From: an uncultured virus (IMG/VR IMGVR_UViG_3300010429_001900)
Lineage: Duplodnaviria; Heunggongvirae; Uroviricota; Caudoviricetes
Length of the DNA stretch: 64,000 nt
Virus record (IMG/VR): IMGVR_UViG_3300010429_001900
Direction: 5' to 3' (one strand)
Shown piece by piece: positions 1 through 64,000 of the stretch. The stretch's first letter is position 1, and each line of letters starts with the position of its first letter. Below the pieces are notes generated by a model. The model did no database searches and had not been told where the DNA came from. It was given only the letters and a program-made list of their open reading frames with translations. The position numbers were made by a program, and so were the translations under genes.

Positions 1-536
1 CCCAGCAGGCCGTAGTTGTTGGTCGTGGGTCGACCGCTCTCGAAGCGACTGATGTCGCCGCGGGTGGAGTGGTACATCACAAGCGGACGGCCCTTGTCGT
101 CGACCGCGTCGCTGTTGCCGAACCAGGCCCAGAAGTTCTTCAGGCCCTGCTTGGTGCCGGAGATCTTCTGGCCGGCGCTGTTGATGTTGCCGCCAGGCGC
201 GGTGTCGCCCCTGGAGCTGACCAGGCGCGCCGTCTCGACGGAGTCGTCGGTGCCGGCGAAGTCCTCCTGGAACATGTCGCCCTGCCTGGCGGCATTCGCC
301 TTGTCCTCGGCCGCTCGCTGGTGCTGTGTGGAGGCGTCCTTCGCCTGCGCCAACCCGGCCTCGGCGGCATCCAGCATCTGCTGCACCGCGTCCGCCTGCT
401 CGGAGATGGCCGACACGCCGGCGTCGTCGGGACGCAGGCCCTCGCCGCGCAGCTCGCGCGCGCGCAGCAGGATCTGCGACTTGTCTTCGGGGCGCAGGTG
501 CTCGCCGGCTTTGCGGATGCAGGTGGTCAGTGACAT
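1..536 (-). CDS. Second large polyvalent virion protein, 5' part (runs off the window); ADP-ribosyltransferase-like (ART-PolyVal-type) domain start
   Basis: Not in the ORF track because it has no stop in the window. ATG at 536 with a GAGGA RBS; reads MSLTTCIRKAGEHL...NFWAWFGNSDAVDDKGRPLVMYHSTRGD, matching the 'WFG.S.vVD..G.PLVmYH.T' motif of phage polyvalent ART domains. Confidence 0.75.
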   Translation of the reverse strand, partial: MSLTTCIRKAGEHLRPEDKSQILLRARELRGEGLRPDDAGVSAISEQADAVQQMLDAAEAGLAQAKDASTQHQRAAEDKANAARQGDMFQEDFAGTDDSVETARLVSSRGDTAPGGNINSAGQKISGTKQGLKNFWAWFGNSDAVDDKGRPLVMYHSTRGDISRFESGRPTTNNYGLL

Positions 537-549
537 GGTGCGATTGTCC

Positions 550-771
550 TCAATCGTCGAAGGCGCCGGCGGCTGCCAGGCCCATCAGCAGCGTGATAAA
601 GCTGCGGTTCTGCTGGTGGATGAAATGCTGTCGCTCGCCCTCGTCGCCGCCCGGATCGTACGAGCCGCGCGCCACCCACGGCGGGGTCGGCGCGCCGGCC
701 GAGTCGTCGTAGCTGAAATGCCAGCTGCCCGGGTTGAACGAGTGTGCGCTGAAGCTCTGCCGCGAGAACAT
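550..771 (-). CDS. Small hypothetical protein
   Basis: 73-aa ORF packed in the operon, 1 nt after the upstream stop. Confidence 0.7.
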   Translation of the reverse strand: MFSRQSFSAHSFNPGSWHFSYDDSAGAPTPPWVARGSYDPGGDEGERQHFIHQQNRSFITLLMGLAAAGAFDD

Positions 772-772
772 G

Positions 773-1309
773 CTAAGGCTGCGGCGGCACGCCGACGCCG
801 CGCCAGTCGTTGCCGATCGTGCCGTCGCCGATCACCTCGGCGCCGTTGATCTTCTGCGCGTCCACCGGGATCGTCGTCGCATTCAGCGCGGCCAGCACGG
901 CAGCGGCCACATCCTCGGCCGAAGCCCCGCCCCCGCCAGCGCTGTCGACCGCGATGGCCGCCACCGGCTGCTGGTAGTTGACGCGCACGCGGTACGCCCC
1001 GACGGTGTCTGCGAACGGGTCGCCCCCGCCGTCGACCAGCAGCACACCATCCCACACCCGCAGCGTGTGGTGCGCCTCCTGCGGACGGACCTTCCACCCG
1101 TTTTGCAGATAGGTGTAGACCGGGATACTGGTGCCTGCCGTCGGGTCGATGTCGTCGCCGCCCACCGAACGCATCGCCGGCAGGTACTTGCTGTTGTCCG
1201 ACACCGCCAGCCAGTCGGCCCAGCGCGACCACATATCGCGCACGCTCACGCTGACCGTCCCCGACGAGAGGACGATCAGCTTGTTCGGGCCGTCGAAGGT
1301 GTAGGCCAC
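773..1309 (-). CDS. Putative virion structural protein
   Basis: MAYTFDGPNKLI...DMWSRWADW...YLQNGWKVRP; phage-type beta-rich ORF in operon. Confidence 0.7.
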   Translation of the reverse strand: MAYTFDGPNKLIVLSSGTVSVSVRDMWSRWADWLAVSDNSKYLPAMRSVGGDDIDPTAGTSIPVYTYLQNGWKVRPQEAHHTLRVWDGVLLVDGGGDPFADTVGAYRVRVNYQQPVAAIAVDSAGGGGASAEDVAAAVLAALNATTIPVDAQKINGAEVIGDGTIGNDWRGVGVPPQP

Positions 1310-1312
1310 GGG

Positions 1313-2665
1313 TTACGGGTTGCTGTACCCGCGGTCTGCCTCGGCGACGAGTGCGAACACCAGGCCCTTCGACCGCGTGATCGTACCGGTGGCGACGACC
1401 GGCTTCGCGTACCCGGGGCGGCCCGCCACGATGACGACGGGCTTGTCGGTGCCCGCCGTGCCGCCGGCCGCGTCGTTGTCGTAGTCGAAGGTGAAACTCA
1501 CGCTGCCGCTGCTGATCGACCCCGCGATGGCCGCGTCGGCGTTGTCGAGCACGGTGATGGCGCTGGCCTCGCCGTAGTCGTCGCCTGCGCCCGGCCCGGT
1601 GGCGTAGTACATGCGGTAGTAGCTGCCCGCGCCCTGCAGCACGCTATTGAAGGTCATCGTGCCCGCCGAGACATAGGGGAACGACCGCTGCACATTGTTC
1701 TGGTCGAGGAACACGACGCGGTTGGTGTCGTTCGCGTCGAAGTTCTCGATGAACACGCCCTGCGTGGTGTAGAGCGTGTCGCCGACGAAGTACATCAACT
1801 GATCGGCGGTCTTGCCGGTCACGGTGCCTGCGCCCGAGTCGATGTCGCCCGACTGGCGCAGCAGGTATTGCGCCTTGGTGTAAATCTGCTCCAGCGTCGC
1901 GCCGTTGCCCTGGACGATCTTGCGGAACGGGTAGCTGCCGCCGCCGATCGTCTTGTTCTGGTTGGTGCCGAAGAACTCGACGGCGATGCCGCTGTACGGG
2001 GCCGACCCGATCGAGCCGTCCGCCACGGTGATCTTCAGGTCGGTCGCGACCGATATAGGCAGTTGCAACTTGAACGCGCCCGTGCCGGTTTCGCCCACGT
2101 CCGCGAGCACCGCGTCGTCGAAGGTGTAGCCGGCCGGCCGACAAAACAGCTTGAAGTACGTGCGGTTGTCAAAGTTGCCGTTGGCCGCGTCACCGTAGAC
2201 CTGCAGCGCCTCGTTCGGCGCGTCGGTGAAGGTCGCGTCGATCGCACTGCCGCCGCTGGCGCGCTGGTAGTAGAACTGCGCGCCGGCAGGGAAGCCCGAG
2301 GCCAGCGCGACCAGGCCGACGTACTGGCGCAGCAGCGCGCCCGCGGCGCTGTACTCGCTCCAGCCGGCGTCGCGGATCATCTGCCGCGTCGCGTCGTTCG
2401 CGGGCTTCCAGCCGTTGTACGTCTGCCCGTCGGTGCCGAGCTGAAACTGGCCCGAGCGCACGTCGATCGCGTACATCGGAAACGGGTACTTGTTGTATGT
2501 CGAAGTCGTCCACAATTCGACGAACTTCGAGTACAGCGCCTGCAACGATACGCCGTCCTTCGCGACCAGCGACCCCGCCGCGGTCAGCGTGAAAGTCTTT
2601 GCGGACGTGTCGAGGGCGAGGTTGGTGCCTACGACGAGGCCATCGGGGTCGACGATCTTTGCCAT
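1313..2665 (-). CDS. Putative virion appendage/structural protein
   Basis: 450 aa, G/T/S/A-rich, GGAG RBS, C-terminus ADRGYSNP. Confidence 0.75.
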   Translation of the reverse strand: MAKIVDPDGLVVGTNLALDTSAKTFTLTAAGSLVAKDGVSLQALYSKFVELWTTSTYNKYPFPMYAIDVRSGQFQLGTDGQTYNGWKPANDATRQMIRDAGWSEYSAAGALLRQYVGLVALASGFPAGAQFYYQRASGGSAIDATFTDAPNEALQVYGDAANGNFDNRTYFKLFCRPAGYTFDDAVLADVGETGTGAFKLQLPISVATDLKITVADGSIGSAPYSGIAVEFFGTNQNKTIGGGSYPFRKIVQGNGATLEQIYTKAQYLLRQSGDIDSGAGTVTGKTADQLMYFVGDTLYTTQGVFIENFDANDTNRVVFLDQNNVQRSFPYVSAGTMTFNSVLQGAGSYYRMYYATGPGAGDDYGEASAITVLDNADAAIAGSISSGSVSFTFDYDNDAAGGTAGTDKPVVIVAGRPGYAKPVVATGTITRSKGLVFALVAEADRGYSNP

Positions 2666-2677
2666 GCGGCTGCTCCC

Positions 2678-4918
2678 TTATGGGTTTGAGTAGTTGCGGT
2701 CGGCGACCTGCGCGATCGGCAGGGTCGCGTCGGATGTCGTCAAGGTGAACCCGCGCACGAAGAACGGCACGTAGCCTGCCTTGAAGACGCAGATGTCCAC
2801 GTTGCCCGTCGCCGTGTAGCTGAAGCCGTAGCTGGTCGCGCCGTGCGCGTCGACGTTGACCCGCTCGGTCGTCGTGCCGGCGTCGAGGATCACGATGTCC
2901 GAGCCGGTCTGCAGGCCGGTCAAAGTCAGCGTCGCGCCGCTGTTCACCGTGGTCGAGGCCCCGGCGCCGTTGCGCACGGTCGGCGTGCTGCCGCCCCCGG
3001 TGATGTTCAACGTAACGGCGCCGCCGCTGTTGTTGTAGATCGCCGCGTCGGTGCTGCCGGCCGAACCGTAACCGCTGAAGGTGTTGCCGCTGAAGCTATA
3101 GGTGCCTGGCGTCGTGATTTCGATGGCATGGCCGGCGTTGCCCTGCGTGAAGCTGCACCCGCTGATGAGGTTCGGCGCCGCGGTTTTCAGCGCCACGGTG
3201 TCGAGACAGCCGCTGATGGCGCATCCGGTGAACGTGCCGCCGTTGGCGGTGATCTGGTAGCAGCCGGCGAAGTTGGCGCCGTTGCAGGTGACGCCCGACT
3301 GCCAGGTGACCGCCAGGCCGACGAAGGTCGCGCCGTCGAAGTTGTAGGCTGCGCTGGTGGACGACGAGGCGTGAATCTCGAAGGTCTGCTTCGAGCCGCT
3401 GCGGATCGTGCCCGATGAAAAATCCATCGTGTCGGAAGCCGACGCGCGCACGACGATCTTCAAGCCGAGCGGCGGCACGTTCCAGAAGCGTTGCGCGCCC
3501 GCCGCCAAGTAGTCGCCGGGGATTTCGATGGACGAACCGCGGGCTCGGTAGTACGTCGCCAGCGAGCCGTCGCCGATCTGCAGTGGTACGCGCGTCAGTA
3601 CCTGCCGCTCGCCTTGCAAGTCGATCACGTAGTTCAGGCCGCAGCCGTTGAACGGGGCGCCGATGACGCCAGCAGTGACCGGGGCCGCGCTGGACCCGCC
3701 GACGAACGTGGCCGCGGACACGGCCATGATGCGCTTGACGTTGAACGTCTTACCGGATGTCCCGGTTGCCGTGGTGCGGTGATACGCGACGCCTACCTTG
3801 GTGACGGCACCCCAATTTATCGAACCGGACGAATCTAGCGGTGTCGCCGAGTCAACCTTGAGAATCGTGTTGTAGATGACGCCGGCCGCCAACTGAGCCG
3901 CAGTCAAGAGCCTGAAGGCGGCCCAGTTTGTGCCGTCCGAAAAAACGACGACGAAACCCTCGGCACCGTAGAGGCTGGCGCTGCTGAAGTTGCCCCACAA
4001 AATCGAAACCAGTTTGCCGCTCAGGTTCGCGCTGCTCGCCAGTGTGAAGGCGACTCCCATCCAGTCGTCTGTGACGCTCGCCGAACTCGTGTACGTCTCA
4101 AAATAGCCGTTGCGCGAATAGTTGTGCCCGGACTCACCTGGCGTCGTGCCCAAGCCCGTCGTGTTGACTGTCTTGCCGCCGATCGTGGCCGCGATAGCGG
4201 ACAGCGACGCCGTTGTCAGGTTCGTGTCGGTGCCGGCGCCTGACAACAAGGCCAGCACTTCGGCACACTGCGTCATCGCCTGCCCGCGCCCGCCGCCGGT
4301 CGCATTCTTGACGGCGATAGCCCACGCGTTACCGCCGTCGTTGATGTTGTTGTCCGCGTTTTGCGATGGCACGGCACCGGCAGCGTGCTGCTGGAAATAC
4401 CCGGCCATGTGCGTACAGGTGGATGTGGTTTCGTCGCTGTCGGTGATGATGATCTTGTCCGGCGACGTGACGCAAAAGCTGGCCGCGCCGTCGAAGGACC
4501 ACGAGTACAGGATCAGGCAGTTGTCGATGGTCGTTGTCAGCGACGGCGACGACTGCGTGCCGGATGTCGTGTCGTTGCGCGCCGAGGCGTGGATTGCGTT
4601 GGCGACCGTGCTGCTGGTGTCGGCGTCCGGCACCACGTACAGGGTCATCACCATCTCGTCGCTGATGGTGGACGATGCGGTCGGGTCTGTTTCCGAGGAC
4701 GATGCGGCGATCTTGCCGAACCAGCCGCTCTTGACGCCGGCCGACGCGGCGTGCGTGCCGATGGCCGTCCAGCCGCTGATCGTGATCGTGCCGGTGCCGC
4801 CGTCCTGCGTCACCAGCGCCAGCAGAAGATCGCCGCTCTTGTGAGCAGGCAACGGCACAGACAGCGACGTGGCCGCGCCGTCCGTGTAGCCGGTAGCACT
4901 GCCCGAAAGGTAGGCCAA
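2678..4918 (-). CDS. Tail fibre/spike-like protein with beta-helix segment
   Basis: 746 aa, S/T/G-rich; repeats such as FTGCAISGC, ISGCSF, FSGNTFSGY; C-terminus ADRNYSNP. Confidence 0.7.
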   Translation of the reverse strand: MAYLSGSATGYTDGAATSLSVPLPAHKSGDLLLALVTQDGGTGTITISGWTAIGTHAASAGVKSGWFGKIAASSSETDPTASSTISDEMVMTLYVVPDADTSSTVANAIHASARNDTTSGTQSSPSLTTTIDNCLILYSWSFDGAASFCVTSPDKIIITDSDETTSTCTHMAGYFQQHAAGAVPSQNADNNINDGGNAWAIAVKNATGGGRGQAMTQCAEVLALLSGAGTDTNLTTASLSAIAATIGGKTVNTTGLGTTPGESGHNYSRNGYFETYTSSASVTDDWMGVAFTLASSANLSGKLVSILWGNFSSASLYGAEGFVVVFSDGTNWAAFRLLTAAQLAAGVIYNTILKVDSATPLDSSGSINWGAVTKVGVAYHRTTATGTSGKTFNVKRIMAVSAATFVGGSSAAPVTAGVIGAPFNGCGLNYVIDLQGERQVLTRVPLQIGDGSLATYYRARGSSIEIPGDYLAAGAQRFWNVPPLGLKIVVRASASDTMDFSSGTIRSGSKQTFEIHASSSTSAAYNFDGATFVGLAVTWQSGVTCNGANFAGCYQITANGGTFTGCAISGCLDTVALKTAAPNLISGCSFTQGNAGHAIEITTPGTYSFSGNTFSGYGSAGSTDAAIYNNSGGAVTLNITGGGSTPTVRNGAGASTTVNSGATLTLTGLQTGSDIVILDAGTTTERVNVDAHGATSYGFSYTATGNVDICVFKAGYVPFFVRGFTLTTSDATLPIAQVADRNYSNP

Positions 4919-4921
4919 GGT

Positions 4922-5257
4922 CTACCCCTGAACCACCGTGGCCGTGCCGACCTCGCCCGTCTGCTGGATCAGGGACGCCACGGCGGCCTCGATGGCGCCG
5001 AGGGCCTGCGCCAGCACGAAGTCGCCTTGCCCTGCGCGGACCAGCGCCTCGACGAACGCATCGTCGATCTGCAGCACTTTCTGCGCCGGCTCGAAGTGCT
5101 TGTGCCCGTCCTCGTCGCGGCCGAACAGCTTGTAGACGATGCGCACCTGCGCCTTCGCGATGTCTTCCTCGGTGATGATGATCCGCATCTCGCTGACGTG
5201 GACCTCGTTGATGGCGACGGCCGGCTTGGTTTCGTACTGGCTGATCTGGATGGGCAT
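4922..5257 (-). CDS. Hypothetical protein
   Basis: 111 aa, strong codon bias, operonic. Confidence 0.75.
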   Translation of the reverse strand: MPIQISQYETKPAVAINEVHVSEMRIIITEEDIAKAQVRIVYKLFGRDEDGHKHFEPAQKVLQIDDAFVEALVRAGQGDFVLAQALGAIEAAVASLIQQTGEVGTATVVQG

Positions 5258-5260
5258 GGT

Positions 5261-5968
5261 CTAGCCTCGAATGTGTGCGTGGTGCTCGGCGTGCATCCAA
5301 GTGCCGTGCGGCAGGTAGAGGAAACGCTGCAGCATGCTCGGCTGCACCGATGGCTTCGTGAGCCCTGGCGCGTTCAGGTGGTCGTGCTCGGTGCGGGCCC
5401 GCAGCCGTTGCGCCGCAGCGAAGCCGGTCGGAAGGGCGGCCAGCCACAGCGCCACGGGCAGGATGCCCGCCGTGAGCGCCACGACGGCCAGCAGCGCGCC
5501 CATGATGGACAGCGAGCGCAGCGTGGCGACCGACCGGACGATCCACGCCACCTCGTCGGCGTGCGGCCCGAACAGGTCGAGCCACGTATCCCGTGCGCGC
5601 GGCGCGCGCCACCGCTCTGCGAACCGCGTCGCAAGCTCGACCTCGACATCGGTCGCCGGGTCGGAAATCGCCCGGTGGTGCGCCAGGTGCAGACTGCGAT
5701 ACCGACGCAGATCGCCGCCCATCGGCGCGAACGCAAGCCACGCGAGCGCTTCGCTGCCGCGCCCGCAGAGCCGGTGCGATGCCATGTGCCCGATGACGGC
5801 CAGCGCGTGCTGCCGAGTGCCGATCAGCCACGCCGCAGGCAACGCCAGCCACAGCGACCAGTGCGCCGCGAGCACTGCCGCCACAATCAGCGCCCACTCG
5901 GACGCGAATCGCAGCCATGGGGCGCTCAAGGTGGCTGCCGAGCGGTAATGGCTGATCGAGATGGTCAT
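5261..5968 (-). CDS. Membrane fatty-acid desaturase-family protein
   Basis: Three His boxes (HMASH, HLAHH, HAEHH) separated by hydrophobic segments. Confidence 0.8.
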   Translation of the reverse strand: MTISISHYRSAATLSAPWLRFASEWALIVAAVLAAHWSLWLALPAAWLIGTRQHALAVIGHMASHRLCGRGSEALAWLAFAPMGGDLRRYRSLHLAHHRAISDPATDVEVELATRFAERWRAPRARDTWLDLFGPHADEVAWIVRSVATLRSLSIMGALLAVVALTAGILPVALWLAALPTGFAAAQRLRARTEHDHLNAPGLTKPSVQPSMLQRFLYLPHGTWMHAEHHAHIRG

Positions 5969-5974
5969 GCTGGC

Positions 5975-6412
5975 TCAACCTTGTTTCGGCACGGACCGGA
6001 TGCGCGCGCTGGTGATCCGGCCGAGGTTGTCGTAGTTCACGTTGTTGATCTCGAACTCGCGAGGCGGCGCGGACTCGGGCGGCTGCACCGTGATGTGGTT
6101 GTGGTTCTCGATCGGCGTGGGCTGCACGTCGATGCGGTTCTCCACCAGGGTCTGCGGCACGTCGACCTTGTTCGTGACGTGCACCTGCGGCGCCTCCAGG
6201 CGCAGCTCGCGCAGTGCCGCGACGATGGCTGCAGGCCCGCCGCTCGCGTGCTCCTGCAGCGCCGCAACCAGCTCGCTCAGCGACGCGGCCACCTCCTCGG
6301 TGGCGTCCTTCTTCTGCCGCAACAGGTCCAGTGCATCCGCCAGGGCCGCGCTGACTTCCGCCAGCAGCAGCTCCAGGGGTTGCGAGTTGGATTCCGCCGT
6401 CATCCCATGCAC
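5975..6412 (-). CDS. Hypothetical protein
   Basis: 145 aa; helical N-terminus, then V.N.(I/V).V.P repeats; overlaps the end of the giant gene. Confidence 0.7.
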   Translation of the reverse strand: MHGMTAESNSQPLELLLAEVSAALADALDLLRQKKDATEEVAASLSELVAALQEHASGGPAAIVAALRELRLEAPQVHVTNKVDVPQTLVENRIDVQPTPIENHNHITVQPPESAPPREFEINNVNYDNLGRITSARIRSVPKQG

Positions 6413-9400
6413 TTCTTCAGCGAGTTGAGGACCGAGAGGCGCTTGCGCAGCTCGACGACCCGGTCCTGCGCGGCCTGCTCGTCTTGCAGCAGGGCCTGCA
6501 GTGCCGTGTCATCGGCAGGATTGTACGGAGCAACCGTTTGTGGCTCAACCACAGATTTCTGCGACTCCGGGCGCGCCGATTCGGCCGGCGCGGCATCGCC
6601 GACGCGGCCCTCGGTCCAGGTCCACTCCGGCATCAGGCCGGCCTTCTGGTCGGCGAAGACGGTGTCATCGGTGCGCGCGTTGCGGTTGGCCTCGCCGTGC
6701 GGCCCGTAGTTCAGCCAGCTGTTTTGCCCGCGGGTCTCGCTGGTGATGGCGCCGACAGCGTCGCCGGTGAACAGCCTGACGTGCGCCTGCCAGGCGTTCT
6801 CCTCGCCCTGAGCGCGAAACCCGCAGCCCTCCAGGCCGTGGCCGAAGGCGTCGTGCGCGGCGCGGAACAGGTCGTTGGCCAGCACGGGCGCCTGCTCCCC
6901 GTCGAGTCCGCCGACCGGCCAGGTCAGGCCGGTGTCCGAGAGCAGCGGGTTGCCGTCGGGGTCGAAGGCGGCATTGCTGCCGAAGCCCTCGTTGGTCGGG
7001 AACACACCCATCGAGCGGCTGGCGCGGATGTCGCGCATCGCATTCCATGGCGACGTGGCGTACTCGGCGTTCTCGGGGCGCTTCAGGTCGATGAACCAGA
7101 AGCGGTAGCCGGCCGCCACCAGCGCGTCGTACTGTGCGCGCGTCTGGCGGATCAGGTCGGCATACGCAGCCTTCACGCGCGGGTCTTGCGGCGCGTGCTC
7201 CATGGCCCCGTAGGCGGCGGCGATGCGGCTGGCGCGGCCTTCGTCGATCTCGGCGTAGGCATCCTGGCGCTTCAGGTCGATGCCGTTGTCGCGGGCGTAC
7301 TCCTCGGCGACGGCGACCAGCCGCGGGTCCGGCCCATGGAAGCCCGGCACGCGCGGCGCGCCAGGCAGAGGCGTCAGCGCTTCAGCATCTGCGCGTTCTG
7401 GTGACGCCAGCGCGCGATCCGCAGCGGCCCCGTCTCCGGCTCCTCGGCTTCGCGTCGCAGAGGCTCGGGCACCTCCGCCCACAGCTCCGCCGTCATCGTC
7501 GGGACTCCGTCCGGGTAGTTCATCGCCAGGTACGTCTCCAGGTTCAGAGGCATCCCCCTCTTCAGCATAAACTCCAGGGTCGCGTCCTGCCCAGCTAGGG
7601 GCGTCAATTCCGCCTCCAAGCTGGAGGGCCTGGTCTCTTGCGTCTTCATAGCTCAGTCGTCCTTTGCGGTACTTGTACCAGATTGCGTCGACGGCGTCGA
7701 CATTCTTCTGCTGCGGCTTGAAGCCCGGCACGAACAGCCCGCGCACAGCCTCCCAGGTGATCGACTGCAGCTCGCGCGGCAGCAGGCCCCGCTCGGCGGC
7801 CGCGCGGCGGTAGGCCTCCTCGTACAGCGCGTAGCTTCCTTCCAGCCCGGCGTGGGCGCTCTTCGGCCCACTGAAGTTGTGCATCACCTCGACCGAGTTG
7901 CCGGACAGCGCGCGCAGCAGCGCCGCGGCCACGGCGTGCGTGTCGATGGTGACGTGCCCGTTCGGGCTGTTCGGCACCAGGATGTTGTTGTAGAAGTTGC
8001 GGACCTTGTGCTTGCGGCCGAGCTGCTCGTTGATGTTCGCGAACGACCCGTCGCGGAAGATCGAGACGGCCTTCGCGATCGTCCCGTTCCCGCCCCAGGC
8101 CGGCTTGGCCAGTTCGCCCTTGATGGTGCGCGCCTCAGCCACAAGATCGCCCTCCGGCGACACGATCATGAAGCTGCGCGGGTTGTGGGCCTCGTCGTAC
8201 ACGCGCAGCCACATGGCGCGCTCGTAGTCCAGCTCAAGCTCGCCCAGCGACTTGCCCTTGATGGAATCGATGGCAACCTTGTAGACGGGCTTGCCGAAGA
8301 TCCGGTCGGCGGTCTCGGCCATCTGCCCGGACCAGCGGAAGGTCTGTCGCTCGGCCATGATCTGCGCCACGCGATCGGCCAGGCTCACGTTCATGAACCA
8401 GTCCTTCTGCGGGCTCAGTGAGGCCAGGATGCCGGCTGCCTGGGACGGCTCGATGCCGTACTTGCGCGACATCGTCTCGGCGATCTTGCGGGCGCCGTCG
8501 TACCACAGCTTGCTGCGCGCTCGGATCTCTTCCGGCACCTGGTCGTGCAGCCACACCAGGTTGTCGGTCATGAAGCGGACCTGACGCTCCAGCTGGCGCT
8601 CCGGCGTGGTCGCGCTTTTCGCCTCGCGGTAGCCTGGGTACTGCGTGACCAGGTCGGCCACCGCGGACATCCAGCCCTCCTGGCCGAGGCCAGCACTGAA
8701 GTCGGCGATCAGCAGGTTCTCGATCGAATCCTCGGGGGTGAACCCCTTCTTCGGCTTGGCCGACGGCGCGCGCGTGCTGACCTCCATCGGGTCGACGCGC
8801 TCCAGGTTGCGCTCGCCGCTGAAGCGCGTGGACGATCCGATGCGCTCCAGCTCGGCGTTGGCCTGCTCCTGGGCCTCGGCCGGCACCACCAGCGTGCCCG
8901 CGCGCAGCGTCGCGCCCGGGATGTTCGCCAGGTCGATGTCGCGCATCTCCCGCGACATCAGGGCCTTGCGCAGCTCGGCGGGCTCGGGCGCGGGCGCAGC
9001 GTCACTGTCCACCGGCACGTCCGAATGCTTCTTGCCCACCAGCACCGCGAAGCCCTGCGGCATCGCCGGGTCCAGGCTGAGGTAGCCATCGAAGCCGGCC
9101 TTCATCAGGGCCCGCTCCCAGTTGTTGGCGCCCGGGTTGGCCTTGCGCAGCCCCAGCGGGTCGGACCAGACGTCGTACAGGTTGTTCAGCTGGACGCGGT
9201 GCGCGTAGCCGCCCACGCCGGCCTCGGGGCGAATGCCGCTGCCCTTGTCGACGTAGAAGAAGATGCGCGGCCGGATGTCGGCGTTCTCGGCGCCTTCGAG
9301 GCGGGCCCGCTCGGCGCCCTTCAGTCCGGTGCCGTAGTGGGCGGAGCTGAGGGTGTCTCGGGCGGCGGTTCCGTAGTGGACACCGGTCGCAGATACGGAG

Positions 9401-12400
9401 CCCTCTTGCGGGCGTCCGTAGCTCGCTGCTGGCGCGTCAGCGCCTCCAGCCGCTGCAGCGACTCCTCCAGCGACCCGGCCCAGTCCTTGTCCGTCCAGGT
9501 TGTCACGGCCGGGAGTGTACGCCCGCGCCGTCGACTTCGTCGCGGCCTGCGTCGCGCGCAGGATCTCGGCCTGCATCGCCGTCGGGCTGACGCCGGCGTC
9601 CTTCAGGTAGGCCTTCAGCGCCTGCTTGTACGCGGCGCGCACGCCAGCCACGTCGGCGACGAACTGGTCGGTCTTGTAGCCCGGCGCGCCGCGGAAGGCG
9701 TCGAGCGCCTTCGTCAACACCGCCTCCAGCGCGGCGATCACGCGCGCAATCACCCCCTTGGACTCGGCGCCGGACTCGCGACTCAGCTCGGCGAACACGT
9801 CCGTCCAGAAGGCTGGGTCGGACATGACATTGCCCGCCAGGTCGGCGCGCATCTCCTCGGCCAGCCCCTCCGCGCTGATGCCTGGCATGTTGTAGTAGCG
9901 GCGGAAGCGCGCCATGCCGTCGGCGCTGACGCGGCCCTCCAGCGCGCGCTTGACGATCTCCGCGGCCTGCGGCAGCGTGCGCTCCAGCGTGTGCCAGAAC
10001 TCGTGCAGCATCACCGCCAGCGGCGACACCTTCGAGTCGGCGGCAACGTAGATCACGTCCGGCGCGCTCGGCACCGTGAAGCCGTCCGCCCCGCCCATGT
10101 CGGCCCGCGCGGCGTAGAAGCGGACGCGTCGGCCGAGAGCCTTCGCCAGGGCGCTGAGGGCCTGCGCCGGCCCGCTTTCCGGCGTCGGCACCAGCGCGAC
10201 GCTGACGCGCTTGCCGCCGGGCTCCTGGACTACGACTCGGTCGGCGGCGTCTCCTGCAGCGCGTCCTCGTTGCGCTGCGGGTTGATCCTGACCTCCTGGC
10301 CCTGCGCGTCCACCAGTCTGCCGTCCGGCAGCCGGATCAGCTCGACGCTGTCCTTCGTCTCGTCCTTGTCCATCGCGGGCCTTTCCGAATTCAGGGCTGA
10401 CCGGCTTCTTCGCCGCGGCCGATTTTACCCAGGCCTTGAACTGCGCGGGCGTCATCTCGGTGATCGCGCCCAGGCCGGTCCAGCCCCGCTCGTAGTTCGC
10501 CAGGTAGCCCTCTCGCGCGGCGGCCTCGCTGGTGAAGCCCATCATCACCTTGTGCTCGTCGAACGAGCCGTCGGCGTTGCGCTGGTCGACCACGAAGATC
10601 TTGTCGCTGTCCGGACGCGGGCCGATGAACACGTCCACCGCGTCGCCGTCGGCGCCCTTCGTGCCGGTCACGTCGCCGTAGTGGTGGGCGAGCTTGGTCT
10701 CCCAGGCCTTGCCGTCCGGCGATACGCCGCGGCGCATCGAGCCGCGCGGGTTCTCGATCGACACGCGCACGCCGTTCAGGTTGGCGATGTGGCCCTTCTT
10801 GTAGTTGCCGGCCTCGGCCTGCGCCGGCGTCGGCTCGGCGCGGTCGTTCTTCGGGCTGGCGGCGGCCTCGTGGGCCTGCGCGTCGATGTGCGCGGCGATG
10901 GCGGCGCGTGCCAGCTGCGCGTCGGCCCGGCCGTCGAGCGCCAGCTCATTGCCGGTCTTGCTGTCGCTCAGGATGAAGCCGACCCCGTCGCGCTGGTGGA
11001 CCGTGTCGAAGCCCATGGCGACGAGCTGGTCGAGCTGCGCGCGGCGCTTGCGGTTGACGGCCGTGCCGGCGCCCCCGGGAATGGCGGGCGCACCTTCGGT
11101 GGCCACTGCATCTTCGGTCGCCACCTCGTCGCGCCGGGCCGACTGGCGCATCTGCTCCAGCGCCAGCTTGTCCGTCGCCGACAGGTTGGCCGGGATATTG
11201 GCCGCATCGTTCAGGATGCGCATCTGGTCCGGCGTGTAGGACGAGCGGGCCTTGGCCACCAGCGCGCGCTGCTCTGCGCTGCGCAGCACCGGGATGGTCT
11301 TCAGCGCCGAGATCACCGCGTCGGCTGCGGGCGGCTCGGCCGGCTCGGCCGGCTGGGCGTTGGCGGCGTCGCGGGCCTTGGCGGCGGCCGCGCGCTCCCG
11401 GGCCAGCTGCTGCAGGCGGCTGTCGCTGCGCTCGTTCTGCTCCCTGGCGCGGTCGGCGGCCTCGGTGCTGGGCTGGCCCTGCGTCGAGCGCGGCGCCTTG
11501 TCCAGCGCGATGCCGGTGGCCTGCGTCAGCTTCTGGTCCTCGGTCAGCGCCGGCGCCAGCGTCATGTCGACGCGGTCGTAGGGCTGGCCCAGGCCGGCCT
11601 CGGACAGGATCTGCGCCTCGGCCGGCGAGGCCACGCCGTTGCGCTCCTCGATGCTCTTCAGTGCACGGGTGATCACCGCCTGGCGCGGGTCGTCCTCGGC
11701 CTTGCGCTGGGCGACCTGGCCGGCGAGCGCCGCGGATTCGAGGCCTTGCTGCTCTTGCGCGCTGATCGGTGCAGATTCGGCGACGTTCGCTGCCGTTTCT
11801 GCAGCGGGCGCGCGCAGACGCATCTCGCGGTTGACGCCCATCTGGGCGCGGATCTGCTCGCGCTCAGCCTCGGTGGTGGCGGCGGCCAGCTGCTCCTGCA
11901 GTTGCGCCTCGCGGTCGACGGCGGTGCGCCGCTGCGCCACGCTCGGCGCCGCGCCCGGATCCTGGGCGTGCTGTCCGGCCCAGCCCATCGCGAACTCCAG
12001 GCGCGTCATGGCCTGCTCGCGCTGGTGCTGCTGGGTCGACGGGCTCGATGCCGTGGCCAGGTCGTTCAGGAAGGCCTTGACGTCCACCGGCGAGTCCTCG
12101 CCGCGCAGCGCGTCGATCAGGCCGCCGTCGCGAACCTGCTGCTGGATGGCCTGGGCCTTCTGCGTGATCGGGTCGACCTGCGGCTCGGGCTGCGCCGGCG
12201 CGGCTGCCTGCTGCGCCTCGTTGCCAGACACCGCCGCCTTCGACAGCGGGCTGTTCGGCTCGGCCGCCTTGGCCTTGACGTCGGACAGCGGATCTGCGGC
12301 GGGGGGCAGCGCGGCGCGCGGCGCGTGCAGCGCTCCAGAAGCTCCTCCCAGAGCAAAGCCGCCGGCAGCGCCCATGCCCGCGTTTTCGCCGACGCCCTCG

Positions 12401-13842
12401 CTCAAGTCCTGGGCCGGGTCGACATGCCGCGCCAGCGAGACATTGCCGGCGAACTGCCCGCCCCCCTCTTCAAGCCCCTCTCCGGCGGTCTCCCCAAGCG
12501 CTGCTTTGGCGGCGTGGAGTGCGCGCGCCGGCAGCCCGCCCTTGGCAATGACAGATTTCGCGGCGCCCCCGACCAGCGCGCGCTCGATGGCCGTTCCGCC
12601 AGGCACGGCATTGGCGATGACGGAGATGGCAAACGCCGCGGGCAGCGCCTCGCGCGCCGCCGTCAGGGCCAGCTCGTGCTTGACCTGGCCCTCGCTCTCG
12701 CCGGCCTGCGTGCGTCGCGCGAACTCCGGATTGGCGGCCCACTGCTCCGGGGTCTTCTGCATCGCCCGGTCGTACAGGTCGCCGACCACGTCCGCGCCCT
12801 GCTGGACTCCGTTGACGCCCACCGCGGCGGCCACGCCGAACTTGGACGCACTGGAGGCGATGGCCTGGCGCGCCGCCAGCGGCACCGGCCCGGCGGACAT
12901 CGCATTCATCATGGCGCGCGCGCCGACAACCGCAGCCGTAGCCCGTCCGGCCGCAGCCGCGGGAATCAGGGAGGCGATGTTGCTGGCGGCCAGGTCGCCG
13001 ATCAGCGCCGGGTCACTCAGCGTGGTAGCGAACGCCGCCCAGGCTTTTCCGAGCACGGAGTCTTCGGCGTCGATGGCCGCGCTGCGTGCCTCGCGCTTGC
13101 CTTGCAGCGTGGTACTCTGCAGGCCTTCCAGGTACTTCTGCGCCTCGCCGCCCGCCGTCGAGACCGCATTGTCCATGTCGCCGGTCGCCAGGCCGTAGAG
13201 GTCGCCGCCAGCCTTGAACAGGCCCACCAGGCCGGAGCCAAGCCCCAGCGCCGTATCCTTCGCGGCCTCTCCCCAGCTGCGCGGCTGCGCCGCGGCGGCA
13301 GGCTTGATGTCGATGTAGTCGTCGCTCCGCGCAGGCTGCTGAGCAGGCATTGCCGGCTGCGCGCCAAGATGCTGCGCCGCCATGGCCGCGGCAGCCACAC
13401 CCTTGCTGATGTAGTCCTTGTCCTCGGCATAGCCGACGCGCTTCAGCTCGGAGAAGAACTTCTGCGCATCGCCGCCGGCGCCCATGGCCGGCCTGTACAT
13501 GCGACCCATCAGGCCGACGAACTCGTCGCCGAAGGCGTCCGGCGTGGCGAAGGCGCGGTAGGCGTCGCGCTTGCCGTTCTGGTTGTCGGTGGCCATCGGC
13601 CCGCGGCCGCTGGGGTCCTTGATGTTGCCCAGGTTGTTCGTGCCGGGGATGACGCTCTTGCCCCAGCCGGTCTCCAGTCCCCACTGGCCGAGCAGAACCT
13701 GCGGCTCGACGCCCAGCTGGCCGGCCACGCGCTTCGCCAGCGGCAGGTACTGCTGGACGAACTCGGCGACCTTGCCGCCGCCGGTCGGTGCGCTCGGCGC
13801 CAGCAGGTCGTCAGCGGAGAAGGAGATGAGGCTTTGGCTCAT
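6400..13842 (-). CDS. Giant polyvalent internal virion protein (glucosaminidase + InPase-like + HExxH metallopeptidase-like + ART-like + DUF7178-like + C-terminal HxxxxH domain)
   Basis: N-term LGQWGLETGWG..NNLGNIK..YAED (FlgJ-type glucosaminidase); NYKKGH..SIENPRGS..HYGDVTGTKGADGDAVDVFIG (InPase-like); LHEFWH; GVHYG...IFFY; WYDGA..SLSPQKDW..KVRNFY..VTIDTHA..LQSITW; FRAAHDAFGHG..GEENAW. Confidence 0.9.
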   Translation of the reverse strand: MSQSLISFSADDLLAPSAPTGGGKVAEFVQQYLPLAKRVAGQLGVEPQVLLGQWGLETGWGKSVIPGTNNLGNIKDPSGRGPMATDNQNGKRDAYRAFATPDAFGDEFVGLMGRMYRPAMGAGGDAQKFFSELKRVGYAEDKDYISKGVAAAAMAAQHLGAQPAMPAQQPARSDDYIDIKPAAAAQPRSWGEAAKDTALGLGSGLVGLFKAGGDLYGLATGDMDNAVSTAGGEAQKYLEGLQSTTLQGKREARSAAIDAEDSVLGKAWAAFATTLSDPALIGDLAASNIASLIPAAAAGRATAAVVGARAMMNAMSAGPVPLAARQAIASSASKFGVAAAVGVNGVQQGADVVGDLYDRAMQKTPEQWAANPEFARRTQAGESEGQVKHELALTAAREALPAAFAISVIANAVPGGTAIERALVGGAAKSVIAKGGLPARALHAAKAALGETAGEGLEEGGGQFAGNVSLARHVDPAQDLSEGVGENAGMGAAGGFALGGASGALHAPRAALPPAADPLSDVKAKAAEPNSPLSKAAVSGNEAQQAAAPAQPEPQVDPITQKAQAIQQQVRDGGLIDALRGEDSPVDVKAFLNDLATASSPSTQQHQREQAMTRLEFAMGWAGQHAQDPGAAPSVAQRRTAVDREAQLQEQLAAATTEAEREQIRAQMGVNREMRLRAPAAETAANVAESAPISAQEQQGLESAALAGQVAQRKAEDDPRQAVITRALKSIEERNGVASPAEAQILSEAGLGQPYDRVDMTLAPALTEDQKLTQATGIALDKAPRSTQGQPSTEAADRAREQNERSDSRLQQLARERAAAAKARDAANAQPAEPAEPPAADAVISALKTIPVLRSAEQRALVAKARSSYTPDQMRILNDAANIPANLSATDKLALEQMRQSARRDEVATEDAVATEGAPAIPGGAGTAVNRKRRAQLDQLVAMGFDTVHQRDGVGFILSDSKTGNELALDGRADAQLARAAIAAHIDAQAHEAAASPKNDRAEPTPAQAEAGNYKKGHIANLNGVRVSIENPRGSMRRGVSPDGKAWETKLAHHYGDVTGTKGADGDAVDVFIGPRPDSDKIFVVDQRNADGSFDEHKVMMGFTSEAAAREGYLANYERGWTGLGAITEMTPAQFKAWVKSAAAKKPVSPEFGKARDGQGRDEGQRRADPAAGRQTGGRAGPGGQDQPAAQRGRAAGDAADRVVVQEPGGKRVSVALVPTPESGPAQALSALAKALGRRVRFYAARADMGGADGFTVPSAPDVIYVAADSKVSPLAVMLHEFWHTLERTLPQAAEIVKRALEGRVSADGMARFRRYYNMPGISAEGLAEEMRADLAGNVMSDPAFWTDVFAELSRESGAESKGVIARVIAALEAVLTKALDAFRGAPGYKTDQFVADVAGVRAAYKQALKAYLKDAGVSPTAMQAEILRATQAATKSTARAYTPGRDNLDGQGLGRVAGGVAAAAGGADAPAASYGRPQEGSVSATGVHYGTAARDTLSSAHYGTGLKGAERARLEGAENADIRPRIFFYVDKGSGIRPEAGVGGYAHRVQLNNLYDVWSDPLGLRKANPGANNWERALMKAGFDGYLSLDPAMPQGFAVLVGKKHSDVPVDSDAAPAPEPAELRKALMSREMRDIDLANIPGATLRAGTLVVPAEAQEQANAELERIGSSTRFSGERNLERVDPMEVSTRAPSAKPKKGFTPEDSIENLLIADFSAGLGQEGWMSAVADLVTQYPGYREAKSATTPERQLERQVRFMTDNLVWLHDQVPEEIRARSKLWYDGARKIAETMSRKYGIEPSQAAGILASLSPQKDWFMNVSLADRVAQIMAERQTFRWSGQMAETADRIFGKPVYKVAIDSIKGKSLGELELDYERAMWLRVYDEAHNPRSFMIVSPEGDLVAEARTIKGELAKPAWGGNGTIAKAVSIFRDGSFANINEQLGRKHKVRNFYNNILVPNSPNGHVTIDTHAVAAALLRALSGNSVEVMHNFSGPKSAHAGLEGSYALYEEAYRRAAAERGLLPRELQSITWEAVRGLFVPGFKPQQKNVDAVDAIWYKYRKGRLSYEDARDQALQLGGGIDAPSWAGRDPGVYAEEGDASEPGDVPGDELPGRSPDDDGGAVGGGARASATRSRGAGDGAAADRALASPERADAEALTPLPGAPRVPGFHGPDPRLVAVAEEYARDNGIDLKRQDAYAEIDEGRASRIAAAYGAMEHAPQDPRVKAAYADLIRQTRAQYDALVAAGYRFWFIDLKRPENAEYATSPWNAMRDIRASRSMGVFPTNEGFGSNAAFDPDGNPLLSDTGLTWPVGGLDGEQAPVLANDLFRAAHDAFGHGLEGCGFRAQGEENAWQAHVRLFTGDAVGAITSETRGQNSWLNYGPHGEANRNARTDDTVFADQKAGLMPEWTWTEGRVGDAAPAESARPESQKSVVEPQTVAPYNPADDTALQALLQDEQAAQDRVVELRKRLSVLNSLKKCMG
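6520..6548 (-). promoter_or_regulatory. Internal sigma70-like promoter with operator in spacer
   Basis: TTGAGC-17-TACAAT; spacer contains CACAAACGGTT. Confidence 0.6.
7374..7649 (-). CDS. Overprinted nested small protein (alternative frame of giant gene)
   Basis: AAAGGA RBS; LEFMLKRGMPLNLETYLAMNYPDGVP..AELWAEVPEPL reads like real protein while the host frame is G/D/A/R low-complexity. Confidence 0.65.
   Translation of the reverse strand: MKTQETRPSSLEAELTPLAGQDATLEFMLKRGMPLNLETYLAMNYPDGVPTMTAELWAEVPEPLRREAEEPETGPLRIARWRHQNAQMLKR
9321..9506 (-). CDS. Overprinted nested small protein
   Basis: MTTWTDKDWAGSLEESLQRLEALTRQQR; host frame becomes G/A-rich linker here; no clear RBS. Confidence 0.5.
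   Translation of the reverse strand: MTTWTDKDWAGSLEESLQRLEALTRQQRATDARKRAPYLRPVSTTEPPPETPSAPPTTAPD
10230..10373 (-). CDS. Overprinted nested small protein (47 aa)
   Basis: GGAAAGG RBS; MDKDETKDSVELIRLPDGRLVDAQGQEVRINPQRNEDALQETPPTES*, almost all codons G/C-ending. Confidence 0.6.
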   Translation of the reverse strand: MDKDETKDSVELIRLPDGRLVDAQGQEVRINPQRNEDALQETPPTES

Positions 13843-13855
13843 GCGGTGGCGTCCG

Positions 13856-15499
13856 TTACTGGTTCAGGATGCGCTGCCCGGCAGCGTAGGTCTCGGCGGC
13901 GCCCGGCTGGCCGGGGATGCGCAGGCCCTGCAGGCCGCCCACCGTCAGGCGCTGCGCCGGCGCGCGCGGCGCGGCCGGCTGCGCCTTCGGCTTCGGCAGC
14001 GCGGTGCCGACCAGCGCCAGCTTGCGGTCCAGGTTGGCCAGGTCGGCCTGCAGCAACTGCTGGGCGCGCTGGCGGATCTGCGCCTCCTGCTCGGGCGCCT
14101 TGGCGATGGCCTGGCGCACGTACTGCTCGACCGAGGCATTGGCCTGCTCGACCAGCGCGGCGCGCGCCTTCATGTCGAAGGCTGCCTCGACGAAGCGCTT
14201 CTGGTAGGCGGCGTCGCCCTGCTTGGCGACCAGCGCCTGCGCCGCCTGCTTCAGCTGGGCCTTGTCCAGGCCGCGCGCCTCGGCGTTCTGCGGCGCGACG
14301 AAGTCTGGCTTGATCAGCACGCGCGTGCCGTCGTCGTCGACGAAGACCTGGTCGATGGCCCCGGTGGCGGCGTTGACCGACGGCGTGGTGCGCGCCGGGT
14401 CGACCGCGGCCACGTAGGCCGCGCGGGCCGCGCGCTCGGGCGTCATGCCCGGGTTGTGCTGCAGCACGCTGCCGAGGTGCGCCTCGGCGTCCGCGCGCTG
14501 GCGCGCCGTCAGCTTGTCCTCGCTCTTCTCGGCGATGTCGGCCAGGATGCCGCGCGCAGACTCCAGGGGCGTCGCCGGCGGCTTGGTGCTGCGACTGCCG
14601 CCAGTGCCGCCAGTGGCCCCGCCTCCGTCCGCAACCGCATTGGGGTCGCGCGAGATGGTCACGTTGCCGTTCTCGTCGCGGATGGCGGCGCTGCCGCGGC
14701 CGAGCGACGTGACGCCGGCGCCCTTCACGCGCTCCAGGGTGATCTTCTGCTGCAGTTGGGCCTGCTCTGCCTGCAGCTTGGCCCAGGTCTCCGGCGAGTA
14801 GTAGGCGCTGAAGGCGTTGAGCAACTGCTCGCGCGCCTGCGGGCCGGTGAATTCGCGCGTCGAGGTGGCGCCTGTGTCCTTGTTCTGCAGCGTGATGCGC
14901 ACGCCGCCGGGGATGTCCTCGACCGCCTTGACGCCGCCGTTGTTCGGGTCGGCGTCGAAGATCTCGCCGATCTGCCGGGCCGTCGTGCTCACGTCGGCGT
15001 TGCCGGCGGCCACCTGCTGGAACCGAGACGCTGCGCGCCCGAAGGCGATCTTGTCGGCAGCACCCTCCAGCTCGAAGGCCTTGTCTGCCTGCTTGTTCTT
15101 GCGCAGCACGGCCGCCTGCTCGCGCAGCACCTGGTCGTAGGTGCGGTTCTTCACGGCCGGCAGCTGCGTCGCCGACGGCGTGCCTTCGTTGTCGACGGTG
15201 ATCTGGCTGGTCTCGGGGTTGGTCTTGTTCAGGTCGACCGGTCCGGCCGGCGCGATCTCGGCCAGCTGATCGCGCGTCTGGTCCTGCAGGGCCTGCTCGT
15301 CGACCAAGCGCTGGCGCTGGCCTGCGCGGAACTCGTCCACCTGCAGCGCGGCGGCACGGGCCTTCGCCGCATCGGCGCGGCGCGCCGCCAGGTCGGCCTG
15401 CTCGGCTTCCCAGGCCTGGCGGCTGGCCTCCTGGTCCATGCCGCGGCGAATGTTGGTGTAGGCCCCGCCGAGGCCGCCCAGGAATGCGAATGCGCTCAT
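13856..15499 (-). CDS. Putative internal virion (ejected) protein
   Basis: 547 aa, MSAFAFLGGLGGAY start, helical A/Q-rich, directly upstream of the giant gene. Confidence 0.7.
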   Translation of the reverse strand: MSAFAFLGGLGGAYTNIRRGMDQEASRQAWEAEQADLAARRADAAKARAAALQVDEFRAGQRQRLVDEQALQDQTRDQLAEIAPAGPVDLNKTNPETSQITVDNEGTPSATQLPAVKNRTYDQVLREQAAVLRKNKQADKAFELEGAADKIAFGRAASRFQQVAAGNADVSTTARQIGEIFDADPNNGGVKAVEDIPGGVRITLQNKDTGATSTREFTGPQAREQLLNAFSAYYSPETWAKLQAEQAQLQQKITLERVKGAGVTSLGRGSAAIRDENGNVTISRDPNAVADGGGATGGTGGSRSTKPPATPLESARGILADIAEKSEDKLTARQRADAEAHLGSVLQHNPGMTPERAARAAYVAAVDPARTTPSVNAATGAIDQVFVDDDGTRVLIKPDFVAPQNAEARGLDKAQLKQAAQALVAKQGDAAYQKRFVEAAFDMKARAALVEQANASVEQYVRQAIAKAPEQEAQIRQRAQQLLQADLANLDRKLALVGTALPKPKAQPAAPRAPAQRLTVGGLQGLRIPGQPGAAETYAAGQRILNQ

Positions 15500-15514
15500 G
15501 CTGCTCCTCGTCGT

Positions 15515-16459
15515 TTACCAGAACAGGCTGGCGTCCGCCCCGGACGGCAGGCCCTGAACGCCGCCGCCGCCGAAGCCGAAAAGCCCGCCGACTCCGCCAA
15601 GCCCGCCTGCTCCCTGAATCAAGCCTCCCGTCAGGCCACCAAGCCCCGCCGCAGCGTTGTTCCAGCCGTTGGCGGCCATGCCGTAGGAGTCGGCCAGTCG
15701 GTTCGCTGCGGCGCCGGTGTTGTTGAAGTAGCTCTGGTAGGCGTTGTTCATCGGGATGTTGGAGGCCAGCGTGCCGGCCAGCCCGGCGCCGGATTGCGCG
15801 CCTGCGGCGCTGCCGGAGTTCACGCTGCCGGCATAGAAGTTGGACGAGGTGTTCGGCATGTTGCGGCCGAAGTTCGCCGCGCCGGCGCGCAGCGCGATGG
15901 CCTTGTCCTCGCTGGTCTGGCGCGAGTTGTTCTTGGCCTGCGCCGTGCCCAGCGCCTGATCGGTCACCGAGCGTTGACCCATCGCTGCGAAGGCGCCTGA
16001 GTTCGGGTTGATGCCCATCCGGGCCAGGCCGCGCCAGTTCTGCCCGCGCGCGTTGGCAAACTGCTGCGACACCTCGGCCCCGGCGCGGTCGGCGCGCGAG
16101 GCGACCTTGTCCGCGCTGTCGTAGTCCATCGCGTCCGTGACGACCTGGCGCTCGACCGGCTGGAAGGTGTCTTCGTAGTATTCGCGCTGGTCGCGGGCGA
16201 AGTCGCGCTGCTCGCTGGACGTCTGCAGCATGTCGTCGGCCAGACGCGTGCGCAGGGCGGCGTCAGCCTTGGCGGCCGGCCTGGTGTCCTCTTCGTAGAC
16301 CTTCTTGTTCCACGCGAACTGGTCGCGCGCCAGGTCGTTCTGCTGGTCGGAGGCGTCGCGCTGCGCGTCGACGGCGTCCCCCTGCGCCTTGGCGCCCTTG
16401 TAGGACGAGTAGGCCGCCCCCACGGCGCTCGTGACGACGGCTGCTGCAATAACGCTCAT
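15515..16459 (-). CDS. Putative DNA pilot/ejection protein
   Basis: GAGGA RBS; MSVIAAAVVTSAVGAAYSS..., Q/A-rich coil, LARMGINPNSG, G-rich C-terminus. Confidence 0.75.
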   Translation of the reverse strand: MSVIAAAVVTSAVGAAYSSYKGAKAQGDAVDAQRDASDQQNDLARDQFAWNKKVYEEDTRPAAKADAALRTRLADDMLQTSSEQRDFARDQREYYEDTFQPVERQVVTDAMDYDSADKVASRADRAGAEVSQQFANARGQNWRGLARMGINPNSGAFAAMGQRSVTDQALGTAQAKNNSRQTSEDKAIALRAGAANFGRNMPNTSSNFYAGSVNSGSAAGAQSGAGLAGTLASNIPMNNAYQSYFNNTGAAANRLADSYGMAANGWNNAAAGLGGLTGGLIQGAGGLGGVGGLFGFGGGGVQGLPSGADASLFW

Positions 16460-17019
16460 GCTGCGATCCTCTGTGTGGCGCCGATGTGGCGCTGGTACTC
16501 GTCGGGCGTGCGCGCGACCAGGAAGTCTTCCAGTGCCCTGGGCTCGCTGCGCTCGGGCGGCAGCTCGCCGGCCCAGGCGTCCATGTTGTGCACCGTGGTC
16601 CAGACCACGTCCTCGTGCACGAAGCCGACCTTGCGCACGCCAGGCTTGCCAGGGAAGGTGCATGGCGCGACCAGCTCGACGATGCCGCCATGCTCGCCGA
16701 GCATCGAGATGCGCCCGGCCGACAGCACGTTGATGTGCGGCCGCTTCTGGATCTCGCCGATGGCAAAGGTGCCGGCGGGCAGGCGCAGCTCGCGCGCGTA
16801 CATGCCGTCGGCGTGGTGGTGGGTGAGCGGCAGGTCGGCCGTCAGGCCCGCGGCCAGCATGTGCGCCAGCAGCGTCTCGACGCGCTGCGCGAGCGCGGCG
16901 GGCTCGATCGGCGCCACGGACTGGAACAGCTCGGCGAGCAGTGCCGCAGGCGGAGCCGCGTCCAAGAGGACCATCGCTCCAGCGGTTGGTTCGTCAACGA
17001 TCTGCTCGTCCTGGGTCAC
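16456..17019 (-). CDS. Cupin-like protein of the virion gene cluster
   Basis: HHHADGMYARELRLPAGT..G..QKRPH..VWTTVH; GTG start with GAGG RBS. Confidence 0.7.
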   Translation of the reverse strand: MTQDEQIVDEPTAGAMVLLDAAPPAALLAELFQSVAPIEPAALAQRVETLLAHMLAAGLTADLPLTHHHADGMYARELRLPAGTFAIGEIQKRPHINVLSAGRISMLGEHGGIVELVAPCTFPGKPGVRKVGFVHEDVVWTTVHNMDAWAGELPPERSEPRALEDFLVARTPDEYQRHIGATQRIAA

Positions 17020-17053
17020 ATCGCGCGCCTCATCCTGGATACGGCTGCGTATC

Positions 17054-17088
17054 ACAAACAGATTGTAGCCAACCCAACCGTGCGTCAA
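17054..17088 (-). promoter_or_regulatory. Putative promoter with operator
   Basis: TTGACG-15-TACAAT (short spacer) overlapping ACAAACAGATT. Confidence 0.45.
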
Positions 17089-17333
17089 CCGCCGATCGGA
17101 TGGCCGCTGGTGCGGGCCGTGCCGCCGGCCACGACCACGGCCTGTGGCGCACCCACGAAGGGCTGCAGGGATTGCGCCACGGCGGCCGAAAATCCGGTGA
17201 TGGGCGCGTTCGCCGTCGCGCTCGACCTGATGAGCGGAAAGAGGGGGTGCACTGCGTCGACAGACCCGGACAGCGGCGCAGCAGCGCTCTGCGATGCAAG
17301 CGCAGACGTCTGGATGGCGGCGACGAAGGCCAT
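17085..17333 (-). CDS. Small hypothetical protein
   Basis: 82 aa, operonic. Confidence 0.55.
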   Translation of the reverse strand: MAFVAAIQTSALASQSAAAPLSGSVDAVHPLFPLIRSSATANAPITGFSAAVAQSLQPFVGAPQAVVVAGGTARTSGHPIGG

Positions 17334-17336
17334 GCG

Positions 17337-18197
17337 TCACTCGTAGATCGCGGCGAGGCCGAACGAGGCGGACGTGTAGCCTGAAACAGTCAAGCCCAGG
17401 CTACCCAAGGACAGATAGGTTCGCGACACTCCGCCAACAAGCGCCACGGAGAACGTGGTCAGCTTCGGCGCATCGGCGGGCGCCACGCCGCATGCAAACG
17501 CAAACGGCTGTACGTCGGGCAAGTTCAAAAAAAACTGGTAGGCTTGGTAGTTGCCGCCCGCGAGGCTGCTGGCCGGCAGGCCGGGGAAGGCGGCGTAGCC
17601 ACTGCTCACGTCTGAGAATGTCTCTGCGGTCGCGGCCGTGCGCACGGACTGCGCGGTCACCCCTGAGGAGCTGTTGCTCCTGATAACCATGAACCCGACC
17701 GACGTGGGCGCGCCGCTGCTGTCTACGGACTTGCCGACGACGCATACGCCCATTGGGTAGGAGCCGGACCACGAATTCATCTTGAAGACAATCGACAGCG
17801 AGTTGTTTGTGACCGACAGATAGGTCGCGTAGTTTGTTGTCGCTGACGCCGCCACGTTGCCCGAAAAGAAAACAGAGCGCGTGCTCTGCTGCCCGGTCAA
17901 GCTCCCGGAGCCGTTGCTGCCGGTGCCCACGGTGATCCACATATTCGACAGCGACACCCCGCCAGCGGTGCCGAACTCGAACTTGAAATAGAGTGAGCTG
18001 TCGGGCAGCCTCCAGATTTCGTAGCCTGCGGCCGTGTTCGTGCCCGGGCGGACGGCCGTCCCCCAGTTGATCTGCCCGGTGTCGGCGGTCTGCACCAGGC
18101 CGGCGAGGGCAAGATTCACCCCCAGCTCCGACCCCCAGGCCCTGAAGCCGGCGTCGGTGGTGTGATCGAGGGGGGAGGTGTAGGTTCTCGTCGTCAT
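17337..18197 (-). CDS. Tail fibre-associated/receptor-binding protein
   Basis: MTTRTYTS...GLVQTADTGQINW...YFKFEFGT; S/T/G-rich, lower GC3; ATGA overlap. Confidence 0.7.
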   Translation of the reverse strand: MTTRTYTSPLDHTTDAGFRAWGSELGVNLALAGLVQTADTGQINWGTAVRPGTNTAAGYEIWRLPDSSLYFKFEFGTAGGVSLSNMWITVGTGSNGSGSLTGQQSTRSVFFSGNVAASATTNYATYLSVTNNSLSIVFKMNSWSGSYPMGVCVVGKSVDSSGAPTSVGFMVIRSNSSSGVTAQSVRTAATAETFSDVSSGYAAFPGLPASSLAGGNYQAYQFFLNLPDVQPFAFACGVAPADAPKLTTFSVALVGGVSRTYLSLGSLGLTVSGYTSASFGLAAIYE

Positions 18198-19363
18198 GGG
18201 GTGATTTCCAGGAAGATGCGCAGCCCGGTGAAGCCCGAGCACGACGTCATTGAAAACTTCAGGATGTCGCCGGCCGCGACGGACGTCGTCCAGCCGGTGA
18301 GCACGGTGCTGCTGTACTTGTGGCCGGCCGCGATGTTCGGCGGCGCGGCCGCGACGATCGAGTCACCAGCCCCGGGCGGGTAGCTCGCGTAGACATCCTT
18401 CTTGATGTCGATCACGCACGAGCCTGGCCCGCCCTCGCCGAGCACGACGACCTTGGTGATCGTGCCGGCCCGCGGGCAATGCACGCAGGGCTCGTCGGCG
18501 CCGACCGGGTCGATGGCCGCGCCGCCGCCGGACCAGCTGGCGCCGCGCACGTCGATCGGATCCGGGCCGCCTCCGCCGCCTGCCACGACCGACCCTTCCG
18601 CCGGCGCCAGGCGCCACTCCTCCGCAGCCTCGTCGAAGACGGCCACCGCGCGCACCACGGTGACGGCGCCCGGCGTGTCGTCGACGACGGCGTCCGTCAG
18701 CCACATGTCGCCGAAGCCGACCGTGTGCCCGCCGACCGCGTCCTGCGTCAGCACCAGGCGGTACTCGGCGCCCTCCATCAGGCTGTCGATGTCCTCGATC
18801 ACGCAGTCCTGGTCCACCAGCAACGTGAAGGCGTTCGATGCGCGCCCGTCGATCCACACATTGCCGTCTGCCTCGACCGACAGGTCGACGCTCTGCACCG
18901 TCTGCGCGCCGATCCAGTGGTTCGGCCGCTCGACGATGTCGGCACGGGTCAGCCACGGGCGCGCCGCCAGCGCGGCGATCTCGTCGGCCAGCTCCTGCAC
19001 GCGCCGGGTGAAGAGTGTTCGCTGGTCCGTCAGTGTGCGCTCCAGCTGGCGCATCGCGTTCTCCAGCCCGCTCAAATCGACCGGCTGGCCCGCGGAATCG
19101 GCCGACTCGACGGTCGGCGCGGCGCGGGCCTTCAGCGCAGCGATCTCCGTGTTCAGCGCCTCCAGCCGCTGCGCCAGGTCGCGCTCGGTGACGGCACGCT
19201 CGAAGCCGTCGCCGCGCGCGCCCAGCCGCACCTCGACCCATTCGCGCAGCGCCTCCAGCGCCTGGCGGGCCGCCGGGTCGGCGACGCGCGAGGCCTGCAG
19301 CCCGGGCAGCCGGGCCGGCGCGTTGGCATGCGGGCCGCGCCGCGTGAGCTTGCCGCTGGTCAC
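18194..19363 (-). CDS. Tail protein (coiled coil plus fibre-type modules)
   Basis: EWVEVRLGARGD N-terminus, coiled coil, WIGAQT..LTQDAVGGHTV, C-terminal GSCVIDI..TGWTTSVAAGDILKF. Confidence 0.75.
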   Translation of the reverse strand: MTSGKLTRRGPHANAPARLPGLQASRVADPAARQALEALREWVEVRLGARGDGFERAVTERDLAQRLEALNTEIAALKARAAPTVESADSAGQPVDLSGLENAMRQLERTLTDQRTLFTRRVQELADEIAALAARPWLTRADIVERPNHWIGAQTVQSVDLSVEADGNVWIDGRASNAFTLLVDQDCVIEDIDSLMEGAEYRLVLTQDAVGGHTVGFGDMWLTDAVVDDTPGAVTVVRAVAVFDEAAEEWRLAPAEGSVVAGGGGGPDPIDVRGASWSGGGAAIDPVGADEPCVHCPRAGTITKVVVLGEGGPGSCVIDIKKDVYASYPPGAGDSIVAAAPPNIAAGHKYSSTVLTGWTTSVAAGDILKFSMTSCSGFTGLRIFLEITP

Positions 19364-19403
19364 GCCTTACGGCTCCTGTTTGGTTGCGTCATGACTGTTT
19401 GTT

Positions 19404-20381
19404 CTACGGCCGGCGCGCCCAAGAGACGCGAAGCGTCAACGACAGCTGCTTGGTGCCGATCTTGTTGAAGGTCGGCGAGAACTGGAACTGGTAGACGCCC
19501 AGACTGGACGGCAGGACGACGGACGTGACGTCGCCGATGTTCCCGTAGAGCAAGTCCCAGAAGTGCAGGATGTCCCGCTGGTGGCTGGTGGCCGAGTAGG
19601 CCTGCGGCGAGCCGATCAACGGCCCGTTGTTGGCTGTGCCGGAGGGGGTGCTGGTGATGGCGCCGAGGGTGCCGGCGTAGACGATGGGGTAGTGGGACGG
19701 GTTGGCGCCGATTTGGCTGAGCGGGTAGGGGCACCAGGCGTTGACGCCCGTGACATAAGCCGCGCGCGCCGTGACGGTGTACTCCACGCCGGACATCGTG
19801 AGGGCGAACGTCGTGTCTGTGAGTGGCGGGTACAGGCGCAGCGTGTAGGTCACGTCCAGCACCTCGTCGGACAGGACGGTGACGGTCGTAGGCTCGCCCT
19901 CGCCGTCCAAGACCAAGGCGCGAGACCAGAGCGTCGACCCGGTGGACTCCCAGCCGATGCCGACCTCGCTGATGTTTCCGGCGGCAGCCCCCGTGGCGAA
20001 GCGGTAGGTGGTGGTGTACCAGCCGAAGTACGGCGCGCTTGCCTGCGCGCCGTAGGCGTTGAAGACGGTGTTGTTGGTGGCGGCGACCGGGATGGCGAGG
20101 CTCGTGTCGCCCACGCTCGGCTCGGTAGACCCGCTGCCGGCGCGGCACCACCCAATGATCGCGCCGGTGCCCCAGCGCTCCAGCCCGATGTCGGTGATCA
20201 GGTTGTCGAATTCCGCGAGGAACCGGCGCGACCCGTCCGGGCGCACCGCTTCCATCTTGAAGTGCCCCGAAACGGAGCCGCCCAAGGTGAGCACGGCAGG
20301 CCGGTCGCGCGACCGACGCAAGTCGGAAGAGGGCAGCATCAGCCCATGCTTACGCGAAAACGAGAAGTCGCTCTGGTTCAT
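19404..20381 (-). CDS. Tail structural protein
   Basis: FDNLITDIGLE..G.GSTEP..GNISEVG..LWSRAL..DVTYTLR, a phage tail-protein pattern. Confidence 0.75.
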   Translation of the reverse strand: MNQSDFSFSRKHGLMLPSSDLRRSRDRPAVLTLGGSVSGHFKMEAVRPDGSRRFLAEFDNLITDIGLERWGTGAIIGWCRAGSGSTEPSVGDTSLAIPVAATNNTVFNAYGAQASAPYFGWYTTTYRFATGAAAGNISEVGIGWESTGSTLWSRALVLDGEGEPTTVTVLSDEVLDVTYTLRLYPPLTDTTFALTMSGVEYTVTARAAYVTGVNAWCPYPLSQIGANPSHYPIVYAGTLGAITSTPSGTANNGPLIGSPQAYSATSHQRDILHFWDLLYGNIGDVTSVVLPSSLGVYQFQFSPTFNKIGTKQLSLTLRVSWARRP

Positions 20382-20827
20382 GTAAGGGTTCCTGCAACGA
20401 TGAGGGGCGCCCCGGCGTCGATCGACTCCGGTGCCATGGTGGTGGTGATCAGGATCGTCCGCAGCGAGCCGCTGACGATGACGCCGTCGCCGTCGACAGC
20501 CTCCTGCAGGGACGTCGAGCGCAGAATCTCGCGCAACACGCCAGAGGGAATCACGACAGACGCGTCGATGGCTTCCAGCAAGGCCGTCGACTTCAGGACT
20601 TCGCGCAGCAGGCCGGACACGATCACGGCGTCGGCGGCGTCGAGGCTGTCCACCGGCGGCATCAGGATGCGCATGCGCGACACGACGCCGGCGGCATCCA
20701 GCGCCTCGTCCACCTCGACGGCGTAGGGCCGGCTGGTGAGGACCGCGCTGGTCGGCACGAGATCGCCGAGCGGCGCCGACATCGTAGCGATGCGCCTCGT
20801 GTGCAGGTCGAATCGGTAGATCTTCAT
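20378..20827 (-). CDS. Tail-associated protein
   Basis: TSRPY motif and three (S/E)GxLR repeats; N-terminus MKIYRFDLHTRRIA. Confidence 0.75.
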   Translation of the reverse strand: MKIYRFDLHTRRIATMSAPLGDLVPTSAVLTSRPYAVEVDEALDAAGVVSRMRILMPPVDSLDAADAVIVSGLLREVLKSTALLEAIDASVVIPSGVLREILRSTSLQEAVDGDGVIVSGSLRTILITTTMAPESIDAGAPLIVAGTLT

Positions 20828-21792
20828 GTGGCGCTCAGCTCCGGCGCGCTACCGGCCAGCGTCACGGTCGTGCAGCGCACCGCCGACTCGACCTCGATCT
20901 CCAGCCGCCGCCAGCGGCCCGCGGGGACGCGCGTCGGCGTGCGCGTGGCGGTCGTGATCTCGTGCACCAGCACGTCGTCGCCGTAGAAGCGCAGCGTCAC
21001 CGCCCCGCCAAGGTCGCCATTCACGCGGATCCAGCCGAAGCTCTGGCCGCGGGCCGGCGCCGTCAACCTGGAACGCCAACGTCCGCCCATCAGGGCTCCG
21101 CCGAAGAGCGGGAGCACCTCGCTGCCTCCAGCCGCATACAGCGTGTCCGTCAGCAGCGCGCTGTGCGCCGCCGTGACTTCCCCCTGCTCGACGACCTCGT
21201 CGCTGAGGAACTCGAACTGCATGCGCAGGCCACGGCTCATGCCGAGCCGCCCGATGCGCGTGGTCCCCGAGGGGATCGGGCCGAGCGGCCTTTCGACGCC
21301 GAACCGGTCGCGCTGCTGGCGCTCGAACATCTCGCCGTCGCGCAGGTAGACGAACACGACGTCCGACGCGCCGAGCTGCTTCGGGCGCTTGTCGTCCAGC
21401 GATGCGCGCGGGCTGGTCACACCGGGGAACGAGGTCGTCACCTGCGCGCCTGGCACCGAGTCGTACCAGCGCAGCTTGGCCATGCCGGCGGCCACGTAGG
21501 CCACGGCCGGGCGCATGTTCTGGTCGAAGGTCAGGCTCAGCTCGGTGATGCCCGGGTCGCTGAAAAGCACGATGCCGGGGTCGCCCAGCAGCGCAGCCGC
21601 CTCGGTGGCGATGCGCACGTCGTTGCCGTCGACCCAGGCGCGCCAGGCCTGCACCATCAGCCCGTCGTTCGGGTTGTTCAGCCCGGTGCCGCCCAGCTCG
21701 CGGTCGACCAGCATGTCGTCGCGCTCGATGTCGTCCGGCGGCAGCCACTCGGCCGGCAGGGGTGTCGACGAAAGCAGGTGGTCAGGCAGCAC
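20824..21792 (-). CDS. Tail protein fused to a stabiliser C-terminal module copy
   Basis: MLPDHLLS..ELSLTFDQNMRP..LDDKR..QRDRF, followed by LLTDTLY...VTLAGSAPEL. Confidence 0.75.
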   Translation of the reverse strand: MLPDHLLSSTPLPAEWLPPDDIERDDMLVDRELGGTGLNNPNDGLMVQAWRAWVDGNDVRIATEAAALLGDPGIVLFSDPGITELSLTFDQNMRPAVAYVAAGMAKLRWYDSVPGAQVTTSFPGVTSPRASLDDKRPKQLGASDVVFVYLRDGEMFERQQRDRFGVERPLGPIPSGTTRIGRLGMSRGLRMQFEFLSDEVVEQGEVTAAHSALLTDTLYAAGGSEVLPLFGGALMGGRWRSRLTAPARGQSFGWIRVNGDLGGAVTLRFYGDDVLVHEITTATRTPTRVPAGRWRRLEIEVESAVRCTTVTLAGSAPELSAT

Positions 21793-22213
21793 GCGCGGCC
21801 CCCGCGAGCTTCAGCTCCTCGGCCGATCCGGCCAGCGTCAGCGTCGCCGCCCGGATGTCTCCCTCCAGCTCGACTTCCCACTCGCGCCCGCGGCCCGCCG
21901 GCACGCGCAGCATCACGTCGGCCGCGGCGACCACGCTGTGCAGCAGCGCACCGTCGCGGTACAGCCTCACCGTCACAGCGCCGTCGAAGTCGCCGCCGAC
22001 CATCATCCAGCCGAAGCCCTCGATGTCGTTGCGCACGAACACCGGCGAGCGCCAGATGCCGTCCTGCATGTCGCCACGGTACAGCGGCAGCACGTCCACG
22101 CCATCGGCCAGGTACAGCGTGTCGGTCAGCAGGTCCGGCATCGCCGCGGTGGCCGTCGCGTCGAGCACGGCAATGCGCTTGCTCGCCAGGTCGAAGCGGT
22201 AGGCGATCGTCAA
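21782..22213 (-). CDS. C-terminal part of split tail stabilisation protein
   Basis: YRFDL..LLTDTLY..WRSPVF..LRVPAG..WEVELEG..TLAGSAEEL. Confidence 0.7.
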   Translation of the reverse strand: MTIAYRFDLASKRIAVLDATATAAMPDLLTDTLYLADGVDVLPLYRGDMQDGIWRSPVFVRNDIEGFGWMMVGGDFDGAVTVRLYRDGALLHSVVAAADVMLRVPAGRGREWEVELEGDIRAATLTLAGSAEELKLAGAARAA

Positions 22214-24822
22214 GGCGCCGGCTCCGGCACGAACAGGTGGTACACCCCTTCAGCGAAGGCGCCGAAGCAGTTCGGCAGGTCCAGTGCCTGCCAGTCATCG
22301 CGGTCGAATGCGCCCTGCGTCATCAGCTCGACGCCCTGCGGGCCGGCCAGGCACAGGCCATCCGGGCTGGCGTAGACCACGCCGCCTTCCATGCTGGCGA
22401 TCGTGCGCTTGGAGGCGCAGGCCTGCGTCGACTCCATCTTCTGCAGGCTCATCGACGCGCTGTCGGCGCCGCTGGCGTAGTACGGGTGGCCCTCGGTCAG
22501 CACCACCAGCGTCTGCCCGAACACACCCAGGCCGACGATGTTGAACTCCAGCGGCTGCTGGTACTCCACCGGCCAGGCATGACCCTCGTAGGGCTCGCAG
22601 AAGCACAGCGTCTTGCCGAAGAAGCCGGCCATGATGCCGTTGGGCAGGCCGACCAGGCCGATCAGGTCTTCCGGCGGCTCGGCCCAGGTCATCGTCGGGC
22701 AGGGTTCCTGCAGCTCGCCCTGCGTCAGGCTGTCGCTGTAGGTCAGCACATCCGCGTCGAAGTAGTTGAACTCGCCGTCCTCGATCACCGCATTGGCGGC
22801 ATTCTTGTCGGCGATCAGCTGCCACGCGGCGCCGCTGTTCGTGGTCGAGCTGCGGTACAGCCTCCAGCCGACGATGAAGCGGTCCACCGGCGGCGCAGGC
22901 ACGGTCACCGTGACGCTGTCGTTGCCGTCCAGCTCGAGCAGCACCGACGCCGGGGACACGCCGCTCTCCTCGCCGCGGTCGCTGACCCAGGTGAAGAGGT
23001 AGGCCCGCGTCTCGACCTCGCGCTGCACCTGCGTCGGCAGCGCCGCCTCGACATCGGCGCCGTACTTGGTGCTCACCAGTTGGCGCACCTCGTCGTCGAT
23101 GTCGGCGTAGAACGCGCTGAGCGCGTCCGACGCTGCGGTCGCGCGCCGCACGGCCGTGGCGAAGCCGGCCGCCTTGGAGCTGGCCTCGGTGTTGCTCGCG
23201 CCGTAGCTGGCGATCAACTGCAGCAGGGCCAGCTGCGCGGCCTCCAGGTCTTCGGTCAGGCCGAGTGATGGGGGCGCGGCGCCCTCGTACAGCGCATCGA
23301 CATCGGCGACGATGTCGTCGATCACGTCGTTGTCGAGTAGCTGGCCCGGCGGGTCTTCGGTGTTCTGCAAGCCCTGCAGCGCCGTGGTGAAGGCGGCATC
23401 GTTCAGATCCAGCCCGGCGGCCCGGATGCGCCGCACCGGCACCGCCCACCAGCTCGACCCGCCGTGCGTCACGATGCGCCCGCCCAGCGAAGCGTCCTGC
23501 AGATAGGCCTCGTTGGCGTTGTACATCGCGTACCCGGTGTCGGTCGCGGTCATGCGCGCCAGGTAGGCGTAGTCGCGCGACTCCGTGGTCGGCAGCGCCG
23601 GCGAGGTGGCCGTGCCGTGCGCCAGCCAGTAGCCGATGCCCGCGGCGTCCGGGTCGAGGCCGGTGATCGGCAGCGGCGTCGTGCCTGGAGCGAAGTCCGC
23701 GCCGGCCGGGTAGCGCGCGATGTTGGTCAGCTGGATGTCGGCGACGTTGCCCGACATGTTCTCGCAGATCTTGCTGACCTGCAGCTCCTTGGCCCAGTCC
23801 GCCGACCCGAAGCGCACCCCGTTCATCCAGAACGTCAGGCGCCCGACGCCCATGCCGGCGCCGTCGCTGCAGATCACCAGCCGGCCCCAGGTGTTGGCGG
23901 GCAGGATGACGGCGCCGCCGTCCTTGACGATGCGCTTGGTGCTCCGGAAGGTGGCGTTGTAGCCCATGCGCGCCAGGATGTGGTCGGTGCCGCCGGTCTC
24001 CAGCCGGATCTTGCTGATCGAGTCCTCGAAGCCCTGCGAGTGGATCGTGACGGCCGTCAGGTCATTGGGCAGCCGGATGCGCGCGCTGAGGGTCCAGGCC
24101 ATGCTGGTCTCGATGTCCGGCACGCTCAGGCCATGGTCGGTGCCGAAGGTGAAGATGCCGTACTTCGAGGCGGCGGCGAACGGCCCGTCGGTGGCCGCCG
24201 AGATCGAGGCCGAGCCATGCACGCCAGGGACGACGGCGCGGGGGCCGACGTCGCTGAAGTTGGTGCTCATGGGGAAGTGCCAGACCACGTCCTCGCGGAA
24301 CGGATCCAGGCCGGCCAGGTTCGCCGGCGCGCCAGGCGTCGGCGCCGCCCCTCTCGGCGTGGCGCTGTCGTTGGCCTGGGCCAGCGTGGCGATCTCTCCG
24401 GCCAGGCGAGCGACCTCCTCGTCCGCCTCGTCGGTCGTGAACTCGTCGCTGACCACCAGGTCCGCGGTCGGTGCGGCGGTCGGTGCGGGCACGCCCAGTC
24501 GACGATAGGCGCCGCCCTGCCAGGCCTCCGGGTAGGCCGCGCGGCCCGTCAGGTAGACGCGCTCGAAGCCGGCGTCGTTGATCTGGCCGTTGACGTAGTT
24601 CACGTCCTCGGTCGAACTCAGCCACACGCCCGACGGCGTGCGGAACAACGACTTCGTGCCGGCAGCCACCGCGGCCACCGCAGCGCCCGGGCCGCGCAGG
24701 GGGCGGAAGTCGCCGAAGCGCAGGTCCAGGTTGTGCGCCTCCTGGGCCGACGAGCCGGGCAGCCGGCGCTTCTGCACCGACGGCAGGATGCCGCCGAACT
24801 CGTTGATGTGCAGCACCGACAT
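22210..24822 (-). CDS. Tail tubular/stabilisation protein (P22 gp10-like) with LamG-like insertion
   Basis: FGGILP..LP..AQ.A.N N-terminus; ETRAYLFTWVS..GEES; GLVGLPNGIMAGF..LCFCEPY..HAWP; QACASKRTI. Confidence 0.8.
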   Translation of the reverse strand: MSVLHINEFGGILPSVQKRRLPGSSAQEAHNLDLRFGDFRPLRGPGAAVAAVAAGTKSLFRTPSGVWLSSTEDVNYVNGQINDAGFERVYLTGRAAYPEAWQGGAYRRLGVPAPTAAPTADLVVSDEFTTDEADEEVARLAGEIATLAQANDSATPRGAAPTPGAPANLAGLDPFREDVVWHFPMSTNFSDVGPRAVVPGVHGSASISAATDGPFAAASKYGIFTFGTDHGLSVPDIETSMAWTLSARIRLPNDLTAVTIHSQGFEDSISKIRLETGGTDHILARMGYNATFRSTKRIVKDGGAVILPANTWGRLVICSDGAGMGVGRLTFWMNGVRFGSADWAKELQVSKICENMSGNVADIQLTNIARYPAGADFAPGTTPLPITGLDPDAAGIGYWLAHGTATSPALPTTESRDYAYLARMTATDTGYAMYNANEAYLQDASLGGRIVTHGGSSWWAVPVRRIRAAGLDLNDAAFTTALQGLQNTEDPPGQLLDNDVIDDIVADVDALYEGAAPPSLGLTEDLEAAQLALLQLIASYGASNTEASSKAAGFATAVRRATAASDALSAFYADIDDEVRQLVSTKYGADVEAALPTQVQREVETRAYLFTWVSDRGEESGVSPASVLLELDGNDSVTVTVPAPPVDRFIVGWRLYRSSTTNSGAAWQLIADKNAANAVIEDGEFNYFDADVLTYSDSLTQGELQEPCPTMTWAEPPEDLIGLVGLPNGIMAGFFGKTLCFCEPYEGHAWPVEYQQPLEFNIVGLGVFGQTLVVLTEGHPYYASGADSASMSLQKMESTQACASKRTIASMEGGVVYASPDGLCLAGPQGVELMTQGAFDRDDWQALDLPNCFGAFAEGVYHLFVPEPAP

Positions 24823-24825
24823 CGG

Positions 24826-26058
24826 TCAGGCCTTCCAGGACACCCAGCTGGTGTCGGCGCGCTCTTTCGTCGGCTCGCGCTCCAGGTGCACAGGCGCGCT
24901 GAACGTGATGCCGTGCTGCGGGTGCGTCAGCCACAGCGCCTGGCGCGGCGGCTCGAAGCCGAAGTTGTTCGCGTTGGCGTACTCGTCGTAGCCCTTGAGC
25001 GAGCCGTTGACGATCAGCCGCTGCAACTGGATCAGCTGGTGCCAGTGGCCCATCAGCATGGTGTCGTAGGCCATGCCGATCTGGCCGTTGCGCGAGCGCT
25101 TGCGGTGGTCGCCGCGGATGATCGGGCCGAGCGCGCCGATCATGCCGTCGCCGCCGCGGAACTGGTCGCCGTGCGTCAGCAGGTAGCGATGGCCCATCAC
25201 GCTGTACAGCGCGTCGGGGCCGTCGGGGATGAAGAAGGTGACGCGCTTGTCGCCCTCGAAGTGCTTGGCCAGGAACTGGTACAGAAGCCAGTCGAAGCTG
25301 GTGTAGTTGCGGCCCTTGGCGCGGATCTTGTGCGTGTTGCGTCCATGGTTGCCGCCGACGCACGGGATGAAGACCTTACCGAACTCGTCGACCAGCGCCT
25401 TGATCGCCCACACCAACGCGCCCCAGAGGTCGATCACGATCTTCATGATCTCGGCCTCGTTGGTGGCCATCAGCTCCTCGTGGATGTCGCCCGACACCAT
25501 GTCGCCACCCAGCGCGAAGACGATGCCCGGGTAGCCGCCCTTGGAGCTGATGTGGTTGCGCAGCAGGTCGACAGCCACCTCGACCATCGTGCGCAGCCGC
25601 TCGTGCGCGATGGCGACGTTGAACTGGTTGACGCCGTTGATCTGGCCCGGGTCGACGATCTCGCCCCAGTGGAAGTCGCTGGCGAACAGCGTGGGCACGC
25701 CAGCGCCGTGGAAGGCCTTGGTCGGGCGCATCAGCCATCCAGGCGCCTCGGTCGCGCCAACCGCCTCGGTCAGGCCGATGATCTTGCGCTTGACGTAGTC
25801 GGCGTCCAGGGCTTCGCGGCTGGCGAACTTCAGCTCGGTCTCCAGCTCGCGCACGCGATCGGCCAGCTTGTCCTTCGGATCCACGCCGGCGTCATGCGAC
25901 TGCGGCAGGCGCAGGGCGGCCGCATTCAGCCGCGTCTGCAGGCCGCCGCGGCTGATGCCCAGCGCGCGGGACGCCGCCACCTGGTTGCCGTTGTGCAGAG
26001 CAAGCACGCGCAGCGTCTCGCGCAGCGCGTCGTCGGTGAGCTTCTGTGTTGCGGCCAT
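24826..26058 (-). CDS. Calcineurin-like metallophosphoesterase with N-terminal HTH
   Basis: SDFHWG, GGDMVSG, GNHGR, THGD, GHWH motifs; N-terminal NQVAASRALGISRGGL. Confidence 0.85.
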   Translation of the reverse strand: MAATQKLTDDALRETLRVLALHNGNQVAASRALGISRGGLQTRLNAAALRLPQSHDAGVDPKDKLADRVRELETELKFASREALDADYVKRKIIGLTEAVGATEAPGWLMRPTKAFHGAGVPTLFASDFHWGEIVDPGQINGVNQFNVAIAHERLRTMVEVAVDLLRNHISSKGGYPGIVFALGGDMVSGDIHEELMATNEAEIMKIVIDLWGALVWAIKALVDEFGKVFIPCVGGNHGRNTHKIRAKGRNYTSFDWLLYQFLAKHFEGDKRVTFFIPDGPDALYSVMGHRYLLTHGDQFRGGDGMIGALGPIIRGDHRKRSRNGQIGMAYDTMLMGHWHQLIQLQRLIVNGSLKGYDEYANANNFGFEPPRQALWLTHPQHGITFSAPVHLEREPTKERADTSWVSWKA

Positions 26059-26065
26059 CTGGTCC

Positions 26066-26485
26066 TTAGAGAGGCTTGCGCCAGTAGATCGAGCCCTCCC
26101 CTCCCCAGGGGGAGGACGGCTCGTAGATGCGGTAGCCGCAACGGATCAGCGAATTGGCGCTGGCCGGGTTGCAGTAGGTGTAGGTGATGGCCCAGCGCAT
26201 GCCGAGGCGGCGCGCGTGGCGCTCGCGTACGCGGATCATTCGGGCCTGCAGCCCCAGGCCGCGGGCCTTGGGGATGACGCCGGCGCGCACCAGGTAGACG
26301 GCGTCGACGAACTTCGACGACGGCTGCATGCCGCAGAAGCCGAGCGGCAACTCGGTGTCGTCGCGCATCACCCACCACCAGCCGGCGCCGAACTCGGGGA
26401 ACGCGTCCGACGGGAAGGTGTCCAGGTGCAGCCGCTTGAGCAGCGCGATGTCGTCGGTGCGTTCGATGCTGACGCTGCGGGGCAT
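26066..26485 (-). CDS. GNAT N-acetyltransferase
   Basis: V..KARGLGLQ (motif A), N.ASANSLIRCGY; alternative start at 26494. Confidence 0.85.
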   Translation of the reverse strand: MPRSVSIERTDDIALLKRLHLDTFPSDAFPEFGAGWWWVMRDDTELPLGFCGMQPSSKFVDAVYLVRAGVIPKARGLGLQARMIRVRERHARRLGMRWAITYTYCNPASANSLIRCGYRIYEPSSPWGGEGSIYWRKPL

Positions 26486-26492
26486 GGCTGTC

Positions 26493-26521
26493 ATGCTAGG
26501 AACTTACTGGTGGTTGTGCAA
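26493..26521 (-). promoter_or_regulatory. Sigma70-like promoter for GNAT/phosphoesterase pair
   Basis: TTGCAC-17-TAGCAT in an AT-richer gap. Confidence 0.55.
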
Positions 26522-26536
26522 CTTCCAGTTCTGGCG

Positions 26537-27178
26537 TCAGAAGCCGAAGGTCCGCGGCGCCACGCGCAGCGAGCCTGGCGCGCCGTCGTGCAGCACCTTG
26601 ATGCGCGCCTCGGTCTTGGCGCCGGCGAAGCGCGTGCCGTTGAAGGCGCCCAGTTCCGGGTTGCTCCACGGCTTGCGCGGTTGCAGCATCAGCCTGGCCA
26701 GCGCGCCCTGGATCACGGCCTCGCCGTACGGGGCCATCAGCGCGTCAGGCAGTTCGGTGGCGTCGTCCGTCGGCTCGACCGCGACGCGTAGCAGCAGGGG
26801 CGCGCCGGCGGCCTGCGACGGGATCGGGAACACGCGCACCGAGTCCTCGCCCTGCTGGCTGTTGAACAGCACCGGCTCGGAGCCCGTGGCCGTATGCCAA
26901 CCCGGCAGCGTGCGCGAGATCTCCGCCAGCGTCTTCGGCTTCAGCTCGCGGCCGTTCACCCAGGCCGCCATGACGGCCACGGCCCTGGAGCCCGCCGGCA
27001 CGACGAGCGTGTAGGACGCCTGGTCGTCGACCAGCGGCACGGGGTCTGGGAAGATGTTCCACACCATCGTGTCGCGGCAGAACTCGCCGGCCGATTGGAT
27101 CAGCGCGCGGGCCGCCACCGGGTCCGGGCATTCCGGCGCATCGAGCAGCAACTGCGGGAGGATGTCATCGATCAGCAT
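26537..27178 (-). CDS. Head-tail adaptor protein
   Basis: PECP..A.EFCRDT.VW..GALARLM..P.KPWSNP pattern. Confidence 0.75.
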   Translation of the reverse strand: MLIDDILPQLLLDAPECPDPVAARALIQSAGEFCRDTMVWNIFPDPVPLVDDQASYTLVVPAGSRAVAVMAAWVNGRELKPKTLAEISRTLPGWHTATGSEPVLFNSQQGEDSVRVFPIPSQAAGAPLLLRVAVEPTDDATELPDALMAPYGEAVIQGALARLMLQPRKPWSNPELGAFNGTRFAGAKTEARIKVLHDGAPGSLRVAPRTFGF

Positions 27179-27181
27179 GCG

Positions 27182-27940
27182 TCAGGCCCCGCTCGGGATG
27201 GGCAGCGCGCGCAGCTTCGGGTCGGGCAGACCCATGGCCACGGCCTGCAGGTTGATGCTCGCGACGAACATCTGCGAGAAGCTCGAGGCCAGCTGGCCCG
27301 AGCCGACGAACTCGGCGTCCTTCATGTACGCGCGAGCAATCACGTAGTTCACGACGTCGTCGAGGTACTTGTCGTCGACCGACAGCTTCGTGGTGCTGGC
27401 TCCGCCGGCCGTGTAGTCGCCGGCGGTCGGGATGTCCAGCGGATCGGGCAGCCAGGGCAGCTCGATCCAGACATCGGTTCCGACAGGCGCGCCCGGGCTC
27501 ACGTAGAAGACCTTCGGCGTCTGCGGGTCGTAGACGATCTGCGTCACCGCGGTCGCGGAGCGCGTGTGCCACAGCGGGTCGCCCTGGTCCAGCGCGCTGC
27601 GCTCGACCGTGCGGATGGCGCGGCCCGGCGTCGTGCCGTTGGCGCCCATGTTGCGGATCGGTGCCGACAGCAGGCGGTTGCCGCGCATCGATGCCGAGCC
27701 GTCGCCGGGCAGCAGCCTGGCGGACGGCACGGTCTCGATGGACTGGCGGGTGCCGGCCTCCAGCTTGAAGGCATCCACCCGCGAGCACGAGTGCGGCAGG
27801 TACTTCGCCAGCACGCGCTGCGCGTCGTTCAGTGCGTGGACCAGGGATGTCTGGTCCCAGCGCAGGAACTGCGGGCTCATGTCCTGCAGCTGGTCGCTGA
27901 CGCGCCGCAGCGCCTCGCGCACAAGCGTGGTGGATGCCAT
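27182..27940 (-). CDS. Adaptor protein (DUF6682-like)
   Basis: LQD..RW...L...LNDAQR..GTRQS..YDP..PK.FYV.P..YVIARAYMKDAE. Confidence 0.75.
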   Translation of the reverse strand: MASTTLVREALRRVSDQLQDMSPQFLRWDQTSLVHALNDAQRVLAKYLPHSCSRVDAFKLEAGTRQSIETVPSARLLPGDGSASMRGNRLLSAPIRNMGANGTTPGRAIRTVERSALDQGDPLWHTRSATAVTQIVYDPQTPKVFYVSPGAPVGTDVWIELPWLPDPLDIPTAGDYTAGGASTTKLSVDDKYLDDVVNYVIARAYMKDAEFVGSGQLASSFSQMFVASINLQAVAMGLPDPKLRALPIPSGA

Positions 27941-27950
27941 GGCTCAGGCC

Positions 27951-28295
27951 TTACTCGGTGACCCGGTACTGGAAGCGCGGGATGACGCGCTCGTTGATCG
28001 CTCCGCCCTGGGCGCTGGTGAGCAGCGTGCTCTGGGCGTTGTCCAGCACCGCGATGACCTCGACCGGCACGTTGCACGGCACGCCGCGCGGGATCTGGTA
28101 GGCGTAGCCGTTGATGCTCACCGACACCGCCTCGTTGCCGCCGTCGCCTTCGCTGGCGTAGATCGTGATGGTCTTGCGCTCGCCGCTCAGCTGGTCGTCG
28201 CTGTTGTTGCCGACCACAACGGTGGGCTGGACGGCCTGCGCTTGTGCCGCGGGCGCGTCGTCGATACTGGTGACTTGGGAATTGCTCTTGCTCAT
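27951..28295 (-). CDS. Conserved protein downstream of capsid
   Basis: V.VSINGYAYQIPRGV...VP.EV..VL.NA...IPRF; GAGGA RBS. Confidence 0.75.
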   Translation of the reverse strand: MSKSNSQVTSIDDAPAAQAQAVQPTVVVGNNSDDQLSGERKTITIYASEGDGGNEAVSVSINGYAYQIPRGVPCNVPVEVIAVLDNAQSTLLTSAQGGAINERVIPRFQYRVTE

Positions 28296-28335
28296 GGGGT
28301 TCCTCACAGAAGAAAACGCCCTCGCGATGGAGGGC

Positions 28336-28370
28336 AAAGAAAAGGCCTGCCAGGCGAACCCGGCAGGCCC
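28336..28370 (-). terminator. Rho-independent terminator after MCP
   Basis: GGCCTGCC/GGCAGGCC stem followed by TTTTCTTT on the minus strand. Confidence 0.75.
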
Positions 28371-28386
28371 TCAGCTCACCTACCGA

Positions 28387-29364
28387 TTACGCGGTGGCGG
28401 CGACTTCCCCGCGGACCATGAACAGGTCGTTGAGGATCACGGCGGTCTGCATCGCCTTCCACGCGACGTGGCCGCGCTGGGCCAGCGGGTCGCTGTCCGA
28501 CGGCTTCGGGTTCACGACCATCGGCGTGACCGCGAACATGCCCTTCAGTGCCACGATGCCGTAGGCGTCGCGTGCGACGTACAGCACCGGGTACACGTCG
28601 GCATTGGTGCCGGCCGTCGACAGCATCGTGCCCTTCGCGCCGCCGCCATCCGCCCACGGCTCGAACACCGTGCTCGTGACGTAGCGCACGTCCTCGACCT
28701 TGCCCAGCTCGTTCTCCCAGGGGGTGATCGAGCCGTACTTCTCGGCCGGGGTGAAGCCCGTCATCGAGCGCACGTCACCTTCGCAGTCCGGGTGGATCAG
28801 CGCGACGTAGCCGGGGGCCACGTTCTCGGTGCCGTAGCTCGGGGTCGAGCGCACGATCGAGGTGATGAAGCGCGCGTTCTGGCGCTTCAGCGCACGGGTG
28901 GCGCGCCGCTGCAGCGTGATGCTGATCGGCGTGTTCACCGCGGTACGCACGGCGCCGTTGGCGTACTGCACGTTGGTGCCCGCCTTCAGGATGCCGAAGC
29001 GCATCTTCTCGATCATCTGCGCGGCCTGCTCGCCGCACAGCGCGATGGCCTCGTTGAGCACCGGATCCTCGTGCGTGTCCAGGATCACGTCGGTGATCAT
29101 GGTGCGGTCGCCGTACTGCGACAGCGTGGCCGTCACGTCGGTCGCCGCCAGGGTCTGGCCGGCCGGCGTCACGCCTTCGGTCAGCGCCACGGGCGTGGTC
29201 GGCAGCGCGCTGTAGCGCCGGAACTTGATCACCTTGGACGAGTGATCCGGCAGGGTCTTGGCCTGGCCGAACTTTTCGATCACCAGGAAGGGCAGGCCGC
29301 GCTTGAGCAGCTCCTTCTCGGCATACGCCGCGGTACGCGGGCTGATATCACCGTAGACAGTCAT
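28387..29364 (-). CDS. Major capsid protein, N4-gp56 family
   Basis: MTVYGDISPRTAAYA..EKFGQ..KFRRY..LTEGVTP..QYG..THEDPVL..DPLAQRG; AAGGA RBS. Confidence 0.92.
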   Translation of the reverse strand: MTVYGDISPRTAAYAEKELLKRGLPFLVIEKFGQAKTLPDHSSKVIKFRRYSALPTTPVALTEGVTPAGQTLAATDVTATLSQYGDRTMITDVILDTHEDPVLNEAIALCGEQAAQMIEKMRFGILKAGTNVQYANGAVRTAVNTPISITLQRRATRALKRQNARFITSIVRSTPSYGTENVAPGYVALIHPDCEGDVRSMTGFTPAEKYGSITPWENELGKVEDVRYVTSTVFEPWADGGGAKGTMLSTAGTNADVYPVLYVARDAYGIVALKGMFAVTPMVVNPKPSDSDPLAQRGHVAWKAMQTAVILNDLFMVRGEVAATA

Positions 29365-29388
29365 GTCGATTTCCTTGAAAAAGCGCCG

Positions 29389-29650
29389 CGGCGGGATTGC
29401 CTTTGGCGGTCAGTCGAGGAGGCGGACTGCGCGGATGCCGTGTGCAGACAAAGGTGAACCCGCCTGGGGCGCCGTGCGGCGTGTCCCTGGGTCCGTGTCA
29501 TGCGCGACTGCGGTCGTCGTGCTCTCTCATTGGCGCCCGGTGATCTCCCCCACCGGGCAAGGGGCTGTGAGGCAGCTGGGGCCTCAAAGTGGCAGACAGA
29601 GAAACGCCCCGGCGTGCGGGGCGTCGGGCCGCAGATGCGATCTGCGGCGG
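29389..29650 (-). ncRNA. Candidate structured leader/ncRNA upstream of MCP
   Basis: At least five stems in a ~320-bp non-coding gap. Confidence 0.45.
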
Positions 29651-29688
29651 TCAGGCATGCGCCGTGTCCTTGCGGGCGGCGCGCCGGG

Positions 29689-29964
29689 TTACTTCTTCTT
29701 CTCGCCCTCGTTCCAGGCGGAGATGTACGACTCGACGCCGGCGCGTGCCGACTTCATCAGGTCGGCCAGGCGCGAGCCCTTCTTCTTCGGCGGCTCGGAG
29801 GGTGCGGCGCCGGCGGCGCTGGCCGCAGCGACCGACTCCTTCGACAGGCTGTTCTGCCCGCCGGTCGGCTTCTCGGCCGACTGCGGCGGCGCCTCACCAC
29901 TCGATGCGGCGTCGACCGCCTCGTCCATGCGGCGTTGCCGCGCTTTCAGGCCCAGCGGATCCAT
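29689..29964 (-). CDS. Small head-region protein
   Basis: MDPLGLKARQRR...; TGATG overlap with scaffold. Confidence 0.7.
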   Translation of the reverse strand: MDPLGLKARQRRMDEAVDAASSGEAPPQSAEKPTGGQNSLSKESVAAASAAGAAPSEPPKKKGSRLADLMKSARAGVESYISAWNEGEKKK

Positions 29965-31115
29965 CAGGAGAACTCCTTCCATGCGTCTTCGTAGCTCGTG
30001 GCGCCGGGCGCCGGTGTCTCGGGCAGCTTCATGCCGCTGGAGCGCACGCCCTCGGCGTCGGCCAGCTGCTGGTCGGTGTCCTGGTCGACCACCGGGCTGG
30101 CGGCCGGCTCGTCGGCTGCAGCGATCTCCTCGGCCGGCGCGCCCTGCAGGCTGGCCTTGTAGTCGCCGAGCAGCTTGATGATCTCGTCGGCACTGCCGCT
30201 GCCGGCCACGCGCATGGCCTCGGCCTGCGCGTCGCCCTCCAGGCTGTCGACGTACTGCGCGAAGCCCTCGCTGCGGCCGATCTCGTCGAAGTCGGGGTGC
30301 GCGGACGCGATGGCCGAGAAGTGCGCGCGGGCCTTGCCGTCGCGGATGTCGGCGATGATCTCGTCGACCGTGCCGCCCAGCTCGCCGATCTTCTCGGCCG
30401 CTGCGCCGGCGCCGGCCTCGCGCGCCTTGGCGGCGGCGATCACCTCGATCATGCGCACGAAGTCCTCGCCGAAGTCCTCGGCCAGCTGCTTCATGGCCTG
30501 GGTCGCGGTCATCTCGCCCGACTCGACCTGCTCGGCAGCCTGTTCGGCGCCGTCAGCCAGGGTCGTGTCGCCATTGCCTTCGGCCTGGTCGGCCACCTGC
30601 TCCAGCGCGTCAGCGGCCTGGCTCTCGGTGTTCGTGCCGTCGGTCACCGGGCCATTGGTCTCGACGGGCGCGGCGGAGGCCTCGGCATCGGCCTTGGCCT
30701 TCAGGTCGGCCTCGATCTTGCGCAGCCGGCCTTCCCAGCTCTTCAAGCGCTGGCGCTCCTTGTCCAGGTCCGCCGCCTCGACCGTCACCGCGACGGCCTG
30801 GTCGGCGCCCTCGGCCGAGCCGTTGGTCTCGCCGCCCATCTCCGCGGCATCGCGCGGCTCGCCCTCCTCGGCGCCGGGCTCGTCGCCCTGGGCTTCGGCG
30901 GCGGTCTGCTCACCGGGGCCGACAGCGGGCTCGGCTTCGGCTGCGGCGGCGATGTCCACCGGCTCCTGCGCGGCGGCCGGCTGCTCGGCGGCGGGCTCGG
31001 CGCCCAGGCCGAAGGCCTCGTCCTCGGTCGGCTCGGGGCCAGACTGCATGTCCTCGTCGAAGGCGGCGGCGTAGTCCGCCTCGGCCTGCTTGATCTGCTC
31101 GGGTTTCAGTGCCAT
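29964..31115 (-). CDS. Putative scaffolding protein
   Basis: Acidic and helical, between portal and MCP; QRLKSWEGRL, HF..I..AHPDF. Confidence 0.8.
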   Translation of the reverse strand: MALKPEQIKQAEADYAAAFDEDMQSGPEPTEDEAFGLGAEPAAEQPAAAQEPVDIAAAAEAEPAVGPGEQTAAEAQGDEPGAEEGEPRDAAEMGGETNGSAEGADQAVAVTVEAADLDKERQRLKSWEGRLRKIEADLKAKADAEASAAPVETNGPVTDGTNTESQAADALEQVADQAEGNGDTTLADGAEQAAEQVESGEMTATQAMKQLAEDFGEDFVRMIEVIAAAKAREAGAGAAAEKIGELGGTVDEIIADIRDGKARAHFSAIASAHPDFDEIGRSEGFAQYVDSLEGDAQAEAMRVAGSGSADEIIKLLGDYKASLQGAPAEEIAAADEPAASPVVDQDTDQQLADAEGVRSSGMKLPETPAPGATSYEDAWKEFS

Positions 31116-31197
31116 GTGGCTCGTTCCTTTCGTGGGCTTCCAACAAACGCCGGTCGCCCGGCTCGAACTGTCCTGGCGACGCCAGGGGTCAGAGATT

Positions 31198-31428
31198 TCA
31201 GATTCGCGGCATCGAGGCCATCGGCCCCGTGATCGCGTCCAGCAGGGCCATCACCTGGCGCAGCGCGCCCTGCTTCAGTTGCAGCTCGCCGGGCGAGATC
31301 TGCACCAGGTCGTGCATGTAGGTGGTCTTCAGTGCCGTCAGCAGGCCGACCAGGTGCGTGTGCACCTCGGTGCCGGCGTACGCGCGCAGCGCCTCGGCCC
31401 GGCCGGTGATCTGCTCCAGCACGTCCAT
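31198..31428 (-). CDS. Small protein downstream of portal
   Basis: MDVLEQI...LQLKQGALRQV, a typical post-portal small gene. Confidence 0.7.
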   Translation of the reverse strand: MDVLEQITGRAEALRAYAGTEVHTHLVGLLTALKTTYMHDLVQISPGELQLKQGALRQVMALLDAITGPMASMPRI

Positions 31429-31442
31429 GGCGGCGCCTTGGC

Positions 31443-31757
31443 TCAAGACCCGTCCTCGCCGATCAGCCGCGCGACTTGCTGCACGTCGATCTCGACGTGG
31501 TCGCCGACATCCACGCCGAAGGGCAGCCGATGGCCTGGCGCGCGCCGCGCCTTGACCAACTGCACGCCCATGCCTTGCATCATCCGCACCAGCTCGCGCA
31601 GCTGGGGCCGGCCCATCTCGCCGCTCATGCCGTGCAGCCAGACCACGCGCGGCGACTCCCAGACCGCCGTGCACACGGCCACGTAGGGCTCGAACGGCGC
31701 TGGATGCTCGACGGCGTAGAAGCGCAGGATGCTGCTCAGGATCTCGTGTCGGATCAT
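31443..31757 (-). CDS. Hypothetical protein
   Basis: 104 aa, GAGG RBS, ATGA overlap. Confidence 0.7.
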   Translation of the reverse strand: MIRHEILSSILRFYAVEHPAPFEPYVAVCTAVWESPRVVWLHGMSGEMGRPQLRELVRMMQGMGVQLVKARRAPGHRLPFGVDVGDHVEIDVQQVARLIGEDGS

Positions 31758-31924
31758 GTATCCACCTCGCAGCTCAGCTGCAGCTCCAGCTCGGTGCTGT
31801 GGTCCAGCGCCCAGGCTGCCTTGTGGCAGTCGTACTCGGTCTCGAAGCGCTCGACATGAATCGGCGGCAGGCTCGGGAACAGCGCCAGTCTCACGACCAG
31901 CACCACCGCGAGCACGGCCTGCAT
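31754..31924 (-). CDS. Small hypothetical protein with hydrophobic N-terminus
   Basis: MQAVLAVVLVV..FETEYDCHKA..SC. Confidence 0.6.
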   Translation of the reverse strand: MQAVLAVVLVVRLALFPSLPPIHVERFETEYDCHKAAWALDHSTELELQLSCEVDT

Positions 31925-31925
31925 C

Positions 31926-34217
31926 TCAGTCGACCGCCACCGTCTCGATGCCGGCGCGGCGGCCAACCATGCCGGTGGGCGCGTCCAGTCCTGCCGCGGC
32001 GTCGATGCCCTCGGGCTGCGGCGGCTCGGGCTGCACCGGCATCTCGCCAGGCTGCACCGGCGGGCCGGCCAGCTGGGCGATGCTCGGGTCCGGCGTCGCG
32101 TCCTGCCAGCCCGACGAGCGCAGGATCTCGTCGCCGGCCGGCGCGATGTGCGGCGTGCTCGTGGCCACGCCACCCGCCTGCAGCGCGGCGTACGCGGCCT
32201 CGACCTTCGTGCTCACGGCCTTGGCCACGATCAGCTCGATGTTGGCCAGGGTCTCGCGCGCCTTGGCCTGCGACGCCTCGGCATCGGCCATCAGCTTGGA
32301 GACCTTGGCCTGCGCCTCGGCCAACTGCAGCTGCTGAGCCTGCATCGCCATCTGCTGTTGCATCTGCGCCTGCTGGCTGCCCATCTCGGCCTTGACCTCT
32401 TCCTCGGTCTTGACGCAGTCGGTCAGCTCGTTGGCCTCGGCGCGCTGGCGGTTGAGCACGTCGCGCTTGATGAACGGCGCGTCCAGCTCGTTGGCCGTCA
32501 TCGCCGCGAACTCGTTCAGCGCCCGGGCCCGGACCTCCTTGGCCACCAGGCTGGCCGTGCCGCGGGCCTTCACGTCGAAGTCGCCCTTGATCGCATCGTC
32601 CGAGCTGAACTGCATGTTCCAGTGGTACAGCCCCTTGATGAAGCTGATCGTCACGCCCTCGTCCCAGTTCGAGATCAAGTCCTTGATCACGATGTTGACG
32701 TTGCCGATCAGCATCGACATGCCCGCGGCCGTGCCGGCGGCGCCGCTGGTGGCGTTCTCCCCGCTCATGTAGCGCGGGATGGCCGACACCTCGTCGGCGT
32801 TGTTCTCGAACATCTGCGCCATGGCCGACAGCTCGGGCAGCCGCGACGGCAGCTCGATGGCGTGCACCGCGCGCTGGCCCGGGCTGGCGTTGTTGCGCAG
32901 CCAGACCTTCCACGGGTTGAACTCGTCGACCTTCTCCATGCTGGTCAGCAGGCCCGGGGTCACCTCCAGCTGCGGCCCCGACGTGATCGCCGCGTTGTCC
33001 AGCATCAGCCGGGTCGACGCATTCAGCATCGTCTGGTCGTCGCGCATGATCGACGCCAGCCCCTCGGCAAAGATCGACGACTCGTCCTTGTCGAAGTAGT
33101 AGATGTGGTACGGCCAGGTCACGCCGTTGATCGGCTGCAACACCGCCTTGATGATCTGCCCGTTGGGCAGCAGCCAGACGTTGGAGAAGAAGCTCTCGTG
33201 CGCCCGCTCCTCGGGCACGTCCACGCCGGCGTCGCGCAGCTGCTGGCCGTCCAGGTAGCCCCAGCGCTCCAGCACCTCGTACTTGCCGCCCACGTCGGTC
33301 ATCGACGACTGGCGGTCTCCGATCAGGCTCAGCTCGGTGTCGGTCGTGCGCAGCTTGGCCTCGCCATGCGGGTGCGCCTTGACGTAGTCGACGATGCGCT
33401 GGCGGCGGAAGCTCCTGCGGTCGGCCAGGTCGGCCATGTCCGACTTGCTCATCATGTGCAGCTCGTACACGAAGCGGCACTGCGACAGCTCCGTCGCGCT
33501 CATGTCCGGGTACCAGCGCCACAGCGGCACGAAGTCCACGAAGGGGACCACGTAGCTCTCGGTCTGCGGCACCCACTTGCCGCCCTGCTTGATGAAGCGC
33601 GTGCGCACCTTGCGCTCGACCAGCGGGCCCTTCACGATGCCCGTGCCGTACAGGTTGCCGGAGTGGATCGCCTTCAGGCAGGTCTGCTTGTAGCGCGCCT
33701 CGACCAGCTGGTCGTCGATCACCCGACCCATGGCCTTGGAGCGCGCCTTGGCCCACTCCAGCACCGCCTGGTCGAAAGTCTGCCGCGTGATCTTCGCGCC
33801 CTGCTGAGCGGCCTTCGCCAGCAGCGCACGGATCTCCTGCATCTGGTCGCCCGACAGCGACGGCTTCGGCGTCGGCGCGATGTCCCAGTTCTTGTCCGCG
33901 CCGGCCGGGAACAGCAGGTCCGCCACGCGGCTGTTGACCGTCTTGATCTTCACGCGCGTCTTGCGCACGAAGGCCTTCGACCGGTTCGGGCCGATCGCCG
34001 CCTCGACCTCGGGGTCGTACTTGCCGCGGTACTGGCGCAAGTCCTTCAGCCAGCGCTGCTCGGTGTCGCGCCTGGCGACCTCGGCCTGGTTGAACTCGCC
34101 CAGCAGCGAATGGCCCAGCGCGTCCAGCGCCGGCGACTCAGGCTGCGCCCTGTCGTCGGCCAGCAGCACGCGCGCGGTCGCGGCGTACTCGGCGGTCTGG
34201 TCGGCGCGCGGGTTCAC
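31926..34217 (-). CDS. Portal protein
   Basis: RWLKDLRQYRGKY..SKAFVRKTRVK..YGTGIVKGP..TAAGMSML..KGDFDVKARG; follows TerL. Confidence 0.9.
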   Translation of the reverse strand: MNPRADQTAEYAATARVLLADDRAQPESPALDALGHSLLGEFNQAEVARRDTEQRWLKDLRQYRGKYDPEVEAAIGPNRSKAFVRKTRVKIKTVNSRVADLLFPAGADKNWDIAPTPKPSLSGDQMQEIRALLAKAAQQGAKITRQTFDQAVLEWAKARSKAMGRVIDDQLVEARYKQTCLKAIHSGNLYGTGIVKGPLVERKVRTRFIKQGGKWVPQTESYVVPFVDFVPLWRWYPDMSATELSQCRFVYELHMMSKSDMADLADRRSFRRQRIVDYVKAHPHGEAKLRTTDTELSLIGDRQSSMTDVGGKYEVLERWGYLDGQQLRDAGVDVPEERAHESFFSNVWLLPNGQIIKAVLQPINGVTWPYHIYYFDKDESSIFAEGLASIMRDDQTMLNASTRLMLDNAAITSGPQLEVTPGLLTSMEKVDEFNPWKVWLRNNASPGQRAVHAIELPSRLPELSAMAQMFENNADEVSAIPRYMSGENATSGAAGTAAGMSMLIGNVNIVIKDLISNWDEGVTISFIKGLYHWNMQFSSDDAIKGDFDVKARGTASLVAKEVRARALNEFAAMTANELDAPFIKRDVLNRQRAEANELTDCVKTEEEVKAEMGSQQAQMQQQMAMQAQQLQLAEAQAKVSKLMADAEASQAKARETLANIELIVAKAVSTKVEAAYAALQAGGVATSTPHIAPAGDEILRSSGWQDATPDPSIAQLAGPPVQPGEMPVQPEPPQPEGIDAAAGLDAPTGMVGRRAGIETVAVD

Positions 34218-34402
34218 GCGGCGTCGCCCTCTTCGTCTTCCTCGGCCGGCTCGTCCAGCTCGCGGTGCGCCTTGACGTACTCGTCCTCGGCGTCCTCGCC
34301 ATCCTTCGCGCCCTCGGCGGCGTCGCGCGCCTTCTTCACGGCGTCGACCAGGGGAACGTCTTCTTCCTCGTTCCAGGCGTCTTCGTAGTCGGTGTCCTGC
34401 AT
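34214..34402 (-). CDS. Small acidic protein
   Basis: MQDTDYEDAWNEEE; AAAGGA RBS. Confidence 0.7.
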   Translation of the reverse strand: MQDTDYEDAWNEEEDVPLVDAVKKARDAAEGAKDGEDAEDEYVKAHRELDEPAEEDEEGDAA

Positions 34403-34419
34403 GGCAGTTCCTTTCGTGG

Positions 34420-35955
34420 TCAGTAGCCGGCCGTCGTGGCGGGCGTGTACTTGCGTGTCGGCAGTGCGCTGGATGCGGATCCGGCGCGCAAGCCCACCGG
34501 CTCGGCGAAGGTCAGCGACAGCGCATCGCCGCCGTCTGGCGACCGGATGCCGCGCTTGAGCATGTCCTTCTTCTTCTCCAGCAGCTTGCGGCCGTTGCTC
34601 GACTCGGTCGGCTGCGGCGCGCAGAGATCGGCGATCAGGGCCGGGCTGTTGGGCATGCGGCAGGGCGCGTCCTCGACCCACTCCTTCATCGTCCACCACA
34701 TCTCGGCGCGGCGGTTCTCGTAGACATCCGGGTCGCGCGCACGCTCGGCGTTGTTGACTCCGATGGCCGGGATGTTCAGCTCCTGCAACCGGTCGACGAT
34801 GCCGGCGCCCATGCCGCCCTTGTCGATGAACATCGCGTCCGGCTGGTGCTCGCTCCAGTAGGCGGCCAGCTTGCCGGCCACCTGCATCGTGTTCAGCTTC
34901 TCGTGGTACTCGACACGCGGCACCACGCGGCCGCGACGGAAGACGATGGCCGTGCGGTCCGCCTCGCCGGCGCCGTCGCCTGCTGGGTCGCAGCCGATGA
35001 TCAGCGGTCCCGTCATGTCGCGGAAGCTGCTGTTCACCGCGGCCATCACCCTGTTCGGGCTGATCAACGGGTTCTTCGTCGGGCTCTGGAAGGCGAGCAC
35101 CGCGGTGGCCGGGTACTCCTGGTCGAAGAGCCACTCGAAGCCCTCGCCGTAGCTGGCGATCTTGTTCGCCCGCCACTGCATCTGCTCGCGGTCCAGCCCG
35201 TAGGCCAGTTGGTACTCGACGTCGTCGGTCGACAGCTCCAGATCCGGCTTGACCGCGGCGCGGTACTCGTCCTGCCAGAACCAGGGGATGAAGATGGCGA
35301 TGTACTCGCCGCTGCCCACCTCGGCCTGCTGCCACATCAGGTGGAAGGCATTGCCCAGGCCGTTGGCCGTGCTCTCCAGGATGATCTCGGTGCCCACGCC
35401 CTCCAGGCCGTCCGGGATGGTGTTGCCCAGGCCGGCCAGGTGCATCTGCGCGTTGCGCCAGAAGGCGAACTCGGAGCCGTGCAGCAGCTGCGCCGTGTTC
35501 GAGCGGCCCACGTCGTCGGTGCCCGCCGTCGCCAGCTTGTAGCCGCCGTCCAGTGCGCCGAAGATCAGCTCCTTCGCGTTGGACGCGCGCGTGGTCGGCG
35601 CCATCGGGTTGTGCGCGTGGTAGCGCTTGACCATCTCGTACAGGTTCGCCGTCGCCTTGTCCTCGTGGGCGACGATGAATGCGCTGCGGCCTGGACGCGT
35701 GCTGGTCTGGTGGTAGAAGCGGTGGCCGATGTAGGTCGACAGGCCCTGCTGCCGGCTCTTCAGCACCAGCGCCCGGACGTAGCCCAGATCAGCCCTCTGC
35801 TTCTCCAGCAACTCGTGCGCGTAACGCTGCGCGCGGTTCCAGATGAACGGGACGATCTTGCCGGTCTTGCTCTTGACCTTCGCGCAGTGGGCGGCGTGAG
35901 CTTCCTGGTTGTCGATCAGGTGCCGCAGCGACGCTTCACGACCCGTTTCGCTCAC
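34420..35955 (-). CDS. terL: Terminase large subunit
   Basis: LKSRQQGLST (Walker A-like), LHGSEFAFW, ESTANG, GCDPAG..D, SPDGGDAL. Confidence 0.93.
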   Translation of the reverse strand: MSETGREASLRHLIDNQEAHAAHCAKVKSKTGKIVPFIWNRAQRYAHELLEKQRADLGYVRALVLKSRQQGLSTYIGHRFYHQTSTRPGRSAFIVAHEDKATANLYEMVKRYHAHNPMAPTTRASNAKELIFGALDGGYKLATAGTDDVGRSNTAQLLHGSEFAFWRNAQMHLAGLGNTIPDGLEGVGTEIILESTANGLGNAFHLMWQQAEVGSGEYIAIFIPWFWQDEYRAAVKPDLELSTDDVEYQLAYGLDREQMQWRANKIASYGEGFEWLFDQEYPATAVLAFQSPTKNPLISPNRVMAAVNSSFRDMTGPLIIGCDPAGDGAGEADRTAIVFRRGRVVPRVEYHEKLNTMQVAGKLAAYWSEHQPDAMFIDKGGMGAGIVDRLQELNIPAIGVNNAERARDPDVYENRRAEMWWTMKEWVEDAPCRMPNSPALIADLCAPQPTESSNGRKLLEKKKDMLKRGIRSPDGGDALSLTFAEPVGLRAGSASSALPTRKYTPATTAGY

Positions 35956-36580
35956 GCTCGATCTTCAGCAGCAACCGGTCCAGGTCACTGCCGCCCTTGT
36001 CCTCGTCGTCGATGCCGAAGGCCTGGCGCTCCAGCTTGACCAGCTTCTCCAGGATCTCGGTCAGCTTCTTGGCCGACTCGATGCGGCCCGGCCCGGTGAG
36101 CACCCGATCCAGCATCTCGTTGATTGAGCGCGGCGGCTTCTTCGGATTGCCGTCCTTGTCCTCGCCGCCGTGCACGATCTCGGTCATCTCGCGCAACAGC
36201 TCCTGAGCGGCCGGCCACTCGGTGAACAGCTCCACCTCGGCCAGCAGCCTGCCGAACAGCGCGCGAGTGCGGCCGATGTCCTTGCGGTGCTCCAGCACCA
36301 CGTCGGCATTGACCTGGGCGGCCGCTTTGATTTCAAGCGGCGTAGGGGTTGCATTCGGGTTTGCGTTCCCGCTTGCATTCTGGATGAGCAGCGAATTCGT
36401 TACCGCGTCAACATCTTTCGACTTGTCGGCCACCCAGCCGTGGCTCTTGGCTCTGCGGCCAATGCTGCTGTGGTCGACGCCGAATTCCTCGCCGAGCTGC
36501 TTGTTGGTTTTAACGCCCAGCCGGTACTGGCGCTCAATGGCGTCCCAGTCGATGGCGTTCTCTTTGGAGCGGCGAGCCAT
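35936..36580 (-). CDS. terS: Terminase small subunit
   Basis: IDWDAIERQYRLG..HTH..AKSHGW; LERQAFGI; directly upstream of TerL. Confidence 0.85.
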   Translation of the reverse strand: MARRSKENAIDWDAIERQYRLGVKTNKQLGEEFGVDHSSIGRRAKSHGWVADKSKDVDAVTNSLLIQNASGNANPNATPTPLEIKAAAQVNADVVLEHRKDIGRTRALFGRLLAEVELFTEWPAAQELLREMTEIVHGGEDKDGNPKKPPRSINEMLDRVLTGPGRIESAKKLTEILEKLVKLERQAFGIDDEDKGGSDLDRLLLKIERERNGS

Positions 36581-37059
36581 CAGAACCCCCTGGCGGACAG
36601 CTCAGCCCGCGCCATGCCCAGGTGGTCGGCCTTGAGCCCCCACGGGAGCGGGACAACGCCCGCTTGTTCGCACGCCATCTCGATGCGCGCATCCTGCTCG
36701 GCGCTCCCCGTGGATGTCCACAGGAGGGCGCGGCGAATCTCCTTCAGCCTGGCGCGAGCCATGCCCAGCTGGATGGCGTAGTAGCCGACCTGCCCGATGC
36801 CGGCCAGGACGCTGCGCGCTCCGGCGTCGCCATCCTTGACCTCGATCACCGAGGCCGCCCCATCGGCGTGGAACGCCACGATGTCGGCCTGACCGTGCGG
36901 CAGGTTCACCCAGTACACCACGGTGTCGACGACAGGGTCGATCGGCAGACGATCCTCGCCCAGCGCGCCGGCTGCAGCCAGGCTCTGGAAGAGCATGACG
37001 ATGGCTCGCTCGTCGTTGCGCTCGGCAGCACCGGCCAGCAGGTCGAAGGCCAGGTTCAT
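36580..37059 (-). CDS. PD-(D/E)xK nuclease-like protein
   Basis: ADIV...VIEVK...IGQVGYY motif. Confidence 0.65.
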   Translation of the reverse strand: MNLAFDLLAGAAERNDERAIVMLFQSLAAAGALGEDRLPIDPVVDTVVYWVNLPHGQADIVAFHADGAASVIEVKDGDAGARSVLAGIGQVGYYAIQLGMARARLKEIRRALLWTSTGSAEQDARIEMACEQAGVVPLPWGLKADHLGMARAELSARGF

Positions 37060-37265
37060 CGCGCACCCCACTGGTGAGGCATGCCCTTGAGCGCACCCGA
37101 CCGCGCTTGCGGACTCACGTACGTGGTCGTGACCCCTTTGGAGCGCACGATGGTGATGCCGAGCCAGCGGCCGATCTCCATCGGGTACGGCTCCCCGGCG
37201 CTCACTGACCTCTGCGCGCAGCTGCCGCCATTGCGGCACGCCCCAGTGCAGGAGCAGCCGCTCAT
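37056..37265 (-). CDS. Small Cys-containing hypothetical protein
   Basis: MSGCSCTGACRNGGSC; ATGA overlaps at both ends. Confidence 0.55.
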   Translation of the reverse strand: MSGCSCTGACRNGGSCAQRSVSAGEPYPMEIGRWLGITIVRSKGVTTTYVSPQARSGALKGMPHQWGAR

Positions 37266-37318
37266 CGCGCGTCGCCCTCGACCAGATCCCAGTCGACGAC
37301 CCTCTTCTCCGTCGTCAT
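37262..37318 (-). pseudogene. 18-codon remnant resembling a TerS N-terminus
   Basis: GAGG RBS; MTTEKRVVDWDLVEGDAR vs TerS KENAIDWDAIERQYR. Confidence 0.4.
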
Positions 37319-37321
37319 CTG

Positions 37322-37552
37322 CTACCTCAGCTCAGGCGGATGCTGCCGGCGCGCACGCTCGTGCATGAAAGCCCGCTCGCAGTGCCCGGCGCCGAAGACC
37401 GCGTCCACGGCCTGGCGCAGCGTGCCGCCCGTCTCGCTGCCCTGTAGCTCCAGGCGATACAGACGGCTCGACGTGCTCTCGTCCGGCCACCCTCCGCACA
37501 GCGCGTTCAGCAGCTGCGTCAGGGCGATGCCCACTGCCTTCCACCAGCTCAC
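37322..37552 (-). CDS. Small conserved phage lysis-region protein
   Basis: IALTQLLNALCGGWPDESTSSR..HCERAF..E. Confidence 0.75.
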   Translation of the reverse strand: MSWWKAVGIALTQLLNALCGGWPDESTSSRLYRLELQGSETGGTLRQAVDAVFGAGHCERAFMHERARRQHPPELR

Positions 37553-37908
37553 GGCTTCCCGATCTGCGCCTGGGGCGCTTTGTCGGGGCGCAGCACGCCG
37601 GACATGCCGGCACCCAGCACCGCGGCCAGGATCAGTCCGACGCCCTTGATCACCCACTCGCTCGACTGCTTCTGCAGAGGATGCGCCTGCTCCAGCGCCT
37701 TGACGCGCGCCTCCAGCTTCTCGAGGTCGGAGAAGGCTCGGCCGAGCGTGGCGCGGTCGGTGATCTGCCGCTCCTCCATCACCGCCAGGCGGGTTACAGC
37801 ATCCGCCAGGCGAGTCATCGAGCTCTTCACCTCCGCCATGTCGCTGGCCAGCCCGCGCAGCTCGGTGATGGCAGCCGTCAGCTGCACCTGCTCCTGCGGC
37901 GTCGCCAT
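37549..37908 (-). CDS. Holin-like protein (coiled coil plus C-terminal TM)
   Basis: LADAVTRLAVMEERQ..RVKALE..hydrophobic tail. Confidence 0.65.
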   Translation of the reverse strand: MATPQEQVQLTAAITELRGLASDMAEVKSSMTRLADAVTRLAVMEERQITDRATLGRAFSDLEKLEARVKALEQAHPLQKQSSEWVIKGVGLILAAVLGAGMSGVLRPDKAPQAQIGKP

Positions 37909-38423
37909 CAGTGCACCACCACGGTGGTGACGTAGTCCTGCAGGCCGATCACCTGGAGGCGGAGTCCGTCAGCTGCTGCAGCCACGTCTCGATGCTCGTC
38001 TGCGCACGCGCCGAGTAGCTCTCGGGCGACGGCGGCTTCATGAGCGAAGGCGGCGGCAGCGGGATCCTGGGGGGCGGCACGGGCGTTGAGGCGGGCGATT
38101 GCGTCGCGCAGGCCTGCAACAGCAGCACGAGCACTACGAGCCCGAGTCTCTGCAGCGTCGAGCTGCTTCTGTGTCTCATCGGCAATCCTTTCGGTCTCGA
38201 CGGCCATGGCGCGCTCGGCCTCGCGGTGCGCCGCCACCTGGGCCAGCGCCGCGTCCGCCGCCGCCTGCCGGATCTGCGCGATCTCGGTGTCCTTGGCGGC
38301 CAGGCGCGTCTCGGCGGCAGACAGGCGCACGGTCTGCACGCCCAAGATCGCCAGGCACAGCGCGATGACCCCACCCAGCACGCCGAACGCCTTCCAGCTC
38401 AGCGGGTTCAGCACGCCGATCAC
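37908..38423 (-). CDS. i-spanin (Rz-like)
   Basis: N-terminal TM, Ala-rich coil, ends GLQDYV. Confidence 0.8.
   Translation of the reverse strand: MIGVLNPLSWKAFGVLGGVIALCLAILGVQTVRLSAAETRLAAKDTEIAQIRQAAADAALAQVAAHREAERAMAVETERIADETQKQLDAAETRARSARAAVAGLRDAIARLNARAAPQDPAAAAFAHEAAVARELLGACADEHRDVAAAADGLRLQVIGLQDYVTTVVVH
37949..38179 (-). CDS. o-spanin (Rz1-like lipoprotein) nested in Rz
   Basis: Lipobox LLLQAC followed by a Pro-rich body. Confidence 0.8.
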   Translation of the reverse strand: MRHRSSSTLQRLGLVVLVLLLQACATQSPASTPVPPPRIPLPPPSLMKPPSPESYSARAQTSIETWLQQLTDSASR

Positions 38424-38590
38424 TTCTGCACCCACTTCTGCGTCACGTTGGCCGCCAGGTAGGCGGTCACGGTCGCGATGGTCACGGCCGAGTAGACGCC
38501 ATCGGCAATGTGGCCGAAGTACACCAGGCCGGTCGCGCTGGCCACGGTGGCCACGGCGAACAGGAACTTGCGGCTGCGGTAGGGGGTCAT
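38420..38590 (-). CDS. Small holin-like protein
   Basis: SRKFLFAV plus two hydrophobic helices. Confidence 0.7.
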   Translation of the reverse strand: MTPYRSRKFLFAVATVASATGLVYFGHIADGVYSAVTIATVTAYLAANVTQKWVQK

Positions 38591-39081
38591 GCGACTTCCG
38601 TTCTTTGCGGCACCACCGGCTTCAGGCACAGCTCGCGCTCGGCCTTGCGGCGGTTGGTCAGCCCGCGCACCTCGCGGCCGCCGGCCCGGTTCCAGCGCAG
38701 GATCTGGTCGCACGCGGCAGCCAGGTCGCCGGCGTTCGCCAGCTTCACCAGCGTCGAGCCGCAGAACGCGTTCTCGCCGATGTTGAAGGCCAGCGCCACG
38801 AACGCGTCGTACTGGTTCTGGTTGATCGGCACCTGCACGCAGCGCAGCACCGCCGCGCCGAAGCGGTCGACGTTCTTGCGCAGGATGGCGTCGCAGCGCT
38901 CCTTCGACCACACCTCGCCGAGCTTCACGTCCGGCCCGGTGTGGCCCTCGCACACCGTGGGCACGCCCACGATGTCCACGTACACCTCGTTGCGCGAGCC
39001 TTCCCAGTTGCCGATGAAGGCCAGCAGGGATGCCCCGGCGACGACGATCGCCGCCGCGCCCTTCTTCGTGTTGGGCGTCAC
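38587..39081 (-). CDS. GH24 lysozyme (SAR-type endolysin)
   Basis: Hydrophobic N-terminus; WEG..Y.DIVGVPTVCEGHT; FNIG; GLTNRR. Confidence 0.92.
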   Translation of the reverse strand: MTPNTKKGAAAIVVAGASLLAFIGNWEGSRNEVYVDIVGVPTVCEGHTGPDVKLGEVWSKERCDAILRKNVDRFGAAVLRCVQVPINQNQYDAFVALAFNIGENAFCGSTLVKLANAGDLAAACDQILRWNRAGGREVRGLTNRRKAERELCLKPVVPQRTEVA

Positions 39082-39284
39082 TTCGGCGCCGGCTGCGCCA
39101 CCAGGCGGACGAACGCGCCGGCCATGGCCACCAGGCCCGACATCGCCGCGAACACGCCCGGGTTGAACACGTCGAAGAACATCGGCAACACCACCTCGGC
39201 GGCGCTCAGCAGCGCAGCCAGCGCGGCCAGGCGCACGCTCCAGGCGTTGCGCAGCACCGTCTTCCAGTCGGGCAGGAGCTTCAT
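39078..39284 (-). CDS. Holin
   Basis: MKLLPDWKTVLRNAWSVRL..RLVAQP, two TMs. Confidence 0.8.
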   Translation of the reverse strand: MKLLPDWKTVLRNAWSVRLAALAALLSAAEVVLPMFFDVFNPGVFAAMSGLVAMAGAFVRLVAQPAPK

Positions 39285-39304
39285 GTTCGACCTCGGTGGT
39301 GGCC

Positions 39305-39580
39305 TCGTACAGCGATACCGGCGCGGGTGGTTGCCTGTTCGCCGGGAGATGCTTTGCGCGCCGGCCGGCTCACCGCCCCGGCATCGCTGTACGGGCCCTG
39401 CTGAAGTGGGCGAGCCCCGCAACCGGCGACACCTTGGTCGTGACTGCGGGGCTCTTCTCTCGCGGCTTCAGGTTGTGCGAAGACGGCTCCGCAACCAGGT
39501 AGGTTGCGGCGCTGCCATGTTGTTCTTGTGTCACCGCCGGCCGATGACCGGTGGCGGGCACCGGATCCAGTCCCGTGCCA
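39305..39580 (-). ncRNA. Structured late-operon leader (candidate)
   Basis: Long stems GTACAGCGAT/ATCGCTGTAC, GAGCCCCGCA/TGCGGGGCTC, CCGCAACC/GGTTGCGG. Confidence 0.45.
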
Positions 39581-39588
39581 TGGGCATC

Positions 39589-39616
39589 ATTGTACAACGG
39601 GCAGTTTTCCGGTCAA
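39589..39616 (-). promoter_or_regulatory. Late promoter (pR'-like)
   Basis: TTGACC-16-TACAAT. Confidence 0.7.
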
Positions 39617-39646
39617 CAGGTTGTGCGCCGCTTCGCCTGCTGGGAA

Positions 39647-39685
39647 AACAAACCGTTGACACGCCATTGTTTGTTATGCCACAAT
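39647..39685 (+). promoter_or_regulatory. Early rightward promoter with inverted operator pair
   Basis: TTGACA-18-CACAAT; AACAAACCGTT-8-ATTGTTTGTT. Confidence 0.7.
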
Positions 39686-39711
39686 CCCTTCACCAACCCA
39701 CGGAGATCGAC

Positions 39712-39876
39712 ATGAACTACCTGCAAGAGCAAGAGGCCCGCGACTACGACAACGCCTACCACGACCGGTTCGACGGCTTCGACCGCGGCGACGCCGACTG
39801 GGACTACGAGGCCGAGCGGCTCGCCCAGAACGAAGCCGACGAGATCGAGCTGCGCGCCGCCGGACTGATCGACTGA
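39712..39876 (+). CDS. Small acidic early protein
   Basis: GGAG RBS; MNYLQEQEARDYD... Confidence 0.75.
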   Translation: MNYLQEQEARDYDNAYHDRFDGFDRGDADWDYEAERLAQNEADEIELRAAGLID

Positions 39877-39890
39877 GCCAGGGCCTGCTC

Positions 39891-40010
39891 ATGAAACTGA
39901 CCATCCCCCAGGCCCGCCCGTTCACCCGGGCCCCCATCAAGCCGGTGCAGCGCCACGCCGACCAGCGCAAGCGCCGCACGCCGAAGCACCCGCACCGCCA
40001 CCACGACTGA
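39891..40010 (+). CDS. Small basic peptide
   Basis: MKLTIPQARPF..KRRTPKH, fills the gap in the operon. Confidence 0.5.
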   Translation: MKLTIPQARPFTRAPIKPVQRHADQRKRRTPKHPHRHHD

Positions 40011-40020
40011 GGAGACCGCC

Positions 40021-40374
40021 ATGCCCAAGATCACCAAGCAGCAACAAGAGATCGACCAACTGCGCCGCGAGCTCGCCGAGCGCCAGAAGCTGGTCGGCGA
40101 CCTGAAGTCCTCGCTTAGCCGCGTCTTCCGCGAACTCAGCAAGTGGACGCCTGACCTGCTGGAGGCTCGCAAGCTCTGCCTCGACACCTCCCCCACTCAA
40201 GCCTGGAAGGTCGAAGTGACGTCCTACGCGGAACGCGGGAGCTACGTGGTCGGCCAGCAACTGTTCTACACCCGCGCTGCCGCCGAGGACTACGCCGAGG
40301 CGAACGAGGACGACGATGGCCGCAGCCGATCCGTCGTCCACAAGACCCGCCCCGGCGACAAGGCGTTCGCCTAG
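40021..40374 (+). CDS. Hypothetical protein
   Basis: GAGGAG RBS, codon bias. Confidence 0.75.
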   Translation: MPKITKQQQEIDQLRRELAERQKLVGDLKSSLSRVFRELSKWTPDLLEARKLCLDTSPTQAWKVEVTSYAERGSYVVGQQLFYTRAAAEDYAEANEDDDGRSRSVVHKTRPGDKAFA

Positions 40375-40435
40375 CCTGACCACCCTGCAGCCGCAAGCCG
40401 GCTGCCACCTTTGCATCAACCACCAGGAGTCCGAC

Positions 40436-40567
40436 ATGGCCACCCGCCTGCGCATCACCCGCCCCTCGCTCCGGCACTGCTCGCTGCCGTACTGCGTCGG
40501 CATGACCACCGGCATCGCCGCCCTGCTCGGCGCCTGGTCCTGCCTCGCCTGGGTGGCGCTGTCGTGA
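40436..40567 (+). CDS. Small membrane peptide
   Basis: AGGAG RBS, hydrophobic C-terminus. Confidence 0.55.
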   Translation: MATRLRITRPSLRHCSLPYCVGMTTGIAALLGAWSCLAWVALS

Positions 40568-41085
40568 GCCGCCGCGAATACACGGCCGCCGACGGGTCGG
40601 CCCTCCACGTCACGGCCACCGCCGAGCGCGGCTACTTCAGCGTGACGGCGGACTGGCCCAGCCAGCGCGCGGGCGGCTGCCTGCACGAGGAAGTGGCGGC
40701 TGCTGCGCCGGCCCTGAAGCCGCTCATCGCGCTGCACCTGTCGGACGCCCAGACGGGCGAGCCGATGCATGCCGAGGCGAACGGCTTCTACTGGCTCGCC
40801 GGGGCCGCAGGCGGCCTGGGCCAGACCCACCACGGGGCCAACAGCGAGCCGCCCCGCACCGGCGAGCAGTGCCTGTCGATCCTGGCGCAGCACCTGCGCA
40901 TCAGCGAGGACGAGGCGCGCCAGATGACCGGGGCGGTGGCCCGCACGCACGCCGAAGAGGGCCCGACCCGAGCGAGGGAGGTGTTCTCCGGCTACGTGGA
41001 GTTCCTGCGCGGCGAGTGGGCAGCCGAAGCGGCCGCAGGCCGGGCCCTGCTAGCGTCCCTGGACGCCAACAAGGCAGGAGCCTGA
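40564..41085 (+). CDS. Hypothetical phage protein
   Basis: GGCLHEE..PLIALHLSD..GEPMH..NG.YW. Confidence 0.75.
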   Translation: MSRREYTAADGSALHVTATAERGYFSVTADWPSQRAGGCLHEEVAAAAPALKPLIALHLSDAQTGEPMHAEANGFYWLAGAAGGLGQTHHGANSEPPRTGEQCLSILAQHLRISEDEARQMTGAVARTHAEEGPTRAREVFSGYVEFLRGEWAAEAAAGRALLASLDANKAGA

Positions 41086-41088
41086 GAC

Positions 41089-41469
41089 ATGGCAACCACC
41101 ACCCCCCAGCTCACCGAGCGCCGCAAGGCCGACCGCCAGGCCATGGCGCAGAAGCTGGCCGAGATCGCGGCCCGTCACGGCGCGACCGCGCACATCACGG
41201 TCGAAGATGGCGACACGACCCTCGTGCTGCGGCACCCGTCCAGCCTGCAGTGCTACGTCTGGCTCGAGCGCCGCTCGGTGCAGCCAGACGTCCACGTCAT
41301 CCCGTGGCACCTCGCAATCGGCTGCACCAAGCGCCTGGCGCCGTCCTTCGGCGACGTGAACCCGTACCACGGCCACAAGGCCACGCACGTCGCTTGCGGC
41401 TGGCCCGCGCTGGCCGCCGAGATCGAGCGCGGCCTGCGCGCGGCTGCCGACGGCACCGCCTACGCCTGA
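41089..41469 (+). CDS. Hypothetical protein
   Basis: AGGAG RBS; GDVNPYHGHKAT. Confidence 0.75.
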   Translation: MATTTPQLTERRKADRQAMAQKLAEIAARHGATAHITVEDGDTTLVLRHPSSLQCYVWLERRSVQPDVHVIPWHLAIGCTKRLAPSFGDVNPYHGHKATHVACGWPALAAEIERGLRAAADGTAYA

Positions 41470-41491
41470 ACCAAACCCTATAGGGATCCGC

Positions 41492-41863
41492 ATGAACACC
41501 GAAGACTTCCTCCGCACCTACCACCTGTCGCGCAACGGCGCCAACCAGATGTACCGCCACCCGCTGTGGAAGCGGCTGGTCTACAGCGACGGCATCCGCG
41601 ACCTGGCCGACGCGGGCTGCCACTGGCTGCTCGACATCATCGGCACCGAGGTGGTCCAGGCCATGACGCGCTGCACCGGCCTGGGCATCCTCAAGGCCGT
41701 CGTCACGGAAAGCCGGGCCAGGCTGGAGCTGACCCTGACGGACGACGCGCCTCCGGCCTGGGCGAGGGACGTGCCCTACACCGACCTGCCGGAAGGCGAG
41801 TGGATCCTCTACCTGTCCAGCGACGGTCGCGACTGCACCGTGATCCTGCCCAACGAATACTGA
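41492..41863 (+). CDS. DUF6876-like protein
   Basis: YRH...VYSDGIRDLA..GCHWLLDII..PYTDLP..ILPNEY. Confidence 0.7.
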   Translation: MNTEDFLRTYHLSRNGANQMYRHPLWKRLVYSDGIRDLADAGCHWLLDIIGTEVVQAMTRCTGLGILKAVVTESRARLELTLTDDAPPAWARDVPYTDLPEGEWILYLSSDGRDCTVILPNEY

Positions 41864-41878
41864 CCCGAGGACCGCACC

Positions 41879-42097
41879 ATGACGACCGGAACCCGCACCA
41901 ACCCGAAGACCGGGATGAAAGAGACCTACGAGCTGCCGCCGCCGGTCGATCTGGCCCGCAGCCGCAAGGAGCTGCGCGACATGATCCACGGCAACACCCA
42001 GTGGCACGTCGACCCGGGCTCGCCGCCGCCCACGCAACCCGCACAACCTGCCGACAGCGACCAGGACCAGGACTGGATCGGCGTCTACGGGTACTGA
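41879..42097 (+). CDS. Hypothetical protein
   Basis: GAGGA RBS. Confidence 0.7.
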   Translation: MTTGTRTNPKTGMKETYELPPPVDLARSRKELRDMIHGNTQWHVDPGSPPPTQPAQPADSDQDQDWIGVYGY

Positions 42098-42100
42098 GCC

Positions 42101-42376
42101 ATGAAGATCACCTACCTGAACCGCATCTTCACCGAGCAGGGCTGGGACGTCTACAGCCTGGTCGAGCTGGAGGAGGCAGAGATCGAGCAGGCGCGCCAGC
42201 AGCGCACAGGTGAGGCCCGCCTGGTGGAGGACTGGCTGAACGACCGGCGTGAGTCGACCATGGCGCGCGCCGGCGACAGCGCGTCGATCTCCATGTCGGC
42301 CTCACCGCACCCGGGCCGGCCGCACACCTTCATCGTCGTCGCCGAAGTCTGCCTGGCCCGCGAGCCGAAGGCCTAA
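42101..42376 (+). CDS. Hypothetical protein
   Basis: Operonic, codon bias. Confidence 0.7.
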   Translation: MKITYLNRIFTEQGWDVYSLVELEEAEIEQARQQRTGEARLVEDWLNDRRESTMARAGDSASISMSASPHPGRPHTFIVVAEVCLAREPKA

Positions 42377-42390
42377 CCCAGGAGCCAACC

Positions 42391-42552
42391 ATGCCCTACC
42401 GCGCCCTCCTCATCACCCTGGCCATCGCCGCTGCGGCCGTGCTGTCCGCGCTGCACCTCGTCGCGCAGGCGCAGGAGGCTGCGCGCCGCCTGGCCGCCGA
42501 GCACGCCGCCAAGGTCTGCCGCGCCGTCGGCGACGACGCGTGCGATCTCTAA
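42391..42552 (+). CDS. Small protein with N-terminal TM
   Basis: AGGAG RBS; MPYRALLITLAIAAAAV. Confidence 0.65.
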   Translation: MPYRALLITLAIAAAAVLSALHLVAQAQEAARRLAAEHAAKVCRAVGDDACDL

Positions 42553-42563
42553 AAAATGGTCTG

Positions 42564-42592
42564 TTGACAATCAAACAGTTATGGCGTAACAT
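42564..42592 (+). promoter_or_regulatory. Sigma70 promoter
   Basis: TTGACA-17-TAACAT; spacer contains TCAAACAGTT. Confidence 0.8.
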
Positions 42593-42679
42593 TCAGCCTC
42601 GCCTCAACCAACGGAGATCGACAAGTGACCAAGACTGAGATCAAGCGGCTCTGCGGAATAACGCGTGGAAGTGACCATC

Positions 42680-43009
42680 ATGAGTGACAACCAGAAAACG
42701 GAAAAACGTGTGGAAAAGCGGCAGGCGAAGAACCGCCACGGCCAGTTCATGCGCCTGGACTGGGAAGACGATTCGGACGTGGAGTACGTCTACGGCCACG
42801 TCACCCTTGACCAGGCCAAGGCTGCGTTTGAGAGCTATGGCGGCTCTGGTTGTGGTGAGGCTGTGAACGGCATCAAGCATCGCTGGGCGCGCAAATGTCC
42901 GACCGGGCAGTATTCGGAGTACGAGTGGATGCTGCACACCTACGACGTGCCGTCTCGCGGCGCGTTCCCGGTGACTGAGCTTGATGTCTCCACTGCCAGG
43001 ACCGCGTGA
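42680..43009 (+). CDS. Passenger gene 1, hypothetical
   Basis: MSDNQKTEK..EYVYGHV..FPVTEL; lower GC. Confidence 0.7.
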   Translation: MSDNQKTEKRVEKRQAKNRHGQFMRLDWEDDSDVEYVYGHVTLDQAKAAFESYGGSGCGEAVNGIKHRWARKCPTGQYSEYEWMLHTYDVPSRGAFPVTELDVSTARTA

Positions 43010-43311
43010 TGCCCTGCTACATCGAGCACACCAAGGACGGCGACACGATGTTCCTGTGTGGCGACCTCGGGCCGCACTGCGCAGCCGACAAGTGCGCGGC
43101 CGTGAGCGGCTGGCTGTGCGACTACCCGGTTGGCGATGGCAAGACCTGCGACCTGCCACTGTGCGGCAGCCATGCCTACGAGGTGGCACCGAACATTCAC
43201 TACTGCCCCGGCCACCTGACGCTCTGGAGCGCATTCCGCGACTCCGGCGGTGTGAAGCGCGAGCTTGAGAACGTGGTCCCGTTTCCACACAGCACCACTT
43301 CCAAGTCATGA
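43006..43311 (+). CDS. Passenger gene 2, Cys/His-rich (Zn-binding?)
   Basis: LCDYPV..KTCDLPLCGSH..HYCPGH. Confidence 0.75.
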   Translation: MMPCYIEHTKDGDTMFLCGDLGPHCAADKCAAVSGWLCDYPVGDGKTCDLPLCGSHAYEVAPNIHYCPGHLTLWSAFRDSGGVKRELENVVPFPHSTTSKS

Positions 43312-43541
43312 CCCCGTTTCCACACGTTAATCCGTTGAGCCGATCAAGCAAGCCCGCGCCGCCGGCAACAGCGCCTGGGAGGTGCTCGCGATGGTGGTCG
43401 CCGCCGGGCGCGAGTTCCCGGACGCCGTCTTCGCCGTGTCCCAGGCCCTGCGCATGGACCCCGAAGAGGTCGAGCAGATGGAAGCCGACTACGACGAGTG
43501 CTGCTGAGCGCCCCTACACCCGCCACCCCCAGGAGATCCAC

Positions 43542-43969
43542 ATGACCGACCAGACCAACACCCCCGACAACCTCGAAGCCGTGATGCGCCGCATCAAGAA
43601 GCTGCTGGCCTTCGCCGAAGACTCGCGCGGCAACCCGACCGAGTGCGCCGCCGCTGCGCGCATGGCCGAGTCGATCATGCGCAAGCACCAGATCGAACAC
43701 GCCGACGTGATCACGAAGGAGCTGCAGGGCGCCGACGCCTTCGCCAGCGCCGACGTGGGCACGACGATGGACCCCGAGGCCGCATCCAAGCCCGCGACCG
43801 CGCGCTGCAGACCTTCGACCAGGCGGCGGCCACCCAGACGGTCGGCCTGTACGAGATCCGCCGGCGCGGCACCGGCCGGCTGCTCGGCTACCACCTCAGC
43901 GCGTGGCAGCACCTGATGCCGCTGCGCACCGAGCGCGGCCGCTACTTCATCCCCATCCGCCAGTCCTGA
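43542..43969 (+). pseudogene. DUF2786-like gene 5' part joined out of frame to the 3' end of another gene
   Basis: AGGAG RBS; RIKKLLA..N..E.AAA..A..IMRKH; coding-like frame switches near 43778. Confidence 0.6.
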
Positions 43970-43979
43970 AAGCACCACC

Positions 43980-44732
43980 ATGAAGAAGTACGAGCTCGTC
44001 CACAGCGACACGATCACCATCGCCCCTGGACGCACTGCCACGCGCATTCGCGCGCTGGTCGCGATCGCAGCGCTGGGCATCACCCCCGGCGAGCTGGGAG
44101 GCTATGTCGAAACCGAATCTAACCTCGCCCAGGTGGGCGGCGACGCCTGGGTGTACGGCAACGCCTGGGTGAGCGGCGACGCCCGGGTGAGCGGCAACGC
44201 CCGGGTGAGCGGCGACGCCCGGGTGAGCGGCAACGCCCGGGTGAGCGGCGACGCCCGGGTGAGCGGCAACGCCTGGGTGAGCGGCGACGCCGGGGTGAAC
44301 GGCAACGCCTGGGTGTACGGCAACGCCCGGGTGAGCGGCGACGCCTGGGTGTACGGCGACGCCCGGGTGAGCGGCAACGCCCGGGTGAGCGGCGACGCCC
44401 GGGTGTACGGCAACGCCCGGGTGAGCGGCAACGCCTGGGTGTACGGCGACGCCCGGGTGAGCGGCAACGCCTGGGTGAGCGGCGACGCCCGGGTGAGCGG
44501 CAGCGCCTCCATCCTGGTGATCGGCCCAATCGGCTCGCGCCAAGCGATGCTGACGGCGCACGCCGACGCAAAGACCGGCGTGCGCTTCTCGACTGGCTGC
44601 TTCAGCGGATCGCGCGCCGAGTTCGAAGCAGCAATCACCGCCAGGCACGGCAACAACGAGCACGGCAAAGCCTACGCGGCTGCGCTGATGCTGGCCGACG
44701 TCGTCATCAAGCCTGCCGGGGTGACGCAATGA
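43980..44732 (+). CDS. Left-handed beta-helix hexapeptide-repeat protein
   Basis: GELGGYVE.E.NL, 21 V(S/Y)G(N/D)A(R/W) repeats, TGCF.G. Confidence 0.85.
   Translation: MKKYELVHSDTITIAPGRTATRIRALVAIAALGITPGELGGYVETESNLAQVGGDAWVYGNAWVSGDARVSGNARVSGDARVSGNARVSGDARVSGNAWVSGDAGVNGNAWVYGNARVSGDAWVYGDARVSGNARVSGDARVYGNARVSGNAWVYGDARVSGNAWVSGDARVSGSASILVIGPIGSRQAMLTAHADAKTGVRFSTGCFSGSRAEFEAAITARHGNNEHGKAYAAALMLADVVIKPAGVTQ
44133..44510 (+). repeat. 18-bp coding tandem repeat, 21 copies
   Basis: Unit GTG(AG/TA)CGGC(G/A)ACGCC(C/T)GG. Confidence 0.95.
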
Positions 44733-44980
44733 ACCTCATCCCCATCCCTCGCTCCAGCTCCGAGCTGCAGCACCTCGACAAGCGCGGCCTCGGCTTCGGC
44801 CGCAGTGCCCTGGCGCAGTGCATCGCTCGGCGCAAGGGCAATCAGCCGCTGTCGGTCGACTTCACCTGCGGCAATCCTGTCCATTCCGGAACGGGCTTCG
44901 CCGACACCGAGGGCCCGCCCTTCAGGGCCTACTACTGCCATGCCTGCGGCCTGCGCCTGGGCGGGAGGGCAGCGTCGTGA
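44729..44980 (+). CDS. Hypothetical protein
   Basis: ATGA overlap; PFRAYYCHAC. Confidence 0.65.
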   Translation: MNLIPIPRSSSELQHLDKRGLGFGRSALAQCIARRKGNQPLSVDFTCGNPVHSGTGFADTEGPPFRAYYCHACGLRLGGRAAS

Positions 44981-45141
44981 ACGCAGAGCCGCGCATGGTC
45001 GCCTGGCTGGTGTTCCTGGCGCACCGCCACCTGACCACCGTGTACTTCACCCCGGACTGCAGCGCCGAGTACGTGCGTCGCAGCCTGATCGACCACGACG
45101 GCATGCACCCGAACATCTTCGTGCGCCGTCGCGGCTACTGA
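44977..45141 (+). CDS. Hypothetical protein
   Basis: GTGA overlap; EYVRRSLIDHDG. Confidence 0.65.
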   Translation: MNAEPRMVAWLVFLAHRHLTTVYFTPDCSAEYVRRSLIDHDGMHPNIFVRRRGY

Positions 45142-45151
45142 GGCACGAGCC

Positions 45152-45391
45152 ATGCTCATCCTGCTGCAACGACAGCTCTCCGGGGACTCCGCCCGCTGGC
45201 GCACCGTCGGCCGCCTGGCGCTCGACAAGGTCGACCAGGTGCTGCACGAGTCCGACGCGCTGGCCCGGCTCTTCAGCGACATCTCCGCCATGCGCCTGGC
45301 CGCCGACGCCAGCGCCAACCACGCCGTCGTCGCCACCTGGTCGTGGCACGAAGGCTGGCAGATGGCCGACACCGCGAGGAGCCTGCCGTGA
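45152..45391 (+). CDS. Hypothetical protein
   Basis: Operonic. Confidence 0.65.
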   Translation: MLILLQRQLSGDSARWRTVGRLALDKVDQVLHESDALARLFSDISAMRLAADASANHAVVATWSWHEGWQMADTARSLP

Positions 45392-45579
45392 TCTACGACG
45401 ACGGACGCGACGACTACTGGGACCGCTACGACGACGGGCTTGTCCCGCGTCGCGGCGCGGCAGGCTGCCAGTGCGGCAACGACCTGCCGGGCCGCTGCCC
45501 GGGATCCGACATCTGCCCGCTGTGCGAGCCGATGGACACCGACACCGACACCGACGAAGAGGAAGCCGACCATGAATGA
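45388..45579 (+). CDS. Small Cys-rich acidic protein
   Basis: GCQCG.DLPGRCPG..ICPLC. Confidence 0.65.
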   Translation: MIYDDGRDDYWDRYDDGLVPRRGAAGCQCGNDLPGRCPGSDICPLCEPMDTDTDTDEEEADHE

Positions 45580-45844
45580 CCGACAAGACCGCGCCACGCT
45601 GTTCAACCCCGACAGCCAGCAGCTGCTCGACGACCGCGAGATGTACCTCGAAGGCGACATCGTGCGCGACTGCGACGGGCGCGCGCTGTTCCTGGTGCCG
45701 CTGGACATCAGCCGCCAGTCGCTGGCCACCATCCTGCTGTGGGGCGAGCGCTGCTACAGCGACGGCGAGCGCCTGGGCCGCCACACCCTGAAGGGCCAGC
45801 TGCTCGGCCTGATCGGCGCGCAGCCCGCGGTCGAGCCTGCGTGA
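45572..45844 (+). CDS. Hypothetical protein
   Basis: GAGGA RBS. Confidence 0.65.
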   Translation: MNDRQDRATLFNPDSQQLLDDREMYLEGDIVRDCDGRALFLVPLDISRQSLATILLWGERCYSDGERLGRHTLKGQLLGLIGAQPAVEPA

Positions 45845-45853
45845 CCGGACACG

Positions 45854-45892
45854 CACAAACAGTTGACACAACAACTGATTGTGACGTAAGAT
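45854..45892 (+). promoter_or_regulatory. Sigma70 promoter with inverted operator pair
   Basis: TTGACA-18-TAAGAT; CACAAACAGTT-8-AACTGATTGTG. Confidence 0.8.
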
Positions 45893-45928
45893 CTGGTCTT
45901 CCTCAACCGCAACCACCGGAGAATCGCA

Positions 45929-46129
45929 ATGCCCAAGAAGATCGACTTCATCGTCGCGCACCACGGCTCGATCGTGCTGCTGCACCCGCACACGCCGGCC
46001 GCCGTGCGCTGGATCGGCGAGCACCTGCCGGAGGATGCGCAGACCTTCGGCAATGCCGTGGTCGTCGAGCCGCGCTACATCACCCCCATCGTCGACGGTA
46101 TCCGCGACGACGGGCTGCTGGTGGCCTGA
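45929..46129 (+). CDS. Hypothetical protein
   Basis: GGAG RBS; HGSIVLL.P....A..W...VVEPRY. Confidence 0.75.
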   Translation: MPKKIDFIVAHHGSIVLLHPHTPAAVRWIGEHLPEDAQTFGNAVVVEPRYITPIVDGIRDDGLLVA

Positions 46130-46132
46130 GCC

Positions 46133-46342
46133 ATGAACCGCCCCTCCTCCTGCGGCCTGACGTCGCGCGCCGTGCGCCGCCAGTTCAAGCGCTTCTGGCA
46201 CGAGCGCTGCCTGCTCGTGCCAGCCTACCGCGACGACCTGCCGGCCAAGCGCCAGGCCTTCGCCTGCTTCGTCGACGATCTGGAGCGCGACGGCCGCATC
46301 AGCGAGCGTGTCGCCAGCAGCGTCACCATGGAGGAGGCGTGA
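46133..46342 (+). CDS. Hypothetical protein
   Basis: AF..FVDDL.RDGRISE. Confidence 0.7.
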   Translation: MNRPSSCGLTSRAVRRQFKRFWHERCLLVPAYRDDLPAKRQAFACFVDDLERDGRISERVASSVTMEEA

Positions 46343-46455
46343 GCTACCGCGGCGGCAACGGCCCGGCCTGGCGCATCGTGCGCCGGGCCTTCCAAGTCAT
46401 CGCGTGCTTCGGCGCGCTCGCCCTCATCGGCATCCTCATGAGCTACGCGGTATGA
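46339..46455 (+). CDS. Small membrane peptide
   Basis: GGAGG RBS, GTGA/ATGA overlaps, hydrophobic C-terminus. Confidence 0.5.
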   Translation: MSYRGGNGPAWRIVRRAFQVIACFGALALIGILMSYAV

Positions 46456-46892
46456 ACATTTTCACTGATGGCAGCTCCAGCCCGGGAGGCCGAGGCCCTG
46501 GCGGCTGGGCCTTCGTGGCGCGCAGCAGCGATGGCCTCACCCTGCACGAGGCCTGGGGCCATGCACCAGACACCACCAACAATCGGATGGAGCTGCAGGC
46601 CATCATCGAGGCTCTGCGCTGGATCGCCGGCCACCACTGCATGATCTTCAGCGACTCGCAGCTGTGCGTGAACACGCTCACGCAGTGGTCCCAGGCCTGG
46701 CGCAAGCGCGGCTGGCGCAAGGCCGATGGCGGTGAGCCGATGAACCTGGACCTGGTGGTGGTCGCCCACGAGCTGTACCAGGCCAACCCCAACGCCAGCG
46801 TCATCTGGCTGCGCGGTCACGCCGGCAACCCCGGCAACGAGCGCGCCGACCTGCTGGCCGGACGGGCGCGGCTGGCGGCCGCCACCGGGTGA
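46452..46892 (+). CDS. rnhA: Ribonuclease HI
   Basis: IFTDGS..PGGW..TTNNRMEL..SDSQ..W.RGHAG..GNERAD.LA. Confidence 0.93.
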   Translation: MNIFTDGSSSPGGRGPGGWAFVARSSDGLTLHEAWGHAPDTTNNRMELQAIIEALRWIAGHHCMIFSDSQLCVNTLTQWSQAWRKRGWRKADGGEPMNLDLVVVAHELYQANPNASVIWLRGHAGNPGNERADLLAGRARLAAATG

Positions 46893-46933
46893 CGACGGCC
46901 ATGCGCTCGTTGTCGCAACCGCAGGGGCACACC

Positions 46934-47305
46934 ATGCTGGAAGATGTCGCCGCGCGCCTCGCGCCGCGCTTCGCAGATGAGTACATCGCCGCCGCCAGGC
47001 TCAAGCGTCTGGCACCACCGAGCCATGCCGAGGCGCAGGCCTACGGCGAGCGCGCCGCGTACGCCTGGGCGCGCAAGCTCGACCTGAAGCTGGGTCCGAT
47101 CGACGGCGCCACCTTCGTGCTGGGCCTGGACGGCCACCTGATCGTCATCGGCGCGCGGGCCGGCCGCTCCGTGCACCTGGCCCAGTGGCCCGTGGTCCGG
47201 GTCTCGCCGAAGGGCAAGCCCTTCCACCAGTTCCAGTCCCGGCTGCACGTCGACGGCGGGTTCGTGTCCGAGGCCGACTACCGCAAGCTGTTCACACAAG
47301 CCTGA
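46934..47305 (+). CDS. Hypothetical protein
   Basis: Codon bias; alternative start 46889. Confidence 0.7.
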   Translation: MLEDVAARLAPRFADEYIAAARLKRLAPPSHAEAQAYGERAAYAWARKLDLKLGPIDGATFVLGLDGHLIVIGARAGRSVHLAQWPVVRVSPKGKPFHQFQSRLHVDGGFVSEADYRKLFTQA

Positions 47306-47311
47306 CTCGTC

Positions 47312-47611
47312 ATGAGCATCATCACCATCCAGCGCCGTCAGAACATCTTCCGGCGCAGCATCAACGGCGCCTGGATCAACGGGCACACCGAGACCGACAC
47401 CTTCAAGATCGACGAGCAGCGCCTGCGGCCGCGCGACCTGGGTCAGGGGTACGTCGGGCACTTCTCGCTGGGCCACGGCATCACGGCCACCTGGCCAGAC
47501 GGCACGGTCGAGCACGCCTACCCTGGCAACCGCGGCGTCGGCAACTACCCGCCGGAGTGCTTCCCCCCGTGCGGCCGCCTGAACGCCCTGCTGCGAGGCC
47601 TGGCGCCGTGA
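47312..47611 (+). CDS. Hypothetical protein
   Basis: Operonic. Confidence 0.7.
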   Translation: MSIITIQRRQNIFRRSINGAWINGHTETDTFKIDEQRLRPRDLGQGYVGHFSLGHGITATWPDGTVEHAYPGNRGVGNYPPECFPPCGRLNALLRGLAP

Positions 47612-48078
47612 GGGCGACCCGCGTACTGGGGCGCGGCAGCATGCGCATCGCCATCCTGCCGGACGGCACGCTGCGCTACCGCTACGCCTGGCCTGGCTAC
47701 GTGCGCCTGGAGTTCTCCACACTGGCCGAGGTCGGCGAACGCTTCGTCGGCATCTTCCGCTCGCTGATCACGCTGTACCGGCTGGACGTCGAGTTCGGCG
47801 TCGAGCTGGGCCGCCGGCCGTGGGTGGCCGACCGCCTGCGGATCACTCAAACCACAACGCAAGGAGCAATAGTGAACGAAACCACCAAGCGCGGAGGCGC
47901 GCAGCCCGGCGGCGGCCGCCGCGCCATCGACGGGTCGACCCAGGTCGAGCGCGTCACCATCACGCTGACCGAGCAGGATCGCACGAAACTGAGGTCGCTC
48001 GGCGGCTCGCCGTGGATCCGGGCCCAGATCCGCGCGGCGCCGCCCATCCCAGATTTTCCGTCTCAGGTCAAGCAATAA
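47608..48078 (+). CDS. Hypothetical protein; internal start at 47872 gives a small DNA-binding (RHH-like) protein
   Basis: AAGGAG RBS before GTG 47872; RGGAQPGGGRR..VTITLT..LGGSPWIR. Confidence 0.6.
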   Translation: MRATRVLGRGSMRIAILPDGTLRYRYAWPGYVRLEFSTLAEVGERFVGIFRSLITLYRLDVEFGVELGRRPWVADRLRITQTTTQGAIVNETTKRGGAQPGGGRRAIDGSTQVERVTITLTEQDRTKLRSLGGSPWIRAQIRAAPPIPDFPSQVKQ

Positions 48079-48200
48079 CCTCATACATCAGGTGCGCACC
48101 TCGCGTCAATGCCGTCTTCCCTGGCAGGCTCGGGCAACAATCCTCGCTCCCCACGCCCGGGGAGAGGTTGTCTTTGTCCAACAACAAGCCGAGAGAAGAC

Positions 48201-48872
48201 GTGTTCGCACCCAGCAGCTTGCCCATCAAGCCCACCCGCATCAACGACAGCTACATCCGTGGCGCGCTGTACCACTACGACCGCATCAGCGAGGACGACG
48301 CGAAAGCGCTCGGCATCGCCAACCTCCCCAGCCAGAAGGCCGGCAGCGTTGCGCGCCAGGATGGTGTCGTGGTACGCCGGCTGCAGTGCGGCAACCTGAA
48401 CGTCACCATCGAGTCGTCCGCCAGCATCCTGCGCGACCACGGCATCGACCGCTTCATGGGCAAGCTGCTCGACCCGCGCCTGCTCGGGGATGCGGAGACG
48501 GCACCCGCAAAACTGCTCGACCCGGCCACCAACGAATGGGTGCCGGACGGCATGGTCCAGGTCGACCTCATCTCCAAGCAGATCACGGTCTCGCCCGAGG
48601 CGGCGCAGGCCCTGTCGATGATCTGCGAGCGGTTCACCGGCAACGACGACTTCGAGGACCACCTGAAGAAGGTGCACCCAGAGGACCGCGTCAAGGTGCG
48701 CGCGGCGATGATGCGCCTGACGGACTGGTACGAGCCGGTCAGCCTGGAGTACCGCTATGGCGCCGGCGCCGTGCGTGCGCGCGGTGAGATTGTGCGCAAC
48801 GCCGGCGGCGCGCCGGTGCTGGCGCAGATCTTCCTCTCGGTCTTCAGGTGGGGCCCCGGCAAGGCCAGGTAA
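48201..48872 (+). CDS. Protein with C-terminal PAS_3-like domain
   Basis: FEDHLKKVHPEDRVKV...SLEYRY...RARGEIVRNAGGAP. Confidence 0.65.
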   Translation: MFAPSSLPIKPTRINDSYIRGALYHYDRISEDDAKALGIANLPSQKAGSVARQDGVVVRRLQCGNLNVTIESSASILRDHGIDRFMGKLLDPRLLGDAETAPAKLLDPATNEWVPDGMVQVDLISKQITVSPEAAQALSMICERFTGNDDFEDHLKKVHPEDRVKVRAAMMRLTDWYEPVSLEYRYGAGAVRARGEIVRNAGGAPVLAQIFLSVFRWGPGKAR

Positions 48873-48884
48873 GAGATCGCCCGC

Positions 48885-49241
48885 ATGCCTGGCGGCGATT
48901 ACGAGCTGGACCTGAACACCTGGCTCATCACGCTGTCGCCCGAGGCGGCCGACCTGCGCCGGGCCATCCGCGGCAAGTTCGACCCGCCCCACTGCTTCTT
49001 CGCCAGCTTGCGCGGCGTCCACCAAGACGATGTCGGCCGGTGCATCGATGCCGGGCGGAGGGCCGCAGAACTCGGCGAGGGGTGGGACATCGTCTACCGC
49101 GTCAACGACACGCCGGTGCACTCGGTGGCGCGCGTGCTCGAAGTCGACCAGCACGGCAGGCCGCTGCGTGTGGCCGGTCGCCTGAAGCCGGCGCCGCTGG
49201 GCGTCGTCGTCGTGCGAGACTTCAGCGACACGACGATGTAA
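48885..49241 (+). CDS. Stand-alone PAS-like protein
   Basis: YELDL...LSPEA..VHQDDV..WDIVYRV..DQHGRPLRVAG. Confidence 0.65.
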   Translation: MPGGDYELDLNTWLITLSPEAADLRRAIRGKFDPPHCFFASLRGVHQDDVGRCIDAGRRAAELGEGWDIVYRVNDTPVHSVARVLEVDQHGRPLRVAGRLKPAPLGVVVVRDFSDTTM

Positions 49242-49509
49242 GCAAGGCCAGGGCGTCGTCCAGCAGCTCCTGCTGGGTGACGCCGTAGCGCCTGGCGAAG
49301 GCCTTTGTGCCAAGACCGTGCACGCCGCTGTTGCCGCGGTGGTGTTCGGCGCACATTGGTATCAGCGTGGTGTAGTCGCCGCGCCCCCAGCCGCCTTCCC
49401 GGCGGTGGTGCAGTTCGACGGGCCCGTCCTGGATGCCGAACAAGCGGCGGCACAGCATACAGCCCAGCTCCGCCAGGCGCGCCTTGTGGGTCTTCTCGTC
49501 CCGGGTCAA
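49222..49509 (-). CDS. Ref/HNH-like recombination nuclease
   Basis: LGCMLC..ELHH..IPMCAEHH..GVH..F..RYG. Confidence 0.75.
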   Translation of the reverse strand: MTRDEKTHKARLAELGCMLCRRLFGIQDGPVELHHRREGGWGRGDYTTLIPMCAEHHRGNSGVHGLGTKAFARRYGVTQQELLDDALALLTSSCR

Positions 49510-49934
49510 GGTGCGTCGATCGCGTCGATGCCCATGCCGCAGCCGGCATCGAAGTGGCAGGCCACCCGCACCGCCTCGGCCGCCGACATCCCGCAGAACA
49601 TGGCGGCCAGCGCGTAGTCCCTTCCCGAGCCTAAGGCCAGCACCGGGTCTTCGTTGATGATGGCGCAGGGCGTGTCCTCGTAGAGCATGGGCCGCCCGCC
49701 CTCGATCACCAGCGTCGCGCACCAGTTTTCGCCGCGCTGGTGCTCTGGGAACCGCTCCGGCTTCCGCCCGTCGCGCACCCACTCGACCATCTCCAGGCCG
49801 TGGGCCAGGTCGCCGGACACGCCGACCAGCAGCTCGCCCACGCGGAACACCTTGGTCACGGTGCGCTTCATGCCGCTGCTTGTGGCCTGCTTGTCGGCCG
49901 CCAGGGTCTTGCCGTCCCACGCGAGAACCGTCAT
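49506..49934 (-). CDS. Ntn-hydrolase/proteasome-subunit-like protein
   Basis: MTVLAWDGKTLAADKQAT..ALGSGRDYALAAM..AEAV. Confidence 0.75.
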   Translation of the reverse strand: MTVLAWDGKTLAADKQATSSGMKRTVTKVFRVGELLVGVSGDLAHGLEMVEWVRDGRKPERFPEHQRGENWCATLVIEGGRPMLYEDTPCAIINEDPVLALGSGRDYALAAMFCGMSAAEAVRVACHFDAGCGMGIDAIDAP

Positions 49935-50188
49935 GCGGCCTTGCCTCCCTCGCGCGTCCAGGCCAGCGACACCCACGCGCCCGCAGCCGGCTGGTTGTGC
50001 AGCGGCGCATCGATCACCGCCATCACGCCGTCATCGCACCGCGCGGTCACCAGGCGCACGACGGTGCGCACGTCGACCGATCCGGGGTGCCGCCAGCCAA
50101 GCACATGCACCTCGCTGCCGGGCACCACGCCGCGGTGGTACGGCAGCTCGGCGCCGGCAGGCAGGTTGCGGAAGATCCAGGACTTCAT
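49931..50188 (-). CDS. Hypothetical protein
   Basis: ATGA overlaps. Confidence 0.6.
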   Translation of the reverse strand: MKSWIFRNLPAGAELPYHRGVVPGSEVHVLGWRHPGSVDVRTVVRLVTARCDDGVMAVIDAPLHNQPAAGAWVSLAWTREGGKAA

Positions 50189-50697
50189 CGCATCAACCTC
50201 GCGACGCTGCCCTCGGTGAACTCGCTGATGCGCTCCAGCGTCTCCAGCACCTCGCGGATCTCGCGGCCCAGCTTGCGCTGGATCGGGCGCGCGCCGGTCC
50301 CGTGGCAGGCGCGGCAGGCCCGGCCGCTCAGCGACGGCGAGCCCTCCACCACCTCGAAGCGCCGGCCCTTGCAGACAGGGCAGGTCGGGAAGACGTGGTG
50401 CGCCAGCGCCAGCTCGCCGACGCGGCGCGTGTTGTCGCCGGACAGGCGCCAGTTGTGCTTCATCGCCAGGCGCCGGGTCAACCGCACCACCGACTCGCGC
50501 GCGTTGCGGTAGTCGGCCGGGCTGCCGGCCAGCTGCAGACGCAGCACGTCGCCGCCCAGCATGCCGCTGCGCGAGCCGGCGATGCCCAGGGCAATCAGGT
50601 AGTCCGCGTCGCCGCGGTGCTCGCTGTCCAGCTCCAGGTGGCTGGACCTGAATGCGGTGAGCAGCCGCTCGTGGGTGGTGCGGCGCTCGCCGATCAC
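50185..50697 (-). CDS. Antitermination Q-like protein with Zn finger
   Basis: CPVCKGR..CRACHGTG; near the end of the nin-like block. Confidence 0.65.
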   Translation of the reverse strand: MIGERRTTHERLLTAFRSSHLELDSEHRGDADYLIALGIAGSRSGMLGGDVLRLQLAGSPADYRNARESVVRLTRRLAMKHNWRLSGDNTRRVGELALAHHVFPTCPVCKGRRFEVVEGSPSLSGRACRACHGTGARPIQRKLGREIREVLETLERISEFTEGSVARLMR

Positions 50698-51044
50698 AGC
50701 ATCACCTCCCGGACGGCAATGCCGAACTTTTGCAGCATCAGCTTGCGCTTGATCACGTAGTCCGGCTTCTTGCGCGTCGGCGGCGACTTCACGTCCTCGA
50801 CCATCATCACGCCGTCGACGCGCACGTAGCGGAAGTCGGCCACGTAGTGGCAGGCGCGCTCGGTCACGCCGGCTCGCGCCTGCTTCGGGATCAGCTCGTA
50901 GCGGACTTGGCGCTCGGGCAGAGAGATCGCGCCCTCGGCGTGCAGCTTGAGCAGCTGCCCCCAGCGCTTGGCCTCGCGCTTGCTGTCGAAGGCGACGCCG
51001 TCGACGACGACCTTCTTCGCGCCGTACTTGTTGCCGCGCGGCAT
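50694..51044 (-). CDS. DUF1064 family nuclease-like protein
   Basis: NKYGAKK..DG..FDSKREA..YVADF..VEDVK. Confidence 0.85.
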   Translation of the reverse strand: MPRGNKYGAKKVVVDGVAFDSKREAKRWGQLLKLHAEGAISLPERQVRYELIPKQARAGVTERACHYVADFRYVRVDGVMMVEDVKSPPTRKKPDYVIKRKLMLQKFGIAVREVML

Positions 51045-51046
51045 GC

Positions 51047-51325
51047 TCAGGCTGCGTTCGCGCTGGCCAGGAGGGAGCAGCTCGCCTTGAACAGCACCAC
51101 GCGGCGCGGCGGCACGGTCACCGTGTCGCCGGTCCAGATGTTGCGGGCCTTCTTCGCGCCGCGCGCCGCCACCTCCAGCTTGCCCAGCCCGAACAGGAAG
51201 ACCTCCTCCCCGCGCTGCACCGCCCCCTTCGCCGCCTCTGCCGCGGCCGCCAACACGTCGCGCACCAGCTGCGGGTGCTGGCCGCACAGCTTGGCGGCCT
51301 GGGCAATGATCTCTGCTTTCTTCAT
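51047..51325 (-). CDS. HU/IHF-like DNA-binding protein
   Basis: GEEVFLFGLGKL..ARNIWTG.TV.VP..VVLFKAS. Confidence 0.85.
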   Translation of the reverse strand: MKKAEIIAQAAKLCGQHPQLVRDVLAAAAEAAKGAVQRGEEVFLFGLGKLEVAARGAKKARNIWTGDTVTVPPRRVVLFKASCSLLASANAA

Positions 51326-51340
51326 CGTCTGGCCCTCAAG

Positions 51341-51393
51341 AACCGTTTGTATGTCATACAACAGTTTCTAGGCGGGCGAGAAGAAATCGTCAA
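51341..51393 (-). promoter_or_regulatory. Promoter for HU-DUF1064-Q block with downstream operators
   Basis: TTGACG-17-TAGAAA; ACAAACGGTT and ACAACAGTT. Confidence 0.65.
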
Positions 51394-51407
51394 GCGAATT
51401 CGGCAGG

Positions 51408-52043
51408 CTAACCTGCGCCGCGTCGCCGACCTGGCGCGACGATGCCAGTCGCATCAGCGCCAGATCGAATGCGCTTCAGCACGGTGGAGTGCGGCAACCC
51501 GAACTCCGTAGCGATCTGCGCCGCCGTCAGCGCGCGCCCGCCCACGAGCGCCGTGACGTTGCATCGCCTGTTGTTCTGCTGCTCCTGCGCGGTCGACCAC
51601 CGCACGTTGCCTGGCGCATACCCCTCGTGGTTGCGGATCCTGTCCAGGGAGTGAGCGCTCGATGGTCGCGGCCCCACGTATGCATAGAAGGCCTCGAATG
51701 AATCGATCCAGTCTCGGAACACAGTGATGCCGCGGCCGCCGTAGTCGCGGTAGTTTGGGGCCGACGGCGACAGGCAGCGCTTCTTCATCGACAGCCATGC
51801 CTGAAACTCCGGCGACTTCCACATGCCGTGCCTGGCAGCCTGCATGTTCCTGGCGCTCACGGCGTCGGAGGCAAGGCAGCCGCAGCTGCGCGTGCGCCCG
51901 GAGCGCAGCTTGGCGACAACGACGAACGAGGTCGATCCGCAGTCGCATGCGCACGACCAGAGATTGTCCCTCCCTCTCTTGCTGTGCGGGCTGACCGCCA
52001 CCAGCCTCCCGAACCTCTGGCCCGCCAGGTCGAGTCGCCTCAT
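51408..52043 (-). CDS. HNH homing endonuclease
   Basis: DLAGQRFGRL..CACDCG..YGGRGI..SLDRI.N..GY.PGNVRW. Confidence 0.85.
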   Translation of the reverse strand: MRRLDLAGQRFGRLVAVSPHSKRGRDNLWSCACDCGSTSFVVVAKLRSGRTRSCGCLASDAVSARNMQAARHGMWKSPEFQAWLSMKKRCLSPSAPNYRDYGGRGITVFRDWIDSFEAFYAYVGPRPSSAHSLDRIRNHEGYAPGNVRWSTAQEQQNNRRCNVTALVGGRALTAAQIATEFGLPHSTVLKRIRSGADATGIVAPGRRRGAG

Positions 52044-52513
52044 GCGCCAAACTCCAGCAACAGGTTGTTGATCATCTCGTCGGCCTGCAGGTCGCTCAAC
52101 GTGGGCCACAGGAACCTGGTCGCGTGCGTGCTGCGCAGGAAGCGCACGACGGCCAGGTGGTGCTCTTGGAATTCGGTCTCATCGAGCTTGCTCCAGGCGA
52201 TGCTGTCCGGGATGGCGACAGGCTTGCCTTTAGGCCCCGGCACCAGGCTGCAGAACCCTGCGCCTACGTGGCACCACATGCGGAACGCCTCCGCGTCGGT
52301 GAACTGGTCCTGCTGCTCGTAGATACAGTTCAGTAGCGCGAAGTGGCGGCGATGGAACCCGGGACTGCGCGGCTCGCGCCACTGAAACTCTAGCGTCTCG
52401 CCGACCTGAAGCCGAGACAGCATCTGCTGGAACCTGGCCCACGCGCGCGCGCCGGCCTCACCGAAGCCGGCCAGCTTGCCGTCCCCACCTTTGTGCACCA
52501 CCACGTTGGCCAT
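52040..52513 (-). CDS. DUF1367-like protein
   Basis: PRSPGFHRRHFAL..AIPDSIAW..LDE.EF. Confidence 0.7.
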   Translation of the reverse strand: MANVVVHKGGDGKLAGFGEAGARAWARFQQMLSRLQVGETLEFQWREPRSPGFHRRHFALLNCIYEQQDQFTDAEAFRMWCHVGAGFCSLVPGPKGKPVAIPDSIAWSKLDETEFQEHHLAVVRFLRSTHATRFLWPTLSDLQADEMINNLLLEFGA

Positions 52514-52516
52514 GGC

Positions 52517-52666
52517 CTACCACCAATCCAATCCGAGGACGTAACGCCTCCAGAAGACCCAGTCCCACATCAGCGCGATGCGCTCGAACAGCGGCAGGTG
52601 CTCGTAAGTCTCCTGCCGCACCAGGCTGCCGTCGACGGCAACGACCTCGACCATGCGCTGCCTCAC
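52517..52666 (-). CDS. Small hypothetical protein
   Basis: GTGA overlap. Confidence 0.5.
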   Translation of the reverse strand: MRQRMVEVVAVDGSLVRQETYEHLPLFERIALMWDWVFWRRYVLGLDWW

Positions 52667-52887
52667 GATGTCGCCTCGACCGGCTCGCGCCAGTCGCCCC
52701 AGGCCCCGCGGTTGCCCAGGTCGAACTGCTCGAAAACCTGGGCCCGCAGCGAGCGGTCCTTGTGCTTGCGCTCGTAGGCGGCGAGCCACTCCCTGGCGAC
52801 GTCGGATCCGTCGCGCTCGCGCATCGCCAGCACGGCGCGCACCAGGCAGCGGCGCATGTGCTGCTGCGTGTCGATGGGCGCCGTCAT
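52663..52887 (-). CDS. Small conserved phage protein
   Basis: HMRRCLVR..QFDLGNRG..GDW. Confidence 0.7.
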   Translation of the reverse strand: MTAPIDTQQHMRRCLVRAVLAMRERDGSDVAREWLAAYERKHKDRSLRAQVFEQFDLGNRGAWGDWREPVEATS

Positions 52888-53135
52888 GCGGGGCCCCCCG
52901 GCGTCTCGGCCACGAGCCTCTCGAACAGCTTGATCCCGTCGTACTCCGCGCGCGGGACCAGCATTGTGGTCGCGGCCATGCCGCGCCGCGCGATGCCCAC
53001 CAGCACCGACTGCCGGCCGGTCTCTGTCCAGACGCTGAGCGGCGCGTCGGTCTCTGCGCGCAGCTGCTCGGCGCGCGCCGCCACCGTGGCGCAGGCCTTC
53101 TCCAGCGACATGCCGCTGACCAGGCCCGTCGTCAC
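52884..53135 (-). CDS. Hypothetical protein
   Basis: Overlapping start/stop chain. Confidence 0.6.
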   Translation of the reverse strand: MTTGLVSGMSLEKACATVAARAEQLRAETDAPLSVWTETGRQSVLVGIARRGMAATTMLVPRAEYDGIKLFERLVAETPGGPA

Positions 53136-53437
53136 GCCACATCCCCGGCCAGGCGCTTCGGACGCGCCAGCTCCTGGCGCAGGCGGTCGATCTCCATGGC
53201 TTTGGCGGCGATGGCCTCGTCGCGCAGCTCCAGCCAGCGGGCGCCGATCACACGCCTCATCCCGGCACGCAGCTCCGCGTATCCGCGCGTCGCGCAGCCC
53301 GTGCTCCAGGACACCTCAAGCTCCGGGACTTGCACCTTGAAGTCCGGTTTGTCCGGCATGAACGAGACCATGGCCTCCAGGTCGTCGATGGCTTGCGCCA
53401 GCTGGCGCAGCAGTTGGGTTTCATTGCTCATGGTCAT
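53132..53437 (-). CDS. Hypothetical protein
   Basis: Overlapping start/stop chain. Confidence 0.65.
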   Translation of the reverse strand: MTMSNETQLLRQLAQAIDDLEAMVSFMPDKPDFKVQVPELEVSWSTGCATRGYAELRAGMRRVIGARWLELRDEAIAAKAMEIDRLRQELARPKRLAGDVA

Positions 53438-53946
53438 GCCCTTTCGAGGCCGTCTTGTTTGTTGAAGTTGACGTGGGCGAACTTGCCGAAGACGGCCGAC
53501 GCGGCGGCGTCGTATGCCATCGCTGCAGCGACCTCGTCATCGAACAGACCGAGGTGCACTCGCTTCTTGCCGGACTTGATCTGAGACCGCCACTTGCCGG
53601 CGGCGGCGTGCCAAGACACACCCTTGAACGCGGAGGTGCCTAGCGCCCGCTTCCTGCTGTTCCCGCCGTTCTGCACAGCCGTCGCCTCGCGAAGGTTGTG
53701 GCGCTGGTTGTTGAGCCCGTCGCCGTCGGCGTGGTCAACGCGGCCCAGGCAACCAAGCACCTGGCGGTGCATTAGAACGACAACCCTCCTGCCATCGATC
53801 GACTCCATGCGCGCCGCATAGATGACGTGGCGCCGGCGGAACTGCATCGCATACCAGCAGTGCTGGCGCAGCGCGTCGTAGTCGCCGTCGTCCACCACGG
53901 CGAACGTGCCTGGGTGCTTCTTGGTACTGATGTCTATGGTCTTCAC
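53434..53946 (-). CDS. HNH-AP2 homing endonuclease
   Basis: MHR..VDHADGDGLNNQRHNLR..S.FKGVSW..HLGLF..AA.AYD. Confidence 0.88.
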   Translation of the reverse strand: MKTIDISTKKHPGTFAVVDDGDYDALRQHCWYAMQFRRRHVIYAARMESIDGRRVVVLMHRQVLGCLGRVDHADGDGLNNQRHNLREATAVQNGGNSRKRALGTSAFKGVSWHAAAGKWRSQIKSGKKRVHLGLFDDEVAAAMAYDAAASAVFGKFAHVNFNKQDGLERA

Positions 53947-54137
53947 AGCTTGACGAGATCCCCATTGCACAGACGGTTCAAGAAGGGGTAGCCGTCGAAG
54001 TCGCGGTGCTCGCTGTGCGGGTGGCGGCGGTACTCCTTGCCGCAAGCCTCGCAGATCACGCTGCCGCTTGTGCGCCTGAACGCGGGTTGGTCCTCGCCGC
54101 CCATGGTCTCGGCGCACCGGTTGCGGAACGGGTTCAT
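53943..54137 (-). CDS. Small Zn-ribbon protein
   Basis: ICEACGKEY..HP..LCNG.LVKL. Confidence 0.65.
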   Translation of the reverse strand: MNPFRNRCAETMGGEDQPAFRRTSGSVICEACGKEYRRHPHSEHRDFDGYPFLNRLCNGDLVKL

Positions 54138-54448
54138 CGCGCACGCCCGAAAAGGCGGCCACGCAGCTTCTGCCAGCGGCGACCGCGGCGCACCGGCAAC
54201 GGCGCCATTCCTGCGGCATGCAGCGACGCCTTGCGGCCGCGCGCCGTGCGCGCCCGCCGGTGCGCCCCGAGGCGCGCCGGGAAGTGTCGCAGCAAGGGCG
54301 ACTCGATGAAGCGGACGCCGCCATCGATGCGGCCGATTTCGCCGTTGATCAACTCGCACCGCGACACCGCCGTGGTATCGCCGCCGGGTCGCGCCAGGTC
54401 GACGCCCCAGTCGGACGTCATCGCGAAGATCACTTCTGCTTCGCTCAT
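54134..54448 (-). CDS. Hypothetical protein
   Basis: GAGGA RBS; GVDLARPGGD, GEIGRIDGGVRFIES. Confidence 0.6.
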   Translation of the reverse strand: MSEAEVIFAMTSDWGVDLARPGGDTTAVSRCELINGEIGRIDGGVRFIESPLLRHFPARLGAHRRARTARGRKASLHAAGMAPLPVRRGRRWQKLRGRLFGRAR

Positions 54449-54450
54449 GG

Positions 54451-54822
54451 CTACATCCTCACGGCCACACTGATCACGCCAGGCACCCGCTCCAGTAGGT
54501 CGAAGCGGGCTCTGCGGATGTACTGCCCCTGCACGCGCAGGAAAATGTCGACGCAGTCCGACTTGCTGTCGGTCTCGACGACAGGCGGCTTGCTGTCAAG
54601 CGGGCCGAGGCGACCCTCCGCGTGGAGGCGAGAACACCGCTCGCGCAGCTCGGCGGCCTGGTCCCTTCGGCTGAGGCGCGCCATGTCTTCGATGAATCGC
54701 GGACCAAACCTGACGCGCACTATGCAGGGGGGCAGCTGCGCGAGGGCGGACAGCTCGGCCTGCTGGCGCTTCGCCCTGTGCGCCTTGCCCAGGCGCAGCA
54801 CCCCGGTCCTGGAGATCATCAT
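54451..54822 (-). CDS. Hypothetical protein
   Basis: ATGA overlap. Confidence 0.55.
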   Translation of the reverse strand: MMISRTGVLRLGKAHRAKRQQAELSALAQLPPCIVRVRFGPRFIEDMARLSRRDQAAELRERCSRLHAEGRLGPLDSKPPVVETDSKSDCVDIFLRVQGQYIRRARFDLLERVPGVISVAVRM

Positions 54823-55043
54823 GCGGCGCTCCCGACAGGGATCCAGAAGTGGCAGGTGTTGTTGCCCACGATCGGGTAGACCATCGCCCGGATGTTGACT
54901 GTCACCTCGGGCGGCAGGCACAGCTGGCGGTCCAGCTCGAGCTGGACGTGACGCTGGCACCGGCTGCGCGCCGGGCAGATCGTTGGGTTGAATTTCTCGT
55001 CGGCGCCTCGGCAGCGCTTGGCATCGATGGGCAGGTTCCTCAT
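54819..55043 (-). CDS. Small Cys-rich protein
   Basis: RCRG..CPARSRCQR..C. Confidence 0.65.
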   Translation of the reverse strand: MRNLPIDAKRCRGADEKFNPTICPARSRCQRHVQLELDRQLCLPPEVTVNIRAMVYPIVGNNTCHFWIPVGSAA

Positions 55044-55065
55044 GGGGTTTCCGTGTTGTGTGGGG

Positions 55066-56427
55066 TCAGAAGGCTTCGGCCAGCGCCTTGCGCTTGGTCA
55101 TCGTGTTCGGCGTCGCGGTCGGCGCTGGGCCGGACCACGACGAGAAGCGCGTCTCGCGGCCGACGTAGGCCAGGTCGAGCAGGCCGGTGCGGCCCTGCCG
55201 GTTCTTGGCGACGAACATCTGGGCGTAGTTCTCGAAGTCCGGGCCCAGGTCAGGCTTGGTCTGGATCGGCCGATGGATGAAGGCCACCACGTCGGCGTCC
55301 TGCTCGATGGCGCCGCTGTCCTTCAGGTCCGCCAGGCCGGGCATGCCGTCCACCGTGCGCTTGACCTGCGCAAGCGCCACGACCACGATGTCCAGCTCCT
55401 TGCCCAGCGTCTTCAGGCCTCGGGTGATCTCTTCCAGCTGGTAGGTGCGATTCAGCTTCGGGTCGGTGCCCGACATCAGCTGCAGGTAGTCGACCATCAG
55501 CACGCCGATGTTGTGCTTGCGCTTCATGGCGCGGGCCTTGGCGCGCACCTGGGCCAGCGTCAGGCCGCCCTGGTCGTCGACGTACAGCTTCTTGCCGGCC
55601 GCCATCTCTGTGGCCTCGACCAGGCGCTCCCAGAACTCTCCGCCCTGCGGAGGGCGCTGCACATCGGACAGGTCCAGGTGCCCGAGTAGCGCAACACCTC
55701 GGTCGCCCAACTCCTCCTCGGACATCTCCATCGACAGGAAGCCCACGCCGGCGCCGCCTGCCATGTGCATCGCCATGGTCAGCGCGAGGGCAGTCTTGCC
55801 CATGCTCGGGCGCGCGCCCAGGATCACCAGGTTGCCCGGGCGGATGCCGCCGTTGAGCATGTTGTCCAGGTCGATCAGGCCGGTCGGCGTGACGCGGATC
55901 CTGTCGTTCGCGCGGGCCTCGATGATCTCGGTGTGCCGCACCAGCAGCTCGGCCAGCGGCGTGGCGCTGCGTTGCGCGCCCTGCTCCAGCAGCCGCATCA
56001 GTTCAGCAGAGACGCGCTCGATGCGCTCGTCGATCGGCGTGGCCTGGTCGGCGGCCGCCTCCACCGCCGACGCGCCGGCGGCCATCAGCGCGCGCGCCTT
56101 GGCCCGCTCCATCACCAGGCCCGCGTAGCGCACGATGTTGGCGGCGCTGGGCACGCTCTGTGCCAGCGCGTTCAGGTACGGCAGCCCGCCTGCGTCGGCC
56201 AGCTCGCCGGTGGCCTGCAGCCGCTCGAACACGGTGATCACATCGGCCGGCTTGCCGGTGTTCAGCAGCGACAGGATGGCGACGAAAATGCGGCGATTGG
56301 CGCCGTCGAAGAAGGCCTCGGCCTTCAGCTCGGCGATGCGGTCGATGGCCCCGTTGTCGAGCAGCAGGGCGCCCAGCACGGACTGCTCCGACTCGCTGGA
56401 CCAGGGGGCGTTGCGGCTGTCGCTCAC
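55066..56427 (-). CDS. dnaB: Replicative DNA helicase DnaB
   Basis: EQSVLGALL; GARPSMGKT; SMEM; VDYLQL; DLKDSGAIEQDAD; KNRQG. Confidence 0.95.
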   Translation of the reverse strand: MSDSRNAPWSSESEQSVLGALLLDNGAIDRIAELKAEAFFDGANRRIFVAILSLLNTGKPADVITVFERLQATGELADAGGLPYLNALAQSVPSAANIVRYAGLVMERAKARALMAAGASAVEAAADQATPIDERIERVSAELMRLLEQGAQRSATPLAELLVRHTEIIEARANDRIRVTPTGLIDLDNMLNGGIRPGNLVILGARPSMGKTALALTMAMHMAGGAGVGFLSMEMSEEELGDRGVALLGHLDLSDVQRPPQGGEFWERLVEATEMAAGKKLYVDDQGGLTLAQVRAKARAMKRKHNIGVLMVDYLQLMSGTDPKLNRTYQLEEITRGLKTLGKELDIVVVALAQVKRTVDGMPGLADLKDSGAIEQDADVVAFIHRPIQTKPDLGPDFENYAQMFVAKNRQGRTGLLDLAYVGRETRFSSWSGPAPTATPNTMTKRKALAEAF

Positions 56428-57233
56428 GACTTCTCCTTGAACTCGATCTCGGCTTGCTTGCCGCGGGTGGTCAGCACGTACTTGCCGTCGTCGTTCAGGA
56501 ACCACAGCCCGAACCAGGCCTCCTGCAGCGAGCGGCGGAACACGCGCCCCCAGTCGATGTAGGTCTTCCGGGTGCCGGCGTACCGGCGGCGGAAGCACAG
56601 CCAGTGCAGCCGAAGAAGCTCAGCAGGCAGGTCGATCTCCTCGGCATAGCGGCGTGCGGCGTGGTCGTTCGGGATCGGCTTCTCGCCGGCGTCGGCCGCT
56701 TTTTTCACCCAGGCGTCGTAGGTGGTCTGCTCGCCCTTCGGCTTGCCCGACTTGGCCTTCAAGGGCTCGCCAGGAGGGGGCGGAGGCGGAGCCGACCCAC
56801 TCTCTTTGTTCTCTTCTCTTCTCTTCTCTTCTCTAGGTAACGCACCGCTAACGCCGTGACCGTTAGCGGAAGCGTTAACCTCTCCGTTAGCTTTGTGCTT
56901 GGCCACTCTTTTGGCGGTCTGCGCCCTGCTCTTGGCGGTAGTTCCGTTGTGCCGGTCGAACCTCGGCAGGCTGATCCCGTCGCCAGAGATCTCCAGCCAC
57001 CCGACCTCGCGCACGGCCTCGCAGAATCCACTAACGCCAACGATACGGTCGAGTAACGCGGTGGTAACGCGCGCAGCGTTACCGTTGGTCGTGTGCTGGT
57101 CAAACCATCGCCAGAGCCGAAAGAGTTTCCCGACAGCCAGGTCCGCGTCGTCCCACCCCATGCGGGATGTGATGGCGAGTACCTCCTCCTTTTCTGGGGT
57201 GCTCGCCTCTATCTTCATCCAGTCGCCAGCCAT
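56424..57233 (-). CDS. Phage replication initiator protein
   Basis: MAGDWMK..GKL.RLW.WFDQHT..VGWL..FDRHN..AKSRA..REEKRREE; upstream of DnaB. Confidence 0.85.
   Translation of the reverse strand: MAGDWMKIEASTPEKEEVLAITSRMGWDDADLAVGKLFRLWRWFDQHTTNGNAARVTTALLDRIVGVSGFCEAVREVGWLEISGDGISLPRFDRHNGTTAKSRAQTAKRVAKHKANGEVNASANGHGVSGALPREEKRREENKESGSAPPPPPPGEPLKAKSGKPKGEQTTYDAWVKKAADAGEKPIPNDHAARRYAEEIDLPAELLRLHWLCFRRRYAGTRKTYIDWGRVFRRSLQEAWFGLWFLNDDGKYVLTTRGKQAEIEFKEKS
56803..57090. other. Putative replication origin inside rep gene
   Basis: Clustered TAACG(C)/(G)CGTTA repeats beside a (TCTCT/TTCTC)n pyrimidine tract. Confidence 0.55.
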
Positions 57234-57742
57234 TACGCGCCCCGCCTTTCTGCCAGGAACTCCGGCATCGTCATCCGCCACTTCGCGCGGCTGCATGGGG
57301 AGCACAGGCACTGCAGGTTGCTAGGATCGCTGGACCCACCTCTGGCGATCGGCGTCGCGTGATCCACGACAAGCTCCTCTGTCGACCCGCATGCCGCGCA
57401 CCGCCCGGCGGACAGCACGGCGGCCCGCAGCCGCGCCCCCAGCGACTTGCGCGTCGCTGCCGGCTCACAGAATCCGGCGAGACTGACCGCGCCTCCAGCT
57501 GCTTTCAGCCAACCGCAGGAGCGAAGGCGCTCAGAAAATCCAGGCCTGCGTAGGTGGTCGTCCAGCGCGGAGGCGTCGGGCTCACTCATCCGGCCATACT
57601 TGGCGTGCCTCTCAAACCAGCCTGCAGTCCTGTACAGGAGCAGCAGAAGGTCAGCCGAACCGGTTTCCAGCTCGCGGCGCAGCCTATCGAATTTAGGCGA
57701 CGCGAGAATGTCGGCCCGCATCTTGATCCAGTCTCCAGCCAC
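57233..57742 (-). CDS. HNH endonuclease with Rep-like N-terminus
   Basis: MAGDWIKMR...; CAACG..VDHATPIARGG....NLQCLC.PC. Confidence 0.8.
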   Translation of the reverse strand: MAGDWIKMRADILASPKFDRLRRELETGSADLLLLLYRTAGWFERHAKYGRMSEPDASALDDHLRRPGFSERLRSCGWLKAAGGAVSLAGFCEPAATRKSLGARLRAAVLSAGRCAACGSTEELVVDHATPIARGGSSDPSNLQCLCSPCSRAKWRMTMPEFLAERRGA

Positions 57743-57772
57743 TACGTGTCCTTGTGGTGCCGCGGTAAAGGC

Positions 57773-57830
57773 GCGCCGGCAGGCGGGCGGACAATCCGCT
57801 TTTCGGGGTAGCTCTCCCCTAGCCGGGCGC
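57773..57830 (-). ncRNA. Candidate cis-regulatory three-way-junction RNA
   Basis: GCGCCCGGC/GCCGGCGC closing stem; inner GGGG..CCCC and GCGGA-TTG-TCCGC hairpins joined by GAAAA. Confidence 0.45.
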
Positions 57831-57861
57831 GTGCGCAGTGTAGCGCACGTTTGTTGATGTG

Positions 57862-58410
57862 CTACCTGTTTGTTTCGCCTGGGGCGAGCGAAATCCCCCA
57901 GATGCGGCCGCCGGCCGTGCCGTTGCCGCGTCGGCGGCGGCACTCTCCGACCTGATGCATGCGGCCGGCGCGCGCCAGGCTCGCGATCACAGGGCCGAAG
58001 GCGCGGTCGTCGTGCGGCTTGTAGCCGGCGATGCGGCACACCTCGACCAGGATCTCCGAGCTGGTCGGCCCGTGCTTGCGCAGGTGGCGCAGCATGAACT
58101 CGCCGGCCGCCTTGGCGTCGAAGTTGGCGACGCGCTCGGCCTTGGCCTGGCAGGCCTCTCCGGCCGCCTGCCCGTCGGACCTCGGGCAGGCGCCGCCGCC
58201 AGCCGGCGGGAAGGTTGGCTCGGGCGGCGGCGTCCAGCCCAGCTTGATCAGCGCCTCACGGATCGCCTGGTCGCGGGTGTGTACCACGGCAATAGCGTGC
58301 CGCTTAAACAGCTTGCCGCCGATGTCGAGCTGTTCCTCGGACAACTCTTCCAGGAGGATGGCGCCGGCGGCTAGGTCGACGGACGGCTTGAGGGTGTGTG
58401 TGATGATCAT
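57862..58410 (-). CDS. Hypothetical protein (C-terminal wHTH-like)
   Basis: IREALIKLGWTPP; PHDDRAFGPV..L.RAG. Confidence 0.7.
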   Translation of the reverse strand: MIITHTLKPSVDLAAGAILLEELSEEQLDIGGKLFKRHAIAVVHTRDQAIREALIKLGWTPPPEPTFPPAGGGACPRSDGQAAGEACQAKAERVANFDAKAAGEFMLRHLRKHGPTSSEILVEVCRIAGYKPHDDRAFGPVIASLARAGRMHQVGECRRRRGNGTAGGRIWGISLAPGETNR

Positions 58411-58685
58411 CTTGTGCGCTCGCCTCCTACGTAGTGGTACACGCCGATCTCGGCGTCGATGACGTCGTGCTCGACATGGCAGGCCAGATGCATTCGGGGG
58501 TTGATGGGTCGGGATGGCATCACGTAGCGCAGACGGGTCGTCTGCACCTGGCGCTCGGTGCCTCCGTAACTGACCGGCACGGCGGCGCGCTCCGCGTGGA
58601 GCATCTCGACCGAAGGCCTCAGCTCCTGGACTATGTGGCGCTGGCCATCCAGCGGGCCGCCGATGAAGAAGGCGAACTTGGTCAT
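58407..58685 (-). CDS. Hypothetical protein
   Basis: FIGGPLDG motif. Confidence 0.7.
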   Translation of the reverse strand: MTKFAFFIGGPLDGQRHIVQELRPSVEMLHAERAAVPVSYGGTERQVQTTRLRYVMPSRPINPRMHLACHVEHDVIDAEIGVYHYVGGERTR

Positions 58686-59014
58686 CAGTTGCCCTTCGCC
58701 TTAGCCACGACGCGCACGTCATGCCACCCGGCGGCGGTCGCCAGCGCGGCGCACTCCCTGGCGGCCAAGTGCAGCTCATAAGGCTTGCTGCGCACGCGCA
58801 GCGGTTTGTGCTCCAGCATCCAGGCTACCGGGTCGAACGGCTTCGGCGACCCGCCGCGCTCGTGGACGAGGCGCGCAGCCAGCAGCTGGTCGGGGCTGTA
58901 GCCCACGACGTGCCAGCCCTTGTGGTACTGTTGCCCGACGGCGGCAGGCCTCTTCTTGGCGGGCAAGGGCGGGCCGATGGTGACCGGCTCGCCGTGGATG
59001 TTGACGAACTGCAT
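58685..59014 (-). CDS. Hypothetical protein
   Basis: AAAGGA RBS; first gene of the leftward arm. Confidence 0.7.
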   Translation of the reverse strand: MQFVNIHGEPVTIGPPLPAKKRPAAVGQQYHKGWHVVGYSPDQLLAARLVHERGGSPKPFDPVAWMLEHKPLRVRSKPYELHLAARECAALATAAGWHDVRVVAKAKGN

Positions 59015-59055
59015 GCTATCCTTTCCCCCCCCCCTATCCTTTGGGGGTGCGATTT

Positions 59056-59084
59056 ATTGTACGAAGCAATCCCTTCTATTGCAA
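59056..59084 (-). promoter_or_regulatory. Leftward promoter of replication arm
   Basis: TTGCAA-17-TACAAT. Confidence 0.7.
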
Positions 59085-59138
59085 AGTTTTTGTTGGCGTG
59101 CGTCAATAGGCACCTCATCACCGAACCAGGAGTGCACG

Positions 59139-59657
59139 GTGCAAATCAAGGACCAGATCAGAGTCCGGCGCGAGGCGCTCGGCATGGACATGCATCAGCT
59201 GGCCATGCGCGTCGGCGTCACCGAACAGGCGGTGCGCCACTGGGAGAGCGGCCGCTCCTACCCCAGCAAGTCGAAGATCCGTCTCATCGAAGAGGCGCTG
59301 AGCTTCACGATGGACTGGTCCGAGGGGGCGAACCCCGTGGCCGAAGGCCGAACCGCGGCGGCCATGGTCGACCCGAAGGATGTCGACCTGCTGCTCGTCA
59401 TCTGCAAGCTTCCGCTGCGCGCGAAGAACCTGCTCGGCGACCTGGCGCGCATGCATCTGGAGGCCGTCGAGCGCTCCAGGCCCGAGCCCCCGCCATCGGC
59501 GGATCCGCTGGCCGCGGCGCGGACGGCCGTGGCGGAGTTCCTGGCCGTGAATGCCGTCGACCGCGACAAGCTGCTGGGCGCGTGGCCACCAAGTCGGTCG
59601 GCAGGCAGCCGGAACTCGTCGCGGGCAAGCGGCGCTAAAACTTCTTGCGCCTGCTAA
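59139..59657 (+). CDS. XRE-family HTH regulator (repressor candidate)
   Basis: AGGAG RBS; IRVRREALGM..LA.RVGVTEQAVRHWESGRSYP; no S24 peptidase domain visible. Confidence 0.85.
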   Translation: MQIKDQIRVRREALGMDMHQLAMRVGVTEQAVRHWESGRSYPSKSKIRLIEEALSFTMDWSEGANPVAEGRTAAAMVDPKDVDLLLVICKLPLRAKNLLGDLARMHLEAVERSRPEPPPSADPLAAARTAVAEFLAVNAVDRDKLLGAWPPSRSAGSRNSSRASGAKTSCAC

Positions 59658-59672
59658 AAGTTTATGTAGAAT
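59645..59672 (+). promoter_or_regulatory. Putative promoter of candidate sRNA
   Basis: TTGCGC-16-TAGAAT. Confidence 0.55.
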
Positions 59673-59678
59673 GCCCGG

Positions 59679-59857
59679 AGCAACACGAACCGTATGGCAC
59701 ATGCGGCGGGCCTAGCGCCCGGTCTCCGAGCGGGCAGCTGACCCGAATGTGCTGACAGCTGGCCACCCCGGAAAAGCAGCGGGGCCGTGATGGTCTGGGG
59801 GATCCCGGGTCTAGGCGGCTGAGAAAGAAGGCCCGGCTTCCAAGCTGGGCTTTTTTT
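59679..59857 (+). ncRNA. Candidate small RNA
   Basis: Bounded by promoter and terminator; nested stems; no convincing ORF. Confidence 0.5.
59828..59857 (+). terminator. Rho-independent terminator
   Basis: GCCCGGCTT-CC-AAGCTGGGC followed by T7. Confidence 0.85.
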
Positions 59858-59878
59858 CGTCCGCACACACAATTGCGG

Positions 59879-59907
59879 TTGACGCCGCAACTGTTTGTTG
59901 GGACAAT
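59879..59907 (+). promoter_or_regulatory. Sigma70 promoter with operator
   Basis: TTGACG-17-GACAAT; spacer contains AACTGTTTGTT. Confidence 0.7.
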
Positions 59908-60041
59908 GCGGCCTTCACCACGAAGCGGCCGCCCATGCTGACCCCGTTGCAATCCATTGAGTCTTGGCTGACCTGGTACGGGTCGCTGATGTTGTTGGTC
60001 CTCACGGGCTCGCCGGCCTCCGACAGGACGAGGGACCGGAC

Positions 60042-60494
60042 GTGACCCGCAAGCGTTGCAACCGCCGGCCTGTGCCGGTGCGCTCGGTGCCGATCGTCTT
60101 CGGCTTCCCCGCCGACATGAAGACCAAGGCCATGATCCAGGCGCGCGCCGCGCTGGCTGGCGTGCTCGGCCACACTGGTGACGCCGACGACGTGCAGGTG
60201 CTGCTGCGCATCGCCATGTACTGCTCCGGCATGTGCGAGCAGCTGCTGCGCGACGACACCGTCGACGCCGAAGGCCTGGCCGACGCGATCGAGGCCGTCA
60301 ACTCGGCGCTGGCGGCCGTCACCTCGGTGGCCGACCGGCTCAAGCGCAGCGGCAAGGTCGGCACGGCCGGCCCGGAGCGCGAGCCGCTGGAGCGCCTGGT
60401 CGACGCCTACGAGGCGCTCTTCAGCCTGGGCACACGGCGCGAGTCCACGGCCGTGCTCGACGCCCTGCCCGACCACTGCAGGGTCATCGCATGA
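60042..60494 (+). CDS. Hypothetical protein
   Basis: MTRKRCNRR..; helical. Confidence 0.7.
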   Translation: MTRKRCNRRPVPVRSVPIVFGFPADMKTKAMIQARAALAGVLGHTGDADDVQVLLRIAMYCSGMCEQLLRDDTVDAEGLADAIEAVNSALAAVTSVADRLKRSGKVGTAGPEREPLERLVDAYEALFSLGTRRESTAVLDALPDHCRVIA

Positions 60495-60904
60495 CGAACA
60501 CCGTACTCGACAAGCGGCTGCTGGACATGGCCCAGCGCGCAGGCCGCACCGGCATCTCGCTGATGGACGTGACCGGCGAGAGCGTGCGCCACAGCTACAA
60601 CATCACCATGCGCCTGGTGGCGCACGGCCTGCTGCACAAGGGCAAGGTCGGACACCGCACCGTGCGATTTTTCACCCGCGCCGAGTGGGCGAAGGACTAC
60701 GAGCGCACGCGCAAGGCGCCCGCCGAGCGGCCTACCGTGCTGCGCGCCGCGTGGGATGCCGACACGCCGGCGATCTACCCGACCCATCCGGACGGCAGCC
60801 CGGCCTACAAGTACACCGTCTGCGAGTCGAATTTCGACCCGCTCGACGCAGCCATCCGCAACCGCCAGCGGTGGAGCGCGGATCCCATCATCCGTGGCAC
60901 ATGA
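60491..60904 (+). CDS. Hypothetical protein (wHTH-like)
   Basis: ATGA overlap. Confidence 0.7.
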   Translation: MTNTVLDKRLLDMAQRAGRTGISLMDVTGESVRHSYNITMRLVAHGLLHKGKVGHRTVRFFTRAEWAKDYERTRKAPAERPTVLRAAWDADTPAIYPTHPDGSPAYKYTVCESNFDPLDAAIRNRQRWSADPIIRGT

Positions 60905-60921
60905 CCCAAGAGGACCATTGC

Positions 60922-61074
60922 ATGAACAACACCATCGTGCCCAAGGGCAACGACTTCGAGGTGCAGGGCGAGCAGTTCGACAGCGACGACGCGTTCAGCC
61001 TGGACGACGACACGCCGCTGGCCTGCCCGCTGAAGCCGGCCGACAGCGAGGGCCCGTGCGATGCGTGCCAGTAG
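60922..61074 (+). CDS. Small acidic peptide ending CDACQ
   Basis: GAGGA RBS. Confidence 0.65.
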   Translation: MNNTIVPKGNDFEVQGEQFDSDDAFSLDDDTPLACPLKPADSEGPCDACQ

Positions 61075-61176
61075 CCGCGCCTGCCCGTACTGCGGAGGCG
61101 GCCACACCCTGAGCAAGTGCCCGCGCTGGAAGATCGTGCCACCGCGCATCCTGGCCGCGCTGCGGGAGCGCCGGCC

Positions 61177-61572
61177 ATGAAGTTCCACGAAGCCCTCCGA
61201 CGCTTGCGCATGGCGGCGGCGCCCGGGGTGCACAGCATCCGCTGCATGCGCAAAGACGAGACGGTCGTCTTTGCCGACGACCTGCGAGAACTGCTGCGCC
61301 ACTTCGACCGGCTGGACGCCGCGGCCCGCGCCGCCGAGCAGCAGAGGGAGCCGCAAGCAGAGCCGGAGCAGCTCAGCATGAGCATGTTCGCCTCCAGCAA
61401 GGACTACGAGGCTGCGGTCGCGGCACAGGCCGCCGAGAAAGGGCCTGCGCCGTGCGAGCACAGGTACACGAAGATCATCCACGCCCACGCCAACGGGGCC
61501 CTGGAGTTCCTCTGCGTCGACTGCGGCGCGGAGCGCAGCTCGTGGGGCGACTGGCGGCCCAGGTCGGCATGA
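61177..61572 (+). CDS. Hypothetical protein with Zn-ribbon
   Basis: CEH..CVDCG. Confidence 0.65.
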   Translation: MKFHEALRRLRMAAAPGVHSIRCMRKDETVVFADDLRELLRHFDRLDAAARAAEQQREPQAEPEQLSMSMFASSKDYEAAVAAQAAEKGPAPCEHRYTKIIHAHANGALEFLCVDCGAERSSWGDWRPRSA

Positions 61573-61802
61573 ACCGACGCCAGCGCGACAAGAACCGGCA
61601 GAACGCCGAGCGCCTGCGGCGCATGGTGCGCGCCCAGGAGCTGGCGCGGCACACCTGCGAGAACTGCGGCGAGCCAGGCGGCCACTGGGTCAGCATCCGC
61701 GGCACGTCGCTCCTGGGCATGCTGTCCGGCCACGACGATAGCGAGGGCTTCTGGACCTGCCCGAAGCTGTACGGCGCAGACGGGATCCGGCTGGCTCCAT
61801 AA
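61569..61802 (+). CDS. Small Zn-finger-like protein
   Basis: CENCGEPGGHW..FWTC. Confidence 0.65.
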   Translation: MNRRQRDKNRQNAERLRRMVRAQELARHTCENCGEPGGHWVSIRGTSLLGMLSGHDDSEGFWTCPKLYGADGIRLAP

Positions 61803-61812
61803 CAATTAAGTG

Positions 61813-61841
61813 TTGACGCGCGAATCTTTTGTGCGTAACAT
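61813..61841 (+). promoter_or_regulatory. Sigma70 promoter
   Basis: TTGACG-17-TAACAT. Confidence 0.8.
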
Positions 61842-61865
61842 TCAGTCCTCGCTTCAACACAGGAG

Positions 61866-63116
61866 ATGAACGTGCTTCAGGACATGGTCAATGACGCCGT
61901 CGACGCCGAGATCGCCTCGGAAGTCGTCGGCCCGGCGGCCGGCGGCGCCGTCGCCCTGCTCGACCCGCTGCGCAAGATCGAAGCCGGCCTGGCCGCGCTG
62001 GCCGAAGAGTCGGCCACCGCCACCTGGGATGTCGAGACCGCCGCCGGCGAGGCCGCCGCGCGCGAGTTCCGCGCCCGCTGCGTCAAGGTGCGCACCTCGG
62101 CGAAGGCCGCGTACGAGCTGGGCAACAAGCCTCTGCTCGATGCGCAGCGCCAGGCGCGCGAGCTGGTCGGCCTCATCAACGCCGCGGTCGATCCGGTCGA
62201 GTCGCTGTGGGACGGGCGCATCAAGGCCAAGGAGGAGCGCAAGGCTCGCGAGAAGGCCGAGCGCGAGCAGGCCGAGCGCGAGCGCGTGGCGGCGATCCGC
62301 CGCGCGATCGACGCCATCTCGGCCGCGCCGGCGGCGGCCATCGGCTGCACCACTGCGGCGCAGGTCGACGCCATGCTGGCCAGCCTGGAGCAGACGCCGA
62401 TCACCGAGGGTGAGTTCGGGGAGTTCCTGCCCGAGGCCGAGGCGGCCCGGCTGCGCTCGTACGACGCCATGCTGGCGATGCGGCGAGCCGCCGAGGCGCG
62501 TGAAGCCGCGGCCGCAGCAGCCGAGGCTGAGGCTGCGCGCCTTCGGGCCGAGCGCGAAGAGCTGGAGCGCCAGCAGGCCGAGCTGGCGGCCCAGCACGAG
62601 GCGATGCGCGCAGAGCAGGTGCGCCAGCAGCAGATCGCTGAAGCGCAACGCCTGGCCGCCGAGCGCGCGCAGGCCGAGCGCATCGCCGCCGAGCGCGCCG
62701 AGCAGGCCCGTCTGGACGCCGAGGCCCGCGCCCGCCGCGAGGCCGAGGCTGCCGAGCTGAAGAGGCAGCAGGACGCCTTCGAGGAGGAGCGCCGCATCGC
62801 CCGCGAGCAGATCGCCGCCGAGCAGCGCAAGCAGCGCGAGATCGAGGCGGCGCGCAAGGCCGAGGGCGAGCGCATCCTGGCCGAGCGCGCGGCCGCGGAG
62901 AAGGCCGAGGCCGAGCGGCTGGAGGCCGAGCGCCAGGCGGCCGAGGCCATCGCCAAGGCGCAGGCGCCGGCAGCCCAGCGCCCCGACGACGAGGAGATCC
63001 TGCACGCACTGTGCGCAGCCTTCGGCGTGCCGGCGCAGACCGCGCTCGAGTGGGTCGCCGGCTTCGACGTGGTCAAGCAGCACGCCCGCATCGTCAGCGC
63101 CCAGGAGGCCGCATGA
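61866..63116 (+). CDS. Long coiled-coil protein of the recombination operon
   Basis: AGGAG RBS; E/A/R/Q heptads. Confidence 0.8.
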   Translation: MNVLQDMVNDAVDAEIASEVVGPAAGGAVALLDPLRKIEAGLAALAEESATATWDVETAAGEAAAREFRARCVKVRTSAKAAYELGNKPLLDAQRQARELVGLINAAVDPVESLWDGRIKAKEERKAREKAEREQAERERVAAIRRAIDAISAAPAAAIGCTTAAQVDAMLASLEQTPITEGEFGEFLPEAEAARLRSYDAMLAMRRAAEAREAAAAAAEAEAARLRAEREELERQQAELAAQHEAMRAEQVRQQQIAEAQRLAAERAQAERIAAERAEQARLDAEARARREAEAAELKRQQDAFEEERRIAREQIAAEQRKQREIEAARKAEGERILAERAAAEKAEAERLEAERQAAEAIAKAQAPAAQRPDDEEILHALCAAFGVPAQTALEWVAGFDVVKQHARIVSAQEAA

Positions 63117-63733
63117 GCGTGGCGGCAAAGCTCGGTCCGATTCGTCGCGCCGGGGGCTTCATCGGGCGCATACCCGGCGATGCCAGCTACACCTACCTGC
63201 ACCGCAAGGCCGACAGCGGCGAGCCGTTCTATGTCGGGAAGGGGCGCGGAGATCGGGCGTGGCTGCGCGCCAGGCGGTCGGCGCACTGGCAAAGCATCGT
63301 CGCCAAGCACGGCCTCGTCGTCGAGATCGTCACCATGTTCGATAGCGACGCCGACGCCATGCTGCATGAGCGCGCACTGATCTCCGCCGCGCACGCGGCC
63401 GGAGTCCGGCTCGCCAACCACACCAGCGGCGGCGAAGGCGCGCCAGGCATGCGACACACGGACGCCACCAAGGCTCGCATATCGGCCATGAAGAAGGGGC
63501 TGCCCGCGCACCCGGCGACGGCGGCGGCGCTGCTGGCTGCCGCCCGGCAGCCGAAAAGCGCAGAGCACCGCGCCAAGATCAAGGCCGCCAACCTGGGCAA
63601 GAAGAGATCCCAGGCTCAGATCGACGCGTACCTGCCGGCGCTTCGAGCGGCCATGGCGGACCCGGCGGTGCGCGCCAAGATTTCAGCGGCCGCAGCAGGC
63701 CGCAAGCGCGCAACCAACGGAGAGTCAAAATGA
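63113..63733 (+). CDS. GIY-YIG-like/NUMOD3 homing endonuclease
   Basis: YTYLH..PFYVGKG..RA..E..LI..LAN.TSGGEG; HT..TKARIS; KSAEHRAKI. Confidence 0.8.
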   Translation: MSVAAKLGPIRRAGGFIGRIPGDASYTYLHRKADSGEPFYVGKGRGDRAWLRARRSAHWQSIVAKHGLVVEIVTMFDSDADAMLHERALISAAHAAGVRLANHTSGGEGAPGMRHTDATKARISAMKKGLPAHPATAAALLAAARQPKSAEHRAKIKAANLGKKRSQAQIDAYLPALRAAMADPAVRAKISAAAAGRKRATNGESK

Positions 63734-64000
63734 GCAACGCACTGACCATCATCGCCGGGGACATCGACGGAGCGCGCGACGCCTTCAACGCGGCGCTCGT
63801 CGACAGGTCCATCCGATTCGAGGCCGAGGCCGGCTTCGCGCTGCAGGCCCTGCAGGCCAGCGAGTACACACTGAAGGTGGCGCTCGACAACCGGCAATCG
63901 GTCGTCGACGCCGTCACCAATGTCGCCGCCATCGGGCTGTCGCTGAATCCGGCAAAGAAGCAGGCCTACCTGCTGCCGCGCAAGTCGGGCGGCGCGACCA
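63730..64000 (+). CDS. recT: RecT-family recombinase, 5' part
   Basis: FEAEAGFALQ..SV.DAV.NVAAIGLSLNPAKKQAYL.PR. Confidence 0.85.
   Translation, partial: MSNALTIIAGDIDGARDAFNAALVDRSIRFEAEAGFALQALQASEYTLKVALDNRQSVVDAVTNVAAIGLSLNPAKKQAYLLPRKSGGAT

Follow-up and report, generated by a model that had tools for sequence, protein, structure and literature searches.

In phage lambda, the Rz/Rz1 pair includes a small gene lying wholly within the +1 frame of a larger one, with products that cooperate; among phages, the two genes are found embedded, overlapped, or apart. Other small phage proteins, the acidic inhibitors Ugi and p56, act on DNA glycosylases, their target being the uracil-DNA glycosylase of the host. 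Small immunity genes, in turn, accompany the toxin domains of polymorphic toxins. In phages and conjugative elements, polyvalent proteins gather many domains on one polypeptide (Iyer et al. 2017, PMC5512222); in the main text of that paper the words "frameshift" and "overlapping" each occur 0 times, and nested genes inside polyvalent genes are not described there. With T4 mobA and gene 39/60, insertion of a homing endonuclease has been accompanied by splitting of the host gene and by bypass of a 50-nt gap (as outlined in PMC5009743). In this study, we explored a 64,000-nucleotide stretch of DNA (the window; GC 66-73%) from an uncultured virus of the Caudoviricetes (IMG/VR IMGVR_UViG_3300010429_001900), in which three small ORFs, here N47, N61, and N91, lie inside a giant virion-type gene. 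Judged from its conservation and substitution pattern, N91 is a genuine overlapping (overprinted) protein-coding gene in the +1 frame, overlying the spacer directly past the host protein's DUF7178 domain.

The host gene occupies 6400..13842 on the minus strand, as do all features given here on that strand, and encodes 2480 aa. Several unrelated effector-type domains share this one polypeptide, which makes it a polyvalent protein. Pfam places a Glucosaminidase domain at residues 34-148, an InPase domain at residues 1007-1140 (10423..10824; PF18823, E 2.1e-55), and the DUF7178 core at residues 1751-1835; the conserved DUF7178 region reaches beyond this core to about residue 2064 and was modelled as residues 1700-2064 (7651..8745; alignment A7, which contains invariant columns). 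An HExxH-motif module (residues ~1206-1440; 9523..10227) was delimited from sequence and conserved columns, with the motif itself at residues 1280-1284 (9991-10005); it has 26 relatives and no Pfam family. The C-terminal domain after the N91 linker (residues 2158-2480; 6403..7371) is kept in relatives and gave no Pfam match at E<=0.01. PHROG matches of the giant protein fall in minor head, virion structural, and DarB-like families, and 2800 relatives of its residues 1900-2480 were found. With its InPase, its lysozyme-type domain, and its place among virion genes, the host gene resembles those for the polyvalent proteins of PMC5512222.

The first-pass annotation had described three same-strand ORFs in one alternative frame of this gene, and their coordinates, lengths, and frame are confirmed by the ORF list: N47 (10230..10373; 47 aa, ATG, host residues 1157-1205), N61 (9321..9506; 61 aa, GTG, host residues 1446-1508), and N91 (7374..7649; 91 aa, ATG, host residues 2065-2157). 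Each starts 3n+1 bases past the host start, and so in the +1 frame. Other elements of that description also stand: along the host protein N47 comes after the InPase, N61 after the HExxH module, and N91 after DUF7178; across all three stretches the host frame is visibly a G/A/R/D-rich, low-complexity linker; and purine-rich motifs resembling ribosome-binding sites precede the two ATGs (N47, N91) by 6 and 10 bases. N61, unlike these two, combines its GTG start with the absence of a purine-rich motif upstream. ORFs of such size are at chance level in the giant gene, because the window is GC-rich and 18 same-strand alternative-frame ORFs of at least 40 aa are present (14 in +1, 4 in +2); composition is what exceeds chance. 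GC at codon positions 1/2/3 is.72/.51/.88 over the whole gene, and only in the three nested stretches does host GC3 drop to.38-.65 while host GC1 climbs to.75-.97. Read in the nested frame, the values are.70/.36/.98 for N47 and.65/.46/.88 for N91; the remaining eleven +1 ORFs have a nested GC2 of.76-.97. The switch of codon signature to +1 is found in just these three stretches, with the reservation that N61 is intermediate (.67/.64/.79) and its flip is limited to the first ~45 codons. None of the three peptides matched a Pfam family above cut-off or a PHROG.

N91 belongs to a family with 75 matches at E<=1e-3, of which 9 reach E<=1e-10; almost all are 52-125 aa long, and 35 aligned members share a clear conserved core. 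Two further members are blank in PHROGs. The loci considered here come from pattern-based scans of sub-clades, not from a random sample of DUF7178 proteins. With the host protein as query, a N91-family ORF lies in +1 directly after DUF7178, the host frame remaining open, in 10/10 loci, one of which is the window's own fragment and four of which form two near-duplicate pairs, leaving 7 lineages besides the window. Relatives with this nesting share 44-87% host-protein identity, and three of the lineages (44-52%) carry a different downstream domain. With the small protein as query, the family ORF sits in +1 directly after the DUF7178 tail in 8 of 12 loci (GC 0.47-0.60), is convergent with a 691-aa DUF7178 gene in three, and stands alone in one, where no DUF7178 lies 3 kb or less away. 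One bacterial genome, that of Jannaschia seohaensis, also has the ORF nested after DUF7178. Linkage is nonetheless incomplete, as phage zth2-2 has the DUF7178 tail and no N91 ORF. In low-GC relatives, the host gene has 39-115 stop-free runs in +1, among which the N91 run ranked 1st to 9th. These loci place the family in diverse phages and in four encodings: inside the giant gene, 3'-overlapping, convergent, and rarely alone. The embedded, 3'-overlapped (L038), and separate (L035) forms recall Rz/Rz1. However, N91 has neither sequence nor predicted-fold relation to Rz1, it is hosted by a virion protein of 2480 aa and many domains, where the overlapped segment is a spacer between domains and not a functional part, and a joint function of N91 and DUF7178 is one that we infer. 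Standard gene callers skip genes fully inside longer same-strand genes, and for this reason the N91 family (at least 75 clusters) goes unannotated wherever the giant gene is intact.

Over the N91 overlap, dN/dS has a median of 0.58 for the nested frame versus 1.08 for the host frame, a naive estimate that is biased in overlapping frames and for which many pairs are near saturation; the nested value is below the host value in 59 of the 62 usable pairs (66 pairs in total). Pairs differ on average by.43/.42/.51 at nested positions 1/2/3, with host position 3 the least variable; the control, the DUF7178 tail, gives.40/.31/.66 at host positions 1/2/3. Among five N91 variants listed for the close strain X5, three are synonymous in the nested frame yet change the host residue. 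Within the overlap, the codon signature of the genome and the stronger purifying selection both belong to the nested N91 frame, and the host frame there, by the same comparisons, evolves about neutrally as a low-complexity inter-domain spacer. A likely translation-initiation region is predicted at 7653..7665 (from sequence, positions computed by hand), with a Shine-Dalgarno-like purine-rich motif at 7660-7665 and a +1-frame stop at 7653-7655, one codon before the ATG. The same arrangement of motif and stop precedes the nested ATG in L007-L011; by eye, a Shine-Dalgarno-like motif is present before the ATG in 11 of the 13 loci having an ATG ahead of the domain, and in most loci a +1-frame stop lies 0-1 codon ahead of it.

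The proposal that each enzyme-like domain is followed by its own nested partner fared differently from one ORF to another. For N91 the linkage holds, since it is kept after DUF7178 and adjoins it also when un-nested. Apart from the window's own copies, no homologue of N47 or N61 turned up, and in the 58 InPase-tail metagenome loci neither was found (0/58; best E for N47 8.1). In five relatives, furthermore, the InPase-to-HExxH junction of the giant gene is read in the host frame. Neither ORF has a general link to its upstream domain. Lack of homologues and of domain linkage, named at the outset as what would count against such modules, thus describes N47 and N61 and clearly not N91. Compared with L026/L028, the host protein has an insertion of ~40 residues at N61. 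In the relative P0006, whose adjacent module is 42% identical, a comparable off-frame-looking linker is present and is compatible with an N47-like +1 peptide, at a score reached by 7/500 shuffles in what is an indirect test. Both ORFs seem peculiar to this phage lineage and are unproven as genes; the evidence in their favor consists of composition and the indirect compatibility test. They resemble the HNH endonuclease ORFs (PHROG 3377, E 1e-45 to 1e-52) that lie in +1 inside the open giant frames of two relatives (L030, L058), at the InPase-to-HExxH junction in L058. As in the T4 mobA case outlined in PMC5009743, the HNH ORFs of L030, L058, and L029 sit inside a large gene with the phage keeping the host product; yet in L030 and L058 the host frame reads through the insert as spacer, the giant gene being split only in L029. 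A +1 insert read as inter-domain spacer, seen for N91 and for the HNH genes of relatives, is a general route by which very long phage genes accommodate embedded genes, with implications for the construction of polyvalent proteins, for the persistence of homing endonucleases that use neither introns nor inteins, and for the coding capacity missed by phage annotation.

Overall, we consider it probable that the overprinted gene N91 encodes a partner of DUF7178, and that N47 and N61 are inserted or frame-shifted segments through which the giant frame reads, much as the giant genes of relatives read through whole HNH endonuclease genes. All three share the +1 frame because only the +1 arrangement keeps the host frame stop-free in GC-rich DNA. 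N91 would be translated separately, starting within the giant mRNA at the nested ATG behind its Shine-Dalgarno-like motif, and its product would act on the DUF7178 domain. Its most likely role would be that of a bound partner masking or escorting DUF7178, either as an assembly-time inhibitor or as an assembly chaperone, and its synthesis beside the spot where DUF7178 has just left the ribosome would favor such an action. Alternatively, N47, N61, and N91 might all be non-functional relics of a former +1 reading, with a codon signature not yet decayed and no protein made. The abundance of chance alternative-frame ORFs in this GC-rich gene is in line with relics, as are the missing homologues of N47 and N61 and the poor start of N61 (GTG, no ribosome-binding motif); short compensated indel pairs listed between strains of the giant gene further suggest that local double frameshifts may occur. 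Nonetheless, we regard this as unlikely: the N91 ORF, start, and peptide are kept in one frame across GC 0.44-0.70 and down to 44% host identity, the substitution pattern favors the nested frame, and stand-alone copies of the family exist. Even for N47, the off-frame state seems common to P0006, diverged as its adjacent module is, yet host GC3 stays at.38-.65, which is hard to maintain in the absence of selection.

Separate initiation could be dispensed with if, at the end of DUF7178, a programmed +1 frameshift diverted ribosomes into N91, giving a truncated version of the giant protein with N91 as its C-terminus. Frameshifts do provide phages with alternative C-termini, as outlined in PMC5009743, and in one family match (P0140, 119 aa) sequence resembling the DUF7178 tail passes directly into the N91 domain. 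P0140 is, however, 1 of 75 matches and may be an assembly error; the +1 stop just ahead of the nested ATG in most loci requires the shift to fall inside the ORF, the conserved ATG carries its own Shine-Dalgarno-like motif, and the separate, convergent, and stand-alone members have their own starts, so that we find a frameshift very improbable. A functional tie to DUF7178 would in turn be superfluous if N91 were, in the manner of the nested HNH genes, selfish or hitch-hiking DNA; the presence of those HNH genes in +1 at domain junctions of giant genes indicates that foreign ORFs can settle there. Against such an origin, which seems to us quite improbable, N91 stays fixed after one domain while the domains upstream and downstream vary, still adjoins DUF7178 when convergent, and matches no nuclease family; to our knowledge, it is also too small for the known homing enzymes.

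Predicted structure offers a lead on what the N91 partner may do. The AlphaFold2 model of DUF7178 (residues 1700-2064; mean pLDDT 82.4, pTM 0.80) retrieved HhH-GPD glycosylases/queuine-salvage enzymes in all of the top 24 VIA-align rows (Z 9.4-4.1), unrelated rows lying below Z 4; the best row reached Z 9.4 (rmsd 3.8, 184 aligned), followed by 9.1, 8.8, and 7.2, in a range (Z<=9) that can be common among helical models. Foldseek with the same model returned nothing at E<=0.001. As a structural lead, DUF7178 may adopt a HhH-GPD-glycosylase-like fold. The core of N91 is acidic (net charge <=0 in 35/35 members, median -3), and the protein is predicted to be helical, in a model that is only moderately confident (pLDDT 72) and that matched no known fold. 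A role of N91 as partner or inhibitor of DUF7178 would fit its sequence and genetic linkage. The acidic core paired with a predicted HhH-GPD-like fold brings to mind Ugi and p56; nevertheless, the fold of uracil-DNA glycosylase differs from the one predicted for DUF7178, and N91 is predicted to be all-helical, with no fold match. Similarly, the tight linkage of a small gene to one enzymatic-looking domain is reminiscent of toxin-immunity pairs, the analogy drawn in the first-pass annotation, but N91 is nested and not downstream, conservation extends to only one of the three pairs proposed, and any toxicity, binding, or neutralization is putative. A bolder and rather doubtful extension would regard giant polyvalent genes as landing strips for independent +1 genes, both partner proteins and homing endonucleases, that settle at domain junctions and are read by the giant frame as spacer. 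N91 would then be a cis-encoded Ugi-like inhibitor or escort, produced from its internal start next to nascent DUF7178, that silences an injected DNA- or nucleoside-glycosylase-like effector until delivery, and N47 and N61 would be younger hidden genes of this class. In any case, DUF7178, an uncharacterized domain of injected phage proteins, gains a glycosylase-like fold lead and a genetically linked partner.

The giant virion-type gene occupies 6400..13842 on the minus strand (2480 codons), in a window with a GC content of 66-73%. Pfam places a Glucosaminidase domain at residues 34-148 of its product, an InPase domain at 1007-1140, and the DUF7178 core at 1751-1835. The protein matches PHROG families of minor head, virion structural, internal head, and DarB-like proteins, and the gene upstream also matches a virion structural PHROG. 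With blastn, the giant gene matched 19 of 50,697 phage records, none of them covering 80% of it; the closest virus record (G001) is a fragment identical to the window and carries no further information. In the first-pass annotation, three small genes were proposed to be nested in the giant gene, each as partner of the enzyme-like domain that precedes it. The three ORFs do exist, all on the minus strand and in the +1 frame of the host gene: N47 (47 aa, 10230..10373, after InPase), N61 (61 aa, 9321..9506, after the HExxH module), and N91 (91 aa, 7374..7649, after DUF7178). Merely as ORFs they are unremarkable, since the giant gene contains 18 same-strand alternative-frame ORFs of at least 40 aa. 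An antisense ORF of 1922 codons also lies opposite the gene (8545-14313, plus strand); it is a mirror-frame artefact, as is usual for GC-rich coding sequence, and no gene candidate.

At codon positions 1/2/3 the giant gene has an overall GC of.72/.51/.88. Exactly three stretches (host residues ~1141-1215, ~1441-1490, and ~2061-2175) combine a host GC3 lowered to.38-.65 with a GC1 raised to.75-.97; therefore, it is the +1 frame that has the genome's coding pattern there. The remaining Gly/Ala-rich regions of the protein keep a GC3 of at least.72. Read in their own frame, N47 (.70/.36/.98) and N91 (.65/.46/.88) have a GC2 of.36 and.46, and the eleven remaining +1 ORFs one of.76-.97. The coding signature moves into the +1 frame at all three ORFs, with N61 being intermediate. 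The model of a domain followed by a nested partner nevertheless survives only in part: it holds for one conserved module, N91 with DUF7178, whose role is a putative one, and not for N47 and N61, for which homologues were not found.

N91 belongs to a real protein family. An exhaustive HMMER search with it retrieved 75 proteins (E≤1e-3), of which 9 reach E≤1e-10. Nearly all of the 75 measure 52-125 aa and align over residues ~14-67, and a clear conserved core is visible across 35 aligned members. The family has no match among Pfam or PHROG models, and tblastn of N91 and two more members found none in the 50,697 phage records. A 2177-aa database protein (P0129), matched over 13 stretches, was considered as a tandem array of N91 domains and rejected, being a Calx-beta repeat protein with a spurious match. 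Some members, including that of the window, end in a basic helix (residues ~74-91, window 7374-7430) connected to the acidic core by a variable acidic linker; the remaining members terminate directly after the core.

Relatives of the giant protein's C-terminal third number 2800, and in many of them a low-complexity spacer of 83-117 residues separates DUF7178 from the next domain, with a host-frame identity of only ~45% versus 73-87% for the flanking domain. We located the small gene in these relatives from two sides. When viral contigs were scanned with the host-protein alignment, blind to the nested frame, 10 loci were recovered, including the window's own fragment and two near-duplicate pairs (L007/L009 and L013/L014), that is, seven lineages besides the window. 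In all 10, DUF7178 is immediately followed by a +1-frame ORF of the N91 family, with the host frame open throughout, also in the loci L012, L013/L014, and L015, where host identity is 44-52% and the downstream domain is different. A scan with the small-protein alignment, blind to the host, added 12 new loci, 8 of which carry the +1 ORF directly after the DUF7178 tail: fully nested in six (GC 0.47-0.52), whereas the host ORF of L038 covers 55 nt of the small ORF before it terminates and that of L042 ends just past the small ORF. Three others (L034-L036) have a free-standing N91-family gene, convergent with an opposite-strand 691-aa DUF7178 gene with a 69-nt 3' overlap. In the last, L037, the gene sits among small genes with no DUF7178 within 3 kb, near a gene that we take, from reading its translation, to be terminase-like. 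Among species-representative genomes one further locus was found, in Jannaschia seohaensis DSM 25227 (NZ_UETC01000013.1, 42818-49009), where a ~700-codon frame carries a DUF7178 tail followed by the N91 homologue, again nested in +1, presumably in a prophage-like element; this cultured strain is a possible experimental handle on the module. Phage zth2-2 (OL791268, an unannotated record, 37975-40470) is the counter-example: its DUF7178 tail passes directly into another domain, with neither spacer nor N91-family ORF, and it offers a natural N91-less comparison. Apart from the convergent and stand-alone cases, the N91-family ORFs at these loci follow the same domain. In low-GC relatives, where the +1 frame holds 3.4-5.9 stops per 100 codons, the host gene contains 39-115 stop-free runs, among which that of N91 takes rank 1 to 9.

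The substitution pattern also points to the nested frame. In 12 fully nested lineages, pairs differ on average by.43,.42, and.51 at the first, second, and third codon positions of the nested frame; counted by host codons, the third position varies least and the first most. The DUF7178 tail, used as control, shows the normal pattern at host positions (.40/.31/.66). Median dN/dS (NG86) in the overlap is 0.58 for the nested and 1.08 for the host frame; of 66 pairs, 62 were usable, and in 59 of these the nested value is the smaller, although the naive estimate is biased in overlapping frames and many pairs are strongly diverged. The relation is reversed in the control tail (host frame 0.40, +1 frame 1.00), as estimated from only 14 usable pairs owing to saturation. 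A 4%-diverged strain (53.9-kb contig of sequencing run X5, the source of the database protein P0006) carries at least five variants inside N91; among the 40 listed of about 290 variant places, three are synonymous in N91 while altering the host residue, one is silent in the host and replaces Arg with Lys in N91, and one combines a nested Ile-to-Val with a host Asp-to-Gly change.

How translation enters the nested frame could be explained by an own start or by frameshifting from the host. Of the 13 loci with an ATG ahead of the domain, 11 have, as judged by eye, a Shine-Dalgarno-like purine-rich motif upstream of it. In most loci a +1-frame stop stands 0-1 codon before this ATG, which, at the level of sequence, argues for an independent start and disfavors frameshift entry. 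The only hint of a fused form is a single chimeric protein of 119 aa (P0140), in which a DUF7178-tail-like sequence is joined to an N91 domain in one frame; a true fusion, a product of frameshifting, or a misassembly would each account for it.

N91 is predicted to fold as a small helical domain (mean pLDDT 72, core 81-86). No PDB match was obtained with Foldseek at E≤0.001. With VIA-align the highest Z was 3.1 and no fold was matched, a few bacteriocin immunity proteins at Z 2.7-3.1 being dismissed as not meaningful; in BFVD the best match (E 0.086) is an unnamed 77-aa viral protein. The charge of the core is 0 or below in 35 of 35 aligned members (median -3, median pI 4.7). For DUF7178 (modeled over host residues 1700-2064, window 7651-8745, minus strand; pLDDT 82.4, pTM 0.80), Foldseek gave nothing significant. 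In a structural search against representatives, HhH-GPD DNA glycosylases and the related queuine-salvage enzyme fill all of the first 24 rows (3n0u Z 9.4, 7u07 9.1, 7ugk 8.8, 1xqp 7.2, down to 4.1, then unrelated), Z values within a range flagged as possibly generic for helical models. A glycosylase-like predicted fold is accordingly taken as a lead. The tight linkage in three gene arrangements, the acidic nature of the small protein, and its glycosylase-like partner suggest that N91 may be bound to the DUF7178 domain, masking or escorting it.

Among known systems the module most resembles Rz/Rz1 of phage lambda, in which a small gene is embedded in the +1 frame of its partner and which occurs in embedded, overlapped, and separated forms across phages; N91 and DUF7178 likewise combine an embedded +1 gene with several arrangements. 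The literature searched (listings and abstracts) contained no account of genes nested in, or overprinted on, those of polyvalent or virion proteins, nor of endonuclease genes embedded in an alternative frame, and the term DUF7178 was absent from it. Overlapping genes and frameshifts go unmentioned in the main text of the paper that introduced the polyvalent proteins (PMC5512222). We rate the N91 family as a conserved family of overlapping genes that is itself new, as is its setting.

Why three ORFs should share one frame is explained by the host gene rather than by a common function. In the giant genes of relatives, a compositional scan identified long +1 stretches as HNH endonuclease genes, matching PHROG 3377 (E 1e-45 to 1e-52) and no Pfam family. 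One of 197 codons lies at 9206-9796 of locus L030, within an open 3508-codon frame; another, of 166 codons (222-719 of locus L058), occupies the InPase-to-HExxH junction, the site of N47, with the host frame uninterrupted. In a third relative, L029, the giant gene is split into frames of 1463 and 2137 codons, and the HNH part (about 6900-7559) shares the reading frame of the InPase ORF upstream of it, to which it is fused. Since HNH genes lie in the +1 frame of open giant frames, the giant genes tolerate foreign ORFs, which the host frame reads as G/A/R/D-rich spacer. Only with a +1 insert do the GC-rich third positions fall on host first positions, so that in GC-rich DNA host stops are largely removed; the +2 frame of the N91 region is full of stops. 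N47, N61, and N91 can thus share a frame without sharing a function. Phages are known to accommodate homing endonucleases by means of introns or inteins, by splitting of the gene, and by the bypass in T4 gene 60 (PMC5009743); simple read-through in another frame, as here, differs from all of these.

For N47 and N61, the search for homologues that was to support the partner model came back empty, both in phages (tblastn, 50,697 records) and in 58 metagenome loci with an InPase tail (best E 8.1 and 0.18, respectively). In a collection of 5.8 billion proteins N47 matches itself alone and N61 nothing, scanning viral contigs by pattern recovered the window's own fragment and nothing else, and the giant genes of five relatives have no homologue of either. 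The InPase-to-HExxH junction of relatives is read in the host frame. The N61 site is a ~40-residue insertion in the window relative to the loci L026 and L028, and N61 has a GTG start without a ribosome-binding motif. An origin of N47 as a frame-shifted copy of the in-frame segment preceding the HExxH module of relatives was unsupported (tblastn E 1.5 at the syntenic spot, profile E 1.2, no BLASTP alignment). P0006 is ~100% identical over most of the giant protein, with its HExxH module swapped and only 42% identical; this looks like a recombination swap inside the giant gene. In the DNA of that X5 strain, window 9609-10355 (745 bases, the HExxH module plus N47) is exchanged for 754 unrelated-looking bases. 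Despite the swapped module, the P0006 linker at the N47 site is also off-frame-looking, and the fit to N47 of the +1 peptides it can encode beats 493 of 500 shuffles; the sequences hint faintly that the off-frame state at this site may be old and maintained. We regard N47 as a doubtful working gene and N61 as a less likely one still. In strain contigs, moreover, deletions of one base are paired with one-base insertions at a distance of 2-4 bases at ~8128-8130, 8641-8644, 9538-9542, and 10442-10445 of the window, which may be tiny compensated frameshifts in the giant gene or alignment effects.

Follow-up and report, generated by a model that had tools for sequence, protein, structure and literature searches.

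Short-tailed phages usually attach their receptor-binding proteins through folded N-terminal domains docked at the junction of adaptor and nozzle. The nozzles of T7 (gp12), P22 (gp10) and Sf6 (gp8) are single chains, and their fibres or spikes attach to them through folded domains of their own. GP4-type nozzles are also single chains, of ~580 aa: in the GP4 portal-tail complex (PDB 8jov, six chains) the nozzle is chain A, with 577 aa. For phi24B, a preprint describes a hexameric nozzle beneath two adaptor rings.

Nozzles divided between genes have been described. In the Pseudomonas phage A1002 (PLoS Biol 2026, PMC13730344), the nozzle fold is divided between gp39 (nozzle-rope) and gp42 (nozzle-base). 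One of the two is described as providing platform-C and propeller-C, whose added beta-strands complete the platform and the propeller left truncated in its partner. The platform-C piece also bears a fibre-docking element and, by the paper's numbering, the fibre genes gp40 and gp41 lie between the two nozzle genes. For the Xanthomonas phage PhiXacm4-11/CP2, a preprint (bioRxiv 10.64898/2026.02.16.706137) reports a two-subunit nozzle with four fibre proteins and predicts a beta-helix and a lectin-resembling three-bladed propeller in the fibre set. Our literature search returned split nozzles, and in it we found no duplicated end-module divided among fibre proteins.

We analysed a tail gene cluster in 64 kb of DNA from an uncultured virus (the whole stretch is called the window below). 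An original prediction had named four open reading frames of 870, 143, 322 and 149 aa, and these were present at the given positions, all on the minus strand. The features of the locus, in the order of transcription, are:

26537..27940, minus strand: two upstream adaptor genes, 213 aa and 252 aa (Pfam SU10_adaptor, E 3.8e-9 and 7.8e-19)
22210..24822, minus strand: predicted nozzle core (N), 870 aa
21782..22213, minus strand: plain end-module p1+p2, 143 aa, with a TTG start overlapping the TGA stop of the core (TTGA)
22163..22204, minus strand: p1, a predicted beta-hairpin with the motif YRFDLASKRIA, residues 4-17 of the 143-aa protein
21809..22135, minus strand: p2, a second hairpin (LLTDTLY...VLPLY) and a predicted beta-sandwich domain of platform type, residues 27-135 of the 143-aa protein
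20824..21792, minus strand: C-p2', 322 aa, with a lectin-like partial beta-propeller predicted at residues 7-197 (phrog_4950) and a copy of p2 at residues 207-320
20833..21174, minus strand: p2', the duplicated module within the 322-aa gene, residues 207-320
20378..20827, minus strand: p1'-A, 149 aa, with an ATG start overlapping the stop of the 322-aa gene (ATGA)
20783..20821, minus strand: p1', residues 3-15 of the 149-aa protein
19404..20381, minus strand: B, 325 aa, middle protein of the fibre cassette (phrog_4176, E 7.2e-73)

The consecutive genes for the 870-, 143-, 322- and 149-aa proteins overlap by 4, 11 and 4 nt. The upstream pair of adaptor genes assigns the locus to a tail of the GP4/phi24B type with two adaptor rings. 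The neighbourhood shared with GP4-type relatives consists of two SU10-type adaptors, a nearby GNAT acetyltransferase gene and the gene of a giant virion protein. A Pfam search of seven tail proteins gave no useful match, and no tRNA genes were found in the window.

The 870-aa protein matched the profile of phrog_511 (862 positions) with E 1.4e-95 and chain A of 8jov with E 8.1e-48 (residues 603-861 against 125-369). BLASTP aligned it with Itty13 gp09 in two blocks (1-120 against 1-118 and 604-861 against 131-374), corresponding to N-terminal platform strands (~1-120) and a beta-propeller (~600-866) separated by an insertion of ~480 aa. The original prediction had called this protein a tail stabiliser; that name found no support, the match being to the GP4 nozzle. 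The chain terminates directly after the strand GVYHLF, which leaves it without the final strands of the propeller and without a C-terminal platform domain. These are matched by the 143-aa protein, which aligned with positions 720-859 of phrog_511 (E 5.3e-15) and residues 510-575 of 8jov_A (E 1.1e-4). Its AlphaFold2 model (pLDDT 74.3) has strands at residues 4-8 and 13-17, and in VIA-align it was most similar to 8jov_A (Z 11.6, rmsd 5.5, 112 residues aligned; next row 8.4). Weak fold matches were seen to Sf6 (7sg7_S, Foldseek E 0.025) and P22 (8eap_D, VIA Z 6.5). T7 gp12, P22 gp10 and Sf6 gp8 are likewise built, in broad outline, from a platform, a propeller and a C-terminal platform part, with no detectable sequence similarity to the proteins studied here. 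By sequence and fold, the nozzles of GP4 (8jov_A), Bcep22 (gp67), Itty13 (gp09) and phi24B (gp57), all phrog_511, belong to the same family as that of the window. Judged by these matches, the 870-aa protein is a tail nozzle of the GP4/Bcep22 type, whose end would be supplied by the 143-aa protein.

The claim that the 143-aa ORF is normally fused to its neighbour held up. The profile of phrog_511 spans the 870-aa protein and goes on to match the 143-aa protein at positions 720-859. Our own HMM classed the 150 best representatives retrieved with the 143-aa protein: 97 were fused nozzles or fragments of them; the same sample held 15 clusters of stand-alone p1p2 proteins, all with p1 conserved at the N-terminus, and 13 clusters of C+p2 proteins. 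Fused homologues run continuously across the split site (for example ...EGVYYLF-turn-YSFDL...LLTDTLY), so that the break falls in the turn between two strands. In the window, a single polypeptide with N-terminal platform strands, propeller and C-terminal platform is not encoded; the reading frame stops after residue 870 and the remainder is the separate 143-aa ORF. The nozzle fold is thus divided between neighbouring genes. The core HMM matched the 870-aa ORF alone within the window and revealed no second core-like acceptor.

The split is present at 99-100% identity in three other contigs (L001, L098, L099), and diverged relatives end the core at the same place. These contigs and relatives rule out a sequencing error or a fresh frameshift. 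A programmed -1 frameshift joining the 870 and 143 aa was also rejected, as inspection by eye found no slippery heptamer before the stop and as another gene follows the core in relatives.

Both parts of the 143-aa protein recur downstream, as the original prediction had proposed. BLASTP aligned residues 6-135 with residues 192-320 of the 322-aa protein (60 of 130 identities, 46%; E 3e-33). The first aligned residues (QFEFL) are part of the latter's own N-terminal domain, and stand-alone homologues of ~200 aa terminate with the same QFEFL-containing strand; true homology to p2 therefore begins near residue 205, in agreement with the proposed segmentation. Profile searches with the 322-aa protein confirmed the two parts (phrog_4950, E 9.3e-45; phrog_511 positions 738-859, E 1.6e-15). 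The N-terminus of the 149-aa protein repeats p1, with 9 of 15 identities in a pairwise BLASTP (residues 5-19 against 4-18, E 3e-4), and its hairpin motif KIYRFDLHTRRIA occupies residues 2-15. In an alignment of the 149-aa family (A5), F6 and D7 were invariant in seven sequences, and p1' is among the best-conserved parts of the family. When all six frames of the 64-kb window were translated, a regular expression for the p1 motif hit only the N-termini of these two ORFs, and no further p1-type motif was found on other ORFs. The p2-domain tree, built to date the duplication, was unresolved and did not separate p2 from p2'; it paired copies from the same genome in L011 (98/95) and L020 (86/87), which could reflect gene conversion or repeated duplication and is no firm guide to function.

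The remaining parts of these proteins belong to a fibre cassette. The window carries three adjacent genes of CP2-type cassette families (phrog_12940 C-terminus, phrog_4176 and phrog_4950). Behind p1', the 149-aa protein consists of a beta-helix-like repeat domain (residues 30-148); it matched positions 267-391 of the 397 of phrog_12940, and in tblastn its residues 29-148 matched the C-terminus of CP2 gp27. The AlphaFold2 model of the 322-aa protein reached a pLDDT of 74.2, with residues 199-234 below 50. In VIA-align, its residues 25-200 matched the lectins PLL3 (Z 10.7, rmsd 4.0, 153 aligned), AAL (10.3) and RSL (9.9), and non-lectin propellers scored nearly as high (sialidases 10.6). A sequence search of this protein against PDB chains gave no useful match. 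The model suggests that the N-terminal domain is a lectin-like partial beta-propeller, in agreement with the propeller predicted in the PhiXacm4-11 preprint.

All three cassette proteins are homologous to the last three fibre proteins of CP2: the repeats of the 149-aa protein to the gp27 C-terminus, the 325-aa protein to gp28 and residues 1-193 of the 322-aa protein to gp29. The CP2 genes were matched to gp37-gp39 of the preprint by gene order and size only. The cassette of CP2/PhiXacm4-11 hangs on a proximal fibre resembling T7 gp17, its proteins are without p1' and p2', and the nozzle split (gp30/gp31) is that of another, T7-type family. The CP2-type cassette has the order A-B-C and an N-terminal anchor of at least 100 aa on A, whereas the window has the order C-A-B with ~25 residues ahead of the repeats; in other loci this region measures 107 to ~1000 aa. 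CP2-type C proteins end after the propeller or carry an unrelated distal domain, whereas C of the window bears p2'.

The arrangement is not confined to one phage. Core, plain module, p1' and p2' co-occur in the window and in eight distinct related contigs at 37-47% identity, shuffled into three gene orders. Six of these relatives have the order core, p1'-A, B, C-p2', p1p2, the frame relation between the core and the following p1'-A varying. They keep the usual cassette order A-B-C, as seen in CP2 and a Pseudomonas prophage, flanked by p1' and p2', and in relatives B always adjoins A. Among 78 scanned loci, eight carried C-p2', representing the phage of the window and six others. Loci with fused nozzles had C without p2' in five of five cases (L093, L060, L004, L005, L079) and A without p1' in both cases where A was found. 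The two pieces were also absent from cassette homologues in CP2-type phages and siphophage-like prophages. The possibility that homologues of the 322- and 149-aa proteins carry these segments whatever the state of the nozzle was thereby contradicted: p1' and p2' occurred only with split nozzles, in the window and the eight relatives. No C-p2' was found in the cultured phages of the INPHARED collection, and the nearest record (G001) was without the module. A locus scan with a six-row alignment found few loci. A pattern scan of cellular contigs with the 322-aa protein found only C homologues without p2'; its patterns suit close relatives and are uninformative on absence from cellular genomes.

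Every genome with p1' and p2' retains a complete plain module or a second set. Variants of the module were found in three cases. In a 404-aa representative (P0027), p1 is followed by ~290 aa and then by p2. In contig L103, a single chain of 568 aa runs from p1' through an Ala/Gly-rich linker and C to p2'; a second set there consists of a 365-aa protein with p1'' and a p2-only ORF, and the contig has no plain module. In L046 the core is fused to A, followed by B, C and a 174-aa protein bearing p2, with no plain module within 14 kb. These arrangements indicate that the loop between p1 and p2 tolerates insertions.

The original prediction had further proposed that the divided module reassembles on the nozzle by strand complementation. 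A four-chain model (core 1-125, core 596-870, residues 195-322 of the 322-aa protein and the 149-aa protein as partner) supported this three-way complementation, with ipSAE values of 0.83, 0.84 and 0.76 in three runs against 0.00 for the best of three controls; with core 596-870 replaced, the value was 0.00. The runs agreed in at least 59% of contacts, and the partner pLDDT was at least 42. In calibration, 116 of 157 solved complexes but only 2 of 215 mismatched pairs reached the mark, and our small alignments (7-10 rows) and the four-chain job depart from that calibration. The confidently modelled interface is confined to residues 1-21 of the 149-aa protein, which contact core 859-867, 10-14 and 28-35 and residues 204-206 and 220-235 of the 322-aa protein; residues 2-7 lie along core 860-865. 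Past residue 21 the protein was poorly folded in the complex model (pLDDT 42-49). The motif of p1' is almost that of p1, and fused nozzles show where p1 sits; the success of the model may reflect this likeness. The model, from which the docking geometry is taken, thus indicates that p1' could fit the core site and is not proof of docking. Modelled alone, the hairpin regions (143-aa residues 20-48, 322-aa residues 199-234) had low confidence, which fits strands in need of partners.

We consider it probable that the fibre cassette sits within a spare end-module of the nozzle and docks through strand complementation. The 870-aa protein would form a hexameric nozzle core, one hairpin short of a full propeller and lacking the C-terminal platform domain, and either of two protein sets could supply the missing end in trans. 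One would be the plain 143-aa protein (p1 hairpin and p2). The other would be the duplicate module, with the three-gene fibre cassette inserted into the loop that joins its first and second hairpins, which is why the 149-aa protein would begin with p1' and the 322-aa protein end with p2'. In this arrangement, p1' would pair with the final strand of the core and the N-terminal platform strands, with p2' packing alongside, and both ends of the fibre complex (149+325+322 aa) would consequently be part of the nozzle fold. Plain and fibre-bearing modules may share the six core subunits in a mixed nozzle, which would give the heterogeneous tail suggested in the original prediction. Each core subunit has one acceptor site for two complements, which counts against the reading as a whole.

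Other explanations have to be weighed against nesting in a spare end-module. Tail-fibre regions are mosaics, and the reading frame of the 143-aa protein lies at -1 to that of the core and has no stop in the 13 codons ahead of its start; one might therefore take the repeats for recombination scars, or the split for a recent frameshift or programmed -1 site, with extra pieces that have no role of their own. The conservation of the layout in eight diverged relatives, that of p1' within its family, the stand-alone p1p2 and C+p2 clusters, the missing slippery heptamer and the varying frames behind the core make this very improbable. The retention of a plain module or second set would be unexpected if the fibre-borne set sufficed, and this would suit a model in which the 143-aa protein fills all six sites, while p1' and p2' act as a zipper joining the 149- and 322-aa proteins into a pseudo-module that binds at another place, such as the 12-fold adaptor ring beside the genuine platform domains. 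Spare equivalent surfaces would exist there, as adaptor rings have 12 subunits and the nozzle six according to the phi24B preprint, and modelled p1' does contact p2'. We nevertheless find such a zipper unlikely: the score of 0.00 with core 596-870 replaced means that, in the model, p1' and p2' do not pair stably on their own, p1' shares the conserved residues of p1 (F6 and D7 being invariant) and turns them to the final core strand in the model, and L046 has its core fused directly to A, with no plain module within 14 kb.

One site with two ligands bearing equivalent motifs would also be expected if the two complements acted at separate stages or in separate particles, the 143-aa protein serving as an assembly placeholder that is later replaced, or a burst containing virions with and without fibres. 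Given their overlaps, the genes are probably coupled in translation, and both complements would be made together. L103, with two decorated sets and no plain one, is a poor match to a simple placeholder, and we regard separation in time or between particles as rather improbable.

A broader and more tentative proposal is that the nozzle may be a programmed hetero-oligomer whose core takes interchangeable end-cartridges, one plain and at least one opened to hold receptor-binding proteins. The way in which the six positions are filled (e.g. alternating 3+3, forced by fibre bulk) would then set the number and kind of fibres, and a cartridge swap would change host range with the DNA channel untouched. 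The single-chain cartridge of L103, the two decorated cartridges in that contig and the core-fibre fusion of L046 fit this view.

Our findings set the locus apart from the described systems. GP4-type nozzles are complete in one chain, whereas the core of the window breaks off ahead of its last hairpin, has the ~480-aa insertion and would be completed in trans; the window also has a duplicate of the end-module, shared out between two fibre proteins. A1002 resembles the window in its split nozzle, as far as the paper's description allows the two to be likened, but has one complement where we find two; its fibres, according to the paper (PMC13730344), bind the rope-like dock by sheet augmentation and, unlike those of the window, are without pieces of the nozzle fold.

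What is new is a split-nozzle variant whose duplicate end-module is shared between two fibre proteins. Those proteins seem to contain pieces of the nozzle fold itself, and attachment would then amount to fold completion, with the cassette acting like a domain inserted into a loop. If true, this would be a second independent example of nozzle evolution by splitting, after A1002 and PhiXacm4-11, and would account for the position of the fibre genes inside the nozzle gene cluster. The 13-residue hairpin and the module of ~115 residues could then also serve as a compact pair of portable tags for attaching binding modules to podophage tails.

The window (GC ~69%) holds a phage genome with terminase, portal and major head protein genes and two SU10-type adaptor genes. 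Downstream of the adaptors lie six genes that abut or overlap:

22210-24822 (-), 870-aa protein, predicted nozzle core
21782-22213 (-), 143-aa protein, plain end-module
20824-21792 (-), 322-aa protein
20378-20827 (-), 149-aa protein
19404-20381 (-), 325-aa protein
18194-19363 (-), 389-aa protein

The 870-aa protein matches phrog_511 (E 1.4e-95), and its residues 603-861 match residues 125-369 of 8jov_A (chain A; E 8.1e-48), which the GP4 portal-tail complex has in six copies; the phi24B preprint equates the GP4 and phi24B nozzles. By these sequence matches the protein is the tail nozzle, and the name 'stabiliser' in the original prediction was wrong. Residues 1-120 and 604-861 align with the 583-aa Itty13 nozzle, the ~480 residues between them being extra. 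This insertion (approximately residues 125-600) is absent from 580-aa nozzles, and no Pfam family was found for it. In the relative L011, a separate 283-aa ORF (8700-9551) matches a stretch of the insertion (HMM positions 153-391; E 2e-6), and the L011 core has one segment twice.

The C-terminus that the 870-aa protein lacks is the 143-aa protein. Sequence matches link it to phrog_511 positions 720-859 and to the final 66 residues of 8jov_A, and 8jov_A is the best fold match of its AF2 model (pLDDT 74.3; Foldseek E 4.2e-5; VIA-align Z 11.6, rmsd 5.5, 112 aligned, next row 8.4). In the model, an N-terminal hairpin (p1; strands 4-8 and 13-17) is followed by an unconfident linker, a low-confidence second hairpin and a confident beta-sandwich (p2). 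Because the chain of canonical nozzles ends with the last propeller strands and then a C-terminal platform part, as described in PMC13730344, we infer that p1 together with the second hairpin corresponds to those strands, and the sandwich to the platform part.

A search with the 143-aa protein against 1.84 billion representatives gave 362 matches at E <=0.001, and the best 150 were classed with custom HMMs.

Classes among the best 150 of 362 matches of the 143-aa protein
Fused nozzles, or fragments of these: 97
Free p1+p2 proteins, about 136-167 aa: 15
C+p2 proteins (C, the N-domain family of the 322-aa protein): 13
Short, unclear or with p2 alone: 11
Other: 14

In fused homologues the sequence continues across the break without interruption. 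Judged from these homologues, the nozzle split at this break is old and recurrent. A second recurrent split occurs in L121 (=L088), L127, L128, L130 and L131, where part 1 (340-444 aa) comprises the N-terminal platform and insertion and part 2 (541-584 aa) the propeller with fused p1p2; nozzles of this clade thus break at more than one place.

As originally predicted, the end-module recurs in the window, divided between two other tail genes. The second part of the 143-aa protein is repeated at the C-terminus of the 322-aa protein (p2'; 46% identity over 130 residues, E 3e-33, BLASTP), and its first 15 residues are matched at 9/15 positions by the start of the 149-aa protein (p1'; E 3e-4, BLASTP). 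Across the window's six reading frames, the p1-motif pattern occurs only at the starts of the 143-aa and 149-aa proteins. QFEFL of the 322-aa protein, which BLAST aligned to the first motif, is the last strand of that protein's own N-terminal domain; free-standing homologues of ~200 aa end exactly at this strand, so the proposed segmentation was correct.

The remaining parts of these proteins belong to fibres. The 322-aa protein's N-terminal domain is phrog_4950 (E 9.3e-45), its model resembling beta-propeller lectins and sialidases over three to four blades (VIA-align Z: PLL3 10.7, sialidase 10.6, AAL 10.3, RSL 9.9), and p2' matches phrog_511 positions 738-859. In the 149-aa protein, p1' is followed by repeats matching the C-terminus of CP2 gp27, and the 325-aa protein is phrog_4176. 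The families A (149-aa type), B (325-aa type) and C form a fibre cassette, widespread in the order A-B-C (78 viral loci in the first scan alone) and also found in CP2-type Xanthomonas phages and one siphophage-like Pseudomonas prophage.

Other genes surround this region. A GNAT acetyltransferase gene [26066-26494 (-); Pfam E 8.4e-5] and a gene for a 410-aa, HTH-containing protein of the phrog_284 'exonuclease' type [24826-26058 (-)] lie between adaptors and nozzle; Bcep22 and Itty13 likewise have an acetyltransferase beside the nozzle. The 389-aa protein, after the cassette, has a conserved N-terminus (...RRGP.AN...LP.LQ..R..D...Q.A.EALREWVEVRL) common to the gene after the module in all relatives (total lengths 124 to 558 aa); it may be a further fibre, or a needle, anchored to the tail. 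A 294-aa ORF [16456-17340 (-)] matches short tail fibre/fibre adhesin families at residues 166-254 (phrog_12032, E 6.4e-27) and may encode a further receptor-binding protein. Downstream of the tail genes, a 2480-aa ORF [6400-13842 (-)] recalls in position and size the giant virion proteins Bcep22 gp75 and phi24B gp47, the latter (2811 aa) a proposed ejection protein.

We scanned viral and metagenome contigs and annotated the loci with custom HMMs, counting repeat loci of the same contig once. The window's phage, also found as L001, L098 and L099, and eight distinct relatives have all of core, plain p1+p2, p1'-A, B and C-p2' (the full set).

Gene orders of the full set
core, p1p2, C-p2', p1'-A, B: window only
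core, p1p2, p1'-A, B, C-p2': L011, L120
core, p1'-A, B, C-p2', p1p2: L012, L014, L015, L020, L049, L113

Four shorter contigs (L102, L104, L114, L116) break off and agree with this layout as far as present; in these and all full-set loci p1' lies inside the first six residues of A. Beside fused nozzles, C was without p2' at 5/5 loci (L093, L060, L004, L005, L079) and A without p1' at 2/2 loci where A was found; the segments are thus not carried regardless of nozzle state.

The commonest order looks like a nozzle end-module with an A-B-C cassette inserted between its p1 and p2. Three variants show that insertions are taken up in the loop following p1. A 404-aa protein has ~290 residues between p1 and p2. 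In L103 (5186-8360), a short core (618 aa) is followed by a 568-aa single chain of p1', Ala/Gly-rich linker, C and p2', then by a 365-aa protein with the p1 motif at its start (p1'') and a B-like end, and an ORF with p2 and without p1: two decorated end-modules and zero plain ones. In L046 (4323-8112), a low-GC relative, the core is fused directly to A repeats (562 aa), followed by B, C without p2' and a separate 174-aa protein with p2 at residues 79-170.

We modelled core 1-125, core 596-870 and 322-aa residues 195-322 with the 149-aa protein as partner. The four-chain model gave ipSAE values of 0.83, 0.84 and 0.76, compared with 0.00 for the best of three controls, which included a replaced core 596-870; the runs have at least 59% of contacts in common, with partner pLDDT at least 42. 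In calibration, 116/157 solved complexes and 2/215 mismatched pairs reached the mark, four chains differing from the calibration set; the alignments behind the model are small, and the score expresses how confident the model itself is and is not a measurement. The confident interface comprises 149-aa residues 1-21 only: residues 2-7 contact core 860-865, residues 12-15 contact core 10-14 and 28-35, and residues 204-206 and 220-235 of the 322-aa protein are touched as well.

This pass may be due to the likeness of p1' to p1. The original interpretation is supported in part: completion of the core by fibre-borne p1' and p2' is plausible and survives the comparison of homologues. Each genome, however, encodes two complements for one site per core. 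Plain and fibre-borne modules may both occupy cores in a mixed nozzle, or the plain module may be a placeholder; alternatively, the fibre-borne pseudo-module may dock elsewhere. The p2 tree is compatible both with a single divergence of p2 and p2' and with continued exchange.

Split nozzles completed by added strands are described for A1002 (2026; PMC13730344) and, in another nozzle family, for PhiXacm4-11 (2026; bioRxiv 10.64898/2026.02.16.706137), and the window's phage would have this principle in common with them. Our literature searches gave no description of an end-module duplicate opened by a fibre cassette, and tblastn with the 322-aa protein found no INPHARED record covering p2'. Unlike A1002 and PhiXacm4-11, the window's phage has kept the plain module alongside a further copy that is opened by a fibre cassette of several genes, with the result that the fibre proteins themselves carry nozzle-fold fragments.

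What the first reader, a model, noticed from the sequence alone, without database searches (positions are those of the whole stretch)
42639..43349. Transposase-less two-gene cassette with TIRs and 8-bp target duplication, inserted into the first gene behind an early promoter
Seen: left end GGCTCTGCGGAATAACGCGTGGAA (42647-42670) matches the reverse complement of the right end GGCTCAACGGATTAACGTGTGGAA (43318-43341) at 20/24. GATCAAGC flanks both sides. Excision restores an in-frame gene (MTKTEIK|QARAAGNSAW...DECC*). The cargo is two phage-like ORFs and no transposase. The stump of the broken gene stops at 42685-42687, overlapping the cargo start (ATG 42680), so the cargo may use the promoter at 42564 by translational coupling. 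Established: 8-bp TSDs and GGC-starting IRs of this length are typical of IS1595-family elements. Inference: a non-autonomous gene-shuttling cassette moving accessory genes between phages.
Basis: partly seen in the sequence, partly recalled or inferred. Interest (0 to 1): 0.8.

Follow-up and report, generated by a model that had tools for sequence, protein, structure and literature searches.

The report
Transposase-less ISL3 gene cassette in phage
A 695-base jumping-gene shell without its own transposase has dropped two small genes into a phage gene, and sister shells with the same ends carry many different genes, several of them anti-defence genes, into unrelated phages.

Summary
The 24-nt inverted ends (42647-42670, 43318-43341), the 8-bp duplication GATCAAGC and the split 59-codon gene are all there.

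The element is real and mobile. The same 695-bp cassette, 94.5-97% identical, lies in four other contexts with unrelated flanks. Contigs of two other metagenome runs break off exactly at 42647 and 43341. Fifteen uninterrupted 59-65-aa homologues of the broken gene exist.

It is ISL3, not IS1595. Twenty-three full-length relatives with the same ends were recognised by size and mutual similarity. The two scanned carry ISL3 transposases (PF01610). One is the annotated insertion sequence of Burkholderia phage Bcep22.

All 23 have passenger ORFs between the left end and the transposase. Seventeen elements lack a full-length transposase, and two of them keep an internally deleted one. Identified cargo includes DNA methylases, DpdA, Lar, NADAR and Acb2/Tad1.

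The ends are rare in bacteria: 4 loci in 185,579 species genomes.

Verdict: a mobile insertion cassette of a phage-borne ISL3 lineage. The function of its two genes is unknown. This scan noted similar cassettes on other DNA.

The parts
42564..42592 (+). Sigma-70-like promoter (TTGACA-17-TAACAT) upstream of the interrupted gene. It is the likely source of transcription into the cassette.
   Evidence: 10 of 12 consensus positions. It is the only such site in 41500-44500, against 0.1 expected from shuffles. Function is inferred.
42625..42687 (+). 5' stump of the interrupted 59-codon phage gene. The first 7 codons are native. It then reads into the left end and stops at TGA 42685-42687.
   Evidence: The N-terminus matches the uninterrupted homologues P0001-P0016.
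42639..42646 (.). Left copy of the 8-bp target-site duplication GATCAAGC.
   Evidence: The G......C outline fits the family's target bias.
42647..42670 (+). Left terminal inverted repeat (IRL), 24 nt.
   Evidence: The same repeat bounds elements in viral contigs. Contigs of runs X6 and X9 change to unrelated sequence exactly before 42647.
42699..42715 (+). Left subterminal repeat (CGGAAAAACGTGTGGAA). Its GTGTGGAA lies 37 nt inside the IRL. It is probably a second transposase-binding site, and it encodes part of the N-terminal leader of ORF1.
   Evidence: 40 of 43 element entries have a 36-38-nt gap at one end and a 26-27-nt gap at the other. The binding role is inferred.
42680..43009 (+). Cargo ORF1, 109 aa, function unknown. 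The first 16-18 residues are encoded by the transposon end.
   Evidence: 11 homologues; the four most distant homologues lack the leader; residues 1-15 are disordered in the model; pN/pS 0.43; phrog_10472, unknown function, E 2e-4.
43009..43311 (+). Cargo ORF2, 100 aa, Cys/His-rich, function unknown. Its ATG overlaps the ORF1 stop (TGATG). Its last 10 codons are encoded by the right-end region.
   Evidence: at least 227 homologues with invariant Cys/His columns; a homologue (gp33) is a passenger of the Bcep22 insertion sequence; a homologue sits in phage PARCL1pr without any such ends; pN/pS 0.25.
43283..43290 (-). Right subterminal repeat (GTGTGGAA on the minus strand), 27 nt inside the IRR.
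43318..43341 (-). Right terminal inverted repeat (IRR), 24 nt.
   Evidence: A contig of run X9 changes to unrelated sequence exactly after 43341.
43342..43349 (.). Right copy of the 8-bp target-site duplication GATCAAGC.
43350..43507 (+). Orphaned 3' part of the interrupted gene: two bases of the split codon, 51 codons and the stop.
   Evidence: 15 uninterrupted homologues of 59-65 aa, 64-86% identical. P0010 is the window's own 38-aa fragment.

Best explanation
The segment 42647-43341 is a mobile insertion cassette. It is a transposase-less derivative of a lineage of ISL3-family insertion sequences that lives in phage genomes.

Full-length members are built IRL, passenger gene(s), ISL3 transposase, IRR. 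Each end has a 24-nt terminal repeat and a subterminal GTGTGGAA, 37 nt in at the left and 27 nt in at the right. These are presumably the transposase-binding sites (inferred).

The window's cassette kept both ends and two passenger genes and lost the transposase. A transposase supplied in trans inserted it. The source would be a full-length relative in a co-infecting phage, a prophage or the host (inferred). It landed in a locally A+T-richer 8-mer inside a 59-codon accessory gene and duplicated GATCAAGC.

The two cargo genes are probably transcribed by read-through from the phage promoter at 42564. ORF1 may be translated by re-initiation where the stump stops, and ORF2 through the TGATG overlap (inferred).

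What the cargo does is not shown. Sister elements carry DNA methylases, DpdA, Lar, NADAR and Acb2/Tad1. My best guess is therefore that ORF1 and ORF2 also act in phage-host conflict. I give that guess about 40%.
For: Shown for the window's cassette:
- TIRs, duplication and split gene are present.
- The 695-bp unit is 94.5-97% identical in L045, L026, L105 and L106. The 1.5 kb on either side shows no blastn similarity. L045 has its own 8/8 duplication, GTGAAACC.
- L021 is the same phage with the same insertion.
- A contig of run X6 matches 42647-43311 with 0 differences behind a different flank. Contigs of run X9 start at 42647 and end at 43341.
- Fifteen intact homologues of the target gene exist.
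- The window holds no transposase. The nearest record G001 has neither a transposase nor such ends.

Shown for the family:
- The two partners scanned against Pfam have ISL3 transposases: L011 PF01610 2e-53, L016 2e-54.
- The Bcep22 copy at 18217-20374 is annotated with two 'putative insertion sequence boundary' features and a transposase.
- 30 of 41 distinct insertions have an 8/8 duplication.
- Duplications have 35% G+C against 58% in the flanks. They are lower in 28 of 30 (Wilcoxon p 4e-6). G is first in 14 of 30 and C is last in 16 of 30.
- 40 of 43 element entries show the 37/27 end asymmetry.
- In all 23 full-length elements the transposase ORF starts 354-1509 nt after the IRL, with at least one ORF of 63 aa or more in between.
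- L036 and L064 carry a 129-aa in-frame remnant of the transposase: its N-terminal 75-83 residues are joined to its C-terminal 55 or so. L023 and L085 hold other remnants.
- The autonomous elements with the closest ends are L067 and L035: 22 of 24 at the IRL and 23 of 24 at the IRR.
- Cargo with a Pfam family: C5 methylase (L011/L069, L092), N6/N4 methylase, DpdA, Lar, NADAR twice, DUF5131, DUF1643, Aca2/YdiL, and Acb2/Tad1 and nucleoside deoxyribosyltransferase.
Against: - Nobody has seen this cassette move. Mobilisation in trans is inferred from its distribution.
- No transposase partner lies in the window or in G001.
- Three of the five contexts of the 695-bp cassette (L026, L105, L106) lack a duplication: 4, 1 and 5 of 8 positions agree. 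So do 11 of the 41 insertions overall, one of them at 7 of 8. I cannot explain this. Recombination between copies, or intramolecular events, are guesses.
- No empty-site allele of this same phage was found as DNA. Contigs of X2 and X3 show no joint across the cassette, but contigs drop rare variants.
- The cargo has no known function: no Pfam match, only unknown-function PHROGs, weak models and no fold match at E <= 0.001.
- Most passenger ORFs of the family have no family either. Of the 57 ORFs sent, 13 had a hit, and 2 of those were transposase remnants. 'Anti-defence cargo' therefore rests on a minority.
- A crude test of co-orientation with flanking genes gave 26 same, 12 opposite and 5 undecided of 43. 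The method is unreliable in G+C-rich DNA.
Confidence: 0.85

Rival explanations
1. The cassette derives from the IS1595 family, and IS1595-type transposases move it.
For: It has an 8-bp duplication and ends that begin with GG.
Against: The two autonomous elements with these ends that were scanned carry PF01610, PF14690 and, in one, PF13542. All are ISL3 families, and no IS1595 family was reported. GenBank names the Bcep22 copy an ISL3 family transposase. The transposase remnants in L036, L064 and L023 are also of ISL3 type.
Confidence: 0.02
2. The cassette is autonomous. ORF1 or the Cys/His-rich ORF2 would be a small, unrecognised transposase or nuclease that moves the element, as has been proposed for the ultra-small mobile elements of mycobacteriophages.
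For: ORF2 has conserved Cys and His columns that could bind metal. The same two ORFs travel together in all five contexts. No partner lies in the window.
Against: Elements with the same ends carry unrelated cargo and no ORF1 or ORF2. By tblastn only the five cassettes hit ORF1, and only these and Bcep22 hit ORF2, among 43 elements. ORF2 homologues are ordinary phage genes without such ends, as in PARCL1pr. Distant ORF1 homologues lack the end-encoded leader. Full-length relatives encode a standard DDE transposase.
Confidence: 0.04
3. The cassette is a fossil. It arrived once by transposition and is now fixed and immobile, and its spread among contexts reflects homologous recombination of phage modules rather than continuing transposition.
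For: Three of five contexts lack a duplication. Solo left ends with decayed transposase remnants exist (L023, L042). The first 33 nt of the left end differ more between copies (0.17 per site) than the ORFs do (0.03-0.04).
Against: Similarity stops exactly at the first and last base of the repeats in every context. This is not what recombination in flanking homology gives. Two contexts have their own perfect 8-bp duplications (window and L045). Both ends keep the terminal and subterminal motifs. A copy with 0 differences over 665 nt lies behind a different flank in another study's run.
Confidence: 0.15

Closest known systems
Mobile insertion cassettes (MICs), such as MIC231 of the Bacillus cereus group. 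Name and example are recalled. In one search I saw only search listings that hold the term.
   Same: Insertion-sequence-type terminal inverted repeats around passenger genes, no transposase, a target duplication, and dependence on a cognate transposase in trans.
   Different: This one derives from ISL3 rather than IS231/IS4. It lives in phage genomes. Its first cargo gene is fused to a leader encoded by the transposon end. Its relatives carry DNA-modification and anti-defence genes rather than housekeeping or resistance genes.
The insertion sequence of Burkholderia phage Bcep22 (NC_005262, 18217-20374; gp32 transposase, gp33, gp34).
   Same: The same end pattern and an 8-bp duplication, AGAAGAAC. 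The same 37/27 end architecture. Its passenger gp33 is a homologue of the window's ORF2, 57% identical over 83 aa.
   Different: Bcep22's element is autonomous: 2158 bp with a 482-aa ISL3 transposase. The window's has none. gp34 is unrelated to ORF1 (one search found no hit). I could not read the describing paper (Gill et al. 2011, PMC3187461). I do not know what it says about the passengers.
ISL3-family insertion sequences with passenger genes ('transporter IS', such as ISPpu12). Recalled from ISfinder and the literature, not checked here.
   Same: A DDE_Tnp_ISL3 transposase with an N-terminal zinc ribbon, an 8-bp duplication, repeats of about 24 nt starting with GG, and passenger genes inside the ends.
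   Different: In this lineage every one of the 23 full-length members examined has a filled passenger slot upstream of the transposase, and the cargo differs between members. The lineage is rare in bacterial genomes.
MPME1/MPME2, the ultra-small mobile elements of mycobacteriophages (recalled).
   Same: Small elements of a few hundred bases, bounded by inverted repeats, that move between phage genomes and carry a small ORF.
   Different: MPMEs have short repeats of about 11 bp, one conserved ORF and no identified transposase family. Here the ends, the duplication and the partner transposase place the element in ISL3, and the cargo varies.
MITEs in viral genomes (Nadal-Molero et al. 2024, PMC11602168; passages read).
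   Same: Non-autonomous elements bounded by inverted repeats and found in phage sequences of IMG/VR.
   Different: That survey treats MITEs as non-coding and found them in 0.01% of viral sequences. It does not mention ISL3 or passengers: both terms occur 0 times in its main text. This cassette is coding.

Membership tests
ISL3 family of insertion sequences (as a non-autonomous derivative) | The cognate transposase has the DDE_Tnp_ISL3 domain. | tested here: met
   Met for the autonomous relatives with the same ends, not for the window's element. L011 PF01610 2.3e-53 and L016 2.2e-54, with PF14690 and, in L016, PF13542. The Bcep22 copy is named an ISL3 family transposase. The 23 transposases are 46-98% identical to one another. 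The window's element encodes none.
ISL3 family of insertion sequences (as a non-autonomous derivative) | An 8-bp target-site duplication. The figure is recalled from ISfinder. | tested here: met
   The window has GATCAAGC twice. 30 of 41 distinct insertions are 8/8 and one is 7/8.
ISL3 family of insertion sequences (as a non-autonomous derivative) | Terminal inverted repeats of 15-39 bp that begin with GG. The range is recalled from ISfinder. | tested here: met
   The repeats are 24 nt, agree at 20 of 24 positions and start with GGCTC.
Mobile insertion cassette (MIC) | No transposase gene between the ends. | tested here: met
   ORF1 and ORF2 have no Pfam family. tblastn of 23 family transposases against the window gave nothing better than E = 0.018.
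Mobile insertion cassette (MIC) | Passenger gene(s) unrelated to transposition. | tested here: met
   ORF2 belongs to a family of at least 227 proteins that also occurs without such ends. ORF1 homologues exist without the end-encoded leader. pN/pS is 0.43 for ORF1 and 0.25 for ORF2.
Mobile insertion cassette (MIC) | Mobilised in trans by the transposase of the parent insertion sequence. | not testable with these tools
   This is inferred. The same cassette lies in five contexts with exact boundaries, and autonomous elements exist with ends 22-23 of 24 identical. It needs a transposition assay.
   The Pfam scan of the two partner transposases reported only ISL3 families.
MITE | Non-coding and small. 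| tested here: not met
   Two ORFs fill 42680-43311, 632 of the 695 nt. Both have homologues and pN/pS below 1.

The most novel reading that the evidence does not exclude
A lineage of ISL3 insertion sequences has specialised on phage genomes as a general gene shuttle.

Each autonomous member has an open cargo slot behind a conserved left-end leader. Deletion of the transposase produces many small cassettes. Together these move counter-defence and DNA-modification genes (methylases, DpdA, Lar, NADAR, Acb2/Tad1) between unrelated phages.

On this reading the cassette ends would mark new anti-defence genes. ORF1 and ORF2 of this window would be two such candidates. Insertion sequences, usually held to be purged from phages, would be a regular route by which phages gain weapons.
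Probability: 0.45. Interest if true: 0.85.

Novelty: new member of a known kind. Interest (0 to 1): 0.68.

Why it matters
Insertion sequences are held to be rare in phages because selection purges them. I read this view in passages of PMC3091744 and PMC11602168.

Here one ISL3 lineage turns up on about 72 viral contigs, by my count of the table. The stricter end pattern finds only 4 loci in 185,579 bacterial and archaeal species genomes. One of those abuts an integrase.

The lineage does not arrive empty. It brings genes, and those that can be named are mostly of kinds used against host defences.

This gives a concrete and testable route for the exchange of single accessory genes between unrelated phages. 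It also gives a cheap sequence tag, the 24-nt ends with the 37/27 subterminal motif, for finding new candidate counter-defence genes. The window's ORF1 and ORF2 are among them.

In six full-text searches I found no paper that describes this lineage or phage-borne ISL3 cassettes. The Bcep22 paper, which I could not read, may hold part of it.

Tried and rejected
- Own genome: not held. The nearest record, G001, ends at about window position 49868-50000 and does not cover the locus.
- Cultured phages: megablast of 30000-54000 found nothing. blastn found only ORF2-like genes in PARCL1pr and Bcep22.
- Empty site as DNA: the search for related loci with the 51-aa C-terminal part found no relative in viral contigs. 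Contigs of X2 and X3 showed no joint across the cassette. Neither is evidence of absence.
- Cargo function: Pfam gave nothing and PHROGs only unknown-function families. AlphaFold gave mean pLDDT 65.2 for ORF2 and 75.6 for ORF1. Foldseek against the PDB gave no match at E <= 0.001. The best rows for ORF1 were ribosomal protein chains at E 0.04 and TM about 0.3, which I take as meaningless. The ESM Atlas gave only unnamed, mostly viral clusters.
- Parent element: tblastn of ORF1 and ORF2 against all 43 elements found no full-length element with both genes. Only Bcep22 has an ORF2 homologue.
- I first took the ATGAC just after the ORF2 stop for a remnant of the transposase start. Comparison with full-length right ends shows it is part of the conserved spacer of the right end. 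I rejected the idea.
- Stops in all three frames just inside the left end, as a device for coupling: 23 of the 41 distinct sequences close all frames within 48 nt (my count). The sequences are related, so this is no test. I keep it only as a remark.
- Orientation relative to flanking genes: the crude score gave 26 same, 12 opposite and 5 undecided. I do not rely on it.
- Runs with a share of 0.30-0.40 that I did not lay (19 of the 21 such rows) are not counted as evidence. Only X6 and X9 were laid.
- Of the 32 unpaired loci, several lack the subterminal motif and may be chance matches to the 16-base pattern. I did not classify L076 (3040 bp, duplication 2 of 8).
- The pairing allowed up to 2 mismatches to the 16 fixed positions. 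Elements with more diverged ends are missed.

Full report
**Observation**

The sequence is as described. The left repeat lies at 42647-42670 and the right repeat at 43318-43341 on the other strand. They agree at 20 of 24 positions. GATCAAGC flanks both.

A pattern that covers both ends, with up to 3 mismatches, matches only these two places in 64 kb. It matched none of 100 shuffles.

The interrupted gene starts at GTG 42625. It keeps 7 native codons, reads into the element and stops at 42685-42687. Its 3' part ends at 43507. Without 42647-43349 the frame is restored to 59 codons.

A promoter-like site (TTGACA-17-TAACAT) lies at 42564-42592. It is the only one in 3 kb, where shuffles give 0.1.

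Each end also has a second GTGTGGAA, 37 nt inside the left repeat and 27 nt inside the right.

The window is a phage genome. It has terminase, portal, major head protein, a 2479-aa virion protein, a lysis cassette and a replicative helicase. The cassette lies in a block of small plus-strand genes of unknown function. Its G+C is 62% against 68.8% for the window.

**The ends recur**

A scan of viral contigs with the strict end pattern gave 21 loci. A looser pattern gave 82 stretches, on about 72 distinct contigs by my count of the table.

I paired plus-strand and minus-strand ends within 12 kb. After collapsing two duplicates this gave 41 distinct insertions of 370-3040 bp.
- 30 have an identical 8-bp duplication.
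- One has 7 of 8.
- Ten have 5 or fewer of 8.

Duplicated sites are poorer in G+C than their surroundings: 35% against 58%, lower in 28 of 30, Wilcoxon p 4e-6. They tend to start with G (14 of 30) and end with C (16 of 30). The window's GATCAAGC fits this.

In 40 of 43 element entries one end has the subterminal motif at 36-38 nt and the other at 26-27 nt. The family therefore has a fixed left and right end.

**The family is ISL3**

Twenty-three of the 41 elements hold an ORF of 455-511 aa that ends inside the right repeat. The two that I scanned have DDE_Tnp_ISL3 (2e-53 and 2e-54), the ISL3 zinc ribbon and, in one, the ISL3 helix-turn-helix. The 23 proteins are 46-98% identical to one another.

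One element is the insertion sequence of Burkholderia phage Bcep22. Its GenBank record marks both 24-nt ends as 'putative insertion sequence boundary' and calls gp32 a transposase. The sister record says 'ISL3 family transposase'. An older paper lists it among the few insertion sequences known in wild-type phages (PMC3091744, passages read).

No IS1595 family was reported.

**From full element to cassette**

In all 23 full-length elements the transposase ORF starts 354-1509 nt after the left repeat. One or more ORFs in the same direction lie in between.

Seventeen elements have no full-length transposase. They measure 370, 434, 456, 564, 600, 659, 695 (five contexts), 708, 860, 921, 983, 1091 and 1114 bp.

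Two of them, L036 and L064, still carry a 129-aa in-frame remnant. In it the N-terminal 75-83 residues of the transposase are joined to its last 55 or so, and the whole catalytic domain is gone. The remnants are 66-93% identical to full-length relatives. L023 and L085 hold other remnants. This shows the route from full element to cassette directly.

In the window nothing of the transposase is left.
- The last 10 codons of ORF2 run through the right subterminal motif and spacer.
- The first 16-18 residues of ORF1 are the translation of the left-end region.
- More distant ORF1 homologues lack these residues, and the model leaves them disordered.
- The same leader is fused to unrelated cargo in L024, L060, L069, L075 and L096.

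**This cassette has moved**

The 695-bp unit occurs in L045, L026, L105 and L106 at 94.5-97% identity. The 1.5 kb on each side shows no detectable similarity. L021 is the same phage with the same insertion (100%).

L045 has its own perfect duplication, GTGAAACC. L026, L105 and L106 have none, which I cannot explain.

Among public runs, three hold the whole 1.6-kb stretch. Twenty-one others hold 0.30-0.40 of its sampled words, about the share that the cassette makes up.

I laid four runs.
- In X6 a contig matches 42647-43311 without a difference, and unrelated sequence begins exactly before 42647.
- In X9 two contigs begin at 42647 and one ends at 43341, again with unrelated sequence outside.
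- The runs that I did not lay are not counted.

**The target gene is real**

Fifteen uninterrupted proteins of 59-65 aa match the C-terminal 51 residues at 64-86% identity. Their N-termini match the stump.

**Cargo of the window**

ORF2 belongs to a family of at least 227 small Cys/His-rich proteins, mostly viral. One homologue is gp33, the passenger next to the Bcep22 transposase. Another sits in Pseudomonas phage PARCL1pr with no such ends nearby.

ORF1 has 11 homologues.

Among the five cassette copies pN/pS is 0.43 for ORF1 and 0.25 for ORF2. Neither protein could be given a function.

**Cargo of the family**

- sent two family passengers. One, from L011 (the same element as L069), is a C5 cytosine methylase.
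- sent 57 passenger ORFs, and 13 had a Pfam family. These were N6/N4 methylase, DpdA, Lar restriction alleviation, NADAR (twice), DUF5131, DUF1643, DUF551, Aca2/YdiL with two helix-turn-helix families, and two transposase remnants.
- sent 22 further ORFs. It added Acb2/Tad1, a C5 methylase (L092) and a nucleoside deoxyribosyltransferase.

That NADAR, Acb2/Tad1, DpdA and phage methylases counter host defences is recalled knowledge, not tested here. Most passengers have no family.

**Where the lineage lives**

- The strict end pattern found 4 loci in one genome each of 185,579 species. Three are on short contigs of metagenome-assembled genomes. The fourth, in an Acinetobacter genome, abuts an integrase gene.
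- The looser pattern matched 2 of 401 genomes sampled from that genome's class, one of them that genome itself.
- Among 50,697 cultured phage records only Bcep22 has a close transposase (53% identity). The others are at 41% or below. They include a set of Vibrio phages in which the transposase match overlaps a DNA methyltransferase annotation.

**Mechanism**

Shown: the anatomy, the family of the partner, the exact boundaries, the duplication and the spread.

Inferred:
- The transposase binds the terminal and subterminal motifs.
- The cassette is moved in trans.
- It is transcribed from the promoter at 42564, since no other promoter-like site lies in it.
- ORF1 is translated by re-initiation at the stump's stop, and ORF2 through the TGATG overlap.

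How ISL3 transposases cut and join is not settled, as far as I recall, so I make no claim on it.

**Known or new**

The kind is known. It is a mobile insertion cassette derived from an insertion sequence that carries passenger genes, and one autonomous member was annotated in Bcep22 long ago.

What I did not find in print is the lineage as such: a phage-borne ISL3 group with an always-filled cargo slot and many cassette derivatives. A recent survey of MITEs in viruses treats them as non-coding and mentions neither ISL3 nor passengers. I could not read the Bcep22 paper.

Earlier notes of this scan describe ISL3-type cassettes in bacteria, and an IS1595-type methylase cassette in phage-like genomes, on other DNA. 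None covers this sequence.

**Verdict**

The element is a real, recently mobile, transposase-less ISL3 cassette in a phage.

Noticed in passing
L036:7624-8013 and L064:7624-8013: Two elements of different sublineages carry the same kind of in-frame transposase deletion. The N-terminal zinc ribbon is joined to the C-terminal zinc-finger-like tail at a repeated R-C-x-x-C motif, giving 129 aa in both. Either this is a recurrent deletion hot spot, or the short protein is kept for a purpose such as regulation.
   Followed up: partly
Family elements in L026, L029, L053, L054, L067, L076, L091, L101, L105 and L106: Ten of 41 paired elements have no target duplication (5 or fewer of 8). Three of them (L054, L067, L091) have a T-rich flank beside the end listed second: CTTTTTTT, CTTTTGTT and CTTTTTTT. 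This is unexplained.
   Followed up: no
Run X6, contig laid on window 42647-43311: A copy identical over 665 nt departs from the window right after the ORF2 stop codon, inside the right-end spacer, and continues with other sequence for at least 61 nt. It may be a longer relative or a rearranged copy.
   Followed up: no
L023:7587-8006, L042:8486-8647, L043, L079 and L033: Solo left ends have no detectable right end within 8 kb. Some are followed by decayed transposase pieces: L023 holds the C-terminal half of PF01610, and L042 the first 54 aa or so. They look like cargo being fixed in the phage after loss of mobility.
   Followed up: partly
Cultured Vibrio phages of the K series, e.g. OZ195684 22195-23376: A distant ISL3 transposase (34% identity) whose match overlaps features annotated 'transposase' and 'DNA methyltransferase', in 17 or more records. 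ISL3 elements with methylase passengers may be more widespread in phages than this lineage.
   Followed up: no
window 43980-44732 (+): A 250-aa protein made largely of a repeated heptad-like unit (G-D/N-A-R/W-V-S/Y). It matches phrog_7964 at 1.5e-72, of unknown function. The antisense frames stay open over the repeat.
   Followed up: no
window 6400-13842 (-): A 2479-aa virion protein with endolysin-like and DarB-like antirestriction matches. Giant proteins of this kind are found in Bcep22-like podophages.
   Followed up: no
L107:4001-4983 (Acinetobacter genome contig): A 983-bp family cassette with 37% G+C and the duplication ATTATTTT. It carries an Aca2/YdiL-like helix-turn-helix protein and a 67-aa ORF, and lies about 75 nt from the end of an integrase gene. 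It is the only hit in an isolate genome.
   Followed up: partly
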